Below the pieces are notes generated by a model. That model was not told where the DNA came from and made no database searches. It saw nothing but the letters and a program-made list of their open reading frames with translations. Shown here in pieces: positions 1 to 64,000 of a stretch of DNA of 64,000 bases. The stretch covers positions 3,575-67,574 of the forward strand of contig JACKGG010000004.1 of the NCBI GenBank assembly GCA_020632035.1. The letters run 5' to 3'. Every line of letters starts with the position of its first letter. Within the stretch, counting starts at the first letter, position 1. Origin of the DNA: Candidatus Nomurabacteria bacterium (GTDB taxonomy: Bacteria > Patescibacteriota > Minisyncoccia > Phycocordibacterales > UBA918). The translations under genes were made by a program, and so were the position numbers.

Positions 1-221
1 AGACGCCTTTTAGCGTTAAGGAAATCTGCTTTTGCTCGCTGGGAATCTTCAAGGATCCCACGTTTCTCTTCCTCGCAACATTCAAGCTTCTTCCTTAACT
101 GCTTTAGCTTGTCGCCACTCATTTCTTCTAAATCTTCTATTTCTAAGTCTTCAATTTCAGGTTTTTCATCGCTGGTGATGTCTACCTCTACATCTTCATT
201 TTCGTTATCAATATTCACCAT
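1..221 (-). CDS. grpE: nucleotide exchange factor GrpE, 5' portion (gene runs off the window start)
   Basis: Reverse-complement from the ATG at 221..219 translates MVNIDNENEDVEVDITSDEKPEIEDLEIEDLEEMSGDKLKQLRKKLECCEEEKRGILEDSQRAKADFLNAKRRL. The acidic N-terminus followed by a (Q/R)AxADFxNxRKR-type motif is characteristic of GrpE. It is absent from the ORF track because no stop codon lies in the window. Confidence 0.5.
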   Translation of the reverse strand, partial: MVNIDNENEDVEVDITSDEKPEIEDLEIEDLEEMSGDKLKQLRKKLECCEEEKRGILEDSQRAKADFLNAKRR

Positions 222-322
222 ACAGGCAGTATTATAAATGCAAAAAGGTTTGGTGTCAAAAATTTGCTAATTAAATATAATAATACAGATGTTGTTAGCA
301 TCTGTATTAGATAGAAGTATTG

Positions 323-910
323 TTAGTAAATTGCTCTCATCCTGAACAGTAAGGAACTAAATCCTCTGTCGTAAGCAAATATAATAGTCTCGACCTCAAT
401 GTGTTCACTCAAAGCAAAACCGAATAGTGGCCCAGTGCCTATCCATCGTTCTGAATAGATTCCAGTGTATGCAACTTCACTAACCCGGTAGTTCAAGCTG
501 GTTCGGTAAAAGAGTTTGTCACCTCCATGTTCCTCTGGTATATACTCAATATATATGTCGATTGTTGTTTCTTCTCCTTCATAATATAACCATGGGTTTA
601 TCGTTAGCCAACGCTTGTCACTATAGTCTGACTGACCTAATCCTAGACCAAGTTCGAATCCATTCAATATGGTTGTTCCTCCAACTAAATAGTTCCAGAA
701 GTCTTTGTCATAGTAGGAAGAAAAATAAACTCCATTATCGCTATTGTTAGTGTATTGAATTGTCACCTCGTTGGTAAAAAGAGAATCCACACTCGAATTC
801 CTAGACTGGTAGAAACCAATCTGATCTTCGACGTACCAAGGACTATCGTCCTCCGCACTGAAAATAAGTTGAGAAAAAACTAATAAAGAACAAAGTATAA
901 AGAATTGCAT
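323..910 (-). CDS. secreted hypothetical protein with an N-terminal signal peptide, rich in Tyr/Gly/Asn
   Basis: 195-aa ORF. The N-terminus MQFFILCSLLVFSQLIFSAEDD has an n-h-c signal-peptide pattern. No recognisable catalytic motif. Confidence 0.45.
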   Translation of the reverse strand: MQFFILCSLLVFSQLIFSAEDDSPWYVEDQIGFYQSRNSSVDSLFTNEVTIQYTNNSDNGVYFSSYYDKDFWNYLVGGTTILNGFELGLGLGQSDYSDKRWLTINPWLYYEGEETTIDIYIEYIPEEHGGDKLFYRTSLNYRVSEVAYTGIYSERWIGTGPLFGFALSEHIEVETIIFAYDRGFSSLLFRMRAIY

Positions 911-980
911 CTAAGCACCCTCCAATTAATCCAGCCACAACAATACTTTTAATTTTGAATGTGTCAATCAAATAAATAAC

Positions 981-1005
981 AAAAAATCCCCTAAGGGATT
1001 TTTTG
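981..1005 (-). terminator. intrinsic terminator (A-run, hairpin AATCCC-CTA-AGGGATT, T-run) after rpsI; reads in both directions
   Basis: aaaaaatcccctaagggattttttg lies 5 nt after the rpsI stop codon on the minus strand. Confidence 0.55.
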
Positions 1006-1009
1006 AAGC

Positions 1010-1417
1010 TTAACGCTTTGACCAAGCTGGTCGCTTTCGAGCTTTTCGAAGACCGAATTTCTTTCGTTCTACAGAACGTGGGTCTCGCTTAAGGAATCCG
1101 AGGAGCTTAAGTGGACTTCGTCGATCTGCCTTTTCTTTTACTAGAGCTCGAGCAATTCCAAGTCGGATTGCTTCTGCTTGAGAAGAGATACCACCACCGT
1201 ACACTTTTGCTGTGATGCTGTAGTGTTCTATACCAGCGTCTTTTGTATCTAGTACTGAAAGAACGTCTTTTTGGTGTGAAAGATTACCAAAGTATTCATT
1301 CAGTGGCTTACCATTGACTATGACTTCAGTCTTTGAGGCTGGAGTAAGACGTACTCGAGCAGAAGATGTCTTGCGACGTCCAATGCCTTCAACGTAGGTT
1401 GTTTTTGCTGCTGACAT
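1010..1417 (-). CDS. rpsI: 30S ribosomal protein S9
   Basis: YGGGISSQAEAIRLGIARAL and the C-terminal ...RKRPAWSKR are S9 hallmarks. Sits in an rplM-rpsI arrangement. Confidence 0.95.
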   Translation of the reverse strand: MSAAKTTYVEGIGRRKTSSARVRLTPASKTEVIVNGKPLNEYFGNLSHQKDVLSVLDTKDAGIEHYSITAKVYGGGISSQAEAIRLGIARALVKEKADRRSPLKLLGFLKRDPRSVERKKFGLRKARKRPAWSKR

Positions 1418-1421
1418 ACGG

Positions 1422-1787
1422 TTATTCAGTAATTACTAATTTGGCTAGTAGTCGTTTCTTGTGCTTGTTGGTAGGAAGCATTCCTGCCACAGAACGTCTC
1501 ATTACTTCATTGTAACCAAGTCGCTTGGCTAGGTGAATTAGGGTTTCTTCCTTTCGTCCTCCTGGGTATCCAGAGTAGCTTTGGTATATTTCACCTTCTT
1601 TTCTTTCTGGAATATCTAGCTTGCTTACATTTTCGATAGTAACTTGTACATCGGCCATGGTGTGCTTAGCAAAGGTTGGATCATTCTTACCTAGCATTAC
1701 AGAAGCCGCTTCAGTTGCAACTTTTCCAAGTCGCTTTCCAGTCGCGTCGATGGTGTAAGTTTTGTTAGTTGTAGTTTCAGTAGTCAT
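1422..1787 (-). CDS. rplM: 50S ribosomal protein L13
   Basis: N-terminal TYTIDATGKRLGKVATEAASVMLGK is typical of L13. Lies immediately upstream of rpsI. Confidence 0.95.
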   Translation of the reverse strand: MTTETTTNKTYTIDATGKRLGKVATEAASVMLGKNDPTFAKHTMADVQVTIENVSKLDIPERKEGEIYQSYSGYPGGRKEETLIHLAKRLGYNEVMRRSVAGMLPTNKHKKRLLAKLVITE

Positions 1788-1792
1788 AGTAT

Positions 1793-2149
1793 TTATTCAA
1801 CAAAAGCTATAATTGCTTCGTCACGTCCTGGTGAAGTCCGACCTAGTTTCACAACGCGAGTATAACCTCCGTTTCGTTCTACGAACTTTGGGGCGATGTC
1901 TTTAAATAATTTGTTCATAACAACATCAGCCGGCTCACCAAGATTGCTCGCTACCAGCCGTCGTGACTGAATAGTGTCTTTCTTAGCATGAGTTACTAGG
2001 CGTTCGATGTTTGGTTGTAGTTCTTTAGCTTTAGCCAAAGTAGTCTTAATCTGACCATCTCGGATGAGAGACACAGCCAAACCACGTACCAAGGCAGTGC
2101 GCTGGCTTCGTGATCGACTTAGTGTTCTTTTGTTATTTGCGTGTCGCAT
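1793..2149 (-). CDS. rplQ: 50S ribosomal protein L17
   Basis: MRHANNKRTLSRSRSQRTALVRGLAVSLI...GGYTRVVKLG is typical of L17. Lies downstream of rpoA. Confidence 0.95.
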   Translation of the reverse strand: MRHANNKRTLSRSRSQRTALVRGLAVSLIRDGQIKTTLAKAKELQPNIERLVTHAKKDTIQSRRLVASNLGEPADVVMNKLFKDIAPKFVERNGGYTRVVKLGRTSPGRDEAIIAFVE

Positions 2150-2153
2150 AAGC

Positions 2154-3113
2154 TTATTCTTCTAGTCTGAGCTTCATTTTTCCAAGTAGGTCTTGAATTT
2201 CTTCAAATCCTTTTGGTCCAATGCCGTCGAGTGCTAGGATATCATCTTTTTTCTTTCGTACAAGCCCACCAATAGTTCGGATTGATGCTTCTTCTAGTGC
2301 TTGTAGTGTTCGGCTAGTAAGGTCAAGTGCTTCAATTCGTGTTTTTAAGACTTCCTGGTCAGGAGCAGAAGTTTCTTCAGCGGGAGCTTCTTCCACCTTC
2401 GGAGCAGCTTCTTGGTGCTGATCTTGGAATCCAATTACTGCTTTAAGCTGGTGAATCATTATCTCAATAGCTTTCTCAAGAGCTTCGCGGGCAGAGTAAG
2501 TACCATCTGTTTCGATAATAACTCGTAGTCGGTTGTAGTCTGTACGGTCTCCTACACGCATGTTTTCTACTTCGTAGTTAGCGCGTCGGATCGGTGTAAA
2601 TACAGCATCTAGTGCGATAGTTCCGATTTCCATCTTATCTTTTTGATGAACTTCTCGTGGCACGTAACCAAGACCTCTTTCAACTGTCATTTCAATGTTT
2701 AGTTCAGTGCTTTTGTTAGTGATTTCAGCGATGTGTTGATCAGGACTAAGGATTTCAACTTGAGTCGGTGCGTCGATGTCTTTTGCTGTCACAGGACCAG
2801 CCCCCTTCTTTTTCAAAGAGATAGTCATTGGTTCTTCCGAGTGAGTGTTTAGACGAATACGACGTAAGTTCAAGAGGATGGTAATGATGTCTTCTTTTAC
2901 ACCATCAAGGCTTGAGAATTCATGTTCAACCCCGTCTATCTTGACTTGAGTAATCGCAGCTCCCGGAAGAGATGAAAGAATGATCCTACGTAGTGAGTTA
3001 CCTAGAGTATGACCGTAGCCAGGATATAGACCATCGATTTCAAAGATTCCTCGGTTTTCTTCTTCTGAGACTACTCGAGGCTTTGACGGTAGAGTTACAT
3101 TTGTTTCCAACAT
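2154..3113 (-). CDS. rpoA: DNA-directed RNA polymerase alpha subunit
   Basis: GYGHTLGNSLRRIILSSLPGAAI motif. Has an N-terminal dimerisation domain and a C-terminal aCTD-like helix-hairpin-helix region. 319 aa. Confidence 0.95.
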   Translation of the reverse strand: MLETNVTLPSKPRVVSEEENRGIFEIDGLYPGYGHTLGNSLRRIILSSLPGAAITQVKIDGVEHEFSSLDGVKEDIITILLNLRRIRLNTHSEEPMTISLKKKGAGPVTAKDIDAPTQVEILSPDQHIAEITNKSTELNIEMTVERGLGYVPREVHQKDKMEIGTIALDAVFTPIRRANYEVENMRVGDRTDYNRLRVIIETDGTYSAREALEKAIEIMIHQLKAVIGFQDQHQEAAPKVEEAPAEETSAPDQEVLKTRIEALDLTSRTLQALEEASIRTIGGLVRKKKDDILALDGIGPKGFEEIQDLLGKMKLRLEE

Positions 3114-3153
3114 ATTTTTGTTTTTAACTTAAAATTATTTGTAATTCCTAATC

Positions 3154-3765
3154 CTATCTACTGTAGAATTCCATCACCTGTTCAGGATCAAACAGAGTCT
3201 CGGCGGGATTGTATATTGGTAATGCTTTCATTTCTCCTTCCATCTTTTTAACATCAAATGTTACCCAGGCTGGTAGGCCGGCTGTTTCATGTTTTTCCTT
3301 TAAGTCGATAAAAAGTCCTGTTTGACGGCTACCCTCACGGATAGATAATACGTCTCCAACTTTTACCTTGTGTGAAGGAATAGTCATTTTTTTGCCGTTT
3401 ACACAGATGTGTCCGTGTGAAGCAATTTGTCTTGCTAGACGTCGAGTCTTTGCTAGGCCCATTTTGTAGATGACGTTATCTAGACGAGATTCTAGGCGTT
3501 CCATCATTACTGCAACTGGTTGATTGCTCTTTTCTACGGCATCATCGTGATAACGGCGAAGTTGCTTCTCTGAAATTCCGTATGTAAAACGCAACTTCTG
3601 CTTTTCTATAAGCTGACGTTTGTAGTCACTGGCTTGGCCAGGTCGCTTTCCGCGTCGTTGGTTTGCGCTACGTGCTAGAGAAAGTTCGAATTTTTGAGAT
3701 TGTGTTTTCTCAAAGATAGGTGCTCCTAGTCGCTTGGCAATTTTAAATTTTGGTCCAATTTTCAT
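3154..3765 (-). CDS. rpsD: 30S ribosomal protein S4
   Basis: S4 RNA-binding domain (RLDNVIYKMGLAKTRRLARQIASHGHICVNGK). Operon context. Confidence 0.95.
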   Translation of the reverse strand: MKIGPKFKIAKRLGAPIFEKTQSQKFELSLARSANQRRGKRPGQASDYKRQLIEKQKLRFTYGISEKQLRRYHDDAVEKSNQPVAVMMERLESRLDNVIYKMGLAKTRRLARQIASHGHICVNGKKMTIPSHKVKVGDVLSIREGSRQTGLFIDLKEKHETAGLPAWVTFDVKKMEGEMKALPIYNPAETLFDPEQVMEFYSR

Positions 3766-3775
3766 AAGCTAAAAA

Positions 3776-4207
3776 CTATACTCGTCGAGCCTTAGGTGCA
3801 CGAGGGCCATTAAATGGGATTGGGGTTCTGTCAGTTATTCGACTAATACCAATACCCTTTCCTGCAAAAGCACGGAGAGCAGACTCGCGCCCTGCTCCAA
3901 CACCTCGGACTATAACTTCAGCTTCTTTCATGCCCATTTGTTGTGCTTTTTCTCCGATGATTTCTCCTACCTTAGCAGCTGCAAAAGGAGTACTTTTTCG
4001 TGAACCCTTGAAACCAAGAGCACCACTAGAAGCTGCCATCACTGAATTACCCTTGTCATCGCAAAGAGTTACTAGTGTGTTATTGAAGGTTGCCAAAATG
4101 TTAAGTCGGCCTGTTGCTAACTTTCTTTTTGGAATGCGGTTTAGCGCTCGTGATGTACCTGCTACATCTGAGCCACCGCTCTTCTTCATGATACGTTTCT
4201 TACCCAT
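3776..4207 (-). CDS. rpsK: 30S ribosomal protein S11
   Basis: The C-terminal GISRITDRTPIPFNGPRAPKARRV and a KGSRKSTPFAA core are typical of S11. Confidence 0.95.
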   Translation of the reverse strand: MGKKRIMKKSGGSDVAGTSRALNRIPKRKLATGRLNILATFNNTLVTLCDDKGNSVMAASSGALGFKGSRKSTPFAAAKVGEIIGEKAQQMGMKEAEVIVRGVGAGRESALRAFAGKGIGISRITDRTPIPFNGPRAPKARRV

Positions 4208-4236
4208 ATGTCGTTACGTTGAATGAATATTAATAA

Positions 4237-4614
4237 TTAAGTCTTTTCCAGCTTACGACGTCCACTACCCATAGTTTTCTTCGCACCCTTAAGTGTTCGT
4301 GAGTTAGTTTTAGTTCGTTGTCCCCGAGCTGGTAGACGCTTAGCATGACGTGATCCACGGTATGAACCAATGTCTTTTAGGCGCTTAATGTTTCCTGCAA
4401 CTTGTCGCTTAAGTTCACCTTCAATAGTGAAAGCTTCAATTTTTTCGCGGATAGCGTTTTCTTCGTCTGTAGAAAGGTCAGCGGCTTTCTTAGTGTGCTC
4501 GATTTTAAGTTCATCGAGCAAATTCCTAGAACGAGTAGCTCCAATACCGTACACAGAAGTTAGTGCAAAAGATAATTGTTTATCGTCTGGAATTGTAATA
4601 CCTGAAATTCTCAT
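4237..4614 (-). CDS. rpsM: 30S ribosomal protein S13
   Basis: MRISGITIPDDKQLSFALTSVYGIGATRS N-terminus is typical of S13. Confidence 0.95.
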   Translation of the reverse strand: MRISGITIPDDKQLSFALTSVYGIGATRSRNLLDELKIEHTKKAADLSTDEENAIREKIEAFTIEGELKRQVAGNIKRLKDIGSYRGSRHAKRLPARGQRTKTNSRTLKGAKKTMGSGRRKLEKT

Positions 4615-4615
4615 A

Positions 4616-4732
4616 TTAACCTTGTCTTTGTTTATGTCGTGGCTTCTTCTTGTTGATTACGAAGACCACTCCTCGTCGCTTGACGATTTTATCGTCTGGA
4701 CTCATTTTTTTAACTGATGATCGTACTTTCAT
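4616..4732 (-). CDS. rpmJ: 50S ribosomal protein L36 (38 aa; below the ORF-track length cutoff)
   Basis: Reverse-complement of 4732..4616 gives ATG AAA GTA CGA ... = [38 protein letters not shown] with a TAA stop. This matches the canonical MKVRxSVKK...RRxGxxxVIC/NxxxPxHKQRQG L36 pattern. Sits between infA and rpsM as in most bacteria. Confidence 0.85.
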
Positions 4733-4741
4733 AATTATTGT

Positions 4742-4969
4742 TTATAGACGCTTTGTTATCCGCGCTTTTCCTCCATATGGATCGATCACCATGCCGACTT
4801 TGTCGCCGACTAGTACTCGAATCCGGAATCTTCGCATCTTGCCTGCCAAGTATGCGAGAACGGGCTCCGCCTCCCCTTCTACGGTGACACGAAAAAGAGC
4901 ATTGGGTAGAGCTTCCTCTACAATTCCATACACTAAATCGTCCTTGACCGTTGATGTCTCTTGATCCAT
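4742..4969 (-). CDS. infA: translation initiation factor IF-1
   Basis: 75 aa. The S1-like OB-fold sequence GIVEEALPNALFRVTVEGEAEPVLAYLAGKMRRFRIRVLVGDKVGMVIDPYGGKARI matches IF-1. Confidence 0.9.
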   Translation of the reverse strand: MDQETSTVKDDLVYGIVEEALPNALFRVTVEGEAEPVLAYLAGKMRRFRIRVLVGDKVGMVIDPYGGKARITKRL

Positions 4970-5038
4970 TAAACGTGGGTGATACTAACAAATAATAACA
5001 AAACCGTCAACAGACGATCTTGTTATTGTTGTGGACAA

Positions 5039-6364
5039 TTATTCGATATCTTTTAATTCTTCGATAATAATGATTTCTTCAGGGTCTTCAGCAAATGTTC
5101 GCTTCCAAAAAGGAGTGATGTGTACTATGGCTGAGCTGATCCCTGGATAAGCAGTGATAGCGTTATTAATAGCGGTTTTAGGTAGTCCAGCTAGATCATT
5201 AGCTAACTTCTTTGCATCATATTCCCAGATTAGTAGCGGTTTTCCTGTTAGCTTAAATGTTAAAGATGGTTCGTTAGCAATAATACTAGAGCTTGTGGTT
5301 GGTGATGTGTATTGGAAAGTAAGGGCAGTTGTGTCGTCAACTCTAACTGGCCCCCCTTCATATGTCGGTACAGTTTCTTTCGCTAGGAATGAACCAAATT
5401 CTGTTACTTGGAAAAGCGGGACCTGTAGTACAGACTGCTCTTTAATAGTGACTAAGTCTTGGCCGTATTCGACTGCTGGTAGTTGATTGTAGGTTATGGC
5501 TACTGAATCTTTAAAAGCAATAAAATCAGCAGGTTTTTCTGAGTCAATTCGCATTAGAAGATTGTCGCGAAGTTGTATTTGGAGAGCTTGTCTGGCAGTA
5601 CTTAGTTCACTTTCATCGATCTTGAACTGCGGACCACTGTAACCACCAGTAAAGCTCTCTGGATTGCGAGCTGTGATTGATTTGTATAGCTCAGTAAAAC
5701 CATTCTCTTCAAACCCAGGGATAGTGAATGCAGATCCAGCGGGAAGATTGTATTCTTCGCCCGGTTCATCGGCGAATACTTCGGCTTGAATAGTACCAGG
5801 AACGCTAGCGCCTTCTCCATCTTTAACTGCACCTGGAACAACTACAGATTCTTGGATTCTAAAGATTAAACCTCCAGGACCACGAAAACGTGTGTTTTTA
5901 ATTAGTCGCTCAGTCCCTGGTGTTGTTTTAATTATCTCGATCTTTCCTGTTGTTTGCTTTTCAACTTGTATCTGACCGGTTGCTTTCACTTGTGCTTCTC
6001 CAGTTGTTTCTAGGGTCATCACTTCGTAGCTAAGTGCAGCATCTCTTTTGTTGGGATAAGCAACGAATTCGGCACTAATATTTGGTGTACGATGTTCCGG
6101 ATTAATGGTAAGTTCTGTTTTTCCCATCAAGGCGCTAAGTCCGACTGCTCCTCCGACAATAACTATAAACAAGAAAACTGAGACAATTAGTCTGCGACTT
6201 TCTTTATTTGTTCCGTCTTGAATAACGATGCTTGGTATATGCTCACGCTCTGTAATAGCTTGTCTTACCGGAGCTGGCTCGGGAGAAGTACTAGTGGGTC
6301 TTGGTGCTCGCGATTTGCGGGGCTCCGCAGGTCTTATGTCCTGCAAGTTCCATTTTTTTGTCAT
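5039..6364 (-). CDS. membrane-anchored hypothetical protein (Pro-rich cytoplasmic N-terminus, one TM helix, large extracytoplasmic domain)
   Basis: 441 aa. Residues 1-55 are Pro/Arg/Ser-rich. A hydrophobic helix LIVSVFLFIVIVGGAVGLSALMG follows, then a large domain without recognisable motifs. Confidence 0.55.
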   Translation of the reverse strand: MTKKWNLQDIRPAEPRKSRAPRPTSTSPEPAPVRQAITEREHIPSIVIQDGTNKESRRLIVSVFLFIVIVGGAVGLSALMGKTELTINPEHRTPNISAEFVAYPNKRDAALSYEVMTLETTGEAQVKATGQIQVEKQTTGKIEIIKTTPGTERLIKNTRFRGPGGLIFRIQESVVVPGAVKDGEGASVPGTIQAEVFADEPGEEYNLPAGSAFTIPGFEENGFTELYKSITARNPESFTGGYSGPQFKIDESELSTARQALQIQLRDNLLMRIDSEKPADFIAFKDSVAITYNQLPAVEYGQDLVTIKEQSVLQVPLFQVTEFGSFLAKETVPTYEGGPVRVDDTTALTFQYTSPTTSSSIIANEPSLTFKLTGKPLLIWEYDAKKLANDLAGLPKTAINNAITAYPGISSAIVHITPFWKRTFAEDPEEIIIIEELKDIE

Positions 6365-6388
6365 ATGTATATATTACAGTATATAGGC

Positions 6389-7624
6389 TTAAAAGTATTC
6401 GTAGGTATCATATTGGTCTTTATTGTGGAAAAACTGGGCTGACAACAATAAAGCAGTGTCCGGAGGAACATTTTTCTGACTAGAGTTTTCGGTCTGGTCT
6501 TTGTAGCACAAATCTATAATTTTAGAAGAAATAGTAGTGATGATAGGTGAAGTTTTAAGGTTTCTTGTGACTGCCTTACCGATCAGGTCTGTGAACAAAG
6601 GTTCAGATTTAATGTCAGTGTGAAGCGAAATTCTCTTTGGAATAGATAAACTGTCTCCGGTTTCTTTAAATAACTCTGTGATCTTCTCTATGTAAGCTTC
6701 AAAAACTAACTCAACATCAACTTTTTGTTTTTCGTTTAAACTTGCCAAAAAAGCAAAAGGTTTTTCAGTATGTAAATAACCAAATGCCTCATGTAATGGA
6801 ATCTTGACTATTTGAGCGATTTCTCTTGCTAATGAAAATGAACCAAATGGTGTGTGTGTGCAATAAGTAAGAATTCCATCTCGTACAACGCCAATTTCTG
6901 TGGCTTCATAAGTAACATCTACTAGGCAGACATCGTAATTTTGGTTTAGAAGTTCTTTTGTCATCGTGTAAAGCATAAGAATAAAAGACAGTCTTCTGTT
7001 GTCAGCTTTAGCGAAAAGTTTGTCATGGATCTCATCCATGGCGTCTATTAGGTGTTGTTGGGCGACTGCTGTTCCTTGTGAAATTCCGAGGGTGTTAGAG
7101 CGGTTACCTTCTGGTTGGTTAATATGGTATCCGTTTGCAGTTAAATCCATAAGCAGTCTGGTAATAACCTTTAGACCAAGTGCACTTAATACCTCGTCTT
7201 GATTTATGTCATTCTTGATTTTGTCCCCGATCGCACTGTAGAGTTGAGCAATTAGTTCGTTGGTTATTTCAAAGTCATTCTCTTGAGTATAGTTAATAGA
7301 CTTGGTGATAGTGTAAGACCAAGGAGCAGAAATACCACATTGAAACTCGCCTAGCTCAGCCTTACTATCAAAATCGTACAGGTGCTTCCTCCCTTCTGCA
7401 TCTAGTTGCATAGAAGCATTGACCAGAGCGGTCATAATGGCTTTAGCACTTTGCTCCATAGAAGAAATATTTTTCAAAGGAACGTGCTCACGATGTGACC
7501 ATAGAATATCTGGGTGTAGTTTATTAGGGTCAGAATGCACGATAGAAGCTAAGACGCTCCCTGAGCCTATATCAATGATCACTCCGTAGCGAGTTTTTGC
7601 CTTGCTTAGGCCAAATAACGACAT
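6389..7624 (-). CDS. ASKHA-fold (actin/Hsp70/sugar-kinase superfamily) protein; Ppx/GppA- or FtsA/PilM-like, family unresolved
   Basis: N-terminal phosphate-1-like motif YGVIIDIGSGSVLASIV and a later DVCLVDVTYEATEIGVV (phosphate-2-like D-x-G/T-x-TE). 411 aa. The exact family cannot be decided by eye. Confidence 0.4.
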   Translation of the reverse strand: MSLFGLSKAKTRYGVIIDIGSGSVLASIVHSDPNKLHPDILWSHREHVPLKNISSMEQSAKAIMTALVNASMQLDAEGRKHLYDFDSKAELGEFQCGISAPWSYTITKSINYTQENDFEITNELIAQLYSAIGDKIKNDINQDEVLSALGLKVITRLLMDLTANGYHINQPEGNRSNTLGISQGTAVAQQHLIDAMDEIHDKLFAKADNRRLSFILMLYTMTKELLNQNYDVCLVDVTYEATEIGVVRDGILTYCTHTPFGSFSLAREIAQIVKIPLHEAFGYLHTEKPFAFLASLNEKQKVDVELVFEAYIEKITELFKETGDSLSIPKRISLHTDIKSEPLFTDLIGKAVTRNLKTSPIITTISSKIIDLCYKDQTENSSQKNVPPDTALLLSAQFFHNKDQYDTYEYF

Positions 7625-7688
7625 TGATACAGTATAACAGCGTATCTAAATTATGATTAGATTTTCTGTCAGTCTTGAGTGGATAAAA

Positions 7689-9629
7689 CTAGCTTTCAAG
7701 GACAGCCTTAATTCGCCGCACACCGGCAGAAGAAGATTCTTCCTTTTTAATCTTAAATGTACCACTAATGTTTTCCAGTGCTTCTACGTGGGGTCCTCCG
7801 CATAGCTCGCGCGAAAAAACTGTTCCGTCATTGCCTTTTACTGTGTAAACCTTTACTTCGTCAGGATAACGGTCCCAAAAACTGCCCTCCACAGTCGGAT
7901 CCTTCTCTGCTGTGTCCTTGCTCATCATGTCGATAGTAACCTTTCCTCCAGTTTGAATAGCTTTGTTTACCCAGGCTTCGATTTTGTCTAAAGTTTCCCG
8001 TTCGATTTTTTCAGGATGAGTGAAGTCAAAACGAAGGCGTTCCCCGGTGATATTTGAGCCAGCTTGGTGTACATGGTCTCCCAGAAAATGTCTAAGTGCA
8101 GCTAGAAGGAGGTGTGTACTAGTGTGATACTGAACCACTGTTTCAGAGTGATCAGCAAGTCCTCCTTTAAACTTTTGTTCAGCTCCTGCTCGAGACTTTT
8201 CTCGATGTTCCTCCATAAGCTTTTCAAAGCCGTCCTTGTCGACAATTAGTCCTTTCTCTTCAGCAATTTCTTCAGTTAACTCAATCGGAAAACCGTAAGT
8301 AGTAAATAAATCAAAGGCATTCTGAGCACTGATAGCTTTTTTTGTTACGGTTGATTCCTTGTCTAGAACTTTTTTACCGTCCACTATCTTGGTATTTACA
8401 TGAACCTGAAGTGAGATTTTATTAAACTGTTTGAGTCCATTTTCAAGTGTCTTGCGGAATTGCGCCTCTTCTTGAGTAATTGTTTGTTTTATTTCCTCCT
8501 CCTTATCCTTAAGATTTGTGTAATGTCCTTTGTAGGTTTGAATTACAGCTTCTGCGAGGTCAGAAAACATTCCCTCAGGAACTCCAATCATGTCAGCGTA
8601 GCGTACTGCTCTACGAAGTAGCCTCCGTACGAAATAACCTTGTTCAGTATTGCTTGGTAGTATGCCGTCTCCAATCATGAAAGTTGCTCCTCGAACATGA
8701 TCAGTCACAACTCTAAAAGCGACTAGATTATCTTCATATTTCTTTCCAGACAAGGTTTGGATTTTTTCAACCACATTCCAAAGTAAATCAACTTTAAACA
8801 TGTCATTCTCTTCTATTGCCGCTGCTGCGATACGCTCAAGACCTCCACCAAAATCAACGTTTTGCTTTGGTAGTTTTTCAAAGCCGTTTTCTGTCTTGAT
8901 GTATTCCATGAATACAGAATTCCCGATTTCAAGAAAACGTCCGCAGTCGCAGTTTGGGTGGCAGTGTTTACCAAACTTTGTGTCATGTGGAGTACCAAAA
9001 TCATAGAACACCTCACTATCAGGACCTCCTATTTCACCCACTGGCATGTTTTGAATCTTTCCAGCGCGCGTCCACCAGTTCTTACTTGCGTCGTAGTAAA
9101 AGATTCTTTCGCCTTCATTCATTCCCCTTTCACCACCCTCTTCTTCTGAGCCCATTTCAGCCACGCCAGCAGAGATACCTTTCTCAGTGAAGAGTTTCTT
9201 CCATATGTCTACAGCTTCTGTATCTTTGGGAACATTTGCTTTTTCGTCACCAATAAATGTTGTAACGTATATATTTTCTGGATTAAGTCCTACTTCGTCA
9301 GTCAAAAATGAATAGAACCAAGGAAGTTGTTCTTGTTTAAAATAGTCACCCAGTGACCAGTTTCCAAGCATTTCGAAAAAAGTAGTGTGTCGATTATCTC
9401 CCACTTCTTCTATGTCCTCAGCTCGAAAGCACTTCTGTGAGTCAGTTAGCTTGGTGCCCTTTGGGTGGGTTTCTCCCATCAGGTACGGTACAAGTGGCTG
9501 CATACCGCTACCGGTAAAAAGAGTCGTCGGGTCATTTTCTGGTACAAGAGCAGATGACGGAATAACAGCATGGCCGTTTTTGGCCATGAAATCTAGGTAT
9601 TTTTTACGAATGTCGTTGCCTTTGTTCAT
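7689..9629 (-). CDS. alaS: alanine--tRNA ligase, short form (catalytic, tRNA-recognition and editing domains; C-terminal C-Ala domain absent)
   Basis: N-terminus IRKKYLDFMAKNGHAVIPSSALVPENDPTTLFTGSGMQP matches AlaRS motif 1. An editing-domain HxxxH block is present (TSTHLLLAALRHFLGDHVHQAGS). Only 646 aa versus about 870 in typical bacteria. Confidence 0.9.
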   Translation of the reverse strand: MNKGNDIRKKYLDFMAKNGHAVIPSSALVPENDPTTLFTGSGMQPLVPYLMGETHPKGTKLTDSQKCFRAEDIEEVGDNRHTTFFEMLGNWSLGDYFKQEQLPWFYSFLTDEVGLNPENIYVTTFIGDEKANVPKDTEAVDIWKKLFTEKGISAGVAEMGSEEEGGERGMNEGERIFYYDASKNWWTRAGKIQNMPVGEIGGPDSEVFYDFGTPHDTKFGKHCHPNCDCGRFLEIGNSVFMEYIKTENGFEKLPKQNVDFGGGLERIAAAAIEENDMFKVDLLWNVVEKIQTLSGKKYEDNLVAFRVVTDHVRGATFMIGDGILPSNTEQGYFVRRLLRRAVRYADMIGVPEGMFSDLAEAVIQTYKGHYTNLKDKEEEIKQTITQEEAQFRKTLENGLKQFNKISLQVHVNTKIVDGKKVLDKESTVTKKAISAQNAFDLFTTYGFPIELTEEIAEEKGLIVDKDGFEKLMEEHREKSRAGAEQKFKGGLADHSETVVQYHTSTHLLLAALRHFLGDHVHQAGSNITGERLRFDFTHPEKIERETLDKIEAWVNKAIQTGGKVTIDMMSKDTAEKDPTVEGSFWDRYPDEVKVYTVKGNDGTVFSRELCGGPHVEALENISGTFKIKKEESSSAGVRRIKAVLES

Positions 9630-9687
9630 AGATTCAATAATTTACAGTATTGTGAATATAACACAATACTGTAAATCAATGTAGAAG

Positions 9688-9963
9688 TTACTGAGACAGG
9701 ATAGCAGCTGCGTTTAGGGCGCACTCTGAGCCAAAGCAGGTTAGCATTGAAACAAAGTCATAGAAGTAAATTTCCATACCGTAGCCAGCCACGATAAGAA
9801 CTAATCCAGCTATAGTAAGTGAATGTTCAAGCCTAAAGCTTTTGAGGACTAACTTGTCTATTTTGCGTTCGTGAGCGAGCTCTGTATGCGCAATAAGCAC
9901 TCCAACTGCGAGCATTGCTTTGCCGATTGTTCCAACTGTAAGACCCCAAAAAAGTAAATTCAT
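9688..9963 (-). CDS. small hydrophobic membrane protein, hypothetical
   Basis: 91 aa with two or three predicted TM helices, sitting between the M16 peptidase pair and alaS on the same strand. Confidence 0.4.
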   Translation of the reverse strand: MNLLFWGLTVGTIGKAMLAVGVLIAHTELAHERKIDKLVLKSFRLEHSLTIAGLVLIVAGYGMEIYFYDFVSMLTCFGSECALNAAAILSQ

Positions 9964-9976
9964 ATTAGAAACATTA

Positions 9977-11308
9977 TTACACAGACTTAATAAAATCTTT
10001 GATGTTCTTTTGAACAGTTTTAGTTGGTCCCGCGCCCGAGATGGTTAAGTTGTTAGGGTTTAGGTATGTTTTTATTGCTTTATTTACCTCATCAAGAGTT
10101 AGAGAATTGACTCTATTCTTATGTTCCTTCATCTCATCCAACGAAAAACCGTTGTAATGATAAGAGTGAAGATCACTCAACAGTCCACCGATTGAGTCGT
10201 TAAGAAGGACTTGGCTGGTGTTCATAATCGTCTTAAACTTTTCCAGCTCCGCTTTCGTAATACCTTTATTATAGAGTTTTTTGATTTCTCGAAAAGTAGA
10301 TTCAAGTCCTTGTAGTGCCTTGTCTGGCGCGAAGAAAGTGATAATTCTCCAGTAACCCTGCTCTGTTCCAGAAAAGCCTTCTAACTTTGCGTAGATTCCA
10401 TAGGTCAGACCTTCCAATTCTCGAACAGTACTCATAAGTCGTCCCGAAAAGCCTCCCCACCTTCCTAACACTGCTAATCCAAGACTGAGTGGGACGTAAT
10501 CAGGATGATGTAATGTGATTGGTAGTGGAGCACCAATGCTGAAATCGATGTTAGAACGACTAGGTATGTTACTCAAAACCGCCACTTGTTTCGGAGTCTT
10601 TTGTTGATGGATAGAAGTGGTATCCTTGCAAGAAAAATTATTAGTTATTCTCTTCACAGTTTTGTGAAGTTTTTCACATTCAGTTGAGTTGCCGGCGATG
10701 CTACATGTCCAGTTGCGACTAAGAACCTTACTGTGTAGAGCCTTGATGTGTCTAACTTGAGTTGTTTTGACACACTCAATAGTTTCCTCTATTGGGTATG
10801 TGTACTTTCGGTCACTGAATCCATAAATAGTATTAAGTAGATTTTCCTGAGCAATACTCTTTGAGTCTTCTTTTGATTCGATAAGTTCGTTGTGTACAGT
10901 AGTGCGAATTCTTTGTAGTTCGGCTTTCGAAAATAACGGTGAAATCATCATCGCTTCAAAAAGACTCAAAAGCTTTCCAAAATGTTCCTTTCTAGACTTT
11001 AGGGAAAAAGTCACTACTCCGCTTCCAACATTTACGCTTAAAGTTGCGCCTAAAGTATTTACAGCGTTTAGAAATTCCTCTCTTGTGTGCTTATCTGTTC
11101 CAGAAAGTATCGCGTCCCCATACATTAATTGCGCTGACTGATCTGCTACAGTTCTTTCGTCATGAACATCGACTGTAATTAGCGCGCTAACAGTTGGTGT
11201 TTGCTTAGGAATAATAGTTGCTAGTGAGTAGTTCTCAGATTTATTTATGTGGTATTTCATACTAGTTTTTCCCAACAAAGTAGCCAATAGTAAGGTTGTT
11301 TTCTTCAA
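9977..11308 (-). CDS. M16-family (pitrilysin/insulinase-like) peptidase, non-catalytic partner subunit
   Basis: 443 aa. Has the M16 two-domain architecture but no HxxEH motif. Lies immediately downstream of, and overlapping, the catalytic M16 gene, as in typical M16B pairs. Confidence 0.7.
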   Translation of the reverse strand: MKKTTLLLATLLGKTSMKYHINKSENYSLATIIPKQTPTVSALITVDVHDERTVADQSAQLMYGDAILSGTDKHTREEFLNAVNTLGATLSVNVGSGVVTFSLKSRKEHFGKLLSLFEAMMISPLFSKAELQRIRTTVHNELIESKEDSKSIAQENLLNTIYGFSDRKYTYPIEETIECVKTTQVRHIKALHSKVLSRNWTCSIAGNSTECEKLHKTVKRITNNFSCKDTTSIHQQKTPKQVAVLSNIPSRSNIDFSIGAPLPITLHHPDYVPLSLGLAVLGRWGGFSGRLMSTVRELEGLTYGIYAKLEGFSGTEQGYWRIITFFAPDKALQGLESTFREIKKLYNKGITKAELEKFKTIMNTSQVLLNDSIGGLLSDLHSYHYNGFSLDEMKEHKNRVNSLTLDEVNKAIKTYLNPNNLTISGAGPTKTVQKNIKDFIKSV

Positions 11309-12584
11309 AGTTTTTCTTGATAGAGTCCAAAATATCTTTTGTAGTTATAGACTTTAATATTTCAGGTGTTCTCGCATAGACCTCCCATTGTCCAGATGAT
11401 ACGTATTCAGTAAGTTCTTGTGCAATTCGTAATGAATGCTGTCTAGCAAACATTTCGTCTGTTAGAATTCCTGCCTTAGCTTTTTTTAGTAGTGGACTTA
11501 TTGTTTTTGCGTCTAAGGCCTTGAAGCTATTGAGTACTAGACTTTCAATTTCATTGTGAGTTTGACCTTCTGCCAAGGTGACACTAAGTAGTCCGAGGTT
11601 TGTTTCGGAAGTGGGTTCAATTGCTCCGTCAACACTCGATGCCTTGCCTGTGTCGATTAATAAACGATGAAGAATACTTTCCGGACCAGTAGATAGAATA
11701 CCCAACATTATGTTAGTTACGAACCAGTCTTTTGTTGGGAAGCCTTCATGTTTAAAACCGATAGATACGATATTTGTGTTTGACTCTCTTTCGATTGAAA
11801 TTCTACGGACACCTTCTTGTTTCGGTTCCCTGATTGTAAATCTTGGTATAGAAGTGTCAGGGTTTTTGATGTCACCGAATGACTTACGCACTGCTTCAAG
11901 AGCTGTCTTCTTATCAATATCACCAATAACCATCATAACGGCATTGTCAGGTCGGTAATAATTTCGGTAAAACTTTTCCAGCTTATCAGGTGTATAGTCT
12001 TCTATATCTTCTCGATAGCCAATAGTTTCATGTCCATAAGGATGAGAATGAAAGGCGGTGCTACACATCTGGACAGAAAGGGCGAAATGCGGGTCGCCAT
12101 TGTACATGTCAAACTCACTAAGGACATTGCCTTGCTCAGGCTTTAATTCTTTATCATTTAGAATCACACCATTCATTCTCTCTGCTTCAATTTGAAGCGC
12201 TTCGTTCAAAAGCTCCTTAGGGTAGCTGAAGTAGTATGTGGTTCGGTCTTTCCAGGTGTTGGCATTTAAGATGCAACCGGTCTCACGTTCAAACTGCATG
12301 CTTTTACCAGACTTAATTCCCTGCTTTACATCAGTTTCGGTTGGCTTAAACAACATGTGCTCAAGCATGTGTGCGACACCGGTCACTCCCCTTTCTTCAT
12401 CTCTGGCTCCAACTAGATAAGTGACATTAGTTGTAACCACGCCTGTTTCTGGGCGATTGTGATACAAAACACGAAGTCCATTGCTTTTGAGCTGGTACTC
12501 ATCCACCCCACCAGCACTTTTGATAAAGGTGTATCCGGTAACTGATGTTTTGTTTTTTGCTTTAGCTGAGGTTGTCTTTGACAT
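11262..12584 (-). CDS. M16-family zinc metallopeptidase, catalytic subunit (inverted zincin HxxEH)
   Basis: GVAHMLEHMLFKPT contains the HxxEH zinc-binding motif of the M16 family. 440 aa. Confidence 0.85.
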   Translation of the reverse strand: MSKTTSAKAKNKTSVTGYTFIKSAGGVDEYQLKSNGLRVLYHNRPETGVVTTNVTYLVGARDEERGVTGVAHMLEHMLFKPTETDVKQGIKSGKSMQFERETGCILNANTWKDRTTYYFSYPKELLNEALQIEAERMNGVILNDKELKPEQGNVLSEFDMYNGDPHFALSVQMCSTAFHSHPYGHETIGYREDIEDYTPDKLEKFYRNYYRPDNAVMMVIGDIDKKTALEAVRKSFGDIKNPDTSIPRFTIREPKQEGVRRISIERESNTNIVSIGFKHEGFPTKDWFVTNIMLGILSTGPESILHRLLIDTGKASSVDGAIEPTSETNLGLLSVTLAEGQTHNEIESLVLNSFKALDAKTISPLLKKAKAGILTDEMFARQHSLRIAQELTEYVSSGQWEVYARTPEILKSITTKDILDSIKKNFEENNLTIGYFVGKN

Positions 12585-13173
12585 CGAATATAAAATCTTT
12601 ATAGGTTTTAAATGTGTGATTGAACTCGTGTACTATACCATCTGCTAGTCTGCTGTTGATAGCATTTGCGATATTTTGGTATGCTTCTAGCCTATTGTCG
12701 AGGTGTGTACCAAATTCCCTCAAGAACCCGTTGTGGTCATCATAGTAATCCTCTACCATACTTCTAAAGTTGTGAGTTTTGTCGGCTGCGGCAATCATCA
12801 CTGCTTCTATAGGACCTTTACGAAGCTGTTTCGCATAATTTTTTTTGATTTCAAGCCAGGACTGTTTATCTTGGTCGCTGCTTCCTGGTTCAGTTAAAGT
12901 TTGTACGATTAGTGCGACTTTTTCTCCAAAATCCTCGACCAACTCTTCGTAGGTGTAGTCTGTGTCCTCTAAGGTGTCGTGCAGTAACCCAGCTACCAAG
13001 GTATCTTCGTCAGTTGTGTAGTCTCTTAGAATCAGAGTAACAGCCATTAGGTGGGTTAGGTAAGGTAATGGTACCGAACCTTTTCTAAGTTGGTCCTGGT
13101 GAAGTAATGATGCTGCTTTTATGGCTTGTTCAATTTTGTACGAATACATAGAGTTCCAACTATAATACAACAC
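12562..13173 (-). CDS. HD-domain hydrolase of the RelA/SpoT-hydrolase type (small alarmone hydrolase-like, Mesh1-like)
   Basis: IEQAIKAASLLHQDQLRKGSVPLPYLTHLMAVTLILRDYTTDEDTLVAGLLHDTLEDT reproduces the RelA/SpoT HD block (H...HD...ED). No synthetase domain. The likely true start is the internal MYSYKIEQ. Confidence 0.7.
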   Translation of the reverse strand: MLYYSWNSMYSYKIEQAIKAASLLHQDQLRKGSVPLPYLTHLMAVTLILRDYTTDEDTLVAGLLHDTLEDTDYTYEELVEDFGEKVALIVQTLTEPGSSDQDKQSWLEIKKNYAKQLRKGPIEAVMIAAADKTHNFRSMVEDYYDDHNGFLREFGTHLDNRLEAYQNIANAINSRLADGIVHEFNHTFKTYKDFIFDVKDNLS

Positions 13174-13417
13174 CTTCTCTTTTTAATAAAAGCTTTTTTG
13201 CCGTCTCTCCTCCTCGATTGTATCCACCGGGACTGCCATCGCTACGAATAACTCGATGGCAGGGTATAGTTTTGTCGAAATTTTTCGCCATTATATTAGC
13301 GACGGCACGGGCGGCTTTAGGGTGGCCGACTGCGCTGGCCACCTCCATATAGCTACGCACCTCCCCTAGAGGGATTTTTTTAACTACTTCTGTAACTTTA
13401 GTTGTAAAGTTTTTCAT
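13160..13417 (-). CDS. MGMT-family protein: stand-alone DNA-binding/active-site domain of O6-alkylguanine-DNA alkyltransferase
   Basis: 85 aa. VASAVGHPKAARAVANIM...IPCHRVIRSDGSPGGY contains the PCHR active-site cysteine motif and the helix-turn-helix of the Ogt/Ada C-terminal domain. Overlaps the downstream HD gene by 14 nt. Confidence 0.75.
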   Translation of the reverse strand: MKNFTTKVTEVVKKIPLGEVRSYMEVASAVGHPKAARAVANIMAKNFDKTIPCHRVIRSDGSPGGYNRGGETAKKLLLKREGVVL

Positions 13418-13428
13418 GTGAAGTAAGC

Positions 13429-14217
13429 CTATTTAATTTTGTTAGCAAAATGGATTGCTTGCAGTTTCTTTCCTGCTGCTTCCCGATACGGACAAAATTC
13501 ACATGAGTCACCAGATGGTGGCAAGTCTTTTTCATTAAGGCAGGCTTTAATTTCTGCTAGCGTGGAGTTTATCCAGCTGACATCGGCTTCTACCGGTACT
13601 AAGGTTGTCTCAAATATAAGTTTGTCTCCAAACTCCGGTAATGATTTGTCAGCATTTGCATAGACTAAGTACCCGGTTGGTTGGACACTAAAACCATTCA
13701 TCTCTAGTAGCCACTTATAGACCCCAAGCTGGCGTGTGTATTGCTTCTCCCATGGACTATCACCCAGTTTGTCGATCCGCCCTTCTTTTGAGGTTGATTT
13801 ATAATCTACAATGATAAGTGAGCCGTCTGGCGCGACCCAGATGTCATCTACTCCCCCGCTTACGGTCAGACCTGTTGGTTTATGTGTATGTGTAATACCG
13901 ACAAATGGGTCGCGCCAGGTATCCATGTTTTTATGTTCAAAAGGTACAGCGTCAATTTTAAATTTTTTCATTATCGGGTGCGGTTTTTGGGTTTTTCGGT
14001 ATTTATCAAACTCTTTCTTAAACAATTCGTCTACAGCGATGTTTAAATTAAATGATGGAAAACCAGGGCGCTTAGTTCCTAAAACGTTATCAAGATAGAA
14101 ACATCTTGGACACTCAAAAAAGAAGTCGATTTTTGACCTAGATAGTCGCCACTTTTCTCCACCGTAGTTCCACTCAGCTTTTCGATTAGGGTTGTATTTA
14201 TATGTATATTCTGCCAT
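13429..14217 (-). CDS. PD-(D/E)xK nuclease superfamily protein with Cas4/AddB-like cysteine pairs (putative Fe-S cluster)
   Basis: Nuclease core signature ...VDDIWVAPDGSLIIVDYKST (D...D-x-K). An N-terminal CPRC plus a C-terminal CEFCPY match the Cas4-like Cys arrangement. Confidence 0.55.
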   Translation of the reverse strand: MAEYTYKYNPNRKAEWNYGGEKWRLSRSKIDFFFECPRCFYLDNVLGTKRPGFPSFNLNIAVDELFKKEFDKYRKTQKPHPIMKKFKIDAVPFEHKNMDTWRDPFVGITHTHKPTGLTVSGGVDDIWVAPDGSLIIVDYKSTSKEGRIDKLGDSPWEKQYTRQLGVYKWLLEMNGFSVQPTGYLVYANADKSLPEFGDKLIFETTLVPVEADVSWINSTLAEIKACLNEKDLPPSGDSCEFCPYREAAGKKLQAIHFANKIK

Positions 14218-14279
14218 TTGTTTATTATAACATCATGAGTTAAGTGCAAAAAAGAACTGTCGTACAAGCCAGTTCTTTG

Positions 14280-14480
14280 TTAGTCACCCCATTTGTTAGG
14301 GTAGATAATCACATACGTCATCCATCCAAAAACGAATGTGAGCGCTGAGTCGAACAATTTCAGATCGAATGCTTGTCCGAGCTCCTCTACGTTTACGTTG
14401 TATGTCCAAACATTATTGTTAAGGTAAACAAAAATGAAAAACATACATACAATTAAGCTGATCAGGATGCGCATACTCAC
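14280..14480 (-). CDS. small membrane protein, hypothetical
   Basis: 66 aa with one hydrophobic helix ILISLIVCMFFIFVYL. Support is weak. Confidence 0.3.
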   Translation of the reverse strand: MSMRILISLIVCMFFIFVYLNNNVWTYNVNVEELGQAFDLKLFDSALTFVFGWMTYVIIYPNKWGD

Positions 14481-14597
14481 TCCTTTTTATAAGGTCTGTT
14501 TCAAGATTAGTTCTTATTTATATTTGCGTCAAATTAGTTATACATAAGAAAAAGCCCAACTAAAGTGGACTTTTTCGAAATTCTTCAAGTTAGCTAT

Positions 14598-15149
14598 CTA
14601 TTTAGCAGTGAATGTATCGAAGATTTTGTCGATCTGAACATCTCCGGCCAGACTGAAGTCGTAATCACCATCCTCAGTAAAGATTACTACAGCGTATTGT
14701 CGATCTGGTGTTGTGGAACGTTGCAAGATAATTTCGGATGGTACTAGACCGTATGATTCGCTGAATCGAACTACACCAAGAATATAGCCAAGTTTACCAT
14801 CATTGTACTCTCGTACGCCGATCCATCCTTCGCTAACTGGGTATACTGCGCTTTCTAGTTTTACTGAAGCAGATGCTTCCTGGTCCTCTACATTAACTGA
14901 GCCGTCACCAACCTCTAGTACTGGAAGTTCCTTCATAACTTCTTGATCTGTTGTCCCTCCAGTATTGTCTGTGTTTGGTACAGTAACGGTCTCTGATTCC
15001 ACTACTTCTGCTGAACTATCGTCCTTCATGTCTCCATCAGGAGCATTAGCACTAGGGCCAGAAAAAGCCCAAACTAACATTCCGCCGATAAGGAGTCCGA
15101 CTACGAAGGCAACTAATGTCTTCTGTCCGTCTTGTTTTTCTTCTGCCAT
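14598..15149 (-). CDS. membrane-anchored hypothetical protein with an acidic extracytoplasmic domain
   Basis: 183 aa. The N-terminal TM helix LVAFVVGLLIGGMLVWAF is followed by an Asp/Glu/Thr-rich region. Confidence 0.45.
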   Translation of the reverse strand: MAEEKQDGQKTLVAFVVGLLIGGMLVWAFSGPSANAPDGDMKDDSSAEVVESETVTVPNTDNTGGTTDQEVMKELPVLEVGDGSVNVEDQEASASVKLESAVYPVSEGWIGVREYNDGKLGYILGVVRFSESYGLVPSEIILQRSTTPDRQYAVVIFTEDGDYDFSLAGDVQIDKIFDTFTAK

Positions 15150-15245
15150 ACAAAAAGTTTAATGATTTGCTGTAATTAAGTAATGCTGTGAGTATAACAC
15201 AAGGCAAATAGCGCAGTAACATTGACAGAATGACTGTTTTGAATG

Positions 15246-16106
15246 CTATTTTTGACCACAAAGGGCTCGTACTTCTTGCATTAGGGCTTCGTGCTTACGC
15301 TTCGGTAGGTGCAGGTGTCGCAAGACTGCTTCGTGCGCTAGAATATCTCGACAAAGTATAATGTCACGAGCAATCAGTGTTTCAGCTTGTGAAGATGATA
15401 AGTTTTGTAACACTGTAATCGGATAAACAGCCGCTCTTTGTATTCTGTCGTGCAGGTTGTCATTTTTGGGGTAATCCCAGCTAAGCATTTTTAAACCGAC
15501 ACAATTACCATAATCTTGAGCTGTGGTTGTGAACTTGGTATTTGTAATTAACCAAAACTCTTTTATGCCACAAATATCTTCGGAACAAATACTGGCGTCT
15601 CTCAGATCTAAAAGTCGGGCGTAAGAGTACATGGCAACTTGTAAATCAGATTTTACTCCCGGTCTAGAGTGAAATTTGGCTTCACCGACAAAACTATGGT
15701 CTTTTCTATAGGCAGCCAGGTCTATTTCGTGCGGAGCACATTTACCTTGAATAATGATACCAGTCCTTATTTTGTAACCATCAAGTTCGAAAAGTCGACC
15801 TAGAAATTTTTCAAAAGGAAAACCCGTGGGACCGAGGTTAAACAAGGCTCTTCGTAGTGAATATCTGGCTGCAGCTGGTGGTCTGGCGTTTCGCAGCAGG
15901 CTAAAAGCGTGTCGGTAAATTTCTTGTGTTTGCACTCCATCATATAGAGTCTTATTTACTTCTGTGACGATTTCGTTAATTTCGTCTGCACTAGCTCCAG
16001 CACGCCTTAGAGAACGACGTAGCTTTTCTATCTTAAAGAACTCAGCCGTCCCATCGGCCTTAGTAATAGTTATTGGCATTAAGCAAGTATACCACCACCA
16101 ATGCAT
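15246..16106 (-). CDS. ATP-cone domain fused to a restriction-endonuclease-like (Mrr-type PD-(D/E)xK) domain
   Basis: N-terminus ITKADGTAEFFKIEKLRRSLRRAGAS has the ATP-cone pattern seen in NrdR and RNR. The central region HEIDLAAYRKDHSFVGEAKF has the D...E-x-K nuclease signature. The likely start is MPITITK. The 3' end of mnmA overlaps this gene's start by 28 nt. Confidence 0.55.
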   Translation of the reverse strand: MHWWWYTCLMPITITKADGTAEFFKIEKLRRSLRRAGASADEINEIVTEVNKTLYDGVQTQEIYRHAFSLLRNARPPAAARYSLRRALFNLGPTGFPFEKFLGRLFELDGYKIRTGIIIQGKCAPHEIDLAAYRKDHSFVGEAKFHSRPGVKSDLQVAMYSYARLLDLRDASICSEDICGIKEFWLITNTKFTTTAQDYGNCVGLKMLSWDYPKNDNLHDRIQRAAVYPITVLQNLSSSQAETLIARDIILCRDILAHEAVLRHLHLPKRKHEALMQEVRALCGQK

Positions 16107-17182
16107 TGTGATCCTTTGTATAATACACAGGATTGACCAACCACCGCAACTTCAGTTGGTTTTAAAATAGTTAATATCATAGAGTTATTCTTTGCCTCAT
16201 GAGCTACAACTTTAAACGGTGCCTGGCGGTATCTAAATTGTGCTTCGAGAATTTCTCCATCCTTGAGCTGGCTTCTAAGAACAACATTAGAAATCAATAA
16301 ATTATTGCCTGGGTTTGTTTCTGGTTTAGTAGAGTTTACTGTAATAGTGTTAGATTCAATGTCTCTGCTGGAAATGTACATTGCTTCTCTGGCTGTGTCT
16401 TTCGTGTTCAGGGTGAAGCCGTGACGCTGACCAATTGTATAAACCAGTGCTCCTTTATGCTTTCCTACTACTTTCCCAGCTTCATCTAACACATCACCTT
16501 TTTTTAGGTCTATGTAATGGGAAAGAAACTCAGGAATATCAACATGGCCTAGAAAGCAGATCCCTTGACTGTCTTTTTTTATAGCTGTAGGTAAACCTAG
16601 TTTTTCTGCTTCTTTACGGATTTGTGACTTTGGTGTATCGCCAATTGGAAATAGTGTGTAATCAAGCTGATCTTGAGTTAAGGTCCATAAAAAATATGTT
16701 TGGTCTTTGTTACTGTCTACTCCCCGATGCATCTCAGCTTTCGGCACAGGGCCACCCTTTGTAATCTTGTCATTCTCTGTAGTGTTCGTTGGGTTTATGC
16801 GTTGTGCATAGTGACCAGTCGCAATGAAGTCAGCCCCTCTTTCTTTTGCAAAGCGCAAAAAGGCACCAAATTTGACCTCTTTGTTACACATTACGTCTGG
16901 ATTAGGTGTTCGACCTGTTTTGTATTCCTCTATGAAATATTTTGCCACTTCATCGCGGTATTCTGCTTCAGCGTCGCAAGTAAGAAAAGGTATCTCTAAA
17001 TGAGCTGCTACCCGCATGGCGTCCAGCCTCTCTTGTTCCCAGTTGCACACCATAAACTCTGGATGCCAGACTTTGATAAAAACTCCGACTACGTTGTAGC
17101 CGCGCGCCAAAAGGCGCGCGGCCGCCACCGACGAATCCACCCCTCCAGATAACCCAACAAATACTGTTTGTTTCTTTCTCAT
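16079..17182 (-). CDS. mnmA: tRNA-specific 2-thiouridylase MnmA
   Basis: PP-loop VFVGLSGGVDSSVAAARLL. The overall length and central and C-terminal domains match MnmA/TrmU. Confidence 0.9.
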   Translation of the reverse strand: MRKKQTVFVGLSGGVDSSVAAARLLARGYNVVGVFIKVWHPEFMVCNWEQERLDAMRVAAHLEIPFLTCDAEAEYRDEVAKYFIEEYKTGRTPNPDVMCNKEVKFGAFLRFAKERGADFIATGHYAQRINPTNTTENDKITKGGPVPKAEMHRGVDSNKDQTYFLWTLTQDQLDYTLFPIGDTPKSQIRKEAEKLGLPTAIKKDSQGICFLGHVDIPEFLSHYIDLKKGDVLDEAGKVVGKHKGALVYTIGQRHGFTLNTKDTAREAMYISSRDIESNTITVNSTKPETNPGNNLLISNVVLRSQLKDGEILEAQFRYRQAPFKVVAHEAKNNSMILTILKPTEVAVVGQSCVLYKGSQCIGGGILA

Positions 17183-17239
17183 TCGAAGACTCTAGCATAT
17201 TGTTGACAAAAACTAAAACTGTTATACTTTTGTATAAAT

Positions 17240-17596
17240 TTGTTCCATTTAAAAAGGTGCTCAGTATGTCTATCAAAATACACCATGAAAAACATATGCA
17301 AGAGGGGGGAGATCGCCAATCCCTTTAGTGAAGATTTTACAAAAAATGTTGAATCTTTTTCAAATTTGATAAACCTCAACAATTATTTGATTCGACATGT
17401 AGCTTCTGTACCAAAATTGAGAATCGATGGAGTTGTCTATAAAGGAGAAAAGGCTTTGTTCAACCAGTCTTTTTGTTTAGATAAGGAGACACTTCCATAT
17501 TTCAGGGCAATCTTAAAAATAAGCATAAGAAGAATGATTGTCGAGTTGGAAAAAGATGGAATTGTAAATGTAAACATTCCAGAGCTAAAAGATTAA
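17240..17596 (+). CDS. hypothetical protein
   Basis: 118-aa ORF divergent from mnmA, followed by a hairpin terminator. No motif recognised. Confidence 0.35.
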   Translation: MFHLKRCSVCLSKYTMKNICKRGEIANPFSEDFTKNVESFSNLINLNNYLIRHVASVPKLRIDGVVYKGEKALFNQSFCLDKETLPYFRAILKISIRRMIVELEKDGIVNVNIPELKD

Positions 17597-17621
17597 TCGT
17601 GTGAACTTCAGCGGTTACACG

Positions 17622-17648
17622 AGGCGGCACTACGGTGCCGTTTAATTT
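17622..17648 (+). terminator. hairpin (GGCGGCAC-TAC-GGTGCCG) followed by a T-run; overlaps the mltG stop codon
   Basis: Sequence ggcggcactacggtgccgtttaattt lies downstream of the 17240..17596 ORF. Confidence 0.4.
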
Positions 17649-18678
17649 ATCTCAAATACATTTCAATATTTCTTAGGTGCTCTGAATAAGTCTTTGAATA
17701 GTGAAACTCACCATCATCATCAGTTATGTAGTAGAAGTACTCAGATGGAGCAGGTTCTAAGACAGCCATAATTGCATCTAGTCCAGGGTTGCCAATTGGG
17801 GTTGGTGGAAGTCCTGGGTAAAGATACGTATTATACGGAGAATCGATTTCTAGGTCATCCGGAGTGAGTTCGGCCAAAGGTTTGTCGAGAATGTACTCTA
17901 TGGAGGCATCTGCTTGTAGAGCCATGCCGATTTCCATTCTGTTTTGAAGTACGCTAGAAACTAATCTCATTGATTCTGGCGAGTTGGCTTCTCTTTCTAT
18001 GATTGACGCGAGTACGAGTATTTCGTCTAAGGAAAGCTGGTGTGTATTGATCTGATCTGAAAGTTTTTCAATCTCTTCATTGAATGTCTTTGTTAAAAGT
18101 TCAAGTAAGTCTTCCTCATTAAATGTCGCAGGTACGAAATATGTTTCTGGAAATAATTTTCCTTCTAGATCTTGTTCTTTTGCCACTTTAATAAAATCTT
18201 CTGCCGAGAACTCGAATAGTATTTTTTCAGCCCGGCTAGCCAGCTGGGTGAACCGTTCACCTTCGTAATGTGTAAAACGGATCAAATCTGTATCAAAGTC
18301 TCCCTCTGCTAGACGTTTGGCCACTTCCCTAGTGGTGATTGGTGACTCAAAGATATAGGTGCTAGCCTTGATTGTAGTCGGATCATAAAACAAAACCAAC
18401 GTGTAATAGAGTAAGTGCTTGGAGCGAACGACACCGAATGATTCAAGTATTTGTGTTATTTGTCGAACATCAGTACCTTGTTCAATAGTGATTGGTTGAT
18501 TACTCGGAAAATTGTCATTTGGTCGATTGAGGTTTTTTACTTCTAGCCAAACCAGTATGACAATAGTTAAAAAAATAATTGAAATAAATAAGAAAAATTT
18601 TAAAAGCGCTCGCTTACGCGGTTTTCTTGTTTCTACACCATCTTCTAAAGGCGTTGGTATTAATGGTTGGTTGAACAT
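17647..18678 (-). CDS. mltG: endolytic murein transglycosylase MltG (YceG-like)
   Basis: N-terminal TM anchor. The conserved YceG blocks LASIIEREA and SPYNTYLYPGLPPTPIGNPG are present. Confidence 0.85.
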   Translation of the reverse strand: MFNQPLIPTPLEDGVETRKPRKRALLKFFLFISIIFLTIVILVWLEVKNLNRPNDNFPSNQPITIEQGTDVRQITQILESFGVVRSKHLLYYTLVLFYDPTTIKASTYIFESPITTREVAKRLAEGDFDTDLIRFTHYEGERFTQLASRAEKILFEFSAEDFIKVAKEQDLEGKLFPETYFVPATFNEEDLLELLTKTFNEEIEKLSDQINTHQLSLDEILVLASIIEREANSPESMRLVSSVLQNRMEIGMALQADASIEYILDKPLAELTPDDLEIDSPYNTYLYPGLPPTPIGNPGLDAIMAVLEPAPSEYFYYITDDDGEFHYSKTYSEHLRNIEMYLR

Positions 18679-18687
18679 ATGAAAGAT

Positions 18688-20034
18688 CTAAAAGTTTCCA
18701 GTTGGAAGGTTGGCTGGGGCTTCTTTTCTTACTGAGTCAACTCGGGTTAAGTTAGGGGTAACCACAGAAGAGCCTGGTATGTGCCATATAGTAGCTAGTT
18801 CTTCGACTGACATGACCTTAAAATCATCAATGGCTGATAGCTTTTCCTCCTTAATGTAGTAACGAGCTTTGTAGTTTTCTAACTCACGCTTTTTTGCGTT
18901 CAAAACTCTCTGGCCAGTAATGTCTTGAAAAAACATATAATTAAAGTCTGTTCGCCATCTAACTTTAAAAATATTTCTACCAAACATGTCGTACTGGGCA
19001 AATGTTTTCACTAAAGGACTGATCATATCTGAGTCAAATTTGCCAATTTCAGCAATGTACATAGCCCTGATTCCAACTTCATAAGCATATTTGCTAACGT
19101 TTCTTTCTATGGCTGCAATTGTGTCTCTTTCAGACAGAGTAAGGATTGGACGATTGTCAGTTTCCTCAGGGCCAGTTTTATCTTTATCTCTGCCCATTAA
19201 CTCGTTTACTACTTTCTTTGCTGCAGTCTCCCAAGAATCTTTTTCTACTAGTTTACCTTCTTTTAAACCCATTTTTGTGTGAGGCACCATCAAAAACTGT
19301 ATCCAAACTCTTTCGTGCGGTTTAGCCTTGCCTAAATACTCAAGCATGGGAGACATTGGTTCAAATTTTAGTTCTTCTTTTGGTTGTTTATCTAGACCAA
19401 AATCAATATATGTTTTTATCGGGAAAACCTCATCATCTTTTTTGCCCATATGAAAAGACATTATTTCCCATTTTTCTGGATCCCAGGTTACTTCAGCTGT
19501 GTAGTCAACAAGTTCTTCTACTACCTCTATCCCAGGGTATTGAGCATATAACTGAGCCTCAAGTATAGGCTTTACTTTTTTTGTTGGAACATTTGCATAA
19601 AAGCGCACTTCACCCCCAATCGACGCCAGTTCTAGGCTCGAGACTAGTGGATGTTTACCATCTAAATAAGTCTGCATTAAGTTATCACGGCTATTTACAC
19701 TGTGTATTTGAGCTAAGATACTTTCCATCGCTTCAGGGGTCTTTAGAACTTCCTGAGGAAGCTTAATGCGAAGAGTTGTTCGGCCATTTTCATACTTAAA
19801 TTTTTCTTCTACTGACCACATCCACTGCTCAAATGTAATGTAAAAAATAGCTAATGGCAGCCAAATAGGAGACAGCGCCACTGCTATAGTTAGGATTGGT
19901 TTAAAGTTAACCCCAAGAGTTTGGAGCATGAAATACAAAATTGCCAAACCAACAAACATAAAAGCTGGCGGAGCAAACCCAGCAACTAGTGATCTTAGTT
20001 TTTCACCCATAGTGAATATATTGTACACTATCAA
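18688..20034 (-). CDS. hypothetical membrane protein (two N-terminal TM helices plus a large soluble domain)
   Basis: 448 aa. TM helices FAPPAFMFVGLAILYFMLQTL and ILTIAVALSPIWLPLAIFYI. No enzymatic motif recognised. Confidence 0.5.
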   Translation of the reverse strand: MIVYNIFTMGEKLRSLVAGFAPPAFMFVGLAILYFMLQTLGVNFKPILTIAVALSPIWLPLAIFYITFEQWMWSVEEKFKYENGRTTLRIKLPQEVLKTPEAMESILAQIHSVNSRDNLMQTYLDGKHPLVSSLELASIGGEVRFYANVPTKKVKPILEAQLYAQYPGIEVVEELVDYTAEVTWDPEKWEIMSFHMGKKDDEVFPIKTYIDFGLDKQPKEELKFEPMSPMLEYLGKAKPHERVWIQFLMVPHTKMGLKEGKLVEKDSWETAAKKVVNELMGRDKDKTGPEETDNRPILTLSERDTIAAIERNVSKYAYEVGIRAMYIAEIGKFDSDMISPLVKTFAQYDMFGRNIFKVRWRTDFNYMFFQDITGQRVLNAKKRELENYKARYYIKEEKLSAIDDFKVMSVEELATIWHIPGSSVVTPNLTRVDSVRKEAPANLPTGNF

Positions 20035-20079
20035 AAAGCCGACCTGAATGAATGTCCAGGCCGGATTTTTGTATAAGTA

Positions 20080-21105
20080 TTATTCAGACAGAGTGTAAGT
20101 TCCGTTTGAAAGTTTCTTAAATAGATTAGCGTCTTGAAGATTAACCAAGATAGTATTGTCCTTCACGTAACGTTCCTTTCTAACTTTGTCAATTAGTTCT
20201 TCGCGTGATAAAGGACCGTCGTTTGCCAGAATTTCTCGTAGCACATCTTTTACAACTCCAGCAGTGTAACCCCACTCAGTTAGTGCGTATAGACCACGAC
20301 CAACCAAAACAAATCGTGCGTCCTTGATGAGTTCATTGTGTGTAGTGGCAACATGAGCTTTGTGGTCAAACAGCTCATTGATTGTTTTTGCTACTTCACG
20401 AAAGTGCATTGGAGAACCATGGCGCTTAACAGCTAAGTAAGCGTAGTCTCTAATTCCTTTTACTCGGATGTTTGGACTGTCTGCTACTCCCCAGTCACCC
20501 AGCGGATTTCGTCCAATTTGCTTAGAAATCTCTAGCCATCTTTTTAGTACGTCCTCATTGTGGACTTCAGCTAGTTCAGCTAGTTCATTTCTAAAACGAG
20601 AAATTATCTCAGCTTCGCTTACAAGCTCGTCTCTGCCTAGTCCTTTGTGAACGCTGCGCAGAGCTTTTTCTACGTTGTCGGCTACTCGTCTTTCGGTAAA
20701 CCAGCGGTGAGAGTATTGTGGATTTTCTTTGCTCTTGTAGAAAGGATCTCCAACAATTAGTAAGAAATACAAGTGATTCCTTGTGGCCGGATCAGTACTG
20801 AGTTCGTCTAGCAAGACGTGCTCAGCAATAATTCCGCCACCTAGTTGGTCGATAAGTTTCTGCATTTCTACAAATAACTCGTAGTTCTTTTTGTAGACTT
20901 CTGATTTTTGAATTGATTGAATACCATAGTTTTCAATTTGGCGTACTCTTTCGCGAGTTATACCATAAGACTGTCCAATAGCTTCCAGGGTGAAAGAGTC
21001 ACCGTCTTGGCCCAGGCCATATCTTTTTTCAAGCACGTCACGTGCTCGCTCTGGAAGTACTTCCAGCAATGCTTTTGTAATTTGTTTTGGTTTAAATGAA
21101 ATCAT
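20080..21105 (-). CDS. protein with an N-terminal sigma-70 region-4-like HTH and a C-terminal HARE-HTH-like domain
   Basis: FTLEAIGQSYGITRERVRQIENYGIQ is a classical sigma-70 region 4.2 helix-turn-helix. The C-terminal ARFVLVGRGLYALTEWGY resembles the HARE-HTH (RpoE-delta-like) signature. Regions 2 and 3 of sigma-70 are absent. Confidence 0.5.
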   Translation of the reverse strand: MISFKPKQITKALLEVLPERARDVLEKRYGLGQDGDSFTLEAIGQSYGITRERVRQIENYGIQSIQKSEVYKKNYELFVEMQKLIDQLGGGIIAEHVLLDELSTDPATRNHLYFLLIVGDPFYKSKENPQYSHRWFTERRVADNVEKALRSVHKGLGRDELVSEAEIISRFRNELAELAEVHNEDVLKRWLEISKQIGRNPLGDWGVADSPNIRVKGIRDYAYLAVKRHGSPMHFREVAKTINELFDHKAHVATTHNELIKDARFVLVGRGLYALTEWGYTAGVVKDVLREILANDGPLSREELIDKVRKERYVKDNTILVNLQDANLFKKLSNGTYTLSE

Positions 21106-21191
21106 ATAAATATTCGAAGATGGTTGGTTGTCTATTGCTCAATCTTCAATGCGTGGCCAAATTTATAACATATTGGGCTAAATTGGTCAAC

Positions 21192-23681
21192 TTAGTTTAA
21201 CACACTTGTAATAATGTTGAGTATACGTCCCGGTACATAGATCACTTTCTTTATTTCTAAACCATCTATTCTTTCTGATATAGAGTCGTTATGATTCATT
21301 ATTATCATCGCTTCTTCTTCGGTTGCACTCGGACTTAGAGTAATTTCCCCTCGCATCTTTCCATTAATTTGAACTCCGATTGTCACTTGTTCATCTTCTG
21401 TCATTTTCTCATCAAAGGCTGGGAATTCTTCCGTATGGATACTTCCCTCGTTGCCCAAGTCAGCCCAAATTTGCTCTGTTAAGTGTGGTGCAAAAGGGGC
21501 CAATAGTTTAACAAAACTAGCGTAACTCACTGCTTTTAAGCCACTTTTCTCAGCTTTGTTTACAAAGATCATCAAGGCACTAATCGCCGTATTAAACTTA
21601 AAAACTTTTACATCCTCAGCAACTTTTTTGATTGTTTTATGTAAGAGCGCCGTTATCTCTTTGGATTCTTCTTCCTTTATGTGATCAGCTAATCCGTAGG
21701 CTCTCTCTAAGAAACGCTTAAGGCCCGCAATGCCACCCATGTCCCAAGGATAGTTCGCAGCTTCTCCATACGGCCCCATGAAGGCCAGATACATTTTTAC
21801 TGTATCTGAACCAACAAGCTTTACTTGTTCGTCTGGATCAACGATGTTTCCCTTGCTCTTACTCATCTTGTTTCCATCTGGTCCTAGAATGAGACTTCGA
21901 TTAATTCTCCTTTTGTATGGCTCAGAATCATTTACCAAGCCGAGTTTCCCTAGTGCCTTTTGCCAAAAACGTGAATAAAGAAGGTGCATGGTTGTATGTT
22001 CTGGACCACCAAAATACATGTCTACCTGCATCCAATCATCTTGGGCTTTTTTACTCACTAATTCATTATCGTTTTTGTTATCTAAGTAACGAAGAAAGTA
22101 CCACGAAGAATCCACGAATGTGTCCATAGTTTCTACTTCAGGTGTCCAACCTTCTCCAAAAATCTCAATGGTTCGTCTTTTGAGTTCTTCTGACTTCGCC
22201 AAGGGGGCCACTCCGGTCGGAGTAAAGTCTACATCCTCTGGAAGAGTCCAAGGTAGATGTTCTTTTGGTACTGGATGAGCCTCTCCGTCAGGAGAATAAA
22301 CAATTGGAATTGGCACTCCCCAATATCGTTGTCGACCGATAGACCAATCGCGTAAACGATAGGTGTTAGTCATTTCTCCTCCCACTTTTTCAGTAATAGC
22401 TTCTTTAGCTTCTGAAATACTAAGTCCATCAAACTCCGCTGAATTTATTAGCCGTCCTCTGTATTTGTAGAATGTTTGTTTGGACATAATTTTCTCTTGA
22501 ATAAGAGCGAGAAGTTTGTCGTCATCACTAATGTTCACCTTGTTATCGGTTGCCCAATTTTTGACACAGCCCCCTATGTGATCTGGGTAAATTACAGGAG
22601 TAATTTTAATATCAAATTTTTTCGCGAAAGCGAAGTCGCGCTCGTCATGTGCTGGCACTGCCATGATTGCTCCAGTTCCATAACCGGCAAGTACGTAGTC
22701 TGCTATATAGACTGGGATTTCCTTTCCGTTAGCTGGATTAGTGGCTGTAATTCCTTCTAGTTTTACCCCAGTCTTTTCCTTAGTGGCGTCCAGCCTGTCA
22801 CGTTCTGCTTTTTGCTTACTTGTGTCAATGTATGCTTCTACTTCTTCCCAGTTGGTGATTGAGTCTTTGTGCTTTTGTACAAGTTCGTGTTCTGGTGCGA
22901 GTACCATGTAGGTTGCTCCAAAGAGCGTGTCCGGTCGAGTTGTAAACACAGTCACGTCTTCCCCGACAGAAAGGCTAAAGTTTATTTTTGCACCATTGGA
23001 ACGTCCTATCCAATTTCGCTGCGCATCTTTGATATGTTCTGGCCAATCAACACTTTCCAAATCGTCTATCAGAGCATCAGCAAAATCTGTAATCTTTAAC
23101 ATCCATTGAGGCATTTTTCGCTTTTCAATTTTGCTGTCACAACGCTCGCAGGTGTCATCGCTTTGAACTTGTTCGTTAGCAATCACTGTGTTGCACCCTG
23201 GACACCAGTTCACTACACCTTCACCACGATAGGCAATTCCGTTTTTGAAAAACTCACCGAACATCCATTGAGTCCATTTGTAGTAATCTTCATCTGTAGA
23301 AGAGGTAGTTTTGTCCCAAGAGAAAGCGGTTCCCATGCTCGCCATCTGACCTTTCATGTACTCAATGTTACTTTTAGTCCATTCTTTGGGGTTAATTTTT
23401 CGTTTAATAGCTGCATTTTCTGCCGGAAGTCCAAATGCATCGAAGCCCATTGGAAAAAGCACCTGCTTACCGGTCATGCGCCGATATCGTACGTAGATGT
23501 CAGGCACAGCAAATGCATACCAATGACCAATATGAAGATTGCCTGACGGATAGGGCCACTCCACCAATACGTATTCTTTCTCTCTGCTTGGGTCGCGGTC
23601 GCCAACATTGTAGATGGCATTGTCCTGCCACACTTTCTGCCATTTTTTCTCAATCTCAATGTGGTCAAAACGTTTGTTCAT
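21192..23681 (-). CDS. leuS: leucine--tRNA ligase
   Basis: HIGH motif (WPYPSGNLHIGH) and KMSKS motif (KMSKSKGN). 829 aa. A CP1 editing insert is present. Confidence 0.95.
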   Translation of the reverse strand: MNKRFDHIEIEKKWQKVWQDNAIYNVGDRDPSREKEYVLVEWPYPSGNLHIGHWYAFAVPDIYVRYRRMTGKQVLFPMGFDAFGLPAENAAIKRKINPKEWTKSNIEYMKGQMASMGTAFSWDKTTSSTDEDYYKWTQWMFGEFFKNGIAYRGEGVVNWCPGCNTVIANEQVQSDDTCERCDSKIEKRKMPQWMLKITDFADALIDDLESVDWPEHIKDAQRNWIGRSNGAKINFSLSVGEDVTVFTTRPDTLFGATYMVLAPEHELVQKHKDSITNWEEVEAYIDTSKQKAERDRLDATKEKTGVKLEGITATNPANGKEIPVYIADYVLAGYGTGAIMAVPAHDERDFAFAKKFDIKITPVIYPDHIGGCVKNWATDNKVNISDDDKLLALIQEKIMSKQTFYKYRGRLINSAEFDGLSISEAKEAITEKVGGEMTNTYRLRDWSIGRQRYWGVPIPIVYSPDGEAHPVPKEHLPWTLPEDVDFTPTGVAPLAKSEELKRRTIEIFGEGWTPEVETMDTFVDSSWYFLRYLDNKNDNELVSKKAQDDWMQVDMYFGGPEHTTMHLLYSRFWQKALGKLGLVNDSEPYKRRINRSLILGPDGNKMSKSKGNIVDPDEQVKLVGSDTVKMYLAFMGPYGEAANYPWDMGGIAGLKRFLERAYGLADHIKEEESKEITALLHKTIKKVAEDVKVFKFNTAISALMIFVNKAEKSGLKAVSYASFVKLLAPFAPHLTEQIWADLGNEGSIHTEEFPAFDEKMTEDEQVTIGVQINGKMRGEITLSPSATEEEAMIIMNHNDSISERIDGLEIKKVIYVPGRILNIITSVLN

Positions 23682-23832
23682 ATACTACAAATTAATTACC
23701 GCGAATAGTTTCTTATTCTGCCATCCTTACGAAAATAGTCAAAGTATTAAGTTGCACTTTCTCTTTCTTATTGTATTGTTTTGGAAGCAGGATTTTGATC
23801 ATTAATAAGCTTTACAACACTGGAGATGCAAA

Positions 23833-24276
23833 ATGAATACAGTACACGAAAGTGAGCTTGAGTACTTTGTTGATAAGGACAGAGCGACCTGTCACAAGTG
23901 TGGTGGTGTAGAGCCTTCTGTCTTCCCTGCAAATGATATGTGTCAGAAGGAGTACAATAGGATTCAGGCTGAATGGAATGATTGGGTGTTCTTTGCAAGA
24001 AGAAACTTTTTTCATCAATTAATCTCTGTTTCTTGCCTTTCAATTCTTACTTCTGGAGTCGGGACATACTTAATTGCCTATCAGGATTATAGTCCCATTT
24101 TAGAGTTGCCAATCATCTGCTTCCTGTATGTTGTAGTGGCTTTTGTGGCGGTGGCCTTCCTGAACTCTTATCGAAGCCTGTATGACAAGAGAATAGAGAA
24201 GCTTAAGGCTGAGTTCTCGTGTGGCAGTCGTGGCGACAATGTCATTGACAGGATTAAATTGGAGCTAGGTCACTAG
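23833..24276 (+). CDS. hypothetical protein with an N-terminal Cys motif and C-terminal TM helices
   Basis: 147 aa. Contains CHKCGG...C near the N-terminus and two hydrophobic helices. Divergent from leuS. Confidence 0.4.
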   Translation: MNTVHESELEYFVDKDRATCHKCGGVEPSVFPANDMCQKEYNRIQAEWNDWVFFARRNFFHQLISVSCLSILTSGVGTYLIAYQDYSPILELPIICFLYVVVAFVAVAFLNSYRSLYDKRIEKLKAEFSCGSRGDNVIDRIKLELGH

Positions 24277-24342
24277 CAAGGTATTGCAAGCAAAACCGGC
24301 GCAACGCGCCGGTTTTTTCTATACTGGATGCTTGTGAGGTTG

Positions 24343-25242
24343 CTACTGTAAATACTTATCATTGATTTCTCTTTCGAAACACCAGTGTCCAGCTTTGTAA
24401 TCCCAGTTGTTGTTCTTTTCAAGTACGGGATAAGCGTATGAGTTGTTTCGACCTAGGTCGACATCTTTTGCAAAAGTGGCGCAAATTTTGTAAGTCTTCT
24501 CACCAGTTACTTCAAAAGTGTAAGCCTCCCTACCTTCTGGAGCGGTTGGCGCTGTAAACTGACCGTAAATTTCATTAATTGATTCAGGTAGAGAGTTGTT
24601 TGTCCTGTAATAATCTTCAATTCTCCACTGCATGTCTTGCAAGTCTCCTATCATTTGGTTATCGATTTTAATCTCTCTTGCATCTGACGGAGATTGGATT
24701 TGCATAACTCCAAGTCCAACAACGACTAAAGCAATCGCACCAGCAATATAGCCAAACAAAACTGATTTCTTTTCGTTCTGCATCCAATGACCCCTAACGT
24801 CCATTAGATAATACTGGAAGGCTGCGCCAATAATCACTAAAACTGAAAGCGCCTTTAGAATAAATCTAGTTGTAATATCTCCCTCCAAGAAAAACATAAT
24901 TACAGCTACCAAATCTCCTAAAAGTACTGCCCCACCGACCAAGAGTGAAAGGTAGATAAGCCACTTAGTTAGACCAAGGTACGCATGGTCTGACGATTTA
25001 CGTCTATTATTATTTACTGTTCGGGTAAGCCATAAGTAAGTTGGAAAAAATACGACTACCATTGCGATACCAATTTTTATTCCTTCTTCAGCGCGCGATA
25101 TGTCCCATACGTTATCAGCCGCGTCCGGCATAGCCATGTTAATTAGTCCAAAGACTAAGACAATAAAAAAACTTAATGATAAATATAAGCTCGCTAGTGA
25201 GCCGAGTTGAAGCACGAAGTGCTTAGCTGTGTTGTTTTCCAT
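24343..25242 (-). CDS. polytopic membrane protein, hypothetical
   Basis: 299 aa with about six TM helices in the N-terminal two thirds, and a C-terminal soluble domain. Confidence 0.5.
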   Translation of the reverse strand: MENNTAKHFVLQLGSLASLYLSLSFFIVLVFGLINMAMPDAADNVWDISRAEEGIKIGIAMVVVFFPTYLWLTRTVNNNRRKSSDHAYLGLTKWLIYLSLLVGGAVLLGDLVAVIMFFLEGDITTRFILKALSVLVIIGAAFQYYLMDVRGHWMQNEKKSVLFGYIAGAIALVVVGLGVMQIQSPSDAREIKIDNQMIGDLQDMQWRIEDYYRTNNSLPESINEIYGQFTAPTAPEGREAYTFEVTGEKTYKICATFAKDVDLGRNNSYAYPVLEKNNNWDYKAGHWCFEREINDKYLQ

Positions 25243-25322
25243 ATATACTAGTATGTAACAACCTAATGAGAAGTAAAGTTCCAGTAATAAATAAAGGGCG
25301 ACCGAAGTCGCCCTTAAGGTAA

Positions 25323-25763
25323 TCAGGCCATCCGTGGAAACGGCGGACTCATTACATCGGTATTCCTTATGTATACATGACTGAAACCAAACGTAGAAAG
25401 ATAGTATTTTTGTAAATACTCTGCCTCACGGAGACCCGCCATGTACTCAGCCGAACCAACTTTGTAGGTTGGATAATAATCAATGTAACCTTCAATCAGA
25501 CCCTGACAGAATTTTCGATACTTAACAGAGTCCAAAATATGTTTTTCCCATATCTTGCATGCGTTTGTCGTGGGAGAAATAAAATGATTTCGACCGTTTA
25601 TTCTACTACACCAGTGCAAAAGCAAAAAGTGTCTGTATTCATGCTCAGATTCTTTTACTAAGCTTGAGTACCAGTTGCTACTGTTTTGCGCTTGCCTTAT
25701 GTATTCTTCGAAATTTGCCTCCCTAATCATGGCGACAGCTTCAGATTCTGTACGAATAAGCAT
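25323..25763 (-). CDS. hypothetical protein
   Basis: 146-aa ORF with no recognisable motif. Lies immediately downstream (on the minus strand) of the peptide islet. Confidence 0.4.
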   Translation of the reverse strand: MLIRTESEAVAMIREANFEEYIRQAQNSSNWYSSLVKESEHEYRHFLLLHWCSRINGRNHFISPTTNACKIWEKHILDSVKYRKFCQGLIEGYIDYYPTYKVGSAEYMAGLREAEYLQKYYLSTFGFSHVYIRNTDVMSPPFPRMA

Positions 25764-25990
25764 CTAATACCTTCCTCTTGATTTACTTGTAGAACAAAAC
25801 GACGCTGAATATATCACTCTTGGAACTGAAGTCAAATATACTCCCACAGTTTATACTTGTCGTGCAAATATATGTGTGGAGAAAGACGCACTAGAAAACT
25901 CTAAATCAAGCAATTAATACTATGCATAAAATTTTTGACGAATATAATTACCAAATGCAGTCAACTTACTCAGAATAAAAACCTACTTCA

Positions 25991-26016
25991 ATAAAAAAGC
26001 CACCCTTGGGTGGCTA
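25991..26016 (-). terminator. intrinsic terminator for a minus-strand transcript (hairpin AGCCACCC-TTG-GGTGGCT with the T-run on the minus strand)
   Basis: aaaaaagccacccttgggtggct lies about 30 nt past the stop of the 26045..26347 reading frame. Confidence 0.5.
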
Positions 26017-26044
26017 AATTGTGTTGCCTACTAAGGCAACAATG

Positions 26045-26347
26045 TTAGGACCAGGGCCACCATGGCCAGAAATAACGTTGGCTGCCAACTCGCCGGGAGC
26101 AGTCAACAACGGTTTCTCCGCTGCACGCAGAAACCGTTACCTCTGGTTCTGCAGATACAGCCATTTCTTGTGGTGCAGCCACCGCAAGGGAAGAAGCGGC
26201 GACTATACCCACAAGAGAAGCATCATTACTCCTTTCTTTTTCATAATGGCAATCTCCTTGTTGTGCCGTCGAAGGGTTTAGTACTGCACCAGTAGAGACG
26301 ACATCCACAGACACTAAAATTATGTCATCTTTTATAGTGAATTGCAA
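26045..26347 (-). pseudogene. frame-disturbed paralogue of the adjacent secreted-peptide gene; the open frame ends ...SACSGETVVDCSRRVGSQRYFWPWWPWS
   Basis: The 100-codon frame has no ATG (TTG at 26347). A strong SD (AAGGAG) and ATG at 26244 lie in a neighbouring frame and give MKKKGVMMLLLWV-stop. Splicing that frame onto the long one would yield a textbook signal peptide (MKKKGVMMLLL/VGIVAASSLAVAA-PQE...). A third minus-strand frame encodes a Cys-rich string (CFSCGYSRRFFPCGGCTTRNGCICRTRGNGFCVQRRNRC) without a start codon. Confidence 0.3.
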
Positions 26348-26494
26348 GTAACTTTCTTGTATGTTGGAATGAATAGGTTTATTAGGTTAAAACTAAATTA
26401 CCACACTAAGTAACAACGTCTAAACAAAAAACATAAATTTGGATCAAGTATTGCAAATCAAATATAAAGATTAAAACTATCATTACGAAGCGCA

Positions 26495-26521
26495 TAAGAA
26501 AACCACCCGCAAGAGTGGTTA
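26495..26521 (-). terminator. intrinsic terminator for the minus-strand peptide gene (hairpin AACCAC-CCGCAAGA-GTGGTT, minus-strand T-run)
   Basis: Located 28 nt downstream of the stop codon at 26549. Confidence 0.5.
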
Positions 26522-26548
26522 ATGGTGAAAGTTCCCAGAACCCGTAGA

Positions 26549-26752
26549 CTAGAAATTCTGGGGTGTAAGACCCTTTCTAGCTCTTGAGCATACTGCAACA
26601 TCTGGGTTGCAGGCCGGAGGAGGAACCCTGAACGTAATTGGTACTACTTCATCCTCCACCGCTTCTGGAGCGGTAAGGGGGCTGCAAACAAGTAATCCAA
26701 GAAGGAATATAAACCCTAGGATTACAGTACTACTTGCGATTCTTATGAACAT
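26549..26752 (-). CDS. small secreted peptide precursor (signal peptide plus about 40-aa acidic/Pro-rich peptide with one Cys-x6-Cys loop)
   Basis: The ATG at 26752 is preceded by caccAAAGGAGaaaaaac. The product is MFIRIASSTVILGFIFLLGLLVCSPLTA-PEAVEDEVVPITFRVPPPACNPDVAVCSRARKGLTPQNF. It has its own terminator. The ORF-track version is extended to an upstream in-frame Met. Confidence 0.55.
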   Translation of the reverse strand: MFIRIASSTVILGFIFLLGLLVCSPLTAPEAVEDEVVPITFRVPPPACNPDVAVCSRARKGLTPQNF

Positions 26753-26849
26753 GTTTTTTCTCCTTTGGTGACGGCTTTGCCACAGACTTCTGATACTATA
26801 ACACATATCGTTGCTATTTGCAAGCTTATTGTAATATGAAAAATTATTA

Positions 26850-26859
26850 ATGATATAAT
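26850..26859 (+). promoter_or_regulatory. extended -10 promoter element (TGaTATAAT) placed so that transcription would start at or next to the ATG at 26866 (leaderless mRNA)
   Basis: The sequence ttattaaTGaTATAATccctgtATG has a consensus extended -10 ending 7 nt before the start codon, with no SD. Confidence 0.35.
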
Positions 26860-26865
26860 CCCTGT

Positions 26866-27135
26866 ATGAAACAAGAAGATTTTAAAAAAGCGCCAAAGTT
26901 ATTTTGTGAAAGTATTAGTGTAGCCTTTACTCCAGAGTATTTCGTCATGGGACTGACCTCAGGCAATCAAGGCACAATTTACTCACTTACACCGCAACAC
27001 ACCAAAAGACTTCAGCAGTACTTAGCACATCAGGTTGAAGAATTTGAAAGCAAGCACGGCAAAATAGAAGCCAATTGGGATCCAAATATAGTAAGCCCTG
27101 TCCAAAGAGCCAATCCTCCGACTGAGTTGAGTTAA
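26866..27135 (+). CDS. DUF3467-like small protein, hypothetical
   Basis: 89 aa. ISVAFTPEYFVMGLTSGNQ...TKRLQQYLAHQVEEFESKHGKI resembles the DUF3467 small-protein family. Confidence 0.45.
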   Translation: MKQEDFKKAPKLFCESISVAFTPEYFVMGLTSGNQGTIYSLTPQHTKRLQQYLAHQVEEFESKHGKIEANWDPNIVSPVQRANPPTELS

Positions 27136-27158
27136 AAAAATCGCCCTGTTGGGCGATA
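27133..27158 (-). terminator. hairpin terminator (ATCGCCC-TGTT-GGGCGAT) with an A-run on plus and a T-run on minus
   Basis: aaaaaaatcgccctgttgggcgat sits between the convergent 26866..27135 (+) gene and the 27180..27395 (-) ORF. Confidence 0.4.
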
Positions 27159-27179
27159 ATGCGGTCGGTCACTAAGTTA

Positions 27180-27395
27180 CTACCTAGATCTTCGACCGTA
27201 GACGACATCACGTCGTATAAAGTTCATTTTTGAGTACCTATTTATGATTCTTTTTTGGGCCTCTTCATATCGCTTATCACGTTCGTAGCTTGGACCTCTG
27301 CTTATTTTCATTATTGTTTCTGCAGTTTCACAATGAACTTGCGGATTCGTAATAAAAAACACAAGTGTTTCTCGTATAGGGCAATTGAATAACAT
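27180..27395 (-). CDS. small basic hypothetical protein (likely start at the internal MKISRG, about 27311)
   Basis: Downstream of ychF on the same strand. 43-71 aa, Arg/Lys-rich. Support is weak. Confidence 0.3.
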   Translation of the reverse strand: MLFNCPIRETLVFFITNPQVHCETAETIMKISRGPSYERDKRYEEAQKRIINRYSKMNFIRRDVVYGRRSR

Positions 27396-27475
27396 GTTAG
27401 CTACTCCTATGATATGAACACCTTCTTTCTTATATCAAATTATCTTGAAAAAAGAAATACTAATGGACCTAACTT

Positions 27476-28576
27476 TTACGAATGCATGAATTCAATCACG
27501 TCTCCGTCCTTTACTATATATTCCTTTCCTTCTGTTCTGAGCTTTCCTTCATCTCTGGCTTTGGCCTTTGAGCCAGCTTTTACCAAATCTTCAAAAGCTA
27601 CTACTTGAGCGCGGATATATTTTGTTTGAAAGTCTGAGTGAATAGCTGCGCCTGCTTCTGGGCCAGTACTTCCGATTGGAACTGTCCACGCGCGAGTCTC
27701 CTTTTCACCGGTAGTGAAGTAACTCATAAGTCCGAGTCTGTGATAACAAGCCCTAATTAATGTTTCTACCCCACTATCTTGTGCACCATATTCTCGACGA
27801 AACTCTGTTTTTTCCTCATCTCCTAGGTCTCTAAGTTCGTGCTCCATTCCAGCGTCAACTATTACGTATTCTGAATCAGTTTTTTCAAAGAAAGCTAGAA
27901 GTTCTTGCCATCGATCATCATTGTGTTCGTCAAGGTTAAAAGCATCTTGCTTTTTGTTGCAGACATAAAGGAATTGCTTCATGGTCAATAAGTGTAGTCC
28001 TTTTAGAATTTTTTTCTCCTCATCTGTTATACCTAGGCTGTTGGCGAGGTGCCCAGCTTGTAAGTGACTGGCCATCTTTTCAAGTAGTGCTTTCTCTGCA
28101 ACTGCTGCCTTATCGCCTCTTTTCACATCTCGCTCAAGGTTGCTGAGTCTTTTGCTAACCGTTTCTGCATCGGCCATTATTAGTTCTAGATTGATTGTCT
28201 CTATGTCTCCCATCGGATCAACAGAACCAGATACATGATGAATATCACTATCTTCAAAAATTCTTACCACTTCAGCAATCATGTCGGTTTCGCGGATGTT
28301 GGCAAGAAACTTATTGCCAAGACCTTCACCTGCTGATGCGCCTTTTACTAATCCAGCAATATCAACAAACTCAATGATTGCTGGCAGGATTTCTTCAGAG
28401 CCTGATATCTCAGACAAAGTAGCCAATCTGCTATCGGGTACAGCAACCACACCAACCGATGGGTCGATAGTGCAAAATGGGTAATTCTCCATTGGTACAG
28501 AGTTTTTTGTTAGCGCATTAAAAAGCGTCGATTTCCCGACATTTGGCAACCCAACAATTCCGACTGATAGTGACAT
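27476..28576 (-). CDS. ychF: ribosome-binding ATPase YchF (Obg-family GTPase)
   Basis: G1 motif VGIVGLPNVGKSTLFNALT. A C-terminal TGS domain (IHSDFQTKYIRAQVVAFED). 366 aa. Confidence 0.9.
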   Translation of the reverse strand: MSLSVGIVGLPNVGKSTLFNALTKNSVPMENYPFCTIDPSVGVVAVPDSRLATLSEISGSEEILPAIIEFVDIAGLVKGASAGEGLGNKFLANIRETDMIAEVVRIFEDSDIHHVSGSVDPMGDIETINLELIMADAETVSKRLSNLERDVKRGDKAAVAEKALLEKMASHLQAGHLANSLGITDEEKKILKGLHLLTMKQFLYVCNKKQDAFNLDEHNDDRWQELLAFFEKTDSEYVIVDAGMEHELRDLGDEEKTEFRREYGAQDSGVETLIRACYHRLGLMSYFTTGEKETRAWTVPIGSTGPEAGAAIHSDFQTKYIRAQVVAFEDLVKAGSKAKARDEGKLRTEGKEYIVKDGDVIEFMHS

Positions 28577-28645
28577 AATGTGGTTAGAGTACCAGATGTT
28601 TTAATAATGTAAATCAAAACCCTTGTGAACCAGTGGTAAAAGCAG

Positions 28646-28674
28646 TCTGTCCCGAGGTCGGACCTCGGGACAGA
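28646..28674 (-). terminator. 11-bp-stem hairpin (CTGTCCCGAGG-TCGGA-CCTCGGGACAG) between the sppA stop and the ychF start
   Basis: Perfect inverted repeat. Followed on the minus strand by ctgctttta (weak U-tract). Could also act as an attenuator for ychF. Confidence 0.35.
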
Positions 28675-28710
28675 TGAGGTTATATTTGTTGGGAGAATTA
28701 AGTGGGAGTA

Positions 28711-29550
28711 TTAGAAAGGTAACAGACTACTCTCGTACTCGCAGAAAATCACATCTTCTACATTCATGTTAAGGATGTTAGATAGTTCTACTTGGACCTC
28801 TCTTCTGCCGCCAAGTTTATCAACCAGATTATTATCCAAAGCTCTAGTGCCCGGCATAGAAGAACCATCTGCCAGCGCTACAACCTTGTCTCTTTCTAAG
28901 CCACGATAGTCTGATACTAAGTCAATAAAATAATTATGAACGATATCTAAATCTGCTTGAAGTAGTTCCCTTTCTTCATCAGTTATTGGTCGGTTAGGAC
29001 TACCGGTATCTTTAAACTTTCCAGCAGTAAGCTGTACGTAAGTTAGACCCTCTTCTTCATTTTTGCCTGATTCTTCTACGTACGACATATTTACGCCAAT
29101 ACTACCAACATCAGACATTGGCGAAGCAACGAGGTAATCTGTCGCAGCGGCAATCATGTAGGCTCCAGAGGCTCCTTGGTCCCCAATAAGTCCGACTACG
29201 GGCAAGCTTGAAGAACGGAAACGCTCGGCTATACGCTCTGACGCTACTGGCGTGCCACCCGGTGAGTTTATTTCCAGCAAAACACCCTTGACTGCTTCGT
29301 CTTCTTCAACCGAGTCCATGAATGACTCCACTGTGTCGGGAGTAGTGATCAGTTCGAAGTCTCCGATCCCGTGGTAAGGAAGTATCGTCCCTTCAACTGG
29401 AAAGACGGCTACGTTGCAAGTCCCGTCGCTAATACCAGTTTCGGCATCGTACAAAGCTGAAATAGAAATAAATATAAAAACGATAGTAAGGACTACGACT
29501 ATTGAGCGCATTATGGCTCCGGCTGTTTCTCGTAAGAATGATTTTTGCAT
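28711..29550 (-). CDS. sppA: signal peptide peptidase SppA (S49 family), membrane-anchored
   Basis: N-terminal TM helix. The S49 blocks LLEINSPGGTPVASE and GDQGASGAYMIAAATD are present. Confidence 0.8.
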   Translation of the reverse strand: MQKSFLRETAGAIMRSIVVVLTIVFIFISISALYDAETGISDGTCNVAVFPVEGTILPYHGIGDFELITTPDTVESFMDSVEEDEAVKGVLLEINSPGGTPVASERIAERFRSSSLPVVGLIGDQGASGAYMIAAATDYLVASPMSDVGSIGVNMSYVEESGKNEEEGLTYVQLTAGKFKDTGSPNRPITDEERELLQADLDIVHNYFIDLVSDYRGLERDKVVALADGSSMPGTRALDNNLVDKLGGRREVQVELSNILNMNVEDVIFCEYESSLLPF

Positions 29551-29617
29551 TCATGAATAATAACACGGCGAATTTTGATATAGAAAAAGACGCACTACTT
29601 ACATGAAGTAGTGCGTC

Positions 29618-29884
29618 TTATTTGACAACCACCCTAGGTTCATCACATTTCGAATTATATTCGAAACTATCATTAATGAAACCAGAGGAAGTAGTTTTCG
29701 ATCTTGCTTTAGCTTTTATCTCCACCTTGGAGCCAGCTGAACAATTGATAGGCATTTGCCTAGTTAAGTTCATCTGAGCTTTAGCAATCGACTGAGCAAC
29801 ACCAGGAATGTCACTGCTGACATGCCAATCAGTGTAGCTGCAGCCAGCCAAGAGTATCGTAGAGAGTACGACTACTTGGAACAC
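29618..29884 (-). CDS. small lipoprotein, hypothetical
   Basis: Lipobox LLAGC at the end of the signal peptide (MFQVVVLSTILLAGCS). 88 aa. Confidence 0.5.
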   Translation of the reverse strand: MFQVVVLSTILLAGCSYTDWHVSSDIPGVAQSIAKAQMNLTRQMPINCSAGSKVEIKAKARSKTTSSGFINDSFEYNSKCDEPRVVVK

Positions 29885-30186
29885 TTGTGTACCTTTGCGG
29901 CACTAGCATTGTAGTCGTAAGTTACGTTACCGTTTTTATCACGCAGTTCTGCAGAACTGGTGATTGTTGGGTCCTGTACAGTTGCCGGTGTGCCGTTGGT
30001 TGAACCACAACCGTTGATATCCATGGCAGAGCCAAGGATAGTTGAAGCGGCCGGTCCAAACTGAGCACCGCGTGAAGTTGCAGAAGCCAACGTTGGAGCA
30101 TCAGCTCTTTCGTCGATTCCTGCAGACATCATGCAACCCTGGAGTGAAGCCAAGCAAGTAACAACTAGCATTATTTTAATGTTCAT
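29872..30186 (-). CDS. small lipoprotein, hypothetical (Gly/Ala/Ser/Thr-rich)
   Basis: Signal peptide with lipobox LQGC (MLVVTCLASLQGCMM). 104 aa. The ATG is preceded by GGAGGG. Confidence 0.5.
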   Translation of the reverse strand: MNIKIMLVVTCLASLQGCMMSAGIDERADAPTLASATSRGAQFGPAASTILGSAMDINGCGSTNGTPATVQDPTITSSAELRDKNGNVTYDYNASAAKVHKCSK

Positions 30187-30305
30187 TTCAATGCCCTCCG
30201 GGGCTATGAATTCGAGAGAGCGAATGCCCTCCTCACCAACTTATATTATACACAAAACTAGTAAAAAGTCAAGCTGGCAGGTTACTTTAGTAGCTTTAAA
30301 TAGCT

Positions 30306-30887
30306 TTATCTTGCTGCTTTACCGAGAGCTTGTACTTCTTTCATCCATTTTGCTCGGACTGAATCGTCTACCCTTTCGCAGGGACCGAAGCTAGATACTT
30401 GAGTTTTAAGGCCAGCGAATTCGAGAATTCCGTACTGGATTTCGTTGGTGTAGTCACCAAATTGCCACCAGGTTTTGAATGGACTATGGGAGCCTGACAA
30501 GATAAACACTCTAGCGGTCTTCCCTTTTAAGTGTTTCTCAATTTTTTTAGTCTGCTTATTGAAGTTGAAAGCAAAACCAGGAAGCCAGATTCGGTCGAAA
30601 AGACCTTTAAGTAAAGCAGGCATGGTACACCACCAGTTTGGGTAGCCAATAACTAAGTGATCACATTCGGTAACTGCTTGTTGGAAAGTTATTAGGTCAG
30701 GTTCTAGTTGTTGAATTTCTTTGTACCCCTTGTGTAGTATCGGGTCAAAGTTCATTTCGCCTAGGTTAAAGCGACGCACTTCATGTCCAGCATCTTCGGC
30801 AGCTGTTTGGTATTGGTCAAGTACTCCTCCAGTAAATGAGTCTGCATCTGGGTGACCACAAAGGATGACAATTTTTTTAGTATTCAT
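30306..30887 (-). CDS. flavodoxin-like-fold NAD(P)H-dependent oxidoreductase (Flavodoxin_2 / NAD(P)H:quinone oxidoreductase family)
   Basis: KIVILCGHPDADSFTGGVLDQYQTAAEDAGHEVRRFNL matches the N-terminal FMN-binding block of the MdaB/KefF/NQO-type flavodoxin-like proteins. Confidence 0.65.
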   Translation of the reverse strand: MNTKKIVILCGHPDADSFTGGVLDQYQTAAEDAGHEVRRFNLGEMNFDPILHKGYKEIQQLEPDLITFQQAVTECDHLVIGYPNWWCTMPALLKGLFDRIWLPGFAFNFNKQTKKIEKHLKGKTARVFILSGSHSPFKTWWQFGDYTNEIQYGILEFAGLKTQVSSFGPCERVDDSVRAKWMKEVQALGKAAR

Positions 30888-30906
30888 ATAAGACTATTGT
30901 ATAGGA

Positions 30907-30935
30907 AACAGGCGCGCCCTACGGGCGCGCCTGTT
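30907..30935 (-). terminator. 13-bp GC-rich perfect hairpin (AACAGGCGCGCCC-TAC-GGGCGCGCCTGTT) immediately after the stop of the 30941..31186 gene
   Basis: A perfect inverted repeat in an AT-rich intergenic region. The right arm is part of a 16-bp direct repeat (see findings). Confidence 0.45.
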
Positions 30936-30940
30936 GATAC

Positions 30941-31186
30941 TTAGATTCTCTTCTGAGAGAAAACCCCCTTTCCTTTAAGAATGAAAACTGTAAATAATAT
31001 TGCGATAGTTAACGGGATCATTGTTGAGGCTACTAGCGGAAACACCACAAGAGGAAACATTATCATAAATACAGCTTCACCTATGTAGCCATCCAGTTGG
31101 GCTACTAACTGAAACCCAATAAACAGTATCCAAATCGTAGTTGGAACCCAAGTTAGTATAAGTAAATATTTTTGCAATTTCGTCAT
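30941..31186 (-). CDS. small integral membrane protein (two TM helices), hypothetical
   Basis: 81 aa: MTKLQKYLLILTWVPTTIWILFIGFQLV...MIMFPLVVFPLVASTMIPLTIAILFTVFIL. Confidence 0.45.
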   Translation of the reverse strand: MTKLQKYLLILTWVPTTIWILFIGFQLVAQLDGYIGEAVFMIMFPLVVFPLVASTMIPLTIAILFTVFILKGKGVFSQKRI

Positions 31187-31249
31187 GTTTATTCATAGTA
31201 TAACGTATATTAATATGACGAAGGCGCGCCTGTTGATATAGTAAGAAGA

Positions 31250-31672
31250 TTATCTTCGAATAGAACCATTTGGATTAAACTGTCCTTGCGCTCCCATTTG
31301 CATCTTCATCAGCTTTTCTTTCATTTCAGGACTCATGACAGCCATGATTTCCTTTTGGTACTTAGGCAGTACCTTAGTGGCTGCTGCCATTTGGTTGTTG
31401 CCGTTGCTTTTAAGTTCAGCTTGCATTTCCTTTGCTATCTTTTCAAACAAGGCTGGGTCTTTGTCCAGCATCTCCATAATCATCTGCTGTTGATCCTCTG
31501 GCACATTCTTCATTTGCGATTGAAGTACTTTCTTCATCGCGAAATTTTTCATTTTTCCAAACATATGCGCAAGATTGTACCATACTGTGCGTAAGATGTT
31601 TAAGTTGGAGAAAAACCTTTTATCTATGGACAAATTAGTATTTTTATGGTAGATTGCGCGGATTAAAAACAA
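31250..31672 (-). CDS. methionine/lysine/glutamine-rich hypothetical protein (likely start at internal MFGKMK/MKNF, about 31552-31564)
   Basis: Low-complexity Met-rich sequence (…QQQMIMEMLDK…EIMAVMSPEMKEKLMKMQMGAQGQ). Divergent from the RND operon. Confidence 0.35.
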   Translation of the reverse strand: MFLIRAIYHKNTNLSIDKRFFSNLNILRTVWYNLAHMFGKMKNFAMKKVLQSQMKNVPEDQQQMIMEMLDKDPALFEKIAKEMQAELKSNGNNQMAAATKVLPKYQKEIMAVMSPEMKEKLMKMQMGAQGQFNPNGSIRR

Positions 31673-31681
31673 ATTGAATTT

Positions 31682-33220
31682 ATGAATATTAACGAAAGAA
31701 TTAAGTTAAAATTAGAGCAGAAGTCAGTCCAAGGAGGAATCGTTGTAGTTTTAGTTATTATTGGTGTTATTTTTTATACAAGTAATTCAACTCCTGCAAC
31801 CCTAGAAGACAATTTTAAGAAGACAGTGGTCAAAGTGACTACTCCAAAAGACTATGTTGGCGAGCAGTCTCTCTCATTCATAGGAAATGTACGTGCCTTT
31901 ACTGAAGCAGAAATCACCCCAGAGCGCGCTGGTCGCGTAACAGCGGTTAATGTCTCGCTAGGTCAACAAGTATCGGCTGGAACCATTTTGGCTTCTTTAG
32001 AAAACGCCTCTGAAAGAGCTTCTGTCTTACAAGCTGAAGGTTCGTACGATGCAGCTGTTGCAAACGCAGCTCAAAGTAACGTGAGTGTAGATCAAGCAAA
32101 AAATGCTCTTACTACTAGTCAAAATTCCATTGTTTCTACACTAAGATCTGCTTATAACACAACAAATGGAACCATTGTAAATTCAATCGATACTTTTTTT
32201 AGTAATCCTAACGGTCAAGTGCCAGGTCTTAAGATTAGTGGACGAGGATACACGTCTCAACTTAATTCTGAAAGAATCGAATTTCAAACTATTCTTCCGG
32301 CTTGGCAAACTAGAGTAAATACAGTTTCAATTGTCTCAGATTTAAACGCAGAGTTAGACTACGCCAGTTTAAATGTTCAAAAAACAATTGATGTTATTGA
32401 TATTTTTATTGCTATTTTTAACCAGCAAGATAGCTCTAGTAGTTATACAGACTCCGAGCTGGTAAGTTTTAGTGAGACTTTTACAGGTTTACGCTCTACT
32501 TTGATTGGAGTTCAATCAAGTATTGACGCTAGTAAGACTAGTCTATCTTCAGCTCTTGATGCACTTAAGAAAGCTGAATTAGCTTCAGAAGGTGGTGTGG
32601 CTTCACTGTCTGACGCACAAGTAAAACAAGCGCTTGGTTCCCTAAGAGCAGCTCAAGCTAACTTAGAGAAAACAATTCTCCGAACTCCGATTAGTGGAAC
32701 AGTCAACTCACTTTCGATTCGGACTGGCGATTTTATAAGTGCCTTCACTCCCGTCGGAATCGTTGCTAATAATAGTGCTTTTGAAATCGTCACTTACATT
32801 AGTGATTCAGAAGTAGATTTGCTTAATGAAGGTGATATTGTTTTGATCGAAGGTCAAATCGAGGGTGTGGTAACAAAAATCGCTCCAGCAGTGGATACTG
32901 TCACTAAAAAAACTGAAGTTCGTATTGCCACTGAAAGCAAAGATATAGTGAATGGTGACACGGTCAGGATCACCAAGGAGATAGCGCCCGACAACGTTTC
33001 AGATTCTAGTATAGAAATCCCATTAACTGCTGTTAAGTTCGAACGAGAGAATGGTTCTATATTTGTAATAGAAAATAATTTGCTTGTTGCAAAATCTGTG
33101 GTACTAGGTGCAATTCAAGGAGGTGCCGTTAAAGTTCTGGAGGGCATAACAGCCAATGAAGAGTTTGTTATTGACGCTAGAGGCTTAGTAGTCGGAGAAG
33201 AGGTAGAAGTACAAAATTAA
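31682..33220 (+). CDS. RND efflux periplasmic adaptor / membrane fusion protein (HlyD family) with a long coiled-coil hairpin
   Basis: N-terminal TM anchor and an extended Ala/Ser/Gln-rich helical region. The beta-barrel block LEKTILRTPISGTVNSLSIRTGDFI is present. Immediately followed (2-nt gap) by the RND permease. Confidence 0.8.
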   Translation: MNINERIKLKLEQKSVQGGIVVVLVIIGVIFYTSNSTPATLEDNFKKTVVKVTTPKDYVGEQSLSFIGNVRAFTEAEITPERAGRVTAVNVSLGQQVSAGTILASLENASERASVLQAEGSYDAAVANAAQSNVSVDQAKNALTTSQNSIVSTLRSAYNTTNGTIVNSIDTFFSNPNGQVPGLKISGRGYTSQLNSERIEFQTILPAWQTRVNTVSIVSDLNAELDYASLNVQKTIDVIDIFIAIFNQQDSSSSYTDSELVSFSETFTGLRSTLIGVQSSIDASKTSLSSALDALKKAELASEGGVASLSDAQVKQALGSLRAAQANLEKTILRTPISGTVNSLSIRTGDFISAFTPVGIVANNSAFEIVTYISDSEVDLLNEGDIVLIEGQIEGVVTKIAPAVDTVTKKTEVRIATESKDIVNGDTVRITKEIAPDNVSDSSIEIPLTAVKFERENGSIFVIENNLLVAKSVVLGAIQGGAVKVLEGITANEEFVIDARGLVVGEEVEVQN

Positions 33221-33221
33221 T

Positions 33222-36200
33222 ATGTGGGAATTTTTTATTAAAAATAGCAAGTTTGCTTACTTGTTTCTGATTGCACTGATTTGTACTGGTACCTACAGCT
33301 TAGTGTCCATCCCTAAGGAGTCAGCTCCTGAAGTGGTTATACCAGTTGGAGTTGTTTCAGTTGCACTACCAGGTGCTCCGGCAGCTGATGTTGAATCACT
33401 AATTACAAATGAGATAGAGCGAGGTCTAGCCAGCTTAGAGAACGTCAAACAAATTACCTCTACTTCCCGTGAAAGCTTTTCTAGTATCGTAATTGAGTTT
33501 GATGCAAACGCTGATTTGAATGAATCAATTCTAGATCTAAAAGATCAAGTAGACAAAATCAAACCTAATTTGCCAGATGATGCAGAAGATCCTGTCGTAT
33601 CAGAGGTGAACTTTGTCGATCAACCGATCATGACCATCGCTATGTCTGGTGATTTACCTGATTTTACCCTGACCGAGCTATCGAGTGACGTAGAAAAGAA
33701 AATTGAGTCTGTTACTGGGGTATCGAGAGTAGAGATAAGTGGAGTAAGAGATCGCGAAGTAACAATTATTCTTGACCAGCAATCTCTACAAAGATTTCAG
33801 ATTTCTATTAATGAAGTGACGAATGCAATCAGAAATGCCAACCTGACCTTTCCTATTGGCCAAATAGTAAACGATGGTGTTGCTTACAATGTGGCCTTTG
33901 AAGGCGATATAACTGACAGTTCGCAAATCAGGAACATTGCTGTTGTTAGTCGTGGTGGTCAACCAGTCTACATAGGAGACATTGCAACTATTGAAGATGG
34001 CTTAGCCCCTGCTAGTTCACTTTCAAGATTGAGTGTTGGTGGTGAACCGTCGCTGAACTCTGTTTCATTCAATGTGTACAAACAATCAGGTGGAGATATA
34101 ACAACTATTACGGCCGCTGTTAACAGCTTGATGGAAGAACTAAAGAAGCCTGATCAAATTTTATCAGGAATAACCACCGTAACAATCCTTGACGCTGGCG
34201 CTGATATAAAACGAGATTTGATCAGACTTTCTTCCTCAGGACTACAAACAGTTGTGTTGGTTGTTGTGCTCTTAATCTTTTCTATTGGCTGGCGCGAAGC
34301 GTTGCTAGCTGGTACAGCTATCCCGCTCTCATTTTTGTTTGGATTCATTGGGCTATACCTTTCTGGTAACACTATAAACTTCCTTAGTCTTTTTTCACTA
34401 ATTCTTGGAATTGGTATTTTGGTCGATTCTGCAATTGTAATGATTGAGGGTATTAACAGAAAAATGAAAGACAACCCAGAAATTAACAAACGAGACGCTG
34501 CTATTTTCACAATTAGAGAATTCTCAACACCGCTTATCTCAGGCACACTTACGACTGTAGCTATGTTTGTTGGCCTCTTTATTGTCTCTGGAGTAACCGG
34601 GCAGTTTATTGCAAGTATTCCTTTCACGCTGATCTTCCTCTTGTTCGCTTCTTTATTTGTCTCTTTAGCTATATTGCCACTAATCGCTTCGACTTTTCTA
34701 CATCGAAAAAATGCTACTCAATTTGAAGCTAGACAAATTGCTTACGCTCACAAATTAGAAAGTTTGTATCGTAACAAACTAGAAAATTATGTTGGTAACA
34801 AAGAAAAGGAAAATAAGTTCCTATCTTTAATTTTCTCATTACTAGTATTTTCTATTTTCTTGCCAGTAAATGTATATGCTGGAATCATTGCAAGTCCGCT
34901 CACCTATTTTGTGTCTCTGAAGTCGTACTCAATCCAAAGTAAACGTGGCTGGAGTGATCTGAAACGTAAGCTTGCCTGGCTACCAATGACAATAGCTACA
35001 ATAGTAATTTCAGTTGTTCTGGCTGGAGCGATTTTACCATCACTCAGTTTAGTTAAGGTCATATTCTTTGATCAAAGTGACATCGACTACATTATTGTAG
35101 AGGTCGAAAAACCAGAAGGTACTGTAAAAAACGTGACTGATATAGCAGTACGTAGGGTTGAAGAGGTTTTGTATGGTGAACTAGATATAGATTCGTTTTC
35201 AACAACTGTTGGAAGTGGTAATCAGTTTGGTTCTGGAGGCACCGGAGAGAAACTTGCCAACATCTTTGTCAACCTAGACAAGAAGCGAGATCGTACCAGT
35301 ACAGAGATCGTCGATGATCTACGAAAGAAAATGGACCAACTTAACGACCTGAAAATAACTGTGAACCAACCAAGTGATGGTCCACCTACAGGAGCTGCCA
35401 TTATCGTAAAATTCTTGGGTGAAGATTTAACTGAAATAACTAATTTAGCAAACGAGTCTGCCCAGATATTCAAATCCTTGCCAAACACAGTAAACGTTGA
35501 AACTAGTACTAATAATAACAGTACTGAGTTTGTAATGGAGCTAGATAGGGACAAAACGGCCGCCCTAGGCCTCAGTCCTTTTGCGGTATCCCAAGTGGCT
35601 AGAACTGCTTTGTATGGGACTAAGGCAACTTCTCTAACCACATTGGACCAAGACATTGATGTGGTCGTAAAATTGAATCTAGACAGCCGCGAGGGAGCAA
35701 CTAGCGCTACGACAAATATCACAACAATTAATGCGCTTAGTGAAATTTTAATTCCGACAGTATCTGGAAATATCCCTCTCTCAAGTTTGGTGACTATTTC
35801 ACTACGTGAGTCTAGTTCAATGATTTCTCATGAAGATGGTAAGCGAGTAGTATCCGTGACTGCCGATATTGGCGAAGGTGGTAATGCACGTGAAATCCAA
35901 GCTGAAGGTATTTCTAGAATTGAAGCTGAACTTGATATCCCAGATGGTGTGATTATTAGTACCGGTGGAGGTGAAACCGATGACTCAAACAAGGCTTTCA
36001 TGGAAATGTTCCTCGCTCTCATTGTTGGTATTGGGTTAATGGTAGCAATTTTGACCCTACAGTTTAATTCATACCTACACATGCGTTATGTGCTATCTAT
36101 CCTTCCTTACTCTTTGATTGGAATCATGTTTGGGTTGGCAATAACGCAAAATACCCTCTCCTTCCCTTCAATGATGGGATTCATAGCTCTGTCTGGAATT

Positions 36201-36494
36201 GTAGTTAATAACTCGATTCTGCTGATAGATATGATGAACCAAATGCGAAAAAATAATCCTGCAAAAGATATACGAGAAGTTGTTTTAGACGCTGCTTCAA
36301 ATCGTTTGCGTCCAATTCTTCTAACTACCATCACTACTGTGATCGGTATGATCCCGCTGACTTACGCTGGAGACCTTTGGTCACCACTGGCTTACGCCGT
36401 GATGTTTGGCCTAGTATTCTCAGTGGTAATTACTCTAGTGTTGATACCAATTACCTACAGTAGAAACCCAGGCGATTTACCAAACGGTAAATAA
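33222..36494 (+). CDS. RND-superfamily efflux transporter permease (AcrB/HAE-type, 12 TM helices with two large periplasmic loops)
   Basis: 1090 aa. Two repeats each have a TM1 then large loop then TM2-6 topology. Conserved TM4-like charged residues. Co-transcribed with the adaptor. No outer-membrane factor gene lies adjacent. Confidence 0.85.
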   Translation: MWEFFIKNSKFAYLFLIALICTGTYSLVSIPKESAPEVVIPVGVVSVALPGAPAADVESLITNEIERGLASLENVKQITSTSRESFSSIVIEFDANADLNESILDLKDQVDKIKPNLPDDAEDPVVSEVNFVDQPIMTIAMSGDLPDFTLTELSSDVEKKIESVTGVSRVEISGVRDREVTIILDQQSLQRFQISINEVTNAIRNANLTFPIGQIVNDGVAYNVAFEGDITDSSQIRNIAVVSRGGQPVYIGDIATIEDGLAPASSLSRLSVGGEPSLNSVSFNVYKQSGGDITTITAAVNSLMEELKKPDQILSGITTVTILDAGADIKRDLIRLSSSGLQTVVLVVVLLIFSIGWREALLAGTAIPLSFLFGFIGLYLSGNTINFLSLFSLILGIGILVDSAIVMIEGINRKMKDNPEINKRDAAIFTIREFSTPLISGTLTTVAMFVGLFIVSGVTGQFIASIPFTLIFLLFASLFVSLAILPLIASTFLHRKNATQFEARQIAYAHKLESLYRNKLENYVGNKEKENKFLSLIFSLLVFSIFLPVNVYAGIIASPLTYFVSLKSYSIQSKRGWSDLKRKLAWLPMTIATIVISVVLAGAILPSLSLVKVIFFDQSDIDYIIVEVEKPEGTVKNVTDIAVRRVEEVLYGELDIDSFSTTVGSGNQFGSGGTGEKLANIFVNLDKKRDRTSTEIVDDLRKKMDQLNDLKITVNQPSDGPPTGAAIIVKFLGEDLTEITNLANESAQIFKSLPNTVNVETSTNNNSTEFVMELDRDKTAALGLSPFAVSQVARTALYGTKATSLTTLDQDIDVVVKLNLDSREGATSATTNITTINALSEILIPTVSGNIPLSSLVTISLRESSSMISHEDGKRVVSVTADIGEGGNAREIQAEGISRIEAELDIPDGVIISTGGGETDDSNKAFMEMFLALIVGIGLMVAILTLQFNSYLHMRYVLSILPYSLIGIMFGLAITQNTLSFPSMMGFIALSGIVVNNSILLIDMMNQMRKNNPAKDIREVVLDAASNRLRPILLTTITTVIGMIPLTYAGDLWSPLAYAVMFGLVFSVVITLVLIPITYSRNPGDLPNGK

Positions 36495-36527
36495 CAAAAA
36501 AGCACCTCAATGAGGTGCTTTTTTTGA
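36495..36527. terminator. bidirectional intrinsic terminator (A-run, AGCACCTCA-A-TGAGGTGCT, T-run) between the convergent RND permease and the 36528..37040 gene
   Basis: acaaaaaagcacctcaatgaggtgctttttttg lies directly after the permease stop. Confidence 0.6.
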
Positions 36528-37040
36528 CTAGACTTTTTTCTTTGGTTTAAGTGAGGCCATAATACCGTTAACAATCCCTACTGCCAGTATTAGCCATGTT
36601 ATGTAGCTCATTAGAAATTCCCCAAAAGTGAAACCAGTTTGGCCCAGAATTTCAATGCCCGCTAAAGTACCAAGAGCATACCAACTTCCTGCTTGCAAAG
36701 CTGGTCCAAAAGTGCTCGGCATCAAGTGAGCAGTCATTAGCATAGAGTTAATAAATAATATAAGGATTACGAATAGCTCACTCCAAGTAAAGCCCGAGAG
36801 ATGTTCCAACCCTGAAACGCTTCCTTCTAAAGCAGTCAATACTACAGTGGTAACCAGAATTAACACCATTGCTACTCTTAGTACCTTATACACGACACCC
36901 ATCATTCGCCTCTCTGTTTCATCTATCTTGCCGTCGGCTATGGCAACAAAGAAGTTCACAATGGCTAAGGTAGAAGAACCAACCCCAAGTGAAACACTAA
37001 TAGTTTGTAAAATTGTCACTACTGTAATTAATATTGTCAT
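36528..37040 (-). CDS. polytopic membrane protein, hypothetical
   Basis: 170 aa with about five hydrophobic helices. Confidence 0.45.
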   Translation of the reverse strand: MTILITVVTILQTISVSLGVGSSTLAIVNFFVAIADGKIDETERRMMGVVYKVLRVAMVLILVTTVVLTALEGSVSGLEHLSGFTWSELFVILILFINSMLMTAHLMPSTFGPALQAGSWYALGTLAGIEILGQTGFTFGEFLMSYITWLILAVGIVNGIMASLKPKKKV

Positions 37041-37125
37041 ATAGTAAATAATAGCAAATAAAACGAAGAAGATAAGAAGAGTTGTGAATTTACATATAAC
37101 AACATACAGTTTATGCTGTTAGGCA

Positions 37126-37824
37126 ATGAAAAAATACAAACACTTATTTTTTGATATGGATCAAACAGTTGCTCCAGCAAGACAGCCTATTTTGTCTGAA
37201 ATGTACGAACTGCTTGATTCACTTCCACACGATATCATTATTGTTTCTGGACAAGAGGTAGACAAAATACTGTGGCAAAGCAATAACCTGCCTGCCTACA
37301 CATTAGGTCAAAACGGAAATCACGCTAAAGATTTACAACGTGAAGAAATCTGGAATATTCCACTAGATGAAGCTCACCGTCAAGAAATACTTGCACACAT
37401 AGAAGCTATAACAAAAATTCTCGACCACGAATTAAATCATGATTGGAATCCAATAGAAGACAGGGGTGCGCAGATTACTTTTAGCCCTATCGGAAACACA
37501 GCCCCAGTTGAACACAAAAAATCATACGACCCCGACAGAAAAAAGCGCGAATTTCTAATGCAACAAGTTCCGTTCGAATCAAAGGAACTAGTGGTTAAAA
37601 TTGGTGGCTCTACCAGCCTAGACTATATTCATAAAGACAGACATAAAGGAACAAATGTACAAAAACTTATAGACCATATGGGATGGAACAAAGAAGAATG
37701 TATTTACTTTGGCGATGGACTTTACCCGGGAGGTAATGACGAAGCTGTAATCGGTGTTATCGAAACAGTACCGGTTGACGACCATAACGATACATACAAG
37801 AAGCTTCAAGAAATGCTTGGATAA
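37126..37824 (+). CDS. HAD-superfamily hydrolase, subfamily IIB-like (phosphomannomutase/sugar-phosphatase-like)
   Basis: Motif I FFDMDQTV (DxDxT). Motif III/IV KIGGSTSLD...YFGDGLYPGGNDEAV. 232 aa. Confidence 0.65.
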   Translation: MKKYKHLFFDMDQTVAPARQPILSEMYELLDSLPHDIIIVSGQEVDKILWQSNNLPAYTLGQNGNHAKDLQREEIWNIPLDEAHRQEILAHIEAITKILDHELNHDWNPIEDRGAQITFSPIGNTAPVEHKKSYDPDRKKREFLMQQVPFESKELVVKIGGSTSLDYIHKDRHKGTNVQKLIDHMGWNKEECIYFGDGLYPGGNDEAVIGVIETVPVDDHNDTYKKLQEMLG

Positions 37825-37839
37825 ATTAATCATCCAAAA

Positions 37840-37870
37840 CAAAAACAGCACTTAGTGCTGTTTTGTTTTA
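37840..37870. terminator. bidirectional intrinsic terminator (CAGCAC-TTAG-GTGCTG flanked by an A-run and TTTTGTTTT)
   Basis: Lies downstream of the HAD gene on the plus strand and downstream of tRNA-Ala(GGC) on the minus strand. Confidence 0.55.
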
Positions 37871-37873
37871 TAG

Positions 37874-37946
37874 TGGACTCTAGCGGACTTGAACCGCTCG
37901 CCTCTTCCATGCCATGGAAGCGCTCTACCGGATGAGCTAAGAGCCC
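37874..37946 (-). tRNA. tRNA-Ala (anticodon GGC), 73 nt, CCA not encoded
   Basis: The reverse complement folds into a cloverleaf. Acceptor stem GGGCTCT/AGAGTCC includes the G3:U70 AlaRS identity pair. D stem GCTC/GAGC. Anticodon stem CTTCC/GGAAG with loop ATGGCAT. T stem AGCGG/CCGCT with loop TTCAAGT. Discriminator A. Confidence 0.75.
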
Positions 37947-37967
37947 GGTGATCGAGATTTTAGCATA

Positions 37968-37998
37968 AAGAAAAACAGCGCGCATGTGCTGTTTTTCT
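37968..37998. terminator. A-run/hairpin/T-run element (CAGCGC-GCAT-GTGCTG) with the same flanks (aaaaac...ttttcttaatgtgg) as the terminator inside each 201-bp unit
   Basis: agaaaaacagcgcgcatgtgctgtttttcttaatgtgg immediately precedes (in plus coordinates) the first tRNA 3'-end copy. Confidence 0.45.
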
Positions 37999-38006
37999 TA
38001 ATGTGG

Positions 38007-38408
38007 TGGACTCGACAGGACTTGGTCACCTTCGTTAAGTACTTTATTCGCTAACGCTCAAAAGATACTAAACTACGCGACCCCGCCGTTCACATCGTCC
38101 TCACTTCGTTCCGGGCGATATGTTCACTCTTTTCAAGTCCTGACGAAAGCTAACGCTTTCTTCTCGTCCACACATAACAAAAACCGCTCACGCGGTTTTC
38201 TTATGTGTGGACTCGACAGGACTTGGTCACCTTCGTTAAGTACTTTATTCGCTAACGCTCAAAAGATACTAAACTACGCGACCCCGCCGTTCACATCGTC
38301 CTCACTTCGTTCCGGGCGATATGTTCACTCTTTTCAAGTCCTGACGAAAGCTAACGCTTTCTTCTCGTCCACACATAACAAAAACCGCTCACGCGGTTTT
38401 CTTATGTG
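38007..38408. repeat. two perfectly identical 201-bp tandem units, each carrying a copy of the tRNA-Ala(UGC) T-loop/3' end and an A-run/hairpin/T-run terminator (ACCGC-TCAC-GCGGT); followed by a degenerate third copy at 38409..38477
   Basis: Positions 38007-38207 and 38208-38408 read identically by eye. In minus-strand orientation each unit ends ...CAAGT-CCTGT-CGAGTCC-A followed by CCA (unit 1, 38004-38006) or CAC (unit 2). This is the exact complement of the 5' acceptor strand GGGCTCG of the truncated tRNA at 38478..38537. The third copy ends CCTGTCCA (a 7-nt deletion removes the acceptor strand). Confidence 0.85.
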
Positions 38409-38477
38409 GACAGGATTCACCTTCGTCAGTACCTTCGTTAAAGATACTTTTCAACTACGCGATCGCTAACGCCTTCA

Positions 38478-38537
38478 ACTTGAACCCGCTACCTCCTCAG
38501 TGCAAATGAGGCGCTCTACCAGATGAGCTACGAGCCC
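38478..38537 (-). tRNA. tRNA-Ala (anticodon UGC), nucleotides 1-60 only (5' acceptor strand through T-loop); the matching 3' segment is displaced into the tandem repeats, so this is a probable disrupted gene
   Basis: Reverse complement: GGGCTCG-TA-GCTC-ATCTGGTA-GAGC-G-CCTCA-TTTGCAC-TGAGG-AGGTA-GCGGG-TTCAAGT. After that the sequence diverges (TGAAGGCG...) instead of giving the 3' T-stem strand. Valid 3' partners (CCTGT-CGAGTCC-A, with two G:U pairs in the T stem and G3:U70) occur at 38008..38024 and 38209..38225. Confidence 0.55.
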
Positions 38538-38569
38538 AGAATAAATTCTTGTGGGCAATTTTAAACTTT

Positions 38570-38648
38570 CCACTTCTCATTTGTCATGTGCAAATGGTTC
38601 AATTGTCTCCGAGACAATCTTACCCCTATCAGATGAGCCACGAGCTAA
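38570..38648 (-). pseudogene. decayed tRNA-Ala-like remnant
   Basis: The reverse complement contains TAGCTCGTGGCTCATCTGATAGGGG (compare GGGCTCGTAGCTCATCTGGTAGAGC of the neighbouring tRNA) and CATTTGCAC (anticodon-loop sequence with TGC). These are interrupted by a perfect 8-bp hairpin ATTGTCTC-GGA-GACAAT, and there is no T arm. Confidence 0.3.
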
Positions 38649-38792
38649 ACCAGGAAAATTAAAATTTATTTTTATTTACTCCGAGTGTAGGGCTAGAAAG
38701 CTTTGCTTACGAGCCCTTTGTTTTTGACTTCTATTATGAAGTGCGGACATAATAATAGCCAAAGGCTTTAAAGTCAAGGTAATTTATAAGTT

Positions 38793-39755
38793 TTATACTG
38801 TTGCTGTTTCAACTAAGTGGCTAATCAAATCTGAGAAATTGATACCAACTGATGACGCTGCTTTAGGAAAGTTTGAATGTGGTGTAAGACCTGGTAAAGT
38901 ATTGATTTCAAGGAAATATACATCTCCATCTTTGACAATAAAATCACTTCTTGAGTACTGATCACAGCCTATTTCCTTGTGGACAGTCGCCGCCGCTTCT
39001 GACAGTAGGGCTTTTTCGTGATAAGAAAACCGGCCAGGGCATAGAAGCTTTGTTGTTCCGTTGTACTTATTTTCGTTTGAATAAAAGGTATCAGACCTAG
39101 GAGGGACGATTTCAATCACAGGTAGAGGGTACATTTCCATATTGCGGAAGTTATTTAAGATTCCTACAGTTGCTTCTTTTCCTCTTATGTACTCCTCAAC
39201 CATTACATGTTCATACATTTCTAGTAGCTCTGTTAAAGCAGTTTTTAAAGTTTCTTCAGTTGGTGTGTACCTAGCCCCGATTGATGAACCTCCAAGTATT
39301 GGTTTCACGAACAACTCACTTCCGACTTCAGAAAATATAAGTTTGATCTCTTCATCTAGAGTATCAATTTCTGCTCGACTGACTCTTCTATGTCGAGGCA
39401 TTTTTAAACCAATTGATCGTAAAGTTTGTTTAGTCAGTTCTTTATTAAAAGCGATCGCTGAGGGCATGGCTCGACTACCAGTAAATGGGACGTTTTTGCG
39501 CTGTAGGATACGTTGTACTTGCCCGTCTTCACCGTATGCGCCATGGAGAGCCAAGAAAACAACATCTGTGGTGTCTAATAGTGTTTCTGGATCCTTCACA
39601 AAGCCATCGTGTAGCCACTCTCCTTTACGGCTTACGACAATGTCTTTGGTTATATAATCAAGACCTCTCATGACCTCAAGAACAGCCTGTCCGGTACGCA
39701 TGGAGACATCGTATTCTTGGCTTGGGCCACCTCTAAGTACCGCTACTCTTTTCAT
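38793..39755 (-). CDS. ddl: D-alanine--D-alanine ligase
   Basis: N-terminus MKRVAVLRGGPSQEYDVSMRTGQAVLEV. ATP-grasp fold. 320 aa. Confidence 0.85.
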   Translation of the reverse strand: MKRVAVLRGGPSQEYDVSMRTGQAVLEVMRGLDYITKDIVVSRKGEWLHDGFVKDPETLLDTTDVVFLALHGAYGEDGQVQRILQRKNVPFTGSRAMPSAIAFNKELTKQTLRSIGLKMPRHRRVSRAEIDTLDEEIKLIFSEVGSELFVKPILGGSSIGARYTPTEETLKTALTELLEMYEHVMVEEYIRGKEATVGILNNFRNMEMYPLPVIEIVPPRSDTFYSNENKYNGTTKLLCPGRFSYHEKALLSEAAATVHKEIGCDQYSRSDFIVKDGDVYFLEINTLPGLTPHSNFPKAASSVGINFSDLISHLVETATV

Positions 39756-39770
39756 ATATAATCAAGTATA

Positions 39771-40673
39771 TCATTGTAGGGGTTCCTTTTTGTGGATAAC
39801 ATTTTGTCCATAAACTCCTTCAAGTAAATCTAAGTCTTTCTCGCTCGATATCAGGAGGTGGTTATTATACTCAACCATTTTAGTTAGCATGTCGTAAGCT
39901 TGGTCCTTACCAATTATCTGTGAGTGAAATGAGCGGAGAGCCTCAAAATCTTTTATGAAGCAATGACCACCAGCGCCCCTTTTGACTCCTTCTTTCTCTT
40001 TGGCATGTCCACTGTAGTGCAGCACTTCAGTATGACTTTTGCCTATTCTTTCGTCATTTATCATTGCGTCACGAATCAGTTCCCAGTCCGCTCCAGCAGT
40101 AGTGGCGATATCATGGAAAGCATTCATCATTAAGACTTTTGCATAAAGAAAGCAATTACCAAAATACTTTGTCATTTCAGCTTCTAGAGCTGGAACTATT
40201 ACTTGGTACTTGGCTTTGGGCAATATAGCCATTACTTGCTCTGCTCGAGTGTGATATTCATTTGAGCTTTCTGGAATACCAATTATGTTCCTGTCAGGAA
40301 ATGAAGCATCGTAAGCAGCACTTGCTTCACGCAAAAATTCTGGACTGTGCATTACGTATAACTTAGGAAACTGTTCTTGCAGTTGTTTGGTAACGCCAGG
40401 AAGGATGGTTGACTTAACTATTACAGTGGACCCATCTGCCACATTAGACAGAGCATTTTTAACTGGCTCGTAGCTAAAGCCCTTGGCAGTAGTTGGGGTC
40501 GGTACTGCGACAAAGACGATCTTGCAATCCTTTATCTTGTCTTTATTTTGTACATAGGGTTCTTCTAGTGAGTAACGCACTACTGAATAAGCTCTATTCT
40601 CAAAGTCATCAGCATAATGCTTACCGATCCAACCTTGTCCAATAAATCCAATTTTAATATTTTCTGTAATCAT
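39771..40673 (-). CDS. UDP-glucose/GDP-mannose dehydrogenase-family protein, short (C-terminal UDP-sugar-binding domain largely missing)
   Basis: N-terminal Rossmann motif KIGFIGQGWIGKHYADDF. Catalytic-cysteine block GAGGHCFIKD. Only 300 aa versus about 400-440 for typical family members. Confidence 0.65.
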   Translation of the reverse strand: MITENIKIGFIGQGWIGKHYADDFENRAYSVVRYSLEEPYVQNKDKIKDCKIVFVAVPTPTTAKGFSYEPVKNALSNVADGSTVIVKSTILPGVTKQLQEQFPKLYVMHSPEFLREASAAYDASFPDRNIIGIPESSNEYHTRAEQVMAILPKAKYQVIVPALEAEMTKYFGNCFLYAKVLMMNAFHDIATTAGADWELIRDAMINDERIGKSHTEVLHYSGHAKEKEGVKRGAGGHCFIKDFEALRSFHSQIIGKDQAYDMLTKMVEYNNHLLISSEKDLDLLEGVYGQNVIHKKEPLQ

Positions 40674-40705
40674 ATAGTCCTGTAACCCTTGTAATTGCTT
40701 GTAAG

Positions 40706-42010
40706 TTATGATTTTAACCTGCTGGATCGCTTTTGTCTGTGGTACAAAATTGCAAACCGGTGTGCTTCTGCGTTCGCTAGTAAAATTGAATTTTTATGTT
40801 CCTCAACCATTTTCTTTTGTCCTATAATTCTAATTGGCTTGTGCCTACTATTTTTTACAACACCAACTACCGGGATCACTAGTCCTTTAGATTTAAAAAC
40901 TCGTTCTACTACATTTTTCTGAGCAGTTGACCCGTCTACCGCAGTTAACTGCGGTAGAGGCCAGTCTTTGTGCTCCAATCGTCTAAGAATCACCTCTTTT
41001 AATGCTCCTGTGTCATTAGCTTTAGTTAAGCTGTTAATTTTGAACTTTCGATAATCTGATTTTAACGGCTCGCCACCCTCAACTACCGTCATAACTCCGA
41101 CCATATCGTCGCCCTGCAGGTGTGCAATATCGTAAGCTTCAATACGGATTCTTTTTTCATCACGATAAATTCTAGACTCATCCTTTATTAAGGCAACGTC
41201 CTGAATATGCTTCAAAGCAAATATTCTTTTCTTTAAAGAATTCGCTTCTTCAAATTTTTGATCTTTTGCTGATTTCAGCATCTCACGCTCAAGTTCTTTT
41301 ATAATCTCTTTTTTTCTTCCTTCAAAGAACAACCGTATGTGACGAATCGTTTTAGCGTACTCTTGCTTGGATTGTTTATTTGGGTACAGTCCAATTTGTC
41401 GGTTAAAATCAATCTTACCCTTTGCTAGTTTGCTTCTTTCTTTTCCAAGAACAGTACTTGTATCATAAAACTGAAAAATTCGTCTGACAATTTTGAGTGC
41501 CTCTTTAAATAGCATTCCGTTTGGAAAGGGTCCAAATTCATATTTTATTTCGTCTTTAGTGAATTGTTCAGTAAGATCTTTCCCTCGGACAACCAAAACA
41601 CGAGGAAAGTCTTCATTTGTAATTACAAGATGATTGTAACTTTTATCATCCTTACTGCGTGTATTGTAAAAAGGTTTATGAGTTCGAATAAGATTCGTCT
41701 CTAATATTAGCGCCTCTAGTACGCTGTCTGTCTCTGTAAACTCTACGGACACAGCTTCTTTAACCATTTTCTCTATTAACAATGAGCGCTTATCGACTAA
41801 ATCTTCTGTGAAATAGCTTCTCACCCTGTTTTTTAGTGAGGTCGCTTTGCCAATATAAAGGATTTTTTTTCGTGAACCCAAAAAGAAATACACCCCGGGA
41901 CTATTAGGTAATTTAGTATTTTTGAGGTCTATTTGCTTCATGTATTTAACTTTAATGGCAAATGTGTGGATATGCAACAAAACTAAATTTACAATAAGTG
42001 CTATCATCAA
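40706..42010 (-). CDS. uvrC: excinuclease ABC subunit C, short form (GIY-YIG plus RNase-H-like endonuclease domains; C-terminal (HhH)2 domain absent); likely start at internal MKQIDLKN (about 41941)
   Basis: GIY-YIG block PGVYFFLGSRKKILYIGKATSLKNRVRSYF. The downstream RIEAYDIAHLQGDDMVGVMTVVEGGEPLKSDYRKFKI matches the UvrC 3'-incision domain. 411-434 aa versus about 600. Confidence 0.75.
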   Translation of the reverse strand: MMIALIVNLVLLHIHTFAIKVKYMKQIDLKNTKLPNSPGVYFFLGSRKKILYIGKATSLKNRVRSYFTEDLVDKRSLLIEKMVKEAVSVEFTETDSVLEALILETNLIRTHKPFYNTRSKDDKSYNHLVITNEDFPRVLVVRGKDLTEQFTKDEIKYEFGPFPNGMLFKEALKIVRRIFQFYDTSTVLGKERSKLAKGKIDFNRQIGLYPNKQSKQEYAKTIRHIRLFFEGRKKEIIKELEREMLKSAKDQKFEEANSLKKRIFALKHIQDVALIKDESRIYRDEKRIRIEAYDIAHLQGDDMVGVMTVVEGGEPLKSDYRKFKINSLTKANDTGALKEVILRRLEHKDWPLPQLTAVDGSTAQKNVVERVFKSKGLVIPVVGVVKNSRHKPIRIIGQKKMVEEHKNSILLANAEAHRFAILYHRQKRSSRLKS

Positions 42011-42071
42011 TTTTTAGGAGGTCTAACAATTAGACTACTGTACATTAAAACTTTTTGGGGAGGGCTGTAAA

Positions 42072-42401
42072 TTGAAAGCTAAAAAGAAATCTGTTAAAAG
42101 AGCTGATCCGGAATATCGAGAGTTACAAAGGTATCTCTTAAGACTTTACCGAAAATCACCCGATTTGTACCACGCAAATCAGCAAAATTTCAGTAAGGGC
42201 CCTTGGGGCCATTTGTTTCAAAAGTTTTGCGAGAAAACAGTAAACTCAACGAAATCCGTGGAGTACATTGTTCCGGAGCTGAATAATAAGCAATGGGACG
42301 AACTACTGTTTAAACAAGGAGCTTTTGAAGCAAACAGGCGCGTCTGCAAAATCATAAAACGCTTCCCAAATATTCTTGCCCGTAAGGCGGCGGCTGCGTA
42401 G
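42072..42401 (+). CDS. small basic hypothetical protein
   Basis: 109 aa. Lys/Arg-rich N-terminus. Sits between the convergently oriented uvrC and uvrA genes. Confidence 0.35.
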   Translation: MKAKKKSVKRADPEYRELQRYLLRLYRKSPDLYHANQQNFSKGPWGHLFQKFCEKTVNSTKSVEYIVPELNNKQWDELLFKQGAFEANRRVCKIIKRFPNILARKAAAA

Positions 42402-42421
42402 CAGCCGTTTTACTTTTCGCT

Positions 42422-45067
42422 TTACAGCATCTTTTTCAAATACTGACCGGTGTAAGACTTTGGATTGTCAGCTACTTGTTCTGGTGTGCCTTTAGCGACT
42501 ATCTGACCACCTTTTGCTCCGCCTTCTGGGCCAATATCAATAATATAATCCGCACTTTTAACTAAATCTAGATTATGTTCAATCACCATAACAGTGTTGC
42601 CTTTGTCGACAAGTCTTTGCAAAATTTCAATTAGTTTTTTAACGTCTTCGTAGTGCAATCCTATAGTTGGCTCGTCTAAGAGATAGATAGTTTTTTGGGT
42701 ATGCTGTCTATATAACTCGGATGCTATTTTTACTCTTTGCGCTTCTCCCCCAGACAAAGTAGTAGCACTTTGTCCAAGTTCCAAATAACCTAAACCAACC
42801 TCAACTAATGAATTTAAGCGCTCTTCTATAGCTGGAATATCTTTAAAAAACGTTAAAGCATCTTCCACTGTCATATGTAGGACTTCGTAGATATTTTTCT
42901 TTCTGAAATAGATTTCAAGTGTTTCCTTGGTAAACCTAGTTCCGTCACAGACATCACAAGTAACATACACAGTTGGGAGAAAGTGCATTTCTACGGCAAT
43001 TACTCCATTACCCTGACACGCTTCACAACGCCCACCTTTAACATTAAAGCTAAACCTGCCAGCTTTCCAACCTCTCGCCCGGGCTTCACTTGTAGCAGCG
43101 AACAGATCGCGTATATGAGTAAAGGCGCCAGTGTAAGTGGCTGGGTTACTTCTTGGAGTTCTACCAATTGGTGACTGGTCGATCAATACTGAGCGCCCCA
43201 GGTACTCAGTACCAGTAAAACTAGCACAATTGTGAGTCTTAGCGCTACGAAAACGCTTTTCTAATCTAGCTTTGAGGTTTCTGTCCACAATCTCGTACAT
43301 AAAGGTAGACTTACCAGAACCTGAGACGCCAGTTACACAAACTAGTCGACCAAGCGGTATGTCTACATTCATATTTTTAATATTAAAGGCTTGTCCTCCT
43401 TTGATTTGAATTTTGCCCTTTTCTGAACTTCTTCTTTTTGGAACAGCTATCACTTTGTCACCTCTTAGGTAGTCCAGTGTTACGGAACCAGAAGCATTCT
43501 TTTTGTCTGCCATTAGCTTCTCTAAGTAGTCCGCTACAATCACCTCTCCACCGTGCACACCGGCTCCAGGTCCAATGTCTACTAGGTAGTCAGAAGCGCG
43601 AATAGTGTCTTCGTCGTGCTCTACCACAATGATAGTATTGCCCAGATCTCGTAGCTCTTTTAAAGTTTTTATCAATTTATCGTTGTCTCTTTGGTGCAAG
43701 CCTATGGTTGGCTCGTCTAGCACGTAAAGAGCCCCTACTAACCCGGAACCAAGTTGAGAAGCTAGTCTAATTCGCTGAGCTTCTCCACCTGACAAAGTAT
43801 TAGCACGTCTGTTTAGGGTTAAGTATTCAATACCGACGTCCATCATAAAATCTAATCTCTCAATAACTTCACGCAAGGCCGGCCAAGCAATTTCTTCATC
43901 TTTCTTGTTTAGCTTTAGGTTATTTATAAAGTCTACGGCTTCTTTGACAGTTTGGTTAGTAAAGTCAACGATGTTCATGCCGAGTGACTTTTTACCATCT
44001 CCACCAAGAAATACCCGCAGCGCTTCTGGCCTTAAACGAGCCCCTTTACAGGCTGGACATTCGTCCGATTGGAAAATGCCAATTACTCCTAGCCCGTTAC
44101 ACTCTGGGCAAGCGCCATATGGTGAGTTGAAAGAAAAAAGTCTTGGTTCTACCTCAGGGAAAGAGGATCCATCGACTGGGCAAATGAATTTAGCCGACAT
44201 TGTCCTTTCAGTTCCGTCTGGGCTTTCTATTTTAACTAAACCATTGGCCGTAGTTAAGGCCAGTTCTACCGCCTCGGAAAGACGTTCCCTTGAACTTTTA
44301 GGGTCGTCAGTAAACTCACTCACATATATTTCATCAACCAATACATCTATGTCGTGTCGTTTAGTCTTGCTCAGCACTATCTTGTCTCTCAGTTGCTTTA
44401 TTTCTCCATCTATCTTGACTGTCTCATACCCCTTACTGAGCAAATCATATAACATTTGGTAATATTCCCCCTTTCTACCTACTACTACTGGAGCAAAGAT
44501 TGCCACTCTACCCTTAGTAACTTCTATACCCATTACTTTTTGAGACTGGTTTTTAGTAGCTGTTCTTACTTCTCTGTCTTCTATCGACTTAAGTACTATT
44601 CTGAGAATTTCATCTTGAGAAAGCTTTTGGATTGGCACGTCTGTGTCAATACAGTACGGTTGGCCTACGCGTGCATAGACAATACGCAAGTAATCGTAGA
44701 TTTCCGTAATAGTAGCAACAGTAGATCGTGGATTACGAGAGGCAGATTTCTGGTCAATTGAAATGGCTGGAGAGAGTCCAGAGATTTCATCAACGTCGGG
44801 CTTCTGCATTTTGTTTAAAAATTGTCTTGCATAAGGTGAAAGAGACTCGACATAACGTCTTTGACCTTCTGCAAAAATGGTATCAAATGCCAGAGAAGAT
44901 TTACCTGATCCAGATGGACCAGTAATAGCAATCATACTGCCTCGTGGCATCTCGACATTAATATTCTTTAAATTATGAGTACGTGCTCCGCGAACAACAA
45001 TCTTACTAGATTCTGATTTAGCAGGCTCTTCCCACTTCGTCCGTGTTTTCTTTTTTGGTGTTGCCAT
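42422..45067 (-). CDS. uvrA: excinuclease ABC subunit A
   Basis: Two ABC ATPase modules. N-terminal Walker A ITGPSGSGKSSLAFDTIFAEGQRRYVESLS. Zinc-finger Cys clusters. LSGGE signatures. 881 aa. Confidence 0.95.
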   Translation of the reverse strand: MATPKKKTRTKWEEPAKSESSKIVVRGARTHNLKNINVEMPRGSMIAITGPSGSGKSSLAFDTIFAEGQRRYVESLSPYARQFLNKMQKPDVDEISGLSPAISIDQKSASRNPRSTVATITEIYDYLRIVYARVGQPYCIDTDVPIQKLSQDEILRIVLKSIEDREVRTATKNQSQKVMGIEVTKGRVAIFAPVVVGRKGEYYQMLYDLLSKGYETVKIDGEIKQLRDKIVLSKTKRHDIDVLVDEIYVSEFTDDPKSSRERLSEAVELALTTANGLVKIESPDGTERTMSAKFICPVDGSSFPEVEPRLFSFNSPYGACPECNGLGVIGIFQSDECPACKGARLRPEALRVFLGGDGKKSLGMNIVDFTNQTVKEAVDFINNLKLNKKDEEIAWPALREVIERLDFMMDVGIEYLTLNRRANTLSGGEAQRIRLASQLGSGLVGALYVLDEPTIGLHQRDNDKLIKTLKELRDLGNTIIVVEHDEDTIRASDYLVDIGPGAGVHGGEVIVADYLEKLMADKKNASGSVTLDYLRGDKVIAVPKRRSSEKGKIQIKGGQAFNIKNMNVDIPLGRLVCVTGVSGSGKSTFMYEIVDRNLKARLEKRFRSAKTHNCASFTGTEYLGRSVLIDQSPIGRTPRSNPATYTGAFTHIRDLFAATSEARARGWKAGRFSFNVKGGRCEACQGNGVIAVEMHFLPTVYVTCDVCDGTRFTKETLEIYFRKKNIYEVLHMTVEDALTFFKDIPAIEERLNSLVEVGLGYLELGQSATTLSGGEAQRVKIASELYRQHTQKTIYLLDEPTIGLHYEDVKKLIEILQRLVDKGNTVMVIEHNLDLVKSADYIIDIGPEGGAKGGQIVAKGTPEQVADNPKSYTGQYLKKML

Positions 45068-45134
45068 GTAGTATTGCCATCATTTGGAGATGATGGTTGT
45101 GGCTCAATTATACTTACTATCAAAACAAAGGCAA

Positions 45135-46490
45135 TTACTCGAGTTTTTTACTTGTATCAAACTTAATAATTATGTGTGTACCAACCCCTTTGATTGATTC
45201 AACTTCGATTAAGCCTCCCAAAAGATCTATTAGCTGTTTGGTGATCCACATGCCAAGACCCGTGCCAGTAACCGCAGATTCGTCTACCCCGCCCACTCTA
45301 GTAAATGGAACAAAAAGATCTTTCTGGTCAGTAGCACTAATGCCCATACCAGTATCTTTAACTACTATAGTTATAGAATCCTTTGTTTCTTTAGCTTCAA
45401 TTGTGACAGTACCAGAGCCAGTGTACTTGATAGCATTAGTTACAATGTTTATTAGTATTTGCTTTAGCCTATTAGCGTCAGTTACTAAGTAAATTGGTTC
45501 TTCTTTTGTGTTTAATACTAACTCTAAATTCTTTTTGTGTGCTAAGGATTGTAGATCAGTAGAAACTTGATTTAATATTAAATTGAGGTTTATTTTCGCT
45601 AGTTCAACTTTAAGCTTTCCAGATTGGAGTCTAGCCACTTCTAAAAAATCATTGACTAAAAATACCATTTGTTCTGTGGCTGTGTGGATATTTTTTATGT
45701 ATCGAATATCTTCTTGTGTTAGTGATTTTGATTCATTTAGAAAGCTTGCGTAGCCTTTAATAACTGTAAGTGGAGTTCTAAACTCATGAGCAATCATGTT
45801 TGTAAAATTGTCCCTTTGTGCAAGTTGAGTTGTCAAAACCTTGTATTTCTTATACCAATCAGTCTGTCTATTAAGCCAGTATGCTAGAGCTATTAAAAAA
45901 AGAAAAATTGCACTAAGGCCAAGGTATGATTGTTGTTTCCTAGACAGCATTACTGAGTCAATATAAGAAAAATCGTGCTCAGTAAAAATGTAACGTTTTT
46001 CTCCTTTTACTTCTACTGTGCTTAAAACTTGCCAGATTCGTTTTCCATCTATCACAAGTTTGTATATATAAACACCTTCTGAAGCGTTTGGTGGGAGGTT
46101 TCGATAGAGTTGGTCTGACTTTTCAGTTAAATTCAAATAAGCATTTTCAGAGTCAAATATGATTAAATATTTATTATCTACTTCACTAATAATTCTTGTT
46201 TTTGTAATATCTTGATTATCTTTCTTAAGTTTAGCAACAACTTGTTTAAGAACAGTACTTGAGCTTACTCTAGTCATAGTGGCTATCGTGGCAATAGAGT
46301 CATGAATTGATGAGATTCTTTGCTTTTCAGAAGTTTCAATGTTCGTAGTTGCTGTTACAAAGAAGTTGTGTGTTAACCAAGCAAAAAGCAGTGGAAACAC
46401 AAAGACTAAAATACCCACAAGAACCATTTTTGAGTTAGCGCGCATGACTTTTAGTCCGTTTTCTAGCAAGACAAGAAGTTCAGATATCAT
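45135..46490 (-). CDS. sensor histidine kinase (two TM helices with a periplasmic sensor, then HisKA and HATPase_c)
   Basis: H-box NMIAHEFRTPLTVIKGY. N, G1 and G2 boxes (NIVTNAIKYT, VKDTGMGI, GTGLGMWI). Confidence 0.85.
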   Translation of the reverse strand: MISELLVLLENGLKVMRANSKMVLVGILVFVFPLLFAWLTHNFFVTATTNIETSEKQRISSIHDSIATIATMTRVSSSTVLKQVVAKLKKDNQDITKTRIISEVDNKYLIIFDSENAYLNLTEKSDQLYRNLPPNASEGVYIYKLVIDGKRIWQVLSTVEVKGEKRYIFTEHDFSYIDSVMLSRKQQSYLGLSAIFLFLIALAYWLNRQTDWYKKYKVLTTQLAQRDNFTNMIAHEFRTPLTVIKGYASFLNESKSLTQEDIRYIKNIHTATEQMVFLVNDFLEVARLQSGKLKVELAKINLNLILNQVSTDLQSLAHKKNLELVLNTKEEPIYLVTDANRLKQILINIVTNAIKYTGSGTVTIEAKETKDSITIVVKDTGMGISATDQKDLFVPFTRVGGVDESAVTGTGLGMWITKQLIDLLGGLIEVESIKGVGTHIIIKFDTSKKLE

Positions 46491-46493
46491 AAG

Positions 46494-48899
46494 CTAGAAA
46501 CTAGGTTCAGTGGTGGCTCCTCCTTTAACAGTCTTTGCTTCAGTGGCTATGATGACATCCTCTTTTGTTTTTAATCCCATTCCAAGCATAAGTAAAATAA
46601 TACCGAGTGAAAGAACAGCCAGGCCAAATACCACATTATAAGAACTTGTGGTTACCGGCGTAATATCACTAGTGACCATACTTGTTTCCCTTTTGTCTAT
46701 TGGAGTAAAAGCTTGTGCTTCTTTTACGAAAGAAAAAGGTTCACTTTGTGCAATGATAGAACCAGTATTATCTGTTATGGCCACATAAACATCATGTCGA
46801 CCATCTTCCAGTTCCTTGTCATAGGTATAAACGAACGAACCGTCAGCGTCTGTTTTGATAGTTACAACAGTTGGAGAGCTAAATATATAAAGATTTACAA
46901 AACTTAAAGGTAAAGCCGTTCCATAAATTTCTGATTTAACTTTTGATTGCACTTCAACGGTTTCGTCTTTATAGACTAAAGGAATAACTGAATCAATCCT
47001 GAGTACATCCTTTCTAATTAATAGCTTCGTATCTTTAGGTGATTCAAATTCCAGCACTGCTTCTGACTGTCCATTGTTTGGATCAAAACCTTGGATAATC
47101 TCTACTCCATCATTGAAACCGTCGTTGTCAGTGTCAACAAGATTTGGATTAGTTTTATATATATATATTTCATCAAAATCAGATACACCATCTCCATCTA
47201 TGTCTCTGGCAGATTCCCCATTTGATTTTGCTTTTCTAATATCTTCAAAAATATTAATTTTTGCTTTTAACAAATCTAAGTACATCTCAATTTCTTGATC
47301 GATGTCGTCAGCTAGATCTTTGAGCTGAGCGTTTTGTAAAGTAGTATTTACTAGAGAACTACGAAAGTCATTAAGGTTGCCCTCAGCAGTAAAAATAAGT
47401 ATTTTATCTCCAGATTGTTTTGCTACTGAATACTTAGCCAATAAATCATTAAGAGCTAAATGGTTGTCTTCTATTAGCTCTGCCGTTACAGCCATTACAT
47501 CTCTTTCGCTTGAATTAAGTGACAGCGCTTTATCGCTAAATGGAAGAAACTCTCTTGTCGCATCTTCAACTTGAACAACTTTTTCATTATTATTAGTTAT
47601 ATTCGTAACTGATGTTTCCAATAGCTTTGGATTTTTAATAGAAACTTTAATAGGTTTTGTTTCATATAGTTCAGCGCCATACTTTACTTTGGCATAAAAC
47701 TCGTACTCATTATCTGGAATGTTTACAGTATCAACGACAAAAATCCACTGGTTCGGTCTTTGTGTTGCGATCGTTACAAATGTATAGTTTAAGGAGTTGA
47801 GAGGTCTAGAATAAAGCTCAGCGTAACTTACACCCGAAGGGACGTTTAGCTCCAAATTTACAGGTCCAGACAAAAAGCGTGCCTTTGGTTTAGTGATGTA
47901 AAAATTATTTTTAGTCTCATGCGCTTCTGGTTTTTCAGTTTCAATGTCTTCTGGGATACTTGGTTCTGGATCAAATGAAAGTGAGTTATTTAGATCAGAC
48001 TGTGGATCATTATCGTATGTAACTGAATCGCCTACTATGACCACTTCTGTTGTCGTAGCAAGATCTTTAGTGTTGCTTACAGTGGAAATGACTGATGTGT
48101 TTTCAAGGCTAGTTTCGTCAATTACCATTTCATTTGAATCTAAAACCGTCTCTTTGATAATATCAACGTCTAACTCAATTCGTTGATTGAAAACAGTCTC
48201 AGCTTCTTTTGAGCCAATAAAAAATTCTCTTGAAGTAATCCCTGTTTTTCCAGTTTTATCATCTGGTTCGAAGGCAATTTTTAAATAATAATAACCCGAC
48301 TCAAGACTATCAGGAATCTTTACTTGGTACTTATTTTCCAACAAAGGTTTTAGATCAATGGCTATAGCATTAGTGCCATTGAGTGGTTTTACAAAAGCTC
48401 TAACCTTACTAGCATTTGTAACAGTAAAATTAACCTCAAAAGTACCTACTATGTTGTTTGGAATATTTGTTAAAATATCTGCATTTGCAGATCCTGCTAC
48501 TGTGTTTGTATTAACAATATCATCAGTAGTGCCAATCAACTCAGCTTTTAGTTGACCGTTATTATATTGAGAACTAAAGATTTCTGATAAAGCCAGAGTA
48601 GATCCAACCAAAATAAAACAAATCGCAGAAACATAGGCAACTAAGTAAACTGATTTTTGAATATAAATATCTAGTTCCTGTCTAACAACTTCAGACTTAT
48701 CAATAGCCCTTAAGCTCATGTTGGTCGGTAACCTAACTGCCGCAATCTGCTTAGGTTTTTTTTTCTTAGACTTATCAGCTTTTGAACTTGTTTTAGCTTT
48801 TGGCTTTGGTAATGGTTTTTTCTTTAAAACACGCTTAACTGGTACCTTTGGTTTGGGAGAAGTTTTCTTTACTATTTTTTGAGCTTTTTCCTTCGGCAT
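46494..48899 (-). CDS. large cell-surface protein with a Lys/Pro-rich cytoplasmic N-terminus, a TM anchor, Asp-rich calcium-binding-type repeats (DxDGDGxxD / DTDNDGxxD) and a C-terminal TM segment
   Basis: 801 aa. ARDIDGDGVSDFDEIYIYKTNPNLVDTDNDGFNDGVEII resembles thrombospondin-type-3/dockerin-like Ca-binding loops. Lies between the histidine kinase and the response regulator. Confidence 0.5.
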   Translation of the reverse strand: MPKEKAQKIVKKTSPKPKVPVKRVLKKKPLPKPKAKTSSKADKSKKKKPKQIAAVRLPTNMSLRAIDKSEVVRQELDIYIQKSVYLVAYVSAICFILVGSTLALSEIFSSQYNNGQLKAELIGTTDDIVNTNTVAGSANADILTNIPNNIVGTFEVNFTVTNASKVRAFVKPLNGTNAIAIDLKPLLENKYQVKIPDSLESGYYYLKIAFEPDDKTGKTGITSREFFIGSKEAETVFNQRIELDVDIIKETVLDSNEMVIDETSLENTSVISTVSNTKDLATTTEVVIVGDSVTYDNDPQSDLNNSLSFDPEPSIPEDIETEKPEAHETKNNFYITKPKARFLSGPVNLELNVPSGVSYAELYSRPLNSLNYTFVTIATQRPNQWIFVVDTVNIPDNEYEFYAKVKYGAELYETKPIKVSIKNPKLLETSVTNITNNNEKVVQVEDATREFLPFSDKALSLNSSERDVMAVTAELIEDNHLALNDLLAKYSVAKQSGDKILIFTAEGNLNDFRSSLVNTTLQNAQLKDLADDIDQEIEMYLDLLKAKINIFEDIRKAKSNGESARDIDGDGVSDFDEIYIYKTNPNLVDTDNDGFNDGVEIIQGFDPNNGQSEAVLEFESPKDTKLLIRKDVLRIDSVIPLVYKDETVEVQSKVKSEIYGTALPLSFVNLYIFSSPTVVTIKTDADGSFVYTYDKELEDGRHDVYVAITDNTGSIIAQSEPFSFVKEAQAFTPIDKRETSMVTSDITPVTTSSYNVVFGLAVLSLGIILLMLGMGLKTKEDVIIATEAKTVKGGATTEPSF

Positions 48900-48917
48900 G
48901 ATTAATCTAAAGTGAGA

Positions 48918-49724
48918 TTACTTGTTCACTAGTTTTTCAATAACCCCTATTAGCTCAGACAAATCAGTCATCGCTTTCACAAAGAATTCGTTAGCACCAA
49001 GTTCTTTTGCCTTTTTTCTGTCTTCGGCACCATCTCTATTAGAGAAAATTATAACAGGAATTTTACGCAACTCATCACTTGATTTTATTTCCTCCAAGAC
49101 TTCAAAACCAGTCCTGCCAGGCAACATTATATCAAGTATAATTATATTTGGTTTAAACTGCTTGATTACTGGCACAATATCTTTGCCGTCGTTACTAAAC
49201 TCATAAGGAAAAAGTGACTTATCAAAACGTAGTGATAGTAAGTTGCGCAATAAAGGATCATCTTCAACTACAAAAACTTTTATTCCTTTAGTAGTGACTT
49301 CTACTGCACTAGAGGTAATATCAATTGAGGAACTTCCAAAAAAAACGCTGTCCTCGCTAAATATAGCTTCGATTTTTTGCAAGACTGAGTTTGTTGATTC
49401 TCCGACTGTTATGTAATCAGCTGCACCTTCTGATAATGCAGACTGAATCTCTTCAGTAGTATTGTTGACTAAAGTAAAAACAGGAACTAAGGAGGCTAAA
49501 TTGCTACCATCTAACAGTTTTTTTATTTCAGGACAAATTCTTCCATCATGAGTATGGTCAAAGATTATTAAGTCGATGGGCTTACCCTTATTTTTCTCCT
49601 TAAAACCTAGACAACTAGAATCAATAACATTTACGCCCAAAGTTTTTAGTTTGTTTCTTAATGACTCTAGCTCAGCAGTTCCATCGCTTACCAGAAAAAC
49701 TTGTTTATTAATAAAAACAGACAT
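48918..49724 (-). CDS. response regulator with two receiver (REC) domains and no output domain
   Basis: The C-terminal REC is canonical (VFVVEDDPLLRNLL...IILDIMLPGRTGFEVLEEIK...KAKELGANEFFVK). The N-terminal domain is REC-like but degenerate. Confidence 0.7.
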   Translation of the reverse strand: MSVFINKQVFLVSDGTAELESLRNKLKTLGVNVIDSSCLGFKEKNKGKPIDLIIFDHTHDGRICPEIKKLLDGSNLASLVPVFTLVNNTTEEIQSALSEGAADYITVGESTNSVLQKIEAIFSEDSVFFGSSSIDITSSAVEVTTKGIKVFVVEDDPLLRNLLSLRFDKSLFPYEFSNDGKDIVPVIKQFKPNIIILDIMLPGRTGFEVLEEIKSSDELRKIPVIIFSNRDGAEDRKKAKELGANEFFVKAMTDLSELIGVIEKLVNK

Positions 49725-49777
49725 TACTTTAATATTAACACTTATTTTTTGCTAAAACTGACCTTAACTCACAACAT

Positions 49778-51820
49778 TCAAGAAGCTATAGATTCGAAGT
49801 ATTTAATTTCATCTCGTATTAAGGCTGCTGTCTCAAAATCAAGCACTGAAACGGCTTCTTCTATTTGTCTTTTTTTCTCTTTCATAACTTTTTTTGGATT
49901 TTTCTTGTATAGTTCAACATCAATTTTTAGCAGTGTTTCTACAGTGGCGTCGTGCTCAGTCCTCATTTGGTCTGCAATGGACTTAATTTCTTTTATGATT
50001 GTTTTAGGTGTTATATTATGCTTCTGATTATAGGCTAGTTGCTTGTCTCGTCGTCGGTTAGTTTCACCTATAGCGTACTCTAGTGCTGCTGTAATCTCAT
50101 CGGCATATAAAATTACCCGCCCATTAATATTTCGAGCTGCTCGACCAATGGTTTGAATCAGAGCAGTTTCACTTCTTAAAAATCCAGCTTTATCTGCATC
50201 TAAAATTGCCACCAACTCAACTTCTGGTAGGTCTAGTCCTTCCCGCAACAAGTTAACTCCTACTAAACAGTCAAATTTACCTTTTCTAAAGTCAGTCAGA
50301 ATTTCAATTCTTTCCATCGTGTCAACATCGCTGTGTATATACTTAGTGTTAAGCTTCTTTTCATTAAGAAAATCAGTTAAGTCTTCTGCCATTTTTTTTG
50401 TAAGAGTCGTCACAAGTACTCTTGCTCCACCCTTGATAATTTTCTCAGCCTCTTCAATAAAATCTTTGATCTGTCCAGGATAACTGCCTTCTTGAACTAT
50501 TGGGCGCACATCTATTTCAGGGTCGATAAGTCCAGTTGGCCTAATAACCTGCTCTACAGGTTTTAGACCATTTTCTTTTAGTTTTTCGTACTCATGCTTC
50601 CCAGGTGTAGCAGTAGTATAAATACGATTACCTAATCGTTCGTCTATTTCACTATACATAAGAGGCCTGTTGTCTACAGCAGAAGGAAGACGAAAGCCAA
50701 ATTCGACTAAGCTGTTTTTTCGTGATCTATCACCGGCATACATTCCATTTAGTTGAGGAATGGTAACATGAGACTCGTCAATAATAGTCAAGAAATCAGG
50801 AGAGCCATCTTCCTTGTGAGGAAAGTAAGACAGTAAAGTATATGGTGCTTCGCCAGGTTTTCGTCTATCAAAATGTCTTGAGTAGTTTTCTATTCCATTG
50901 CAGTACCCCACTTCGCGCATTAGGGCCAGGTCATGCTGAGTTCTTCTACGTAGACGTTCTGCTTCTAGTAACTTGCCTTCTTTTTTAAATTTGGCCAACT
51001 GTTCTTTAAGCTCTTGTTGGATATCTTCAATTGCTAACTTTCTTTCCTCCTCAGGAGTAACAAAATGTTTAGCTGGAAATAAGTAAAACTCATCAGGCGT
51101 AGCAACGATCTCCCTAGTTATTTCGTCTATTTTTGTAATTGCTGACAGGTAATTATTGTTAAAACTTAGTCTGTAAATAGCTCGCTCATTAGTAGGCATT
51201 ATATCTATTGTGTTTCCAACCGCTCGAAAACTAGCTGGAGTAAGGTCTGCGTTAGTACGATCAAATTGCATATCAACCAAAGTTCGAAGCATAGTCCCTC
51301 GATTAGCTTCACTACCGACAGCGAGCTTAACTAGCTTACTTTTATACTGTTCTGGAGAACCAAGACCATAAATACAAGAAACTGAGGCAACAATAATAAC
51401 ATCACTTCTAGTTAAGAGTGCCTGAGTAGAAGCATGCCTTAGCCGATCAATTTCTTCATTTATTTGTGCCTCCTTTTCAATGTAAGTGTCACTGGTAGAC
51501 ATGTATGCTTCAGGCTGATAATAATCATAGTAAGAAACAAAATAATGAACGGCATTGTTGGGAAAAAAATCACGGTATTCTTGAGCTAACTGAGCTGCTA
51601 GTGTTTTGTTGTGAGCTATTACTAAGGTAGGCTTTTGTATTTGTTGTATCACGTTAGCTGCAGTGAATGTCTTACCAGAACCGGTTACACCCAAAAGAGT
51701 CTGGTACTTCTGACCAGATTTTATGCCTGCCACTAGGGCTTTAATAGCTTGGGGCTGGTCTCCAGCTGGAGTTTTGTCAGTAGATATCTCGAACTTCATG
51801 TTGCTACTATACCCTGCCAC
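49778..51820 (-). CDS. uvrB: excinuclease ABC subunit B
   Basis: Walker A LLGVTGSGKTFTAANVI. Helicase motifs. A C-terminal UVR domain (DFETAALIRDEIKYF). Confidence 0.95.
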   Translation of the reverse strand: MAGYSSNMKFEISTDKTPAGDQPQAIKALVAGIKSGQKYQTLLGVTGSGKTFTAANVIQQIQKPTLVIAHNKTLAAQLAQEYRDFFPNNAVHYFVSYYDYYQPEAYMSTSDTYIEKEAQINEEIDRLRHASTQALLTRSDVIIVASVSCIYGLGSPEQYKSKLVKLAVGSEANRGTMLRTLVDMQFDRTNADLTPASFRAVGNTIDIMPTNERAIYRLSFNNNYLSAITKIDEITREIVATPDEFYLFPAKHFVTPEEERKLAIEDIQQELKEQLAKFKKEGKLLEAERLRRRTQHDLALMREVGYCNGIENYSRHFDRRKPGEAPYTLLSYFPHKEDGSPDFLTIIDESHVTIPQLNGMYAGDRSRKNSLVEFGFRLPSAVDNRPLMYSEIDERLGNRIYTTATPGKHEYEKLKENGLKPVEQVIRPTGLIDPEIDVRPIVQEGSYPGQIKDFIEEAEKIIKGGARVLVTTLTKKMAEDLTDFLNEKKLNTKYIHSDVDTMERIEILTDFRKGKFDCLVGVNLLREGLDLPEVELVAILDADKAGFLRSETALIQTIGRAARNINGRVILYADEITAALEYAIGETNRRRDKQLAYNQKHNITPKTIIKEIKSIADQMRTEHDATVETLLKIDVELYKKNPKKVMKEKKRQIEEAVSVLDFETAALIRDEIKYFESIAS

Positions 51821-51851
51821 TATAAATAAAAAAAGCTGGTTAGCTATATTC

Positions 51852-53054
51852 CTAGCTTAACAAAATATCCTCCCTTAGTTTTCTTGTAAAGTTAACAATG
51901 TAATAGAGGTTGTGTAGTGATGCAAGATGCGGGCCCAGCATTTCTCCGGCTCGAAATAAGTGTGCCAGGTAAGCTTTTGTGTAGTTTGTACAAACGTAGC
52001 AATCGCAAGACTCATCTGGTTTTGAAAAATCTCTCTGAAACTTAGTATTTAAAAGATTAATCCTTCTATGTCCTTCATTGGTCATTTCATAAATAGTACC
52101 GGTTCTAGCTATTCTGGTTGGTGCGACACAGTCGAAGGTATCGCAACCAAGAGAAACACCCTCAACAATGTCTTCAGGCTCCCCAATTCCCAACAAGTGT
52201 CGCGGTTTATCTTCAGGTAATATCTGGTTAACAACTTTGACCGCTTCTCCCAAATCATTCTTACTAAATGAGCCACCAATGCCATATCCATCAAAATCCA
52301 TACCGCTTAGGACCTTGGCACTTTCTGCTCGCAAATCGAGATGACGACCTCCCTGGACAACTCCGTAGAGACCCTGCTTTTTTAAAGCTTGGTAATTTTG
52401 TTTATGAGCCATAATACTGCGTTTGGCCCACCGGTGTGTTCTATCCATGGCTTCTTTTTGGTATTGTTTATCTGCTGTCGGGCTAGTGCACTCATCGAAA
52501 GCGATGATTATATCTGCTCCAATATTATGTTGAATATCAATTGAGCGTTCAGCAGTAAAACGATGCATTGATCCATCTAAGTGTGATGTGAAGGTGACAC
52601 CTTCCTCATCAATTACACATAACTTTCCATGATTTTCTGCTAGTTTTTTTGAGTATACGTTTAACCCGGCTTTGTCACTGACTTCTTTTACCTCACTTGA
52701 AGCAAATTTAGTTACTCCTTTTCCGAAAGCGGCGCCTAATGAAAAGACCTGAAAACCACCGCTATCAGTAATAGTCGGCAAGTTCCAATTAGAAAATTCG
52801 TGTAGCCCTCCAGCATCTTTTACCACTTCATCACCTGGTTGAAGGAACAGATGATATGTGTTTGCAAGCACCACCTGACTTCCTACGTAGTCTCGCAGAT
52901 CTTCTGTTTTCAAACTTTTAACTGTTCCTTTTGTACCTACAACTACAAAAGCTGGTGTCTCAATATCACCATGCGGAGTGTGAATGACTCCAGCCCGAGC
53001 AAGTGTGCCGGGCTGTCGCTTTAATATCTTAAATGTTACAGGAGAATCGGACAT
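51852..53054 (-). CDS. tgt: queuine tRNA-ribosyltransferase
   Basis: VVLANTYHLFLQPGDEVV block. Zn-binding CDCYVC...H near the C-terminus. 400 aa. Confidence 0.9.
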   Translation of the reverse strand: MSDSPVTFKILKRQPGTLARAGVIHTPHGDIETPAFVVVGTKGTVKSLKTEDLRDYVGSQVVLANTYHLFLQPGDEVVKDAGGLHEFSNWNLPTITDSGGFQVFSLGAAFGKGVTKFASSEVKEVSDKAGLNVYSKKLAENHGKLCVIDEEGVTFTSHLDGSMHRFTAERSIDIQHNIGADIIIAFDECTSPTADKQYQKEAMDRTHRWAKRSIMAHKQNYQALKKQGLYGVVQGGRHLDLRAESAKVLSGMDFDGYGIGGSFSKNDLGEAVKVVNQILPEDKPRHLLGIGEPEDIVEGVSLGCDTFDCVAPTRIARTGTIYEMTNEGHRRINLLNTKFQRDFSKPDESCDCYVCTNYTKAYLAHLFRAGEMLGPHLASLHNLYYIVNFTRKLREDILLS

Positions 53055-53606
53055 CTACTTGATTTCCATCAGTTCAATTACAAAAACTAAAGTTGCGTTA
53101 CCAGGGATCGGGCCAATTCCTTGTTCACCGTAAGCCATGTCTGGAGGGATAACAAGTACTCTTTCTCCACCCACCTTCATACCGATAAGACCTTCTTCCC
53201 AGCCTTCGATTACCATTCCTTTTCCTACTCTGAATTCAAATGGTGCTCCTCGCTTGTGAGAATTATCAAATTCTTCACCGTTTTGCAACGTTCCAACGTA
53301 GTGCACTACAACCAGATCATTTTCCTTAACTTCTTCTCCTGTTCCTAATTTTATATCATCAATTACCATACGATTGAATTCCCCGTCACTATTAACTGCT
53401 TGTAAGTATTGGCTTGCTCTCTCTTGTGAAGCTTCTTGTCCGTCGCTAACTATTACTACAGCAGGTTCGATTGCTTTAACCGCTGTTGCAGACTGTCCAA
53501 CCTTTCCGTTTTGGAAAAGTGTAGACTCTACTTGAACCAGATATATAGCCAGTGCCATTAAAGAAACGCTGATTCCTGCTCCAACTAATTCAAATTTATT
53601 AAACAT
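53055..53606 (-). CDS. FKBP-type peptidyl-prolyl cis-trans isomerase, membrane-anchored or secreted
   Basis: C-terminal FKBP domain GMVIEGWEEGLIGMKVGGERVLVIPPDMAYGEQG...ATLVFVIELMEI. N-terminal hydrophobic segment. Confidence 0.85.
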   Translation of the reverse strand: MFNKFELVGAGISVSLMALAIYLVQVESTLFQNGKVGQSATAVKAIEPAVVIVSDGQEASQERASQYLQAVNSDGEFNRMVIDDIKLGTGEEVKENDLVVVHYVGTLQNGEEFDNSHKRGAPFEFRVGKGMVIEGWEEGLIGMKVGGERVLVIPPDMAYGEQGIGPIPGNATLVFVIELMEIK

Positions 53607-53658
53607 AGTTATGTAATAATAGTTATTTTTTTTAAGATTGATAGTTTACAGCACAACA

Positions 53659-54084
53659 TTATAGTGAGCTAGTAAATGATATTGTTTCTGATGAATGAAA
53701 CGGTCCGACTTGAGAAAAATACATGTAAACCATAGTGGCAGAAAAAGCGAGTAAAATTGACATCACCGCCACTAAAATACGCTCAAATATACTATTACTT
53801 CTAGCCTTAGCTCTTACATCCACTGTATCTTTAATTGAAACATCGATTCCTAACAATTTTGATATTTCGTTTGGTTTAAGGCTTTCGTCTGTTCGAAACA
53901 CTTTATGTAAACCGTCTACTCTTTTCTCTTTAGTATTGACGTCTTCACGTAAAACCATAATAGCCGTATCGACTTCTTCTTCTTTAAATCTGGCGCTCAA
54001 CAAAACTGTACGAATTATTTCGTCTGGTGATGTGGGACTAACCCCATTGATCCTTAAAAGCTTTTCTATGTGTTCTCGGTTCAT
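53659..54084 (-). CDS. hypothetical protein with a C-terminal TM helix
   Basis: 141 aa. Hydrophobic C-terminus ILVAVMSILLAFSATMVYMYF. Confidence 0.4.
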   Translation of the reverse strand: MNREHIEKLLRINGVSPTSPDEIIRTVLLSARFKEEEVDTAIMVLREDVNTKEKRVDGLHKVFRTDESLKPNEISKLLGIDVSIKDTVDVRAKARSNSIFERILVAVMSILLAFSATMVYMYFSQVGPFHSSETISFTSSL

Positions 54085-55151
54085 TATATATCTACACCAA
54101 TGTCTACTACTGACTCTTCCTTGACTACGTACTGATCATAAATTTCTAGTAATACTACGAAGAGAGTAATTATAACAGGTCCAATGACAAAACCGATAGG
54201 GCCCATAAGAGAAATACCACCAAGCACAGAGATCAAAATAATAAACGGATGAAGGTTGTTACCACGACTAATCAAATAAGGACCCAAGAAGTTATCCACC
54301 AGACCAACAATCAACATTGACCATACAAGCAAACCAACCGCACTAAATAGTTCGTTGGTAGCAAACAAATATACTACAGCAGGAGCCGTCACTATCGTGG
54401 TACCAATTCCTGGTATCAAGGCTCCCAATGAGGCTAAAGAACCCCATAAAATAGCTCTTTCAATACCGAAGATTGTAAATCCAATAGCAACTAGCGATCC
54501 TTGTATAATTGCCACCAGCACTGTACCCGTCGCAACTGCTCGAACTGCTCTCGCTAAGCGGTTGAGGATAATTCTGTCTTCGTCATCTGGTAAAGGGCTA
54601 ACTTTAATTACTAACTGAAGTAACTCATTCCCATCTCTAAAGAAATAAAAGCAACCAATTAGTGAAATGAAGAAAATAAATAGAGTCGAAAGTGTTCCAG
54701 CAAAAATTGCCCCTAAATTACCAGTCAACCACTCAGCGCTATTTCGTAGCTGGGTTGCGAGATCAATACTGAACCCAGGAATCAGAGACTGGATAGTTGA
54801 TTCGATGTTTGAAATTTGAGTTTGTATCCCACCCGTGCCAGCGTCTAGCTCTTGGTAAAAAGTTACAATTTCATGTACTACCAAAGATGACATCAGCACT
54901 AAAGGCATGATAATGACAGTCAGTACTACCAAAGTGGCGGCTAGGGCTGCAATGGATTTATTTCGTCTTAGGACCACTTTCCTAAGCCACAAATAGAGGG
55001 GGTGACAAATGGTCACTATTATTACTGAAAGAGCTAGTGCGGTAAGAAAAGGAGACATAATTAGCCAAACCATATAACCGGCCAAAAGCAGTAGGCCAAA
55101 AAAGAAAACGTACTCTATAATTCTTCCTAATTTCATGTACTTAGTATACAT
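54084..55151 (-). CDS. AI-2E family transporter (UPF0118/PerM-like) membrane protein
   Basis: 355 aa with about eight TM helices and Gly-rich helices characteristic of UPF0118 proteins. Confidence 0.65.
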   Translation of the reverse strand: MYTKYMKLGRIIEYVFFFGLLLLAGYMVWLIMSPFLTALALSVIIVTICHPLYLWLRKVVLRRNKSIAALAATLVVLTVIIMPLVLMSSLVVHEIVTFYQELDAGTGGIQTQISNIESTIQSLIPGFSIDLATQLRNSAEWLTGNLGAIFAGTLSTLFIFFISLIGCFYFFRDGNELLQLVIKVSPLPDDEDRIILNRLARAVRAVATGTVLVAIIQGSLVAIGFTIFGIERAILWGSLASLGALIPGIGTTIVTAPAVVYLFATNELFSAVGLLVWSMLIVGLVDNFLGPYLISRGNNLHPFIILISVLGGISLMGPIGFVIGPVIITLFVVLLEIYDQYVVKEESVVDIGVDI

Positions 55152-55167
55152 TACTAATTACCACATT

Positions 55168-55195
55168 CAAAAAGGGGACACAGTGTCCCCTTTTA
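55168..55195. terminator. bidirectional intrinsic terminator (A-run, GGGGACAC-A-GTGTCCCC, T-run)
   Basis: caaaaaggggacacagtgtccccttttat. The most probable 3' end of the 55475..64000 minus-strand operon. Confidence 0.5.
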
Positions 55196-55474
55196 TCAAA
55201 GCTCATTCTTTAGTTGTATTTGTGACACAACGGCCGCTGTTTCAATGAACCTGAATGATTCTCGAGCTGCGTCGTCTAGTGCTACAAATGCACTTGAAAA
55301 AAACTTTGATAGTCCCCATATAATTATGAGGATGCCAATGGCTTTGCGCATAACTATTATATTACAACTGAAACTTCTCTTCGAGAGAAGTCCAAATAAA
55401 ATGGATCAGTCGCAGAGCCAGGTTGAACTAACTGTTTTTATTATACTTTACTTTTTCAGGAAGTAAAGGGTAGG

Positions 55475-56038
55475 TTATATGGCGAGTGCTTGATTGACTA
55501 ACTTTCTTAACTTAGAAGCAGAGATGCTCCCACGTTCATGATGAAATACGTTTCCCTCTCTATCATAAATGACAGTTTCAGGCATGTTGTAGCCTTCGAT
55601 TCTTTTATAAAACCTATCATCGTGATCAAGTATAAAAGTTATTTCTTTGCTAATTTTATAAGTTTCGATGAATGAGATTGCTGTGTTTGCTGGTTCTGAT
55701 CTGTTAATAGCCAGAAATTTTACTTCATTATCTCTAAACTCTGCCGACATTTTTGCAATAGTGGCAAGCTCAGTCACTGAAGCGGGGCTCCAACTAGCCC
55801 AAGAGTTTACCACTATTACCTGACCAATATAGTCTGAAAGAAGAATTATGTTTCCCTCCAAGTCAGTATAAGGTGTGCCACCTGCATCAACTGACAGGGC
55901 ACTTTGTGCTGGGGTTAATATAGTGTTATTAATATTGTTTTTGCTTACTACCAAGTATGTGTAAAAACCAGCTATCAATACAATAGCTAAAAGAACTAAT
56001 AGTGGTATATAGAATTCTCTTAAAAATTTTACGTTCAT
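55475..56038 (-). CDS. membrane-anchored thioredoxin-fold (TlpA/ResA/redoxin-like) protein with the CxxC active site replaced by SxxS
   Basis: N-terminal TM helix. GQVIVVNSWASWSPASVTEL corresponds to the W-C-x-x-C redoxin motif but with both cysteines replaced by serine. Confidence 0.5.
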   Translation of the reverse strand: MNVKFLREFYIPLLVLLAIVLIAGFYTYLVVSKNNINNTILTPAQSALSVDAGGTPYTDLEGNIILLSDYIGQVIVVNSWASWSPASVTELATIAKMSAEFRDNEVKFLAINRSEPANTAISFIETYKISKEITFILDHDDRFYKRIEGYNMPETVIYDREGNVFHHERGSISASKLRKLVNQALAI

Positions 56039-56556
56039 CCCTTAATAAAAATTTCAAAATCTTCTGGCACCTCACCCTCACCCGCCGGAATTAAATTTAG
56101 TTGCACTGGGCGACCCATAAAGGTTGCGAAAAAAGTGGCCTTTTCTGATGCTTTAGCTTCTGCCTTAAATCTTTGCGCCGTTGGTATTTGTGGACACTCA
56201 TCTGAATTGTTGATAACTGAAAAAGATAGCTCGATTTGTTCTGGAAAAGATTCACGAACTAGTGGCTCTACTTCTAAAAGGTCACAAGGAGTTTTAAAGC
56301 TTATTTCCCCCACCAGGGTGTGCTCACCACCAATAAAGTAATGTTTTGCATCAATACGAGTAATATCGGCGTAGGGGTCTTCTGCTACAACTTCAAGTGA
56401 TTCATTTTGTGTTTCCTCTTGTAGTTCATTATTCTTCATTTGCGCAAAAATGAACATGCCGAGGATAAGAAGTGCAAATAAAACTATTACTAAGATGATA
56501 GATTTCTGACTCATATAATGTTTGTTACGAGTAAACTTAATTTCATTGTACAACAT
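56035..56556 (-). CDS. membrane-anchored hypothetical protein
   Basis: 173 aa. N-terminal TM helix (IILVIVLFALLILGMFIF). Gene ends overlap with both neighbours. Confidence 0.4.
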   Translation of the reverse strand: MLYNEIKFTRNKHYMSQKSIILVIVLFALLILGMFIFAQMKNNELQEETQNESLEVVAEDPYADITRIDAKHYFIGGEHTLVGEISFKTPCDLLEVEPLVRESFPEQIELSFSVINNSDECPQIPTAQRFKAEAKASEKATFFATFMGRPVQLNLIPAGEGEVPEDFEIFIKG

Positions 56557-58210
56557 TTTTCAAATCTTGGCCCACATAGATTGTAATTGGTGTCTCAATA
56601 TTGTCTTGGCCATCAAATGAAGACAGAAGCGCACCTTGCATTTTTTCACTGAGTTGTAGAGCAAAATCTACTAAATCTGAACGGTACACAATTACAGTGT
56701 TCTTTTCAGAACTATTAAATTCATTCTCAATGCCAACTACATCGTAACTAGCTGACTCTAGAAATACCCGTAAATTCGCTCCTAAACCAGAAACTCCACT
56801 TCGGTTAACAATGGCTATCTTAGGCAATGAATTGTCAATATTAGTACTAAGATCTTCCCCTTTTTCTTCAATAATTTCTTGATACTTTAGCTCCTCAGAG
56901 GATATGTTAACAGCGTCACCTAGACCCTCCATTTTAATGTTGAAGGCTCGATCAGATACAGTTGCTGAGCGAACGTACAAGGTAAGAATTAGTATAAATA
57001 TCAAAGCCAAAAGGAGAAAACTAAAAAATACACGATACGAGCTTAAAAAGTTAAGTAGTACAGAAACTTTATTTCCGATTCCTTCATTACTACCCCACCT
57101 TTCTCTTAGGTCCAACATACCTTCTTCTAGTGGAGCAACAACGGAAACTCTACGCAAGGATTTAACTGGTAATCCTCCTTTTGAATTGCTAATAGTTGGA
57201 GATAAACCAGCAACCATAAACATACGTCTAATATAAATTTTAATACCCAGTGTAAACAAGTATATTAGTAAAGATATTACAAAAAACACAGTTAGTAAAA
57301 TTTTCCAAGGGATTACCCAAAAAGAAATTTCACTTGATGCTGATTTTCTACCGTCTTGACCATAAGCGAGTGTGGCAACTGCTGTGTAACGACCGATATC
57401 TGACAAAGACCACTCCCCTGTCCATGTGAAGGAATAGTTTCTTACGCTTTGCGGTAATACATTTCCATACAAAGACGTTCTATTAATGGGTATGCTGCCA
57501 CGATCCTGACCCCACATGTTTTTTATTACTATTTCACCCTGAGGTAAAACATGGACGTTTCCAGAATTTTCAAACCTAAGTTCAAACGTTGCTTGTGGTT
57601 GTTCTAGGACGCTTTTTGTTGTTCTAAAAGATCTTATATTGCCAGATTCAGTTATATCACCTGTTACTCTTAAAAACATCAAAGTAGTGACGATTTGTGA
57701 AGTTACAACTTTATTTTGAACACTCTTTTCCGGTGGCTTTGTACCTATTAGTAACGCAGCGAAGTGACCTCCTGGAGGTGCATTTTCAGGCACCAGCACA
57801 GAAAAGGGTATTTCAAGTGTTTCTTCAGGTGGTATAGTGATTTCGTCTTTTGTTATATCAATCCATTCGGCTATTGTCTGACCTTCAGCTTCTTCATCAA
57901 CAATGGGAATAAACTTACCCTGGCCACTTTCACCCTGTGGGGCAAAGTTAACTACATTTGCATAGACTTTTATTTCATACGGGTTTGGATTTATGACCCT
58001 CACAAAACTTGTCCACTCTTGGCTAGGGTTTGCCGACATGTCAAAAATAGTTGGTGACACGCTCAATGACAAAGCACCTTGTGCATAACTTTGTAATGGC
58101 AAAAATAAACCAAACAAAATAAAACTGATTGTCAATAAAATTCTATTTTTTTGTATTTTTAAGGTCAATATCATGATCTTGTGGTTTAGGGTCGTGACCT
58201 TCTTTGACAT
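56543..58210 (-). CDS. cell-surface protein of DUF916/DUF3324-like architecture (signal peptide, Ig-like domains, TM helix) with a C-terminal LytR_C-like domain
   Basis: Signal peptide ending PLQSYAQG. Then SLSVSPTIFDM...YEIKVYANVVNF. A TM helix ILLTVFFVISLLIYLFTLGI. The C-terminal KIAIVNRSGVSGLGANLRVFLESASYDVVGIENEFNSSEKNTVIVYRSDL resembles the LytR_C (LytR/CpsA/Psr C-terminal) fold. Confidence 0.45.
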   Translation of the reverse strand: MSKKVTTLNHKIMILTLKIQKNRILLTISFILFGLFLPLQSYAQGALSLSVSPTIFDMSANPSQEWTSFVRVINPNPYEIKVYANVVNFAPQGESGQGKFIPIVDEEAEGQTIAEWIDITKDEITIPPEETLEIPFSVLVPENAPPGGHFAALLIGTKPPEKSVQNKVVTSQIVTTLMFLRVTGDITESGNIRSFRTTKSVLEQPQATFELRFENSGNVHVLPQGEIVIKNMWGQDRGSIPINRTSLYGNVLPQSVRNYSFTWTGEWSLSDIGRYTAVATLAYGQDGRKSASSEISFWVIPWKILLTVFFVISLLIYLFTLGIKIYIRRMFMVAGLSPTISNSKGGLPVKSLRRVSVVAPLEEGMLDLRERWGSNEGIGNKVSVLLNFLSSYRVFFSFLLLALIFILILTLYVRSATVSDRAFNIKMEGLGDAVNISSEELKYQEIIEEKGEDLSTNIDNSLPKIAIVNRSGVSGLGANLRVFLESASYDVVGIENEFNSSEKNTVIVYRSDLVDFALQLSEKMQGALLSSFDGQDNIETPITIYVGQDLKNVVQ

Positions 58211-59168
58211 ACATGGTCACCAGGTCGCTCTCTTCATCACTATAAGGCGCATTATGAAAAGCTTTTTTAAATAGTAAAACTATAAAAATAGTACTAATTA
58301 ATATAGCGAAAAATAATATTGCTAACAAATTTATAGGCATGATAAAAAACGAGGTCGAATCAAACAGTGAAGCTGTTTGATTTTTTCCATATTTTAGAGA
58401 AAGGTTTGCTTTAAATCTACCCAATGTTCCGTCGACAGGAACTATACTTTTGATTGTTACTGTCTTACCTGGAGGAATCTCTATTCCTTCAGTGTTGAAA
58501 AAAAGAGAGTCTACCTCTGCCCCTTTAGAATCGTAAAAAACAATTTCCCCCTTAGGAGCAGAAGTAGTATCACCAGTATTCTCAATTACAACACTTATCT
58601 CCTTCTTAGCTTCGTTAGTTATGAACCTATTTATGAAAAAGCCAGAGACCTTCATACTGTCACTGCTTTTATCGGCAACAGTGAGTTTGACTATAACTCC
58701 GTCTGCTTCACCAGCTAGAGCAATAGATTCTGCCTTTGGTCTATTGGGAGCCGGTACAAAACCAACAAAAACATGATATTCCCCTGGTTTTGCATATGGA
58801 TTTATTCTAAAAGTTAAAGGAACATCTGTTTTGCTGTTTGGTTCAATTTCTATCCTCCCTCGAGACACCTCAACCCAACTTGTGACTGTATTTGTGCGAT
58901 CAGTCATAATGGGCGAAACGAATTGTTTTATCACACCCTCTTTATCTACAGAGATCTCATTAACTGTCGCATAGACTACTAATTTCGTGATCGGACTATC
59001 ATTTGTCAGTTGCACAGTCTCAGTAACAGTTTCTCTTGGCTCGACAACCCGGTCAATCAAAAAAGGCCGGACGGTATACGAAGAAGCCATTACTGGTAGA
59101 GCTTGAGCTAGCAATAAAAAAATGGCTACAAGTATGGTATACACGTTCAATTTCATATTTCTAATCAT
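58143..59168 (-). CDS. cell-surface protein of DUF916/DUF3324-like architecture (signal peptide, two beta-rich domains, C-terminal TM helix and short cytoplasmic tail); paralogue of the 56543..58210 product
   Basis: Signal peptide ...LPVMASS. Then SYTVRPFLIDR...KLVVYATVNEIS. A TM helix NLLAILFFAILISTIFIVLLF. Same domain order as the downstream gene. Confidence 0.45.
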   Translation of the reverse strand: MIRNMKLNVYTILVAIFLLLAQALPVMASSYTVRPFLIDRVVEPRETVTETVQLTNDSPITKLVVYATVNEISVDKEGVIKQFVSPIMTDRTNTVTSWVEVSRGRIEIEPNSKTDVPLTFRINPYAKPGEYHVFVGFVPAPNRPKAESIALAGEADGVIVKLTVADKSSDSMKVSGFFINRFITNEAKKEISVVIENTGDTTSAPKGEIVFYDSKGAEVDSLFFNTEGIEIPPGKTVTIKSIVPVDGTLGRFKANLSLKYGKNQTASLFDSTSFFIMPINLLAILFFAILISTIFIVLLFKKAFHNAPYSDEESDLVTMYVKEGHDPKPQDHDIDLKNTKK

Positions 59169-59173
59169 AACAT

Positions 59174-62100
59174 TTAATATACTGGAACTGCTATATAGGT
59201 GATACTAGTCTCATACTGTCCAGCCGGCTGCAGACCTCGTACTTTCATTCGGTAAATAATACTCTGTGTGTCGACCGTAGCAATAGAGCTATACATGACT
59301 TCATCTAGCGAAGTATTTAAAGGAGCATAAGAATCTATAGGGGCAAACCTTCCTGAACCTCCTTCTAGGGTTGCGTCTGTTGTATGGTACCCAAAACAGC
59401 TGTCAGCTGATACTAAACAGGCAGAAGACCAGCCTAGTGGCACTGAGTTTGAACTAGTTATCGGTTCGATTTGATTACCGTAAGTGTCTGTCAATTGTTG
59501 GTCAGCATACTTAAACACTTGATACCCTTCAATTGCATTAGTATCCACTGTTATCTGTTGTGCCACTTCCACATCTGTATCTAACGGCAGTGAACCGAAG
59601 TTGATTGTGGTTGGAGTTGAGGTTGCATCTGTGGTTATTCCCGCAATTGTTGTGCCGGCATCTACACCATCGATAGTAAATATAAGTGAGGCACTTTCTC
59701 CCACCAGACTAGGATTAGTGGTACTTGCTAGTACAATTTCATCATTGGCTAAGTCGTACAAGCGGAAGAAATAAACTCGACCATAATTTCTATCAACATT
59801 TGTATATGTTAGTGAGAACTCGTATTCAGTATTATCATTGGCTGCATGAGTAAAACCATTGTAGTAGACAGAGCTCTCAGTGTGCGTTCCGCACCCTGCA
59901 CCAACCCCAGCCACACAGTTGTCAGAATCTGATAAAACAGCAGAATCTACAACCTGATTATCTAAACCGGCGGCGTCGTAGTAACACCACACAGAAGAGG
60001 CAGTGCAAGTGGAAGTAGCTACAACATCTTGAGCATCACTGTAATCAGCTTCTTCTGCAAACTGAAGTTTAAATCTAGCGTTTACTTGTGGTAGATTTTT
60101 TATTTCATCAAGTGTAACTCTGAGTTTCACTGCGTTACCTTTTAAGACGTTGGTTGGGGAAGTATTCTCTGCAGCAAAAGCTGTGGTAGGCGTTTCGTTG
60201 GTCTCGTCGTCATACCAGCGCCAACTTGTAACAACTGGGGTATATCCTTCAGTACGAATTTCAGGATAGTATAAGTATCCGTTTAAGTCTGAGTCATCTG
60301 AATTTACCATTCTAAAACAGTAAGTAGTTCGTTGTAATGCTCCATTTTGTTCAATATTCCAGTCGTACTCTATATTCTCTCCATCATATGTTGGAAAAGA
60401 ATTAGCTAAAGCTGGGCTCGTCTCTGAGTAAACACCGGCTCTATCAGAAATAGAGATCAACAAATCCCCTCCTGTTGGAGGATTGCCAGACAAGTTAGTT
60501 CCATCAGCCGCACCTGGTGCATCATATCCACGCCAAATATTTCCACTACCTGGGGCTCCGACATCATTCCAGACACTTACTGCAGAACAGGTTGTTACTT
60601 TTACTCCATATTGTAACTTGGTTTGTAATAGACCAGCAGGCAGAGTGGCATTGGAAATTTTTGCAGACATTCTGATTCTGATATTTTGGTTTTCAGCTAG
60701 TGGTTCATCCAAGGCACCGATAGATGTATTTTCGCCGAGATCTGTGAGGCCAGCCGGCCATGGATCGGTCGGTAAAATGTCATCATTATCAACATAAAAT
60801 CTGTAGTAGTTTTGACGAACAGCCAAGTCTGCTGCGGGCCATTGAACAATTTCTGTTCTGTATCTTAAAGTGTTTCCTGAATCACTACGCCAAATTTGAT
60901 ACGAGGAAGTTGAGACGATAGAGGCTCCAACAATCATTCTTGGTGTATTGTTACTAATTCTATCGATTGATGTGGTAATAAAGATAGAAGCGTTATTTTC
61001 TGCATTTATGTTTGTCGGTATATTGACAGAAAGTGTAAATGGCTCAGCTCCTCCAATTGTATTACCATTGCTTCTTTGGACGTTCATTTCACCAGTGCCA
61101 GTTTGTAAGTTTTCAATTACCCAAGCCACTGCAACATGATTTATGCCGATAGTGGTAGCATTACTGTCAAGTAAAAATGAGACTGCTCCAATACTAGAGA
61201 GCCAAACTTCATGACCAAAATCAGCTAGATTAATTCCAGAATCATAGCGCTTTTGGGCATGAATGAATGTCCGAGCCAGGCTGTTTACTGCAGTGATACT
61301 CTCTGTTTCAGTCACACCGGCTGCACTGAAACTATGTTCAGTTCTTTGCACTCTCCAGTTAAGACCAGTAAACTCAACAACAGCATAACTTACCTCTCCG
61401 GTGTTTCCGCCATTAGCACCACGCTCAAAGACAGGCTTATCGGTACTAGCAGACCAAGAAGCAGTGGATTGGTGAGCAAATGATTCTGATCTATTACCAC
61501 CAGTATGTAACTGCCCTGTTACAAACACAACAATGTCATTGTCATCACTGACATTAGAAGCAACTGAGCCTGTAGCTACATTTTGAGTGCTACCATAGCT
61601 AATCACAGATTGGTCTCTCACAATAATCTCATTGTCGCCGCCTGTAGGACCAATATATTCGACAATTTCCCAAGCGACATAAGTTTCATTAATTGAATCA
61701 GAGTCTCGAGCAATGGTGAAACTAGTTTCAATATTTCCTGGATTAGAAATATACGCAGTATAGTCATCAGCATTTTGGTTACCACCAAGTGTGGTTTTAC
61801 CTGCTCCGGTAAAGTGAGAATTTGTAATTCGAACAAAGGCACTAGTTGAGGCACTGGGCGCATCATAATCGACCCCGGCAACTAAAGTCACTCCGGTACC
61901 TGTAACAGTGGTTGTCGCTCGCTGAATCTTAAAGTCACGCAATTCTTCAATGGTTATTTCTGCATATTGTTCATACTGAAGTAATGGATTGCCATTTTGA
62001 GTAACTCTAAAACAATAAGTTGTTGCGTATGGCGTGTCATTTGTCGTTGTTATACTGTACTCTAAATCTGTATACTCAGTTTCATTTAGGCTTGTAGTGG

Positions 62101-64000
62101 CAGAAAAAGACTCCGTATCCCTTACTCCTCCATTTGAGCCAAGGAAAAATGAATTCGAGTTTGTTAATCCGCCATCTGCTTCAGGTATATCAGTCGATGT
62201 CTCCCCATTTGTCAGGAAGGGTGAATCATACATACTCCAGGCAACTCCCCCACTATCGGCGTCAGTCCACACCGTAACCGCTTCACAGGTTGAAGATTTT
62301 ACTCCGTACTCAAGCCCATATCGATGTGGGACTGAAGTCGTTGAACCTTGATTAGACAAACCTATACGAAGCCTAATCGGTGAGTTTTTTCCGAAATCAT
62401 CTAACAAAGTATCTTCAGACCCCGCTGTGGCAGAAGTAGCACCAGTTTCGGTACCGTCGTCATTGCGCCAGTGGTAATGAGTTTGAGTAACTATTCCTCC
62501 GGCTAAAGTAGTTGAGCCTGTTATGTCAAGAGCCGTGAGAGGAGCCACACTTCCCCCGCCTGAAACCAAAACATCATTAGAACCAGAGTTAATAGTTACA
62601 TCCAGAGTCTCTCCGTTACGGGCCTCTTCTGTTACGTCTAGCACCGTGTACACACACATAGCTTGAGTGGTTGTGATAGCAACAGATCCAGTGAAGTTGG
62701 CTGATCCATCTGCTGAACTGAAAGAGCTCGACGCTGTGCCAAATTGTGCCTCACCTCCATCGTAAGAAACATCATCACAGCTATAAGGTGCAGTGGTATC
62801 TAGGTCATAGAAAAGTCTTATGTTTTGCACACCAAGAGCACCATCGACAGTTCCATTTTCTGAAATAGTGATACTAGTTACATTACGAGATGAGGCATTC
62901 TCTGTGATAGAAAAAGCACCACCGATATAAAAATCATTAGTTGGAATATCAACTATTGATATTTGTGTGCTAGTAGCCCTAACTCTTACGTCGGCTGCAA
63001 TTGTTGCTTTCGGGTAGGCACTATAGGCCGGAAGCTTTTCACTATTATTAGTTAGTCTAAAGCAATAAGTATTTCCTTCAGTTGCTGACGTAGAAGCGAC
63101 GATAGAAAACTCCACTTCTACCCAATTCGTAGGTAATAAGGTTAGAGAACCTAAGGTAGAAGATGTGTCTTTCTGACCACCATTAGGTGTGAGCAGTACA
63201 GTATTCTCGTTGGTGACTCCACCAATTCCATTTCCAATATCTGTAGTATCATCTTCATCTGTAATAAAAGTAGAATCATACAAATTCCAGTCATCATCTG
63301 TGGCTCCTACATCAGTCCAGCCATCAGCATCTTCACATGTTGATGTGTTAAGAGCATACTCCAGCCTAAGACTGGTTGGTAAAGATGAAGTGGAGCCTTC
63401 ATTTGAAACACCAAGCCGTAGTCTTATGGGAGATTCTTGTTGCAGGGCTGTTAAGTCTGTATCTTCGTTACCACTGGTTCTTGAAGTTGCAGAAGTCTCA
63501 TTGCCGTCATCGTTTCTCCAATGATAGTGGGTTTGGGTTAAATCTGAGTCAAGAATTGTCGTGTCTCCTGAAATAGCTTGAGCAGCAGCTGGAATGGCTG
63601 TCACACCGCCAGAAACAATCACATCTGTAGTCGGATCAGAAATTTCAATGTTTATTATACTACTATCTACTGCTGCTTTTAAAACATCTAAAACCACATA
63701 AACACACATAGCCTGGGTTGGAGAAATTCCAACTGACCCAGTAAAGGCAGACGTGCCATCACTACCTGAAAAACCATTTGTGTCTGTGGTGCCAAACTGA
63801 GACTCGACTCCTCCGTACGACTCACTAGCACAATCATACGGAGCACTGGTATCAAGATCATACAACAGCCTTATATTATTTAAATTGGTTGAAGCGTCGA
63901 CTGTTCCGTTTTCTGATATCACTATACTTGTCACATTTCGCGAAACTGATTCTTCTGTAATGGCAAAATTACCTCCAATATAAAAATCAGTAGTACTGGC
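59174..64000 (-). CDS. giant repetitive surface protein, 3' portion (frame open to the window end; over 1600 aa) with about 310-aa tandem repeats containing a THYHWRNDDG(N/T)E motif
   Basis: Two near-identical repeat units (…ITISENGTVDGALGVQNIRLFYDLDTTAPYSCDD…TQAMCVYTVLDV…TQTHYHWRNDDGTETGATS…) plus further degenerate copies. The ORF-track start at 63934 is a GTG inside a repeat. The same frame stays open through 64000 (…DFYIGGNFAITEESVSRNVTSIVIS). Confidence 0.7.
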   Translation of the reverse strand, partial: ASTTDFYIGGNFAITEESVSRNVTSIVISENGTVDASTNLNNIRLLYDLDTSAPYDCASESYGGVESQFGTTDTNGFSGSDGTSAFTGSVGISPTQAMCVYVVLDVLKAAVDSSIINIEISDPTTDVIVSGGVTAIPAAAQAISGDTTILDSDLTQTHYHWRNDDGNETSATSRTSGNEDTDLTALQQESPIRLRLGVSNEGSTSSLPTSLRLEYALNTSTCEDADGWTDVGATDDDWNLYDSTFITDEDDTTDIGNGIGGVTNENTVLLTPNGGQKDTSSTLGSLTLLPTNWVEVEFSIVASTSATEGNTYCFRLTNNSEKLPAYSAYPKATIAADVRVRATSTQISIVDIPTNDFYIGGAFSITENASSRNVTSITISENGTVDGALGVQNIRLFYDLDTTAPYSCDDVSYDGGEAQFGTASSSFSSADGSANFTGSVAITTTQAMCVYTVLDVTEEARNGETLDVTINSGSNDVLVSGGGSVAPLTALDITGSTTLAGGIVTQTHYHWRNDDGTETGATSATAGSEDTLLDDFGKNSPIRLRIGLSNQGSTTSVPHRYGLEYGVKSSTCEAVTVWTDADSGGVAWSMYDSPFLTNGETSTDIPEADGGLTNSNSFFLGSNGGVRDTESFSATTSLNETEYTDLEYSITTTNDTPYATTYCFRVTQNGNPLLQYEQYAEITIEELRDFKIQRATTTVTGTGVTLVAGVDYDAPSASTSAFVRITNSHFTGAGKTTLGGNQNADDYTAYISNPGNIETSFTIARDSDSINETYVAWEIVEYIGPTGGDNEIIVRDQSVISYGSTQNVATGSVASNVSDDNDIVVFVTGQLHTGGNRSESFAHQSTASWSASTDKPVFERGANGGNTGEVSYAVVEFTGLNWRVQRTEHSFSAAGVTETESITAVNSLARTFIHAQKRYDSGINLADFGHEVWLSSIGAVSFLLDSNATTIGINHVAVAWVIENLQTGTGEMNVQRSNGNTIGGAEPFTLSVNIPTNINAENNASIFITTSIDRISNNTPRMIVGASIVSTSSYQIWRSDSGNTLRYRTEIVQWPAADLAVRQNYYRFYVDNDDILPTDPWPAGLTDLGENTSIGALDEPLAENQNIRIRMSAKISNATLPAGLLQTKLQYGVKVTTCSAVSVWNDVGAPGSGNIWRGYDAPGAADGTNLSGNPPTGGDLLISISDRAGVYSETSPALANSFPTYDGENIEYDWNIEQNGALQRTTYCFRMVNSDDSDLNGYLYYPEIRTEGYTPVVTSWRWYDDETNETPTTAFAAENTSPTNVLKGNAVKLRVTLDEIKNLPQVNARFKLQFAEEADYSDAQDVVATSTCTASSVWCYYDAAGLDNQVVDSAVLSDSDNCVAGVGAGCGTHTESSVYYNGFTHAANDNTEYEFSLTYTNVDRNYGRVYFFRLYDLANDEIVLASTTNPSLVGESASLIFTIDGVDAGTTIAGITTDATSTPTTINFGSLPLDTDVEVAQQITVDTNAIEGYQVFKYADQQLTDTYGNQIEPITSSNSVPLGWSSACLVSADSCFGYHTTDATLEGGSGRFAPIDSYAPLNTSLDEVMYSSIATVDTQSIIYRMKVRGLQPAGQYETSITYIAVPVY

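Follow-up and report, generated by a model that had tools for sequence, protein, structure and literature searches.

At one locus of a Candidatus Nomurabacteria genome, the gene for tRNA-Ala(UGC) stops behind its T loop, and copies of the 3′ end that should follow recur further along the same strand. This raises the question whether the tRNA is assembled from separate pieces, whether the copies are remnants of integrated elements, or whether the gene has lost its end by another route. The reduced genomes of CPR bacteria are thought to be poor in mobile elements. Patescibacteria tolerate interrupted tRNA genes, and their tRNA introns are known to make annotation tools overlook genes; the known bacterial tRNA introns are group I introns, all located in the anticodon loop at positions 32–38 (10.1101/2025.07.03.662931). 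The window, that is, the whole stretch of DNA analysed here, comprises 64,000 nucleotides. In the reading that we favor, with a probability of roughly 0.6, the tRNA gene has been truncated by a deletion and lies beside repeat units that would constitute portable copies of a landing site. The UGC gene itself, as we infer from its sequence and that of its relatives, would be a truncated, non-functional copy, neither split nor intron-containing.

The tRNA-Ala(UGC) locus and its relatives

The window has been shown to derive from a Paceibacteria-type CPR genome with the gene order uvrA-uvrC-ugd-ddl-tRNA-Ala(UGC)-units-tRNA-Ala(GGC)-HAD. Minus-strand positions 38537–38478 correspond to nucleotides 1–60 of tRNA-Ala(UGC), comprising the 5′ strand of the acceptor stem, the D arm, the anticodon arm with TGC, the 5′ strand of the T stem, and the T loop TTCAAGT, and are 100% identical to the intact gene of 14 related genomes. 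The last 13 nucleotides are absent. At the junction behind nucleotide 60 the assembly reads TTCAAGT/TGAAGG, the intact-tRNA alternative at the same point being TTCAAGTCCTGTCGAGTCCA. The Rfam tRNA model yields 35.2 bits at 38481–38537 on the minus strand (gathering score, 29), with the T arm scored as deleted. ARAGORN makes no call for the truncated gene and detects no intact tRNA-Ala(UGC) anywhere in the 64-kb window. The Rfam match and the identity to relatives bear out the first-pass annotation, which had described nucleotides 1–60 without a 3′ end; its claim that the UGC gene at this locus has no contiguous template is likewise supported.

In relatives, the gene is uninterrupted. All 14 genome loci carrying the 46-nt 5′ part contain a contiguous tRNA ending in GGGTTCAAGTCCTGTCGAGTCCA, and metagenome loci with a visible tRNA (most of 25 loci) are contiguous and intact too. 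A scan of 241 million metagenome records for this tRNA with a base other than C after the T loop returned no match, and a recurrent split gene was rejected on this basis. The window is the only case found in which the tRNA itself is cut. The truncated tRNA occupies the orthologous locus, and most relatives have a single match to its sequence; the tRNA is essential and, judging from relatives, apparently single-copy. What seems to be the sole copy is thus broken even though 36% of alanine codons need tRNA-Ala(UGC), GCA and GCG accounting for 98 of the 276 alanine codons in eight window genes.

Two promoter-like sites precede the truncated gene on the minus strand. The first (TTGACT-17-TATTAT, 38749–38777) lies behind ddl at the conserved promoter position of tRNA-Ala(UGC) in relatives, and the same TTGACT..TATTAT context occurs upstream of the tRNA in the related loci L011, L022, L024, and L042. 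It is followed by a decayed remnant of the original tRNA-Ala(UGC) 5′ end, AGCTCGTGGCTCATCTGATAGGGG (38623–38646, minus strand; repeat family D4, 90% to 38516–38535). The remnant matches nucleotides 1–22 of the intact L011 tRNA in position, and window positions 38716–38626 align to L011 433–341, running into the L011 tRNA. The second site (ATGACA-18-TAAAAT, 38558–38587) ends 20 nt upstream of the truncated tRNA. On the far side, tRNA-Ala(GGC) is intact (37873–37946, minus strand; ARAGORN and Rfam) and possesses its own terminator at 37864–37842; both flanks had been recognized at first pass and could be located. In L010 and L014, tRNA-Ala(GGC) follows tRNA-Ala(UGC) either immediately or with one unit in between.

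The sequence fused to nucleotide 60 is a degenerate half-unit, U0 (38406–38477, minus strand). When aligned with the 168-nt unit, U0 corresponds to its 3′ half, shows internal deletions, and scores 65 as compared to 36.4 ± 5.4 for shuffled sequences. This correspondence indicates that the truncation arose by deletion. U0 and the tRNA share only 1–2 nt at their join, and the 72 nt from 38477 to 38406 are unique, diverged sequence rather than a copy of other parts of the window. The retained 60 nt of the tRNA are undecayed, in contrast to the heavily decayed half-unit fused to them, which suggests either that the deletion is very recent or that the 5′ part is under selection or has been gene-converted.

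Units that copy and complement the tRNA 3′ end

Two complete units follow U0 on the minus strand. The 18-mer CAAGTCCTGTCGAGTCCA, representing the tRNA 3′ end, is present exactly at 38225–38208 and 38024–38007 (chance expectation, 0.03 matches) and is cognate to the 5′ part including U70. In intact relatives CCTGT is the native 3′ strand of the T stem, giving two G-U pairs, so that the 3′ copies in the window are truly cognate. Unit 2 (38205–38372) begins with the tRNA 3′ end in inverted orientation, GTGGAC..CAGGACTTG, and ends in the first of these direct copies followed by CAC; it matches covariance model R1 with 162.8 bits (E = 1e-47). Unit 1 (38004–38171; R1, 164.3 bits) is identical and ends in the second copy followed by CCA (38006–38004). 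The difference between CCA and CAC had been pointed out before and is confirmed in the sequence. Across the copies, no clear difference between terminal and internal positions exists with respect to CCA; serial integration predicts a native, CCA-bearing last copy. Of the three 3′ copies originally claimed, two are exact; the proximal one, AATCCTGTCCAC (38417–38406, at the end of U0), has lost the 5 nt CGAGT, not 7 nt, and its CAAGT is altered.

A terminator after every 3′ copy had also been claimed, and such elements were indeed located on the minus strand: an intrinsic-terminator-like hairpin behind U0 (38380–38401), separating the truncated tRNA from the first 3′ copy that is complete; a bidirectional one behind unit 2 (38179–38200), called on the plus strand as well; and a terminator-like inverted repeat behind unit 1 (37964–38003; I3, 16-nt arms, 94% complementary). 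The sequence of this last repeat is unlike that of the other two terminators, and no inverted copy of the tRNA end occurs beyond it. Terminator and unit together make up a 201-nt repeat, two 100% identical copies of which stand in tandem at 38006–38407 (38006–38206 and 38207–38407; D1, period 201, 99% matches, score 814). This tandem repeat is a recent duplication. No promoter-like site was detected by the promoter scan between 38400 and 38004.

The units are not peculiar to the window. Direct copies of the 3′ 18-mer recur 130–400 nt downstream of the tRNA in 10 of the 14 genome loci and in 25 metagenome loci, within units of 135–178 nt that form arrays of 1–5. Each consists of an inverted copy of the last ~19 nt of the tRNA, two or three covarying hairpins, a direct copy of 18–19 nt, and a terminator hairpin; on the tRNA strand, the ends pair with each other in a long helix that closes the unit. 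All share the orientation of the tRNA and lie directly downstream of it; a terminator precedes each unit, which has no promoter of its own. The structure predicted by RNAalifold comprises 47 pairs, compensatory changes being present in 17. Covariance model R1 recovers more than 50 units, with all strong matches (36–189 bits) on the tRNA strand; the reverse strand does not exceed 10.5 bits at strong units, and the sole units with similar scores on the two strands (~12 bits) are two that are short and weak. A set of 33 distinct units has 94.7% of its cells paired, with changes on both sides in 26 of the 47 pairs. The covariation score of this set, 0.238, compares with 0.097 for shuffles, none of 500 of which reach it, and with 0.016–0.054 for slid controls. 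Numerous pairs switch between G-U and G-C, purine-rich (GA) internal loops are conserved, and hairpin and terminator modules are shuffled among otherwise identical units, whereas the closing helix (helix 3) always keeps the tRNA sequence although covariation would permit drift. In Rfam 15, only the tRNA reached threshold in the window and five related loci, sub-threshold matches being at chance level.

The units have thereby been shown to constitute an undescribed, conserved family of structured repeats, mostly situated behind an intact tRNA-Ala(UGC). As a structured motif they are new and well supported, their termini being copies and complements of a tRNA 3′ end. The earlier suggestion that the repeats are a private duplication or decaying scars does not survive, given a conserved unit family behind intact tRNA-Ala(UGC) at more than 30 related loci. 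The units probably encode a small structured RNA. Their mode of action may be that of an RNA, that of a folded single-stranded DNA site, or both.

Cassettes inserted at the tRNA 3′ end in relatives

All evidence for insertion comes from relatives, as the window holds units only, without cargo. Comparison of filled with empty sites reveals cassettes of 541, 669, and 783 nt exactly at GTCCAC(C), located either in the tRNA or in a unit; no integrase was seen within or beside the cassettes. The left border reads ..CGAGTCCA/CC.. and the right one ../GTCCACCAAATACAC, and the right junction continues as the site does where it is uninterrupted, in L039, L026, L032, and L008. GTCCAC(C) is duplicated on both sides of the cassette as a duplication of 6–9 nt. 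In L024 and L043, cassettes are inserted at the units' own 3′ copies; L012 carries ~1 kb of extra DNA relative to L014 at the same point, and the DNA beyond the last copy differs among close relatives. As shown by these comparisons between loci, the tRNA 3′ end and its unit copies serve as an insertion site in relatives. The first-pass annotation had compared the arrangement to site-specific integration into a tRNA T loop; site-specific insertion at the tRNA 3′ end is upheld by the relatives' cassettes, but the crossover lies at the acceptor end, GTCCACC, instead of the T loop. For an excised, circular cassette, the predicted junction would be ...GATGCCAGTC..GCAAA-GTCCACC-AATTTATAT...

Sequence identity changes abruptly at the tRNA. 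L026 and L032 are 72% identical upstream of it and 99% identical downstream, where the unit arrays lie; the window and L014 are 70–76% identical on the ddl side and 94% identical on the HAD side. A conserved, horizontally exchanged repeat family would offer a concrete route of gene flow in CPR bacteria, and the same holds for cassettes that enter a single tRNA gene and carry no integrase. No integrase-like domain was detected by Pfam in 19 window ORFs of at least 150 amino acids between ~20 and 55 kb (two of them matched no family at all), in agreement with the earlier claim that no integrase lies nearby. Inspection by eye, as opposed to a formal domain search, of 48 ORFs downstream of 18 related arrays revealed no evident recombinase. 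The small, conserved ORF at cassette ends (VDFASIDWH...) was considered as an SSV-like split integrase and rejected: it has no Pfam or PHROG match, and its homologues are merely 56–87 amino acids long. A phage attP origin of the 18-mer was likewise rejected, since none of 2.9 million viral contigs contains it.

Explanations of the truncated gene

In the favored reading, a deletion-truncated tRNA beside portable landing-site copies, an older tRNA copy would have decayed to the remnant at 38646–38623 while a second copy with its own promoter took over. A deletion starting at tRNA position 61 and reaching into the first unit behind the gene would then have removed the tRNA 3′ end, the terminator, and the 5′ half of the unit, joining nucleotide 60 to a half-unit, and a very recent tandem duplication of 201 nt would have doubled the next unit. 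The units would be portable copies of the landing site, spread and exchanged between lineages by recombination at the tRNA with a recombinase supplied in trans, and a working tRNA-Ala(UGC) would be supplied from elsewhere in the genome.

A more far-reaching version, which we put forward tentatively, is that of an integron-comparable cassette platform at the tRNA-Ala(UGC) 3′ end of Paceibacteria-type CPR bacteria, in which a recombinase encoded elsewhere might insert cassettes at GTCCACC, the ~170-nt units, acting as folded RNA or single-stranded DNA, might be portable, self-pairing versions of the landing site that multiply it and pass from lineage to lineage, and the truncated tRNA might be collateral damage. 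Like integrons, the system features arrays of small cassettes without their own recombinase at one defined site, and, like attC sites, the units conserve secondary structure on one strand over sequence, vary in their terminal hairpins, and are exchanged horizontally. Several differences exist, however. Neither intI nor attI resides beside the array, the upstream genes being uvrA, uvrC, ugd, and ddl; the core is GTCCACC rather than GTTRRRY; cargo cassettes do not carry a unit each, and the array is anchored at a tRNA gene. Moreover, the units are larger (135–178 nt) and equipped with terminators, and their role as single-stranded DNA sites is putative.

Among the competing explanations, the one that survives best, although we consider it unlikely, regards the units as purely non-coding, non-mobile RNA genes that are co-transcribed with tRNA-Ala(UGC), either as a trailer that imitates or base-pairs with the tRNA 3′ end in processing or as a decoy. 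Variation in unit number would then reflect ordinary tandem duplication and loss, and the cassettes an unrelated use of a hot spot. This explanation draws on the strong, strand-specific covariation with G-U pairs and on GA-rich loops typical of RNA motifs, on the constant orientation and position directly downstream of the tRNA, on the terminator at which every unit ends, and on the failure to see an integrase nearby in the 19 Pfam-scanned window ORFs or, by eye, at the 18 related loci. It is difficult to reconcile, however, with the terminator, instead of a promoter, that precedes each unit, with the L024 and L043 cassettes inserted at the units' own 3′ copies and not just at the tRNA, and with arrays that are 99% identical between hosts only 72% identical next door. 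Nor does it account for the shuffling of hairpin and terminator modules between otherwise identical units, or for a closing helix that never drifts from the tRNA sequence.

An assembly or consensus artefact appears improbable. The real genome would in that case contain an intact tRNA-Ala(UGC) and a unit array whose repeats were collapsed or mis-joined, or the assembly would represent a minority deletion variant. The junction 38478/38477 rests on this one assembly, the locus is rich in repeats including the 100% identical tandem repeat of 201 nt, and exact-protein look-ups with the HAD hydrolase and an 88-aa ORF for independent contigs across the junction gave no match. Moreover, relatives apparently have a single copy of this tRNA, which is essential, a second severed example is absent among the 241 million metagenome records, and three assemblies of this species, made independently from short reads (L001–L003), all break inside tRNA-Ala(UGC), at nucleotides 21–30. 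These breaks can be explained otherwise: since the tRNA is 100% identical among co-occurring CPR species, assembly graphs would break there anyway, and the breaks were for the same reason rejected as a sign of a second tRNA copy. In addition, assemblers do not invent sequence such as the unique and diverged 72 nt fused to the tRNA, and repeat collapse joins identical sequences, whereas only 1–2 nt are shared at this join.

Similarly improbable is the scar model as first proposed, in which the 3′ copies are inert attL/attR sites that remained after phages or islands had integrated one after another and lost their bodies by deletion. Serial integration classically leaves direct repeats of a tRNA 3′ end beside the tRNA, cassettes do insert at the site in relatives, and arrays of partial tRNAs have been described for tycheposon islands of Prochlorococcus (10.1101/2020.12.28.424599). 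As in these islands, insertions target the 3′ terminus of one particular tRNA and are flanked by the duplicated 3′ segment; they stack by the tRNA, cargo varies among close relatives, and partial tRNA copies remain. In contrast to tycheposons, no tyrosine recombinase or integrase fragment is found at the loci examined, the cassettes measure only 0.5–0.8 kb with a duplicated core of merely GTCCAC(C), and the tRNA ends are embedded in a covarying fold of ~170 nt with an inverted copy of the site. Of the hallmarks of tRNA-targeting integrative elements, flanking direct repeats as well as filled and empty sites are thus found in relatives, but an adjoining integrase is not. Inert scars would decay, yet the units are more conserved than neighboring genes and keep a common fold with compensatory changes in 26 of 47 pairs. 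A scar would not be expected to carry the inverted copy with which each unit begins, the 18-mer occurs in none of the 2.9 million viral contigs, and the examined ORFs contain no integrase or fragment thereof.

A functional split tRNA, formed from the 60-nt 5′ piece and a unit-borne 3′ end or by removal of an intervening sequence from the T loop, is hardly conceivable: although the 5′ 60 nt are perfectly conserved with their own promoter-like site, the downstream 3′ copies are exactly cognate, tRNA-Ala(UGC) is essential with no other copy visible in the window, Patescibacteria tolerate interrupted tRNA genes (10.1101/2025.07.03.662931), and the minimum-free-energy fold of 38545–38195 pairs the 5′ acceptor strand with the 3′ copy of unit 2, the units of relatives follow an intact tRNA and hence did not evolve as 3′ halves, and the severed form was not found elsewhere in the 241 million metagenome records. 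A terminator (38401–38380) separates the two parts, no promoter-like site precedes the units, and the nearest 3′ copy, devoid of CGAGT, cannot form an acceptor stem. In the predicted fold, the 3′ copy is held in the unit's own 18-bp closing helix; freeing it would cost 19.6 kcal/mol as compared to −8.4 kcal/mol gained with the 5′ piece, and co-folding of 5′ piece and unit brings no net gain (−78.0 versus −78.8 kcal/mol). Archaeal split or intron-containing tRNAs and the group I introns of Patescibacteria share with the present locus the non-contiguous 5′ and 3′ parts of a tRNA. The known bacterial cases are, however, self-splicing group I introns in the anticodon loop that are conserved among relatives (10.1101/2025.07.03.662931), whereas the break described here follows T-loop position 60, the intervening DNA contains a terminator, and the gene is uninterrupted in relatives. 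A group I or other intron was rejected, since Rfam cmscan (E ≤ 10, 37400–39200) returned the tRNA and chance-level matches only, with no Intron_gpI, and since the "intervening" DNA also follows intact tRNAs; a group I catalytic core is accordingly not found, and neither is an anticodon-loop position. Likewise, of the features of Nanoarchaeum-type split or BHB-intron tRNAs, neither a conserved interrupted form nor a 3′-half promoter with pairing flanks was found, and the split or intron-containing tRNA initially offered as an alternative is not supported.

The locus is also prone to misannotation: tRNA finders miss the truncated gene, and gene callers predict spurious proteins across the units. 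Protein-coding units were rejected, as the open frame varies with unit type and hairpin lengths differ by non-multiples of 3; reverse-strand frames are often open, but the compensatory changes would cause non-conservative replacements in a protein. In the window, an 88-aa ORF (38203–38469) spans the units, and ORFs of 121 amino acids do likewise in relatives.

The severed tRNA-Ala(UGC) gene and the copies of its 3′ end

All features of the locus lie on the minus strand, downstream of the D-Ala-D-Ala ligase gene (ddl, 38793-39755). A promoter-like site (38777-38749) is followed by a leader, a decayed tRNA 5′ remnant (38646-38623), a second promoter-like site (38587-38558) and nt 1-60 of tRNA-Ala(UGC) (38537-38478). 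Nt 60 is fused to 72 nt that close with a defective copy of the 3′ end, AATCCTGTCCAC, and a terminator follows (38401-38380). Two 201-nt repeats with 100% identity (38407-38207 and 38206-38006), each containing the exact 18-mer CAAGTCCTGTCGAGTCCA (38225-38208 and 38024-38007; 0.03 matches expected by chance) and each followed by a terminator-like hairpin, precede an intact tRNA-Ala(GGC) (37946-37873). The UGC gene is not called by ARAGORN, and the Rfam tRNA model matches the truncated gene, minus the T arm, with a score of 35.2 bits. The severed tRNA and downstream 3′ copies described in the first-pass annotation are hence confirmed with the exception of one detail: the proximal copy is damaged, as stated, but has lost 5 nt rather than 7. 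The accompanying interpretation, serial duplication of a tRNA 3′ end with a split or intron-containing gene as the alternative, holds in part.

The first 46 nt of tRNA-Ala(UGC), searched as an exact string against one genome per species, are found at 14 loci, all from CPR (Patescibacteria) metagenome-assembled genomes labelled Kaiserbacteria, Nomurabacteria, Paceibacteria or Saccharibacteria. The tRNA is contiguous in all 14 and reads ...GCGGGTTCAAGTCCTGTCGAGTCCA, which identifies CCTGT, with its two G-U pairs, as the native strand of the T stem. Judged by these intact relatives, the window copies are the genuine 3′ end of tRNA-Ala(UGC), in keeping with their earlier description as cognate. 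The 73-nt tRNA shows 100% identity across the related genomes L008-L046, the search having demanded identity only over the first 46 nt, and the ddl regions next to it share only 58-72% identity. Extreme constraint could account for this; alternatively, the tRNA may move together with the exchanged DNA downstream. In L016, L018, L021, L026, L028 and L034, the leader region ~20-60 nt ahead of tRNA G1 contains a conserved motif, GGAG(C)TGAGTATTNCACTCAAC...TCTCC, which includes a small stem-loop with a loop (TATTGCA) similar to the Ala anticodon loop.

A family of structured units

Ten of the 14 genomes carry one or two extra direct copies of the 18-mer 130-400 nt 3′ of the intact tRNA, and a metagenome scan with the unit-specific junction GACCAAGTCCTGTCGAGTCCA yielded 25 further loci of like architecture. 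Each unit starts directly after a terminator with GTGGACTCG-AAG-hairpin-CGNCAGGACTTGAA, the hairpin-interrupted reverse complement of the last ~19 nt of the tRNA. A variable hairpin comes next, then a longer one bearing a conserved purine-rich internal loop, and the unit closes with a direct copy of the tRNA end, after which the next terminator follows. For 16 distinct units, the RNAalifold prediction has 47 pairs, compensatory changes occurring in 17, and joins the unit ends in an 18-bp closing helix. With a covariance model built from this alignment, 39 loci yield more than 50 units, arranged as tandem arrays with 1-5 members; the window's two full units score 164 and 163 bits. Strong matches (36-189 bits) all lie on the tRNA strand, the reverse strand of these units reaching 10.5 bits at most; both strands score alike (~12 bits) only at two short, weak units (L022, L046). 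When 33 distinct units are fitted to the model, 94.7% of cells are paired and both sides have changed in 26 of the 47 pairs; the covariation score of this model-fitted alignment is 0.238, versus 0.097 for column shuffles (reached by none of 500) and 0.016-0.054 for slid controls. Several pairs switch between G-U and G-C, consistent with a fold of the sense strand in single-stranded form. No Rfam family matches the units.

A protein-coding function was rejected: reverse-strand frames are often open, yet lack conservation as protein. Such frames span whole units and terminators (window 38203-38469, plus strand; L047, 2270-2635; L043, 66-419), and the public gene calls there (88-155 aa) are probably spurious proteins from the repeat family. 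The first hairpin has been swapped wholesale between the otherwise nearly identical units U14 (L024) and U32 (L043), and terminator types pair freely with unit types across loci; the family is mosaic, built from modules that can be exchanged.

Origin of the truncation and supply of tRNA-Ala(UGC)

The severed tRNA is most likely a dead gene derived by deletion, a reading held with moderate confidence; the explanation of the locus as a whole, of which it is one part, carries a confidence of about 0.6. The 72-nt segment behind the fusion point has a significant match, with internal deletions, in the 3′ half of the unit type that the window carries (alignment score 65 versus 36.4 ± 5.4 for shuffles). 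In the simplest history, a deletion would have begun at tRNA position 61 and reached into the first unit downstream, taking with it the tRNA 3′ end, the tRNA terminator and the inverted copy; in relatives, the region equivalent to the deleted stretch is a long palindrome. The exact 201-nt duplication is very recent. By alignment, the upstream remnant corresponds to the beginning of the intact tRNA in the related locus L011, with the same leader ahead of both, which points to an earlier replacement round. Within 38558-38646, a different hairpin (CATTTG-CACATGA-CAAATG) and the second promoter-like site come after the decayed first copy of the tRNA; a round of gene replacement seems to have preceded the present truncation.

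In eight window genes, 98 of 276 alanine codons depend on tRNA-Ala(UGC), the truncated gene occupies the orthologous locus, most relatives have a single match to this tRNA, and the retained 60 nt are undecayed. The possible accounts are another copy beyond the window, a deletion that happened very recently or marks a minority variant, and an assembly error at this point. Same-species short-read assemblies all end at nt 21-30 of the tRNA, breaks that carry no information, since co-occurring species share an identical tRNA. Such breaks flank the locus, L001-L003 ending at 38517/38508 and L004-L006 at ~37180-37200, and most public MAGs of the group probably lack the region between them or hold it in fragments.

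A split or intron-containing tRNA is contradicted by the contiguous gene of the relatives, by the terminator between the 5′ part and the first complete 3′ copy, by the lack of a promoter-like site ahead of the units and of a group I intron signature at the window locus, and by the predicted fold, in which the 3′ copy would be locked inside the unit: freeing it is predicted to cost ~19.6 kcal/mol, pairing with the 5′ piece to gain ~8.4, and co-folding of the 5′ piece with a whole unit to bring no net gain. A metagenome scan for tRNA-Ala(UGC) with a non-C after the T loop gave no match; known tRNA introns of Patescibacteria lie in the anticodon loop (10.1101/2025.07.03.662931).

Insertion and exchange at the tRNA 3′ end

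Four lines of evidence point to the tRNA 3′ end/unit site as a recombination hot spot. Cassettes (sizes 669, 783 and 541 nt) are found in the related loci L047/L048/L053, L022, L024 and L043, with the left edge directly after ...CGAGTCCA(CC) and the right edge directly before GTCCACCAAATACAC... The right junction is the exact continuation of the uninterrupted tRNA 3′ end and terminator in L039, L026, L032 and L008, so that 6-9 nt, GTCCAC(C)(AA), are duplicated. Insertion has targeted either the tRNA's own end (L047, L022) or a unit copy of that end (L024, L043). Common to the cassettes is a conserved right end, overlapping the start of a small reverse-strand ORF whose known relatives are only 56-87-aa hypothetical proteins. 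DNA 3′ of the last copy varies among close relatives; between L026 and L032, the upstream gene is 72% identical whereas terminator and units are 99% identical. The window and the syntenic, Nomurabacteria-labelled L014 share 70-76% identity on the uvrA-ddl side (38739-45067) but 94% on the tRNA-Ala(GGC)-HAD side (37649-37967), a switch inside the tRNA/unit region that suggests a recent recombination tract ending there.

The small ORF family (VDFASIDWHQVSAEYLEFSA...HYPL...) occurs at the cassette right ends of L022, L024, L030, L041 and L043-L054, its start coinciding exactly with the junction GTGGAC. Pfam and PHROG give no match, and homologues fall into only 11 tiny clusters; the family may be a real micro-protein or else the cassettes' recombination arm.

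In behaviour, the locus is nearest to tycheposons, tRNA-anchored integration islands with partial-tRNA arrays (10.1101/2020.12.28.424599), and in architecture to integron cassette arrays with structured attC sites. It departs from both in defining features: no integrase or intI was found, the core is different, and the units are larger and anchored to a tRNA. Integrases are absent from the window ORFs that were scanned, inspection of 18 related loci showed none, no viral contig searched carries the 18-mer, and confidence in any mechanism of unit and cassette mobility is low.

In one lineage, the next gene after the tRNA/cassette region always encodes a 279-292-aa protein without a Pfam domain (L024, 6689-7564; L047, 1101-1940; seven more loci). 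In L028, L030 and L044, the unit array is directly followed by a Fic-domain-like protein (motif, by eye) and an HsdM/S/R-like type I restriction-modification system (ORF size and sequence), neighbours that fit a landing place for defence genes.

Follow-up and report, generated by a model that had tools for sequence, protein, structure and literature searches.

The 3' trailer of a tRNA transcript can give rise to a non-coding RNA: 3'ETS-leuZ of Escherichia coli depends on the tRNA promoter and is freed by tRNA-processing nucleases. Other small RNAs are encoded by tandem paralogous genes, e.g., LhrC1-5, PrrF1/2 and OmrA/B, each with its own promoter and terminator. On the DNA level, tRNA 3' ends are classic integration sites. 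The bacteria of the Candidate Phyla Radiation have genomes of about 1 Mb with little spare DNA. In the locus described here, two tandem units, each ending in a copy of a tRNA 3' end, stand behind a tRNA-Ala(UGC) gene. Judging from sequence comparison, they are apparently members of an undescribed family of folded non-coding RNAs.

Organization of the tRNA-Ala locus

In the window, i.e., the whole stretch of 64 kb that was analyzed, positions 38007-38207 and 38208-38408 were 100 % identical (2 x 201 bp). The perfect register spanned 38006-38408, TRF reported a period of 201 with 2.1 copies and a repeat search likewise yielded 100 %, in accordance with the two identical tandem units described in the earlier note, which are equal base for base. 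Further unit copies were found within the 64-kb window neither by BLAST nor by covariance model. Each 201 bp comprise a putative 163-nt structured RNA gene on the minus strand and a terminator-like hairpin. The RNA genes of unit 1 (38007..38169, minus strand) and unit 2 (38208..38370, minus strand) are the same type I structured RNA, assigned on folds, consensus structure and pair counts, and match the covariance model R1 over the full length with 167.7 bits.

The 3' terminus of the unit reads CAAGUCCUGUCGAGUCCA on the minus strand, followed by a hairpin of A-run/ACCGC-GUGA-GCGGU/U-run. The 18-nt tail agrees with the neighbouring tRNA-Ala(GGC) in no more than 15 of 18 positions. Its 100 % match is the tRNA-Ala(UGC) 3' end of syntenic relatives, where it covers T-loop, T-stem, acceptor and A73. 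An intact tRNA-Ala(UGC) with the same CAAGUCCUGUCGAGUCCA ending is present in L124, L126, L127, L129-L131 and L151. What had been taken for a tRNA mimic is the exact 3' end of tRNA-Ala(UGC), the gene of which is truncated here, and does not imitate the GGC tRNA. The unit 5' end, GGACGAG...CAGGACUUG, is the complement of the tRNA-Ala(UGC) 3' end, so that both ends of the unit can pair into an acceptor-like clamp; the absence of a tRNA-like 5' half, as described earlier, has to be corrected, since the complementary acceptor/T strand is located there. Direct repeats of this 3' end were found on the downstream side of the tRNA only and never upstream. The tRNA of L140 and L141 differs in T arm and acceptor (UUCGAAUCCUCUCGGGUCCA), and the units of both have the corresponding 3' copy and/or 5' complement.

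The region is not otherwise unique, as had been assumed: a truncated tRNA-Ala(UGC), a degenerate partial third unit and a pseudo-tRNA fragment are located just upstream on the minus strand. The truncated gene (38478..38537, minus strand) comprises tRNA positions 1-60 with the acceptor 5' strand, D arm, anticodon arm, T-stem 5' strand and T-loop. It is cut after the T-loop with the break at position 60/61, and the 3' strands of T-stem and acceptor are absent. Rfam assigned it to tRNA with 35.2 bits, skipping the T arm, and ARAGORN made no call. Up to the T-loop, it has 98.5 % identity with the intact L124 and L126 genes, and diverges beyond. Fused to this T-loop is the degenerate, scrambled partial unit (38407..38477, minus strand), which has the motifs GCGUUAGCGA, UCGCGUAGUU, AGUAUCUUU and ACGAAGGUGA in common with the full unit and ends in a decayed core, UCCUGUCCA; it has no stable fold (z = +0.3) and no match to model R1. 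A degenerate 5' fragment of a pseudo-tRNA-Ala is present in the leader (38576..38646, minus strand), with positions 38626-38645 being 90 % identical to the tRNA segment 38516-38535, and is missing from the leaders of the relatives compared. On the other side of the units, the intact tRNA-Ala(GGC) (37873..37946, minus strand) has its own bidirectional terminator at 37842-37864.

A sigma-70-type promoter, TTGACT-17-TATTAT, was located upstream of the tRNA-Ala(UGC) leader (38749..38777, minus strand; 10 of 12 matches). It is the only good match for the entire block of tRNA and units, with none between the units. By sequence reading, a TTGACT...TAT(T/C)AT motif is found at the equivalent place in L124, L126, L140, L146 and L151, and the leader preceding the tRNA contains a conserved hairpin, GGGCUCGUAAGCAAAGCUUUCUAGCCC (38690..38716, minus strand). 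This hairpin is identical in L151, L155 and L157, while the variant in L141 looks compensated. Terminator-like bidirectional hairpins separate the partial unit from unit 2 (38367..38413, the stem running into flanking GUCCA/UGGAC) and unit 2 from unit 1 (38166..38212, 17-nt arms with 94 % complementarity). The GC-rich stem-loop followed by a T-run predicts an intrinsic (Rho-independent) terminator: the stems at 38401-38380 and 38200-38179 on the minus strand and at 38180-38199 on the plus strand have 8-9 pairs, four of them G-C, before the T-run. The hairpin scores terminator-like on both strands, thus the bidirectional terminator described before at the unit end is retained, as is the third hairpin with a different stem, which follows unit 1 at 37964..38003.

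Fold and covariation of the proposed unit RNAs

The unit RNA is closed by a clamp in which an acceptor-like helix of 7-8 bp (P1) stacks on a second helix of 8-9 bp (P2), with a hairpin (P1a) at the junction. On the minus strand of unit 1, the P1 5' strand covers 38169-38162, the P1a hairpin 38160-38145, the P2 5' strand 38142-38134 and the tRNA-derived 3' strand of P2/P1 38024-38008, followed by A73 at 38007. A hairpin with a GA/GAA internal loop, the GA-hairpin (38069-38038, minus strand, in unit 1), is present in every body inside the clamp, and the GAG...CGAA motif has a constant orientation throughout the units. The minimum-energy fold joins the 5' and 3' ends in every unit, with z-scores of -2 to -8. 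Folding energies were always lower for the tRNA strand than for the opposite strand; the z-scores on the tRNA strand were no better than on the opposite strand. P1 is weakened in the window units by two mismatches (GGACGAG versus CGAGUCC). When tRNA, hairpin and unit were folded together, the optimum was an extended hairpin of 40-45 bp, formed between the unit 5' strand and the 3' end of the preceding tRNA or unit, and not the clamp in cis. The clamp may thus not be the biologically relevant fold. Two known motifs were rejected for the GA-hairpin: GAG...CGAA(A) resembles domain 2 of the hammerhead, but the CUGA core is absent (by eye), and a K-turn disagrees with the five nucleotides before GA, which are paired and covary, and with an extra A on the 3' strand.

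Folding with homologues, as had been proposed earlier, resulted in a consensus structure with compensatory changes. Model R1 was built from four type I units and finds all unit types but one, the short unit of L140. In 196 kb of related loci, its matches cover the full length, are confined to the tRNA strand and to this locus and score 22-195 bits. The data set comprises about 19 distinct sequences of a single clade. In the model-fitted alignment, which is biased towards structure and towards G·U pairs, 93.6 % of the cells are paired and 36 of 58 modelled pairs have double compensatory changes. The unit value was reached by none of 500 shuffles, and slid controls had 32-43 % paired cells. P1a is 100 % paired, with compensatory changes in three of six pairs; the GA-hairpin arms are 95 % paired, with compensatory changes in four of five. 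There are 59 G·U/U·G pairs compared to 11 A·C/C·A, and 14 of 16 sequences have a G·U pair in P4. The body of the type I units shows 74-82 % identity between genomes, while the neighbouring Ddl has 55 % identity on the protein level and 37 % at third codon positions.

Rfam contains no family for any unit type. The window region had no match at gathering thresholds or at E <= 10, and seven related loci had none at E <= 0.5, including tmRNA, T-box, group I intron, SRP, 6S and Y RNA. A full-text literature search found no description of such units; the one related paper is on group I introns. Group I introns are known in Patescibacteria tRNAs at position 35/36 (bioRxiv 10.1101/2025.07.03.662931); this class was rejected for the units on the lack of an Intron_gpI match at E <= 10 on both strands of 37700-38900, on the different break position (60/61) and on the terminator-like hairpins in the intervening sequence. 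A plus-strand ORF of 88 aa (38203-38469) was rejected as a protein: we observed 1-nt indels between homologous units, frame switches in tblastn and no 3-base codon periodicity.

The units themselves had no tRNA match in ARAGORN or Rfam, even at E <= 10, and do not form a cloverleaf; the tRNA sequence in the unit is limited to the acceptor 3' strand, the T-stem 3' strand and part of the T-loop. A tmRNA was likewise found by neither ARAGORN nor Rfam at the units. A candidate tag frame in the window ends at a stop codon that is absent in the type I sequences of relatives (by reading), thus no tag frame seems to be conserved. Position 3:70 is A3-U70 in nine of ten units compared and G3·U70 in one (L151). 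By sequence reading, the L140 unit may also have G3·U70. The window unit has G1-C72, G2-C71 and A3-U70 plus two mismatches, and so differs from an AlaRS minihelix. Most units probably do not accept alanine, given their A3-U70; because of this A-U pair, both charging and a connection to the neighbouring Ddl as a cell-wall tRNA were rejected for them.

Arrays in related genomes and their interpretation

The unit is not absent from related genomes: following the suggestion of a search in relatives, we found between zero and at least four units behind the tRNA-Ala(UGC) of syntenic Paceibacteria-like (Patescibacteria) contigs, in several types and shuffled order. The arrays read I-II-III-I' in L130, I'-I in L127, A-III in L126 and III only in L151, while L146 has none. 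In L141, a mini-unit is also located behind tRNA-Ala(GGC). A scan of genome contigs with a loose gapped 17-nt pattern gave only chance matches, and the one contig with two of them (L019) has a repeated protein domain. Unit length ranges from 105 to 274 nt, and fused and truncated units exist. Degenerate copies comprise, besides the partial unit of the window, decayed 3' ends in L141 and in the third unit of L128 (u3). In L134, a 750-bp block of a unit and a small ORF is repeated between cores. The interval from the tRNA to the HAD gene is a variable island, and the gene content behind the arrays differs. L140 has an independent perfect tandem duplication (154 bp x 2.1) whose edges coincide with the tRNA-end core. 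With this second core-bounded case, the very recent duplication of one family member that was proposed for the identical 201-bp units is supported.

With moderate confidence we regard the units as structured RNA cassettes that are co-transcribed with the tRNA, processed by tRNA enzymes and rearranged at the tRNA-end core. Transcription would start at the single conserved upstream promoter and proceed by read-through of leaky hairpins; one conserved promoter with none between the units is consistent with a transcription of the whole block. The tRNA-like clamp may then direct RNase P, 3' trimming and the CCA-adding enzyme to release stable unit RNAs, which could present the GA-hairpin to some partner. 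Expression, hairpin read-through and processing of the units are predictions from the DNA sequence, and a good terminator-like hairpin before each cassette together with the lack of an own promoter argues against an efficient transcription. The tRNA-end core of 18-24 nt after every cassette would be the substrate of recombination. Unequal crossing-over at this core may have created the perfect 2 x 201-bp duplication, and related events may have shuffled, fused and truncated the cassettes in relatives and removed here the 3' end of the tRNA gene itself. As an alternative, the earlier note had offered a small RNA with acceptor-like ends, possibly a substrate of RNase P and the CCA-adding enzyme; this reading is favoured by the covariation, the excess of G·U, the restriction to one strand and the conservation.

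The units may also act on the DNA level, which we hold to be rather unlikely: as non-autonomous recombination cassettes like integron attC sites, CIMEs or IMEX elements, with the tRNA-end arms folding into a recombination site. They would be excised and re-inserted at the tRNA end by a recombinase from another locus, or by RecA using the 18-24-bp core, resulting in accretion, shuffling and duplication; the conserved hairpins would be single-stranded DNA or protein-binding features and not functional RNA. Such cassettes would account for the differences in array order and content among the close relatives listed above, the identical bounding cores only 3' of the tRNA, perfect duplications in two lineages, fused and truncated units, the repeated block of L134, the variable island and the near-palindrome of 40-45 bp formed by tRNA end, hairpin and inverted copy. 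The far higher conservation of units than flanks, the shuffled order and the presence/absence pattern are equally expected of a mobile cassette. However, recombinase families had no match among ten ORFs beside the L134 and L127 arrays, six of which match no family, nor among eight window ORFs around the units, where the nearest genes are housekeeping genes. Dispersed copies occur neither in the 64-kb window nor in 196 kb of related loci. The miniature mobile or recombinogenic element suggested earlier is thus reflected in arrays that behave as shuffled cassettes, but not in dispersed copies or a recombinase among the ORFs checked beside two related arrays. Neither the conserved G·U pair nor the 5:1 ratio of G·U to A·C fits base pairing in the opposite strand or in duplex DNA, where these pairs would be mismatched, and a conserved non-Watson-Crick GA/GAA loop, always in one orientation, is characteristic of RNA motifs. 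Among the type I copies, a divergence of 15-26 % with compensatory changes suggests a long vertical descent over recent transfer. We consider it quite doubtful that the locus is an integron-like array for non-coding RNAs, with the tRNA gene as entry site, the tRNA 3' end as cassette boundary, recombination at the core and release by the tRNA machinery. A more extreme form of this reading would be a split tRNA, the truncated tRNA-Ala(UGC) being completed by the 3' end of a downstream unit, with a resulting acceptor pair of G3·U70 and a T stem of GCGGG/CCUGU.

An assembly artefact, with one unit or another copy number in the genome, a repeat-resolution error and perhaps the same mis-join behind the truncated tRNA, seems improbable. 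It would be in line with 201 bp at 100 % identity, with a locus rich in short repeats, which confuse assemblers, and with the consideration that a genome lacking an intact tRNA-Ala(UGC) would be surprising. In addition, no independent contig covers the region: in exact-protein look-ups, same-species contigs with an identical Ddl end 21-30 nt into the tRNA and those with an identical 170-aa neighbour within the HAD gene, so that all of these short-read contigs break short of the 201-bp repeat. Short-read assemblers usually collapse perfect tandem repeats and do not expand them, though, and the similar duplication with core-bounded junctions is located on an unrelated 478-kb JGI contig. The junctions are in register with the core and accompanied by a diverged third partial copy, as unequal crossing-over predicts. 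Even with a wrong copy number, unit and family stay real.

Very improbable are decayed attachment-site scars without unit function, left as an arm and an attR copy after deletion of a phage or island from the tRNA-Ala(UGC) 3' end: the use of tRNA 3' ends as integration sites, tRNA-end direct repeats only downstream, the variable gene content behind arrays and the degenerate copies agree with this, but scars would not keep a shared architecture, 36 compensated pairs and a universal GA-hairpin, nor 74-82 % unit identity beside a Ddl coding sequence saturated at third codon positions, and they leave the inverted tRNA-end complement at the unit 5' side unexplained, while a phage or viral origin was rejected on INPHARED blastn matches to tRNA genes only and on zero exact matches of the conserved 21-nt 3'-end pattern in IMG/VR viral contigs.

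If the structured RNA cassettes are expressed, they represent an apparently undescribed RNA family in the Candidate Phyla Radiation, and some of these reduced genomes give up to about 1 kb to unit arrays. The tRNA 3' end, as structural clamp and recombination core, would tie RNA processing to genome plasticity. Recombination apparently destroyed the tRNA-Ala(UGC) gene here, thus the tRNA complements of such genomes need checking. Model R1 can be used to map the family and to find co-occurring proteins.

Comparison with known systems

MITE- or REP-like elements share the inverted termini with the units, but dispersed copies are absent from the 64-kb window and from non-tRNA sites in 196 kb of related loci. 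Like attL/attR pairs, the units present direct repeats of a tRNA 3' end; between these lie 105-274 nt of structured sequence and no integrase or element genes. Integron/attC arrays and CIMEs are also variable tandem arrays beside a fixed primary site with a repeated core, have imperfect inverted repeats around a variable centre, keep structure over sequence and show shuffled order and duplications. In contrast to integron cassettes, the units contain no ORF, with L134 as possible exception, and no recombinase was found among the ORFs checked. Unlike attC sites, their arms are tRNA-derived, no GTTRRRY core is present in the unit sequences read, and the strand-specific G·U pairs indicate a selection on RNA.

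With tmRNA, YrlA, the T4 'species 1/2' RNAs and the MALAT1 mascRNA, the units have in common an acceptor-like end helix with unpaired discriminator, the location beside or within tRNA transcription units and the plausible role as substrates of RNase P and the CCA-adding enzyme. They differ in the lack of a T arm, since the T-loop/T-stem nucleotides pair with the distal 5' strand, of a D-loop/T-loop elbow and of a conserved tag frame, and in the predominance of A3-U70. The genes of LhrC1-5, PrrF1/2 and OmrA/B resemble the units as head-to-tail small RNA genes with intrinsic terminators and a strain-variable copy number, whereas the units lack promoter-like sites in between and have a tRNA-derived end clamp. 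Like 3'ETS-leuZ, the units would belong to the trailer of the tRNA transcript and would depend on the tRNA promoter and on release by nucleases. In contrast to that RNA, they are much larger (105-274 nt), highly structured and arranged in multi-copy cassette arrays, each unit having a tRNA 3'-end copy and a terminator-like hairpin of its own as boundaries.

The duplicated cassette and its locus

Positions 38007-38207 and 38208-38408 of the window were identical at every base, with a perfect register from 38006 to 38408; TRF reported a period of 201 with 2.1 copies, and the repeat search aligned the pair at 100 %. This confirmed the two identical units of the earlier note, and the finding is real and goes beyond local slippage. 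BLAST and the covariance model described below detected no additional unit copy in the 64-kb window. On the minus strand, each period consists of a terminator-like hairpin, AAAACCGC-GUGA-GCGGUUUUU, whose flanks lengthen its stem, and 163 nt with the 3' end CAAGUCCUGUCGAGUCCA, here called the unit (unit 1, 38007-38169; unit 2, 38208-38370). The inter-unit hairpins scored as intrinsic-terminator-like on both strands, so the bidirectional terminator proposed for each unit is upheld by prediction, and the third hairpin with a different stem was recovered at 37964-38003 by the repeat search.

Flanking the locus are genes with bacterial housekeeping roles: HlyD/AcrB efflux, the HAD-IIB hydrolase at 37126-37824 (plus strand) and Ddl at 38793-39755 (minus strand), after which come a UDP-glucose dehydrogenase-like gene, UvrC and UvrA. 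Proteins homologous to the HAD hydrolase carry the names Candidatus Pacebacteria, Nomurabacteria, Kaiserbacteria and Parcubacteria, which places the window on a Patescibacteria (CPR) chromosome. Between Ddl and the HAD gene, the minus strand holds a sigma-70-like promoter (TTGACT-17-TATTAT, 38777-38749), present at the equivalent position in relatives' sequences, a conserved leader hairpin (GGGCUCGUAAGCAAAGCUUUCUAGCCC, 38716-38690) upstream of tRNA-Ala(UGC), a degenerate tRNA-Ala 5' fragment found by the repeat search (AGCUCGUGGCUCAUCUGAUAGGGG...CAUUUGCACAUGA, 38646-38576), positions 1-60 of tRNA-Ala(UGC) (38537-38478; Rfam 35 bits, T arm skipped) and a degenerate partial unit of 71 nt (38477-38407). 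Next come the two units, unit 2 before unit 1, with a hairpin ahead of, between and behind them, and then an intact tRNA-Ala(GGC) (37946-37873) with its own terminator. The first 9 nt of the leader hairpin equal the start of tRNA-Ala(UGC). The hairpin also occurs on the minus strand of two relatives' contigs, L151 (~8160-8190) and L141 (~6440-6470), in the latter with apparently compensated changes, and perhaps forms a leader or processing element in its own right. The tRNA-Ala 5' fragment in the leader is not present in relatives and is a further relic of rearrangement here; overlapping it is a second promoter-like site (ATGACA-18-TAAAAT, 38587-38558). A 20-bp tandem repeat (37008-37053, 2.2 copies, 80 % matches) sits in the divergent intergenic region between a 170-aa ORF and the HAD gene.

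Syntenic contigs of relatives were found via the HAD homologues (L124, L126, L140, L141, L151 and others); L127-L134 came from searching metagenomes for a 21-nt pattern of the unit. In the syntenic relatives, an intact tRNA-Ala(UGC) lies directly downstream of Ddl, and its 3' end is CAAGUCCUGUCGAGUCCA, the unit tail without a difference; what had been read as a tRNA 3' mimic is actually the end of this gene. The adjacent tRNA-Ala(GGC) matches the tail at 15 of 18 positions. The window's tRNA-Ala(UGC) is 98.5 % identical to the relatives' genes through the last T-loop nucleotide and divergent beyond, hence truncated after position 60 with the 3' T-stem and acceptor strand missing. This tRNA gene is apparently recombination-damaged. 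The 64-kb window holds no intact tRNA-Ala(UGC); unless a second copy exists elsewhere in the genome, nothing accounts for the decoding of GCA and GCG codons.

A predicted clamped fold on the tRNA strand

The window unit starts with GGACGAG-AA-[GAAAGC GUUA GCUUUC]-GU-CAGGACUUG, and the relatives' start, GGACUCG...CAGGACUUG, is an exact complement to CAAGUCCUG-U-CGAGUCC. Minimum-energy folds closed the 5' and 3' ends together in every unit, with an acceptor-like helix P1 of 7-8 bp followed by an unpaired A73, a junction hairpin P1a, a second helix P2 of 8-9 bp and a multi-branched body inside. The earlier view that the unit has no tRNA-like 5' half was therefore wrong. When tRNA, hairpin and unit were folded together, the cis clamp lost out to an extended hairpin of 40-45 bp, thermodynamically the most favourable structure, which pairs the unit 5' strand to the 3' end ahead of it; in DNA this is also a long palindrome, and it could act as an RNase III site, as a stronger terminator or as the recombinogenic feature.

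A covariance model built on four type I units, the window's sequence type, detected all unit types but one, the short unit of L140. In 196 kb, its matches were full length, on the tRNA strand only and at these loci only, with 167.7 bits for the window units and 22-195 bits for the others. In the model alignment of 19 distinct sequences, 93.6 % of cells were paired and 36 of 58 pairs had two-sided changes, figures that are somewhat inflated by fitting to the model; none of 500 shuffles reached these values, and slides of 1-3 columns lowered pairing to 32-43 %. Hand-anchored ungapped sub-alignments, in which variable hairpin tips were replaced by constant filler and the arms alone compared, gave the same answer. 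P1a was 100 % paired, one position showing A-U, C-G, G-C and U-A; a GA/GAA internal-loop stem (5'-stem-GA-G...C-GAA-stem-3'), found in all unit types, was 95 % paired with four of five pairs compensated. G·U/U·G pairs outnumbered A·C/C·A pairs by 59 to 11, and one pair of helix P4 is G·U in 14 of 16 sequences; such pairs become mismatches if read on the opposite strand or as a DNA cruciform. The folding energy was lower for the tRNA strand in 14 of 14 units, the z-scores of the two strands being similar. Without its tRNA-derived ends, the window's type I body keeps 74-82 % identity to those of L127, L130 and L134, against 55-66 % protein identity for the neighbouring Ddl and only 36-37 % at its third codon positions. 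Protein-coding units were ruled out by 1-nt indels among homologous copies, frame jumps in tblastn and variable sites without codon periodicity.

Variable arrays in relatives

Relatives carry from none to at least four units of differing sequence types after tRNA-Ala(UGC) and its hairpin: I, short II, III and a fused I' in L130/L129, I' then I in L127, I' alone in L131, another type then III in L126, III alone in L151/L155/L157, a 250-nt type in L124, three further variants in L128 and none in L146-L149. Wherever the tRNA end is repeated directly, the copy lies downstream of the tRNA. The more distant L140 and L141 differ in the T arm and acceptor of tRNA-Ala(UGC) (GGGGG-UUCGAAU-CCUCU-CGGGUCC-A), and their units match their own tRNA in the 3' copy and/or the 5' complement; both strands of the clamp thus vary in step with the neighbouring tRNA. 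L140 shows an event like that in the window: its unit and hairpin form a perfect duplication (154 bp x 2.1, 100 %), which begins within the tRNA 3' end.

Several arrays showed further peculiarities. In L141 (5190-5440, minus strand), tRNA-Ala(GGC) and a hairpin are followed by a 31-nt mini-unit, GGACCGUAG-GAAACAGUUCCG-CUAUGGUCCA, an acceptor minihelix made from the 3' end of this very tRNA; the phenomenon is thus not confined to the UGC isoacceptor. L134 (200-1210, plus strand) contains twice a block of ~750 bp with a type I unit and, on the opposite strand, an 84-aa ORF of unknown family, each copy flanked by AGTCCACC cores; it looks like a gene-carrying cassette in the array. In L130 (6880-7010, plus strand), type III is joined to the next I'-like unit by a deletion at a common CAGGAC motif, and the 3' part of the fused unit is truncated too, indicating ongoing decay inside arrays. 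A variable island lies between the HAD gene and tRNA-Ala/Ddl, downstream of tRNA-Ala(UGC), in L139, L144, L146 and L151; these intervals include a type I restriction enzyme and methyltransferase, DUF2130 with DNA glycosylase and DUF1294, rhodanese and queuosine synthesis genes.

Interpretation and known systems

Anatomy, strand, family relationship, tRNA-end link and array dynamics of the units were observed. As judged from sequence, the window units are a recently duplicated member of a family of tRNA-Ala(UGC)-linked, tRNA-end-clamped putative structured RNA cassettes. Transcription of the units would start at the one conserved promoter and read through leaky hairpins. The clamp, in which the acceptor-like helix of 7-8 bp stacks on P2 and A73 follows, may make them substrates of RNase P, of 3' trimming and of CCA addition, and the processed RNAs may present the GA-hairpin to some partner. 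Alanylation is unlikely, since position 3:70 is A-U in most units. Unequal or ectopic recombination at the core, the 18-24-nt copy of the tRNA-Ala(UGC) 3' end repeated after every cassette, would drive array change and could account for the perfect duplication, the loss of the window tRNA 3' end, the fused units of L130 and the decayed ends in L141 and L128.

The strongest competitor, a cassette or mobile element acting at the DNA level, is improbable yet deserves some weight: a good terminator stands before every unit, the units themselves lack promoters, order is shuffled and presence varies among relatives, and conservation exceeds that of the flanks. Against such an element, no recombinase family was matched by the ORFs scanned near two arrays and in the immediate window neighbourhood, and dispersed copies are absent. 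That the second unit copy is an artefact is rather doubtful, a small chance retained because no independent contig spans the repeat; unit and family are real regardless. Same-species contigs from independent short-read assemblies (L001-L003, L135-L138), with an identical Ddl or an identical 170-aa protein, break off at either edge of the locus, 21-30 nt inside tRNA-Ala(UGC) or within the HAD gene, which suggests repeats or strain heterogeneity in the 37.1-38.5 kb interval as a whole. Plain attachment-site scars are very unlikely, as they leave the covariation unexplained.

None of the unit types matched an Rfam family and a literature search yielded no description, so the putative structured RNA cassettes apparently form an undescribed family in Paceibacteria-like CPR bacteria. 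Patescibacteria tRNAs harbour group I introns at position 35/36 (bioRxiv 10.1101/2025.07.03.662931), an arrangement different from the one found here.

What the first reader, a model, noticed from the sequence alone, without database searches (positions are those of the whole stretch)
55475..64000. Operon for a giant repeat protein plus two DUF916/DUF3324-like surface proteins: a candidate cell-surface appendage or adhesion system
Five consecutive minus-strand genes, with overlapping or near-touching ends, encode the following. First, a protein over 1600 aa built from about 310-aa repeats with a conserved THYHWRNDDG(N/T)E block and Cys pairs. Second and third, two paralogous proteins with signal peptide, beta-rich domains and a single TM helix, the architecture of the DUF916/DUF3324 partners of Gram-positive WxL-type surface complexes. 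One of them carries an extra LytR_C-like tail. Fourth, a small membrane protein. Fifth, a membrane-anchored thioredoxin-fold protein that has lost both active-site cysteines. No sortase, type IV pilin or secretion ATPase is in the window. This is how a host-attachment or surface-layer system might look in an episymbiotic, cell-wall-bearing reduced bacterium.
Basis: partly seen in the sequence, partly recalled or inferred. Interest (0 to 1): 0.65.

Follow-up and report, generated by a model that had tools for sequence, protein, structure and literature searches.

The report
Pam-type pilus locus with giant subunit
The five genes are real and form the tail end of a larger, strongly conserved surface-fibre gene cluster of tiny symbiotic (CPR/Patescibacteria) bacteria: a 2,050-residue protein ending in the pilin domain of the newly described "Pam" pilus, followed by two membrane-anchored helper proteins that belong to the same family as the WxL-interacting proteins of Gram-positive gut bacteria.

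Summary
Five tightly packed minus-strand genes lie at 55475-64000, and the giant ORF runs off the window. Both accessory proteins are true remote homologues of Firmicute WxLIP (DUF916+DUF3324+TM): hhalign gives 97% and 93.7%, and the top PDB fold hits are 9i1y/9i25, followed by chaperone-usher chaperones. The giant has no WxL domain. Its last 146 residues match NCBIfam NF058581, "CPR Pam pilus pilin C-terminal domain" (E 1.6e-8, full model length, 23/23 family members, below the curated cut-off). A conserved beta-strand linker precedes this domain.

The same C-terminal module ends more than 1,600 protein clusters of 180-5,845 aa. In unrelated Patescibacteria loci it again sits beside WxLIP-like genes. 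In complete relatives the five genes are the 3' part of a 13-gene cluster that also encodes a 385-aa pilin-like protein and cohesin/dockerin proteins.

Best reading: a divergent, usher-less, donor-strand (Pam-type) fibre system of Kaiserbacteria/Nomurabacteria-type CPR bacteria. The giant would be a tip or decorating adhesin subunit, and the 341- and 555-aa proteins membrane-anchored chaperones or anchors. This is a new variant of a kind first described in 2026. The WxLIP link to Pam-type loci is absent from the two papers I read.

The parts
59174..64000 (-). Giant surface protein gene, 3' 4827 nt (1608 codons + stop). It is open at the window end; the full protein is about 2050 aa.
   Evidence: More than 660 homologues were found, and the listed full-length ones are mostly 2025-2079 aa at 50-75% identity, all named ones Patescibacteria. 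P0001 extends it 338 aa upstream.
63554..64000 (-). A1 domain (aa 1-149 of the fragment), cut by the window end about 19 residues into the domain
   Evidence: A-domain HMM
62996..63541 (-). B1 domain (aa 154-335), carries THYHWRNDDGNE
   Evidence: B HMM iE 8e-71; motif
62504..62998 (-). A2 domain (aa 335-499)
   Evidence: A HMM iE 3e-73
61934..62503 (-). B2 domain (aa 500-689), carries THYHWRNDDGTE
   Evidence: AF2 all-beta, pLDDT about 85
60836..61933 (-). Unique middle domain M (aa 690-1055), all-beta, the best-predicted part of the model
   Evidence: no repeat elsewhere
60248..60832 (-). B3 domain (aa 1057-1251), divergent motif YYRFYVDNDD
   Evidence: iE 2e-17 to the B2 HMM
59696..60247 (-). 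B4 domain (aa 1252-1435), motif WRWYDDETNE, four invariant Cys
   Evidence: A B4-like + C-module cassette recurs in other proteins.
59615..59695 (-). Linker with a conserved beta-strand (SLIFTIDGV; family consensus LxFTVxGV): candidate donor strand
   Evidence: Conserved between the giant and the 385-aa pilin-like protein. Predicted as a strand with pLDDT about 90. Lies N-terminal to the NF058581 match. The donor function is inferred.
59177..59614 (-). Pam-pilin-type C-terminal domain (aa 1463-1608), ending at the protein's last residue
   Evidence: NF058581 CPR_Pam_pilin_C E 1.6e-8, 34.7 bits (cut-off 55), model positions 3-148 of 148; 23/23 family members hit, best 7.6e-12. 1656 cluster representatives carry the module, almost all at the extreme C-terminus.
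58143..59168 (-). 341-aa WxLIP-family protein: signal/TM segment, two Ig-like domains, C-terminal TM helix. Candidate membrane-anchored chaperone or anchor.
   Evidence: hhalign to Firmicute WxLIP 97%, E 1.2e-10, 266 columns. Paralogue of the 555-aa protein. TM segments.
56543..58210 (-). 555-aa WxLIP-family protein with two extra TM helices and a C-terminal LytR_C domain. The family start is probably near 58174.
   Evidence: AF2 pLDDT 87.7. Foldseek top hits are WxLIP 9i1y/9i25, then CfaA, CsuC, Caf1M, FimC-type chaperones and RbmA. hhalign 93.7% to the WxLIP DUF916 domain. Some family members carry PF06030.
56546..56944 (-). LytR_C domain of the 555-aa protein (aa 423-555), predicted to lie outside the membrane after the third hydrophobic helix
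   Evidence: Pfam PF13399 1.3e-7; alpha/beta fold in the model; PDB 2m5y profile hit
56035..56556 (-). Small N-terminally anchored protein (159 aa from M at 56514) with two conserved Cys; no known family
   Evidence: Found downstream in 46 of 63 related loci.
55475..56038 (-). Membrane-anchored ResA/TlpA-like thioredoxin-fold protein with CxxC replaced by SxxS
   Evidence: Pfam Redoxin 2.4e-12; ResA 5.7e-16; PDB ResA hits. CxxC is present in the Nomurabacteria relative. 19 CxxC versus 36 without among related loci.

Best explanation
Window 55475-64000 is the downstream end of a conserved, roughly 20-kb Patescibacteria gene cluster. I read the cluster as a divergent Pam-type surface fibre: an usher-less, chaperone-assisted, donor-strand system on a cell without an outer membrane.

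Shown:
- The giant protein ends in a Pam-pilin-type C-terminal domain preceded by a conserved beta-strand linker.
- The next two genes encode membrane-anchored two-Ig-domain proteins of the WxLIP (DUF916/DUF3324) family. Their fold also matches chaperone-usher chaperones.
- This pairing recurs in independent loci.

Inferred mechanism:
1. All products are exported by Sec.
2. The many invariant cysteine pairs of the giant are oxidised outside the membrane. The ResA-like partner helps ancestrally, but it is catalytically dead in this genome and probably acts as a holdase or has no redox role.
3. The incomplete Ig fold of the C-terminal domain is capped by a strand from the 341- and/or 555-aa protein, which stay in the membrane through their TM helices. 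The 555-aa protein also holds on to the wall through LytR_C.
4. The cap is then exchanged for the linker strand of the next subunit, most likely the 385-aa pilin-like protein encoded upstream of the window. The giant, with its sialidase-like propeller and A/B/M beta-domains, would then sit at or along the distal part of a fibre as the contact-making subunit.
For: - Pilin domain: NF058581 hits the window's C-module at E 1.6e-8 over the whole model, and all 23 members tested. 39 of 64 diverse module-bearing proteins hit it (best 4.4e-9) and 3 hit PamT.
- The module ends 1656 protein clusters of 180-5845 aa, almost always at the last residue, as expected for an assembly or anchor domain.
- A second, 385-aa protein in the same cluster carries the module and the same linker strand.
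- Accessory proteins: hhalign to WxLIP. Foldseek top hits are WxLIP, including the complex with long WxL, then the chaperones CfaA, CsuC, Caf1M, DraB, SafB and FimC at E 1e-10 to 1e-8 with TM-score (target) 0.5-0.6. C-terminal TM helices. This matches PamC/PamD as described in bioRxiv 10.64898/2026.03.03.709456.
- Recurrence: loci L012 and L013 pair small and large module proteins with WxLIP-like genes. In 59 of 63 species-level loci the giant is followed by at least one WxLIP-like gene, and 32 have the full downstream set.
- Invariant Cys pairs parallel the paired cysteines of PamA and PamB.
Against: - The NF058581 scores are below NCBI's curated cut-off (34.7 versus 55 bits), so this is a divergent relative and not a called member.
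- No structure comparison of the isolated C-terminal domain with PamA/PamB or WxL could be run. No multimer prediction was possible, so strand donation is inferred and not shown.
- The giant is unusually conserved for an adhesin (50-75% identity, listed full-length copies mostly 2025-2079 aa). That fits a structural component at least as well as a host-specific tip.
- The shaft pilin candidate lies outside the window.
- The preprint reports Pam homologues mainly in Saccharimonadia and Microgenomatia, not in this lineage.
Confidence: 0.6

Rival explanations
1. Static WxL-style surface display. The giant is not polymerised. It is held at the cell surface as a single molecule because the membrane-anchored WxLIP-like 341- and 555-aa proteins permanently complete its C-terminal domain with a strand, with the LytR_C domain gripping the wall. 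This would mirror how WxLIP is thought to hold long WxL proteins on Gram-positive cells.
For: WxLIP homology of both accessory proteins. Top fold hit is WxLIP bound to long WxL. The giant is always immediately followed by its own pair of WxLIP-like genes. The C-terminal position of the module in small and large proteins mirrors small and large WxL. High conservation and nearly fixed length fit a fixed envelope component.
Against: No WxL domain by Pfam or hhalign. The module is instead homologous to a domain shown by cryo-EM to polymerise by donor-strand exchange. A conserved linker strand shared with a pilin-sized paralogue is what a polymerising subunit needs.
Confidence: 0.25
2. S-layer-like or envelope-scaffold protein. 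The giant forms a coat or lattice around the cell, and the downstream genes are its membrane and wall tethers.
For: Listed full-length orthologues are mostly 2025-2079 aa and 50-75% identical across many species. Most genomes sampled show one locus, though at least two contigs carry two. A LytR_C tether is present. There is a weak hit of a related 318-aa protein to a putative S-layer model (E 0.008).
Against: No S-layer, SLH or lattice-type domain was found. The only significant family hit is a pilin domain. The model is an extended string of beta-domains, which is more fibre-like than lattice-like.
Confidence: 0.08
3. Cellulosome-like cohesin-dockerin enzyme complex. The cluster assembles a glycan-degrading or glycan-binding machine, and the giant (with an N-terminal BNR/sialidase-like propeller) is its catalytic or binding arm.
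For: Cohesin and dockerin domains above Pfam cut-offs in three upstream genes of relatives. Weak BNR hits in the giant's N-terminus and Asp-box-like motifs in the family consensus.
Against: The giant and the four downstream proteins carry no cohesin or dockerin. The BNR hits are below threshold. The cohesin/dockerin genes lie outside the window. Nothing in this reading explains the WxLIP-like genes or the pilin domain.
Confidence: 0.05

Closest known systems
Pam pilus of CPR bacteria (PamA/PamB pilins, PamC/PamD membrane-anchored chaperones, PamR, PamT; Troman et al., bioRxiv 10.64898/2026.03.03.709456; NCBIfam NF058581, NF058579)
   Same: The C-terminal pilin domain is homologous. A strand-like linker lies just before it. 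Two-Ig-domain helper proteins with a C-terminal TM helix and a chaperone-usher-chaperone fold are present. Other shared features are the absence of an usher, paired cysteines, signal peptides and restriction to CPR.
   Different: - Scores are under the curated cut-off.
- The subunit here is about 2050 aa with at least 8 extra domains, instead of a 39-55 kDa two-domain pilin.
- One helper is fused to LytR_C.
- A ResA-like protein, a small Cys-containing anchor protein and (upstream) cohesin/dockerin proteins belong to the cluster.
- The lineage is Kaiserbacteria/Nomurabacteria-type, not Saccharimonadia or Microgenomatia.
- The ATP-synthase neighbourhood reported for pam operons is not seen here; the neighbours are AI-2E, FKBP, TGT and UvrB.
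WxL surface-protein clusters of Firmicutes (small WxL, large WxL, WxLIP = DUF916+DUF3324+TM; PMC10599100, PMC9772566; PDB 9i1y, 9i25)
   Same: The accessory proteins are sequence- and fold-level WxLIP homologues with the same size and layout (341 aa versus 337-365 aa). The cluster logic is the same: small and large proteins share one C-terminal module and sit next to the WxLIP gene(s). A predicted strand-completion contact links the helper to the C-terminal module.
   Different: No WxL domain or WxL motifs. No LPxTG protein or sortase was found. Two to three WxLIP paralogues are present instead of one. The phylum is Patescibacteria, whereas 91% of WxL sequences are in Firmicutes.
Chaperone-usher pili of Gram-negative bacteria (PapD/FimC, Caf1M, CsuC, CfaA chaperones; donor-strand exchange)
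   Same: The helper's two-domain fold matches these chaperones (Foldseek E 1e-10 to 1e-8). The pilin domain sits at the extreme C-terminus. Two module members weakly hit a fimbrial subunit model. From memory, and untested: an invariant Gly 14 residues from the C-terminus and a terminal aromatic residue resemble the classical pilin C-terminal motif.
   Different: No usher and no outer membrane. The helpers are membrane-anchored. There are no Pfam PapD_N or PapD_C hits. The donor strand would be an internal linker, not an N-terminal extension.
ResA/TlpA/DsbE extracytoplasmic thiol-disulfide oxidoreductases
   Same: Membrane-anchored thioredoxin fold; best matches are to ResA. The protein is encoded next to secreted proteins rich in invariant Cys pairs.
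   Different: Both active-site cysteines are replaced by serine here, and in about two thirds of related loci.

Membership tests
CPR Pam pilus system | Subunit carries the Pam pilin C-terminal (truncated Ig-like, strand-accepting) domain | tested here: met
   NF058581 E 1.6e-8 over model positions 3-148 of 148 for the window's module. 23/23 family members hit, best 7.6e-12. 39/64 diverse module proteins hit. Caveat: the bit scores (about 35) are below NCBI's curated cut-off of 55, so this shows homology, not curated membership. The truncated-Ig geometry itself was not checked.
CPR Pam pilus system | Linker beta-strand between the N- and C-terminal domains that is donated to the neighbouring subunit | tested here: inconclusive
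   A conserved strand (LxFTVxGV) lies 20-27 residues before the pilin-domain match. It is shared by the giant and the 385-aa protein and predicted as a strand. Donation could not be modelled.
CPR Pam pilus system | Two-domain pilin of about 39-55 kDa with a nine-strand beta-sandwich N-terminal domain | tested here: not met
   The giant has about 1870 residues of other domains before the linker: a propeller, two A+B units, M, B3 and B4. The 385-aa upstream protein has the right size, but its N-terminal fold was not tested.
CPR Pam pilus system | PapD/FimC-like chaperones carrying a C-terminal TM helix (PamC/PamD) | tested here: met
   The 555-aa model (pLDDT 87.7) matches CfaA, CsuC, Caf1M, DraB, SafB and FimC at E 1e-10 to 1e-8. 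TM helices follow the second Ig domain in both proteins. Sequence comparison with PamC/PamD themselves was not possible.
CPR Pam pilus system | Assembly into extracellular helical filaments by donor-strand exchange | not testable with these tools
   Needs multimer prediction, cryo-EM or cryo-ET, or biochemistry.
CPR Pam pilus system | Restricted to CPR/Patescibacteria | tested here: met
   Named homologues and 78 GTDB loci are all Patescibacteria, apart from three short, probably mis-binned contigs.
WxL cluster (Firmicutes) | WxLIP protein: DUF916 (PGBD) + DUF3324 (HBD) + C-terminal TM helix, about 337-365 aa | tested here: met
   341-aa family versus 7 true WxLIPs: hhalign 97%, E 1.2e-10, 266 columns across both domains and the TM helix. 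555-aa family: 93.7% over DUF916. Foldseek top hits are 9i1y and 9i25. Pfam PF06030 is sub-threshold in the window proteins but present in some family members.
WxL cluster (Firmicutes) | At least two WxL-domain proteins (small and large) with the dual Trp-x-Leu motif | tested here: not met
   No PF13731 hit for the giant or for 23 module sequences. hhalign of the module profile versus real WxL profiles gives probability 0.6-2.7%. A real-WxL HMM gives E 0.07 at best.
WxL cluster (Firmicutes) | Small and large proteins sharing one C-terminal module, clustered with the WxLIP gene | tested here: met
   385-aa and about 2050-aa proteins share the C-module. The same pattern is seen in L012 and L013. 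The layout is analogous, but the module is a different family.
Chaperone-usher pili | Outer-membrane usher and soluble periplasmic PapD-family chaperone | tested here: not met
   No usher or PapD_N/PapD_C Pfam hits in the window proteins or in the upstream cluster proteins. The helpers are membrane-anchored. The resemblance is at fold level only.
ResA/TlpA thiol-disulfide oxidoreductase | Thioredoxin fold with a CxxC active site | tested here: not met
   The fold is present, but the motif reads WSPAS. The protein is a catalytically inactive derivative.
LytR_C domain proteins | PF13399 domain above the gathering score | tested here: met
   32.9 bits against a cut-off of 22.2, aa 464-549.

The most novel reading that the evidence does not exclude
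The membrane-anchored 'chaperones' of CPR Pam pili and the WxLIP (DUF916/DUF3324) proteins of Firmicutes are one protein family. On this reading, WxL surface complexes and Pam pili are two branches of a single, ancient, usher-less strand-complementation system of bacteria without an outer membrane. In the Kaiserbacteria/Nomurabacteria branch this system has been built around a strongly conserved 2,050-residue subunit that serves as the cell's main host-contact organelle. It is supported by a LytR_C wall tether, a redox-dead thioredoxin holdase and cohesin-dockerin connectors.
Probability: 0.35. Interest if true: 0.8.

Novelty: new variant of a known kind. Interest (0 to 1): 0.6.

Why it matters
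CPR/Patescibacteria are thought to live attached to other cells, yet little is known about how most of them make contact. The Pam pilus was described only in 2026, for Saccharimonadia.

If the reading is right, this locus extends that assembly principle to the large Kaiserbacteria/Nomurabacteria-type lineages. It also shows that the pilin domain is a general C-terminal 'plug' carried by more than 1,600 protein clusters of up to 5,800 residues. That would give a handle on a large block of CPR dark-matter proteins.

The locus also ties the helper proteins by sequence to the WxLIP family of enterococci, listeriae and lactobacilli. This suggests that WxL complexes, which are linked to virulence and colonisation, work by chaperone-like strand complementation and share ancestry with a pilus system. 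Both ideas can be tested directly with multimer prediction and a few pull-downs.

Tried and rejected
- Foldseek of the 1109-residue giant model against PDB and BFVD gave only generic multi-Ig matches (alpha-2-macroglobulin, integrin legs, mastigoneme, phage tail proteins; TM about 0.1). It could not resolve single domains.
- Sequence and profile searches of the giant, its C-module and the 159-aa protein against PDB sequences found nothing useful.
- Pfam finds nothing in the giant. NCBIfam finds nothing when the whole 1608-aa fragment is scanned; the pilin-domain hit appears only when the module is scanned alone.
- My first guess, that the C-module is a degenerate WxL domain (Y for W), was tested with two rounds of hhalign against real WxL profiles and rejected. 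Only the last beta-hairpin aligns, P 0.017-0.1.
- The 356-aa upstream TM protein shows no BLAST similarity to the 341-aa protein.
- Promoter and terminator scans are at chance level and say nothing about operon limits.
- Literature searches for cohesin/dockerin in Patescibacteria, and for a paper on the 9i25 structure, found nothing relevant.
- The B, A and M domains remain without any known relative.

Full report
**What is in the sequence**

Window 55475-64000 carries five minus-strand genes with almost no spacing.

- Giant ORF, 59174 to beyond 64000. It has 1608 codons and no stop, and it is open at the window end.
- 341-aa gene, 58143-59168, starting 5 nt after the giant's stop.
- 555-aa gene, 56543-58210. 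It overlaps the previous gene by 32-68 nt depending on the start used. The overlap is kept in relatives.
- 173-aa ORF, 56035-56556. Its conserved start is M15 at 56514, giving 159 aa.
- 187-aa gene, 55475-56038, with a 4-nt overlap.

A public protein 99.9% identical to the giant extends 338 aa further upstream without a stop. Orthologues are intact at 2045-2063 aa. Base composition is uniform. Promoter and terminator scans are at chance level.

**Anatomy of the giant**

Self-comparison and domain HMMs give the following order in the 1608-aa fragment:

| Domain | Residues | Note |
|---|---|---|
| A1 | 1-149 | cut by the window end |
| B1 | 154-335 | THYHWRNDDG |
| A2 | 335-499 | |
| B2 | 500-689 | THYHWRNDDG |
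| M | 690-1055 | unique domain |
| B3 | 1057-1251 | |
| B4 | 1252-1435 | |
| C-terminal module | 1436-1608 | |

The tandem repeat is therefore about 350 aa (A+B) in two copies at 41-64% identity by segment. The B domain occurs four times. The missing N-terminus (about 440 aa in orthologues) holds a signal peptide and a region with Asp-box-like motifs and weak BNR/sialidase hits. All ten cysteines in residues 500-1608 are invariant in 96 of 96 orthologues and lie in pairs. AlphaFold2 on residues 500-1608 with a 37-sequence alignment gives an all-beta model with mean pLDDT 84.8. Neither Pfam nor PDB sequence searches recognise any part of the protein.

**The accessory proteins**

The 341- and 555-aa proteins are paralogues (BLASTP 1e-19; family-family hhalign 100%, E 8e-59). 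The 555-aa protein was modelled with 119 homologues at pLDDT 87.7. The model has these parts:

- an N-terminal signal/TM helix
- two beta-sandwiches (50-299)
- a TM helix (302-333)
- a helical cytoplasmic stretch
- a further hydrophobic helix (393-416)
- an alpha/beta LytR_C domain (Pfam 1.3e-7)

Its best PDB fold matches are E. faecium WxLIP, alone and bound to long WxL (9i1y and 9i25, E 5e-11). Next come the chaperone-usher chaperones CfaA, CsuC, Caf1M, DraB, SafB and FimC (E 1e-10 to 1e-8), and RbmA.

I collected seven genuine WxLIP proteins and a dozen WxL proteins from annotated Lactobacillales plasmids. The 341-aa family (67 orthologues) aligns to WxLIP over both Ig domains and the TM helix (hhalign 97%, E 1.2e-10, 266 columns). 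The 555-aa family aligns over the DUF916 domain (93.7%, E 1.9e-7).

**The partner is not WxL but a Pam-type pilin domain**

An HMM of the giant's last 173 residues also finds the C-terminus of a 385-390-aa protein encoded upstream in the same cluster in two complete relatives (E 4e-30 and 2e-23). A profile search of 1.8 billion cluster representatives finds the module in 1656 of them. It lies almost always at the very last residue, in proteins of 180 to 5845 aa. Most of these proteins have no Pfam domain at all.

The module shows no significant similarity to real WxL domains. Pfam gives no hit, and hhalign gives 0.6-2.7% probability, with only the final hairpin aligning. Scanned on its own against NCBIfam, however, the window's module hits NF058581, 'CPR_Pam_pilin_C, Pam pilus system pilin subunit'. 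The hit has E 1.6e-8 and covers model positions 3-148 of 148. All 23 module sequences tested hit it, best 7.6e-12. Of 64 diverse module-bearing proteins, 39 hit it and 3 hit the PamT model. The scores (about 35 bits) are under NCBI's cut-off of 55, so these are divergent relatives.

The about 27 residues before the match contain a conserved strand (LxFTVxGV). It is shared by the giant and the 385-aa protein and is predicted as a strand.

**What is known about Pam pili**

Troman et al. (bioRxiv 10.64898/2026.03.03.709456) solved filaments of Ca. Mycosynbacter amalyticus by cryo-EM.

- The pilins PamA and PamB have a beta-sandwich N-domain, a linker strand and a truncated Ig-like C-domain that accepts the neighbour's linker.
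- PamC and PamD are PapD/FimC-like chaperones that carry a C-terminal TM helix.
- PamR is RbmA-like with a TM helix and is proposed to anchor the fibre.
- There is no usher.
- The pilins have paired cysteines.
- Homologues were found only in CPR, mainly in Saccharimonadia and Microgenomatia.

The preprint does not mention WxL, DUF916, LytR_C, thioredoxins or giant subunits. [quoted passage not shown] It does not mention chaperones, ushers or CPR.

**Context and recurrence**

In the complete genomes CP060228 and CP060229 the five genes are the 3' end of a 13-gene, same-strand cluster. In gene order it encodes:

1. a 318-aa weakly WxLIP-like protein
2. a 368-aa dockerin protein
3. the 385-aa pilin-like protein
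4. a 356-aa TM protein
5. a 589-aa cohesin protein
6. a 227-aa protein
7. a 247-aa cohesin/dockerin protein
8. a 617-aa propeller
9. the giant
10. the 338-aa WxLIP-like protein
11. the 543-576-aa WxLIP-like + LytR_C protein
12. the 159-162-aa protein
13. the 187-189-aa redoxin

Two unrelated Patescibacteria loci again combine small and large module proteins with WxLIP-like genes, including a LytR_C fusion (L012 and L013). Among 63 species-level loci with enough downstream sequence, 59 have at least one WxLIP-like gene after the giant, and 32 have the complete downstream set. All named sources are Patescibacteria, labelled Kaiserbacteria, Nomurabacteria, Paceibacteria or Parcubacteria. The exceptions are three short contigs that are probably mis-binned. 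The rest of the window is housekeeping, with no sortase, type IV pilus or secretion ATPase genes among the ORFs scanned.

**The redoxin**

The 187-aa protein is an N-terminally anchored ResA/TlpA-like thioredoxin fold. The window and the Kaiserbacteria relative read WSPAS and WSPKS, while the Nomurabacteria relative keeps WCPAC. Across related loci 19 keep CxxC and 36 do not. The ancestral role was probably disulfide handling for the Cys-rich secreted proteins. In this genome any remaining role cannot be redox chemistry.

**Most likely mechanism**

The domain homologies, fold matches, membrane topology predictions and gene coupling are shown. The following steps are inferred:

1. Export by Sec.
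2. Capping of the giant's incomplete C-terminal Ig fold by a strand of the membrane-anchored 341- and/or 555-aa protein.
3. Exchange of that cap for the linker strand of the next subunit, most likely the 385-aa protein.
4. Anchoring at the base through TM helices and the LytR_C domain.

In this scheme the giant is a distal or decorating subunit whose propeller and A/B/M domains make contact with a partner cell or substrate.

The main rival keeps the same contact chemistry but no polymer. It is a WxL-style static display of a single giant on its WxLIP-like anchors. The protein's unusual conservation and near-constant length are a point in that rival's favour. S-layer and cellulosome-like readings are weaker.

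**Verdict**

The locus is a new variant of a kind described in 2026. It is a Pam-type system in a different CPR lineage, with a 2,050-aa subunit and extra partners.

Neither of the two papers read connects the two literatures. The finding that the helper proteins next to Pam-type pilin domains are sequence homologues of Firmicute WxLIP does connect them.

Limits:

- No isolated-domain fold comparison and no multimer prediction could be run.
- PamC/PamD sequences were not at hand.
- The shaft-pilin candidate lies outside the window.

Noticed in passing
L003 1-9958 and L001 1-9870 (relatives; corresponds to sequence beyond window 64000): The cluster continues upstream of the giant with cohesin- and dockerin-domain proteins above Pfam cut-offs (368 aa DUF4215+Big_6+Dockerin_1; 589 aa Cohesin+Big_13; 247 aa Cohesin-like+Dockerin/EF-hand). 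It also encodes a 617-aa TolB-like propeller and a 385-aa pilin-like protein. A cohesin-dockerin set inside a pilus-type cluster of a CPR bacterium is unexplained.
   Followed up: partly
window 55475-56038 and 55 related loci (L014-L091): The ResA-like partner keeps CxxC in 19 loci and has lost it in 36 (SxxS in 24). The gene stays in place all the same, which suggests a non-catalytic role that has been gained or retained repeatedly.
   Followed up: partly
window 31682-36494 (+): An HlyD-type membrane-fusion protein and a 1090-aa AcrB/RND transporter sit side by side in a bacterium presumed to lack an outer membrane.
   Followed up: no
window 45135-49724 (-): An 801-aa secreted-looking protein with bacterial TSP3 repeats and a Big_13 domain sits between a histidine kinase and a response regulator. 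It may be another regulated surface protein.
   Followed up: no
L043, L044, L085: Giant-type C-terminal modules at about 47-53% identity lie on short contigs binned as Syntrophomonadaceae, Dehalococcoidia and Azotimanducaceae. These are most likely mis-binned Patescibacteria contigs in public MAGs. Many other loci carry a generic 'uncultured Candidatus Saccharibacteria' label that may also be unreliable.
   Followed up: no
window 58143-58210: The 555-aa gene starts inside the end of the 341-aa gene. The overlap is kept in relatives (32 and 62 nt). The public annotation of the identical protein (P0121, 505 aa) starts after the signal peptide and so probably misses the true start.
   Followed up: partly
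window 5039-7624 and 18688-20034 (-): Three ORFs of 441, 411 and 448 aa have no Pfam match at E 1e-5 (1e-4 in the rescan of the 448-aa ORF).
   Followed up: no
proteins P0241-P0390, alignment A6: Many unrelated-length proteins share not only the C-terminal pilin-type module but also a B4-like domain directly before it (consensus WRWYxD...KFxLQFS...WCYxDG...GTHNES...YYFRxYD). This suggests a mobile two-domain C-terminal cassette.
   Followed up: partly
L013 (contig of 1.27 Mb), 10001-35529: Another Patescibacteria genome has a 5226-aa protein with the same C-terminal module and one B domain. It is followed by two about 365-aa module proteins, two WxLIP-like genes and a WxLIP-like+LytR_C gene. 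This is a larger version of the same system.
   Followed up: partly
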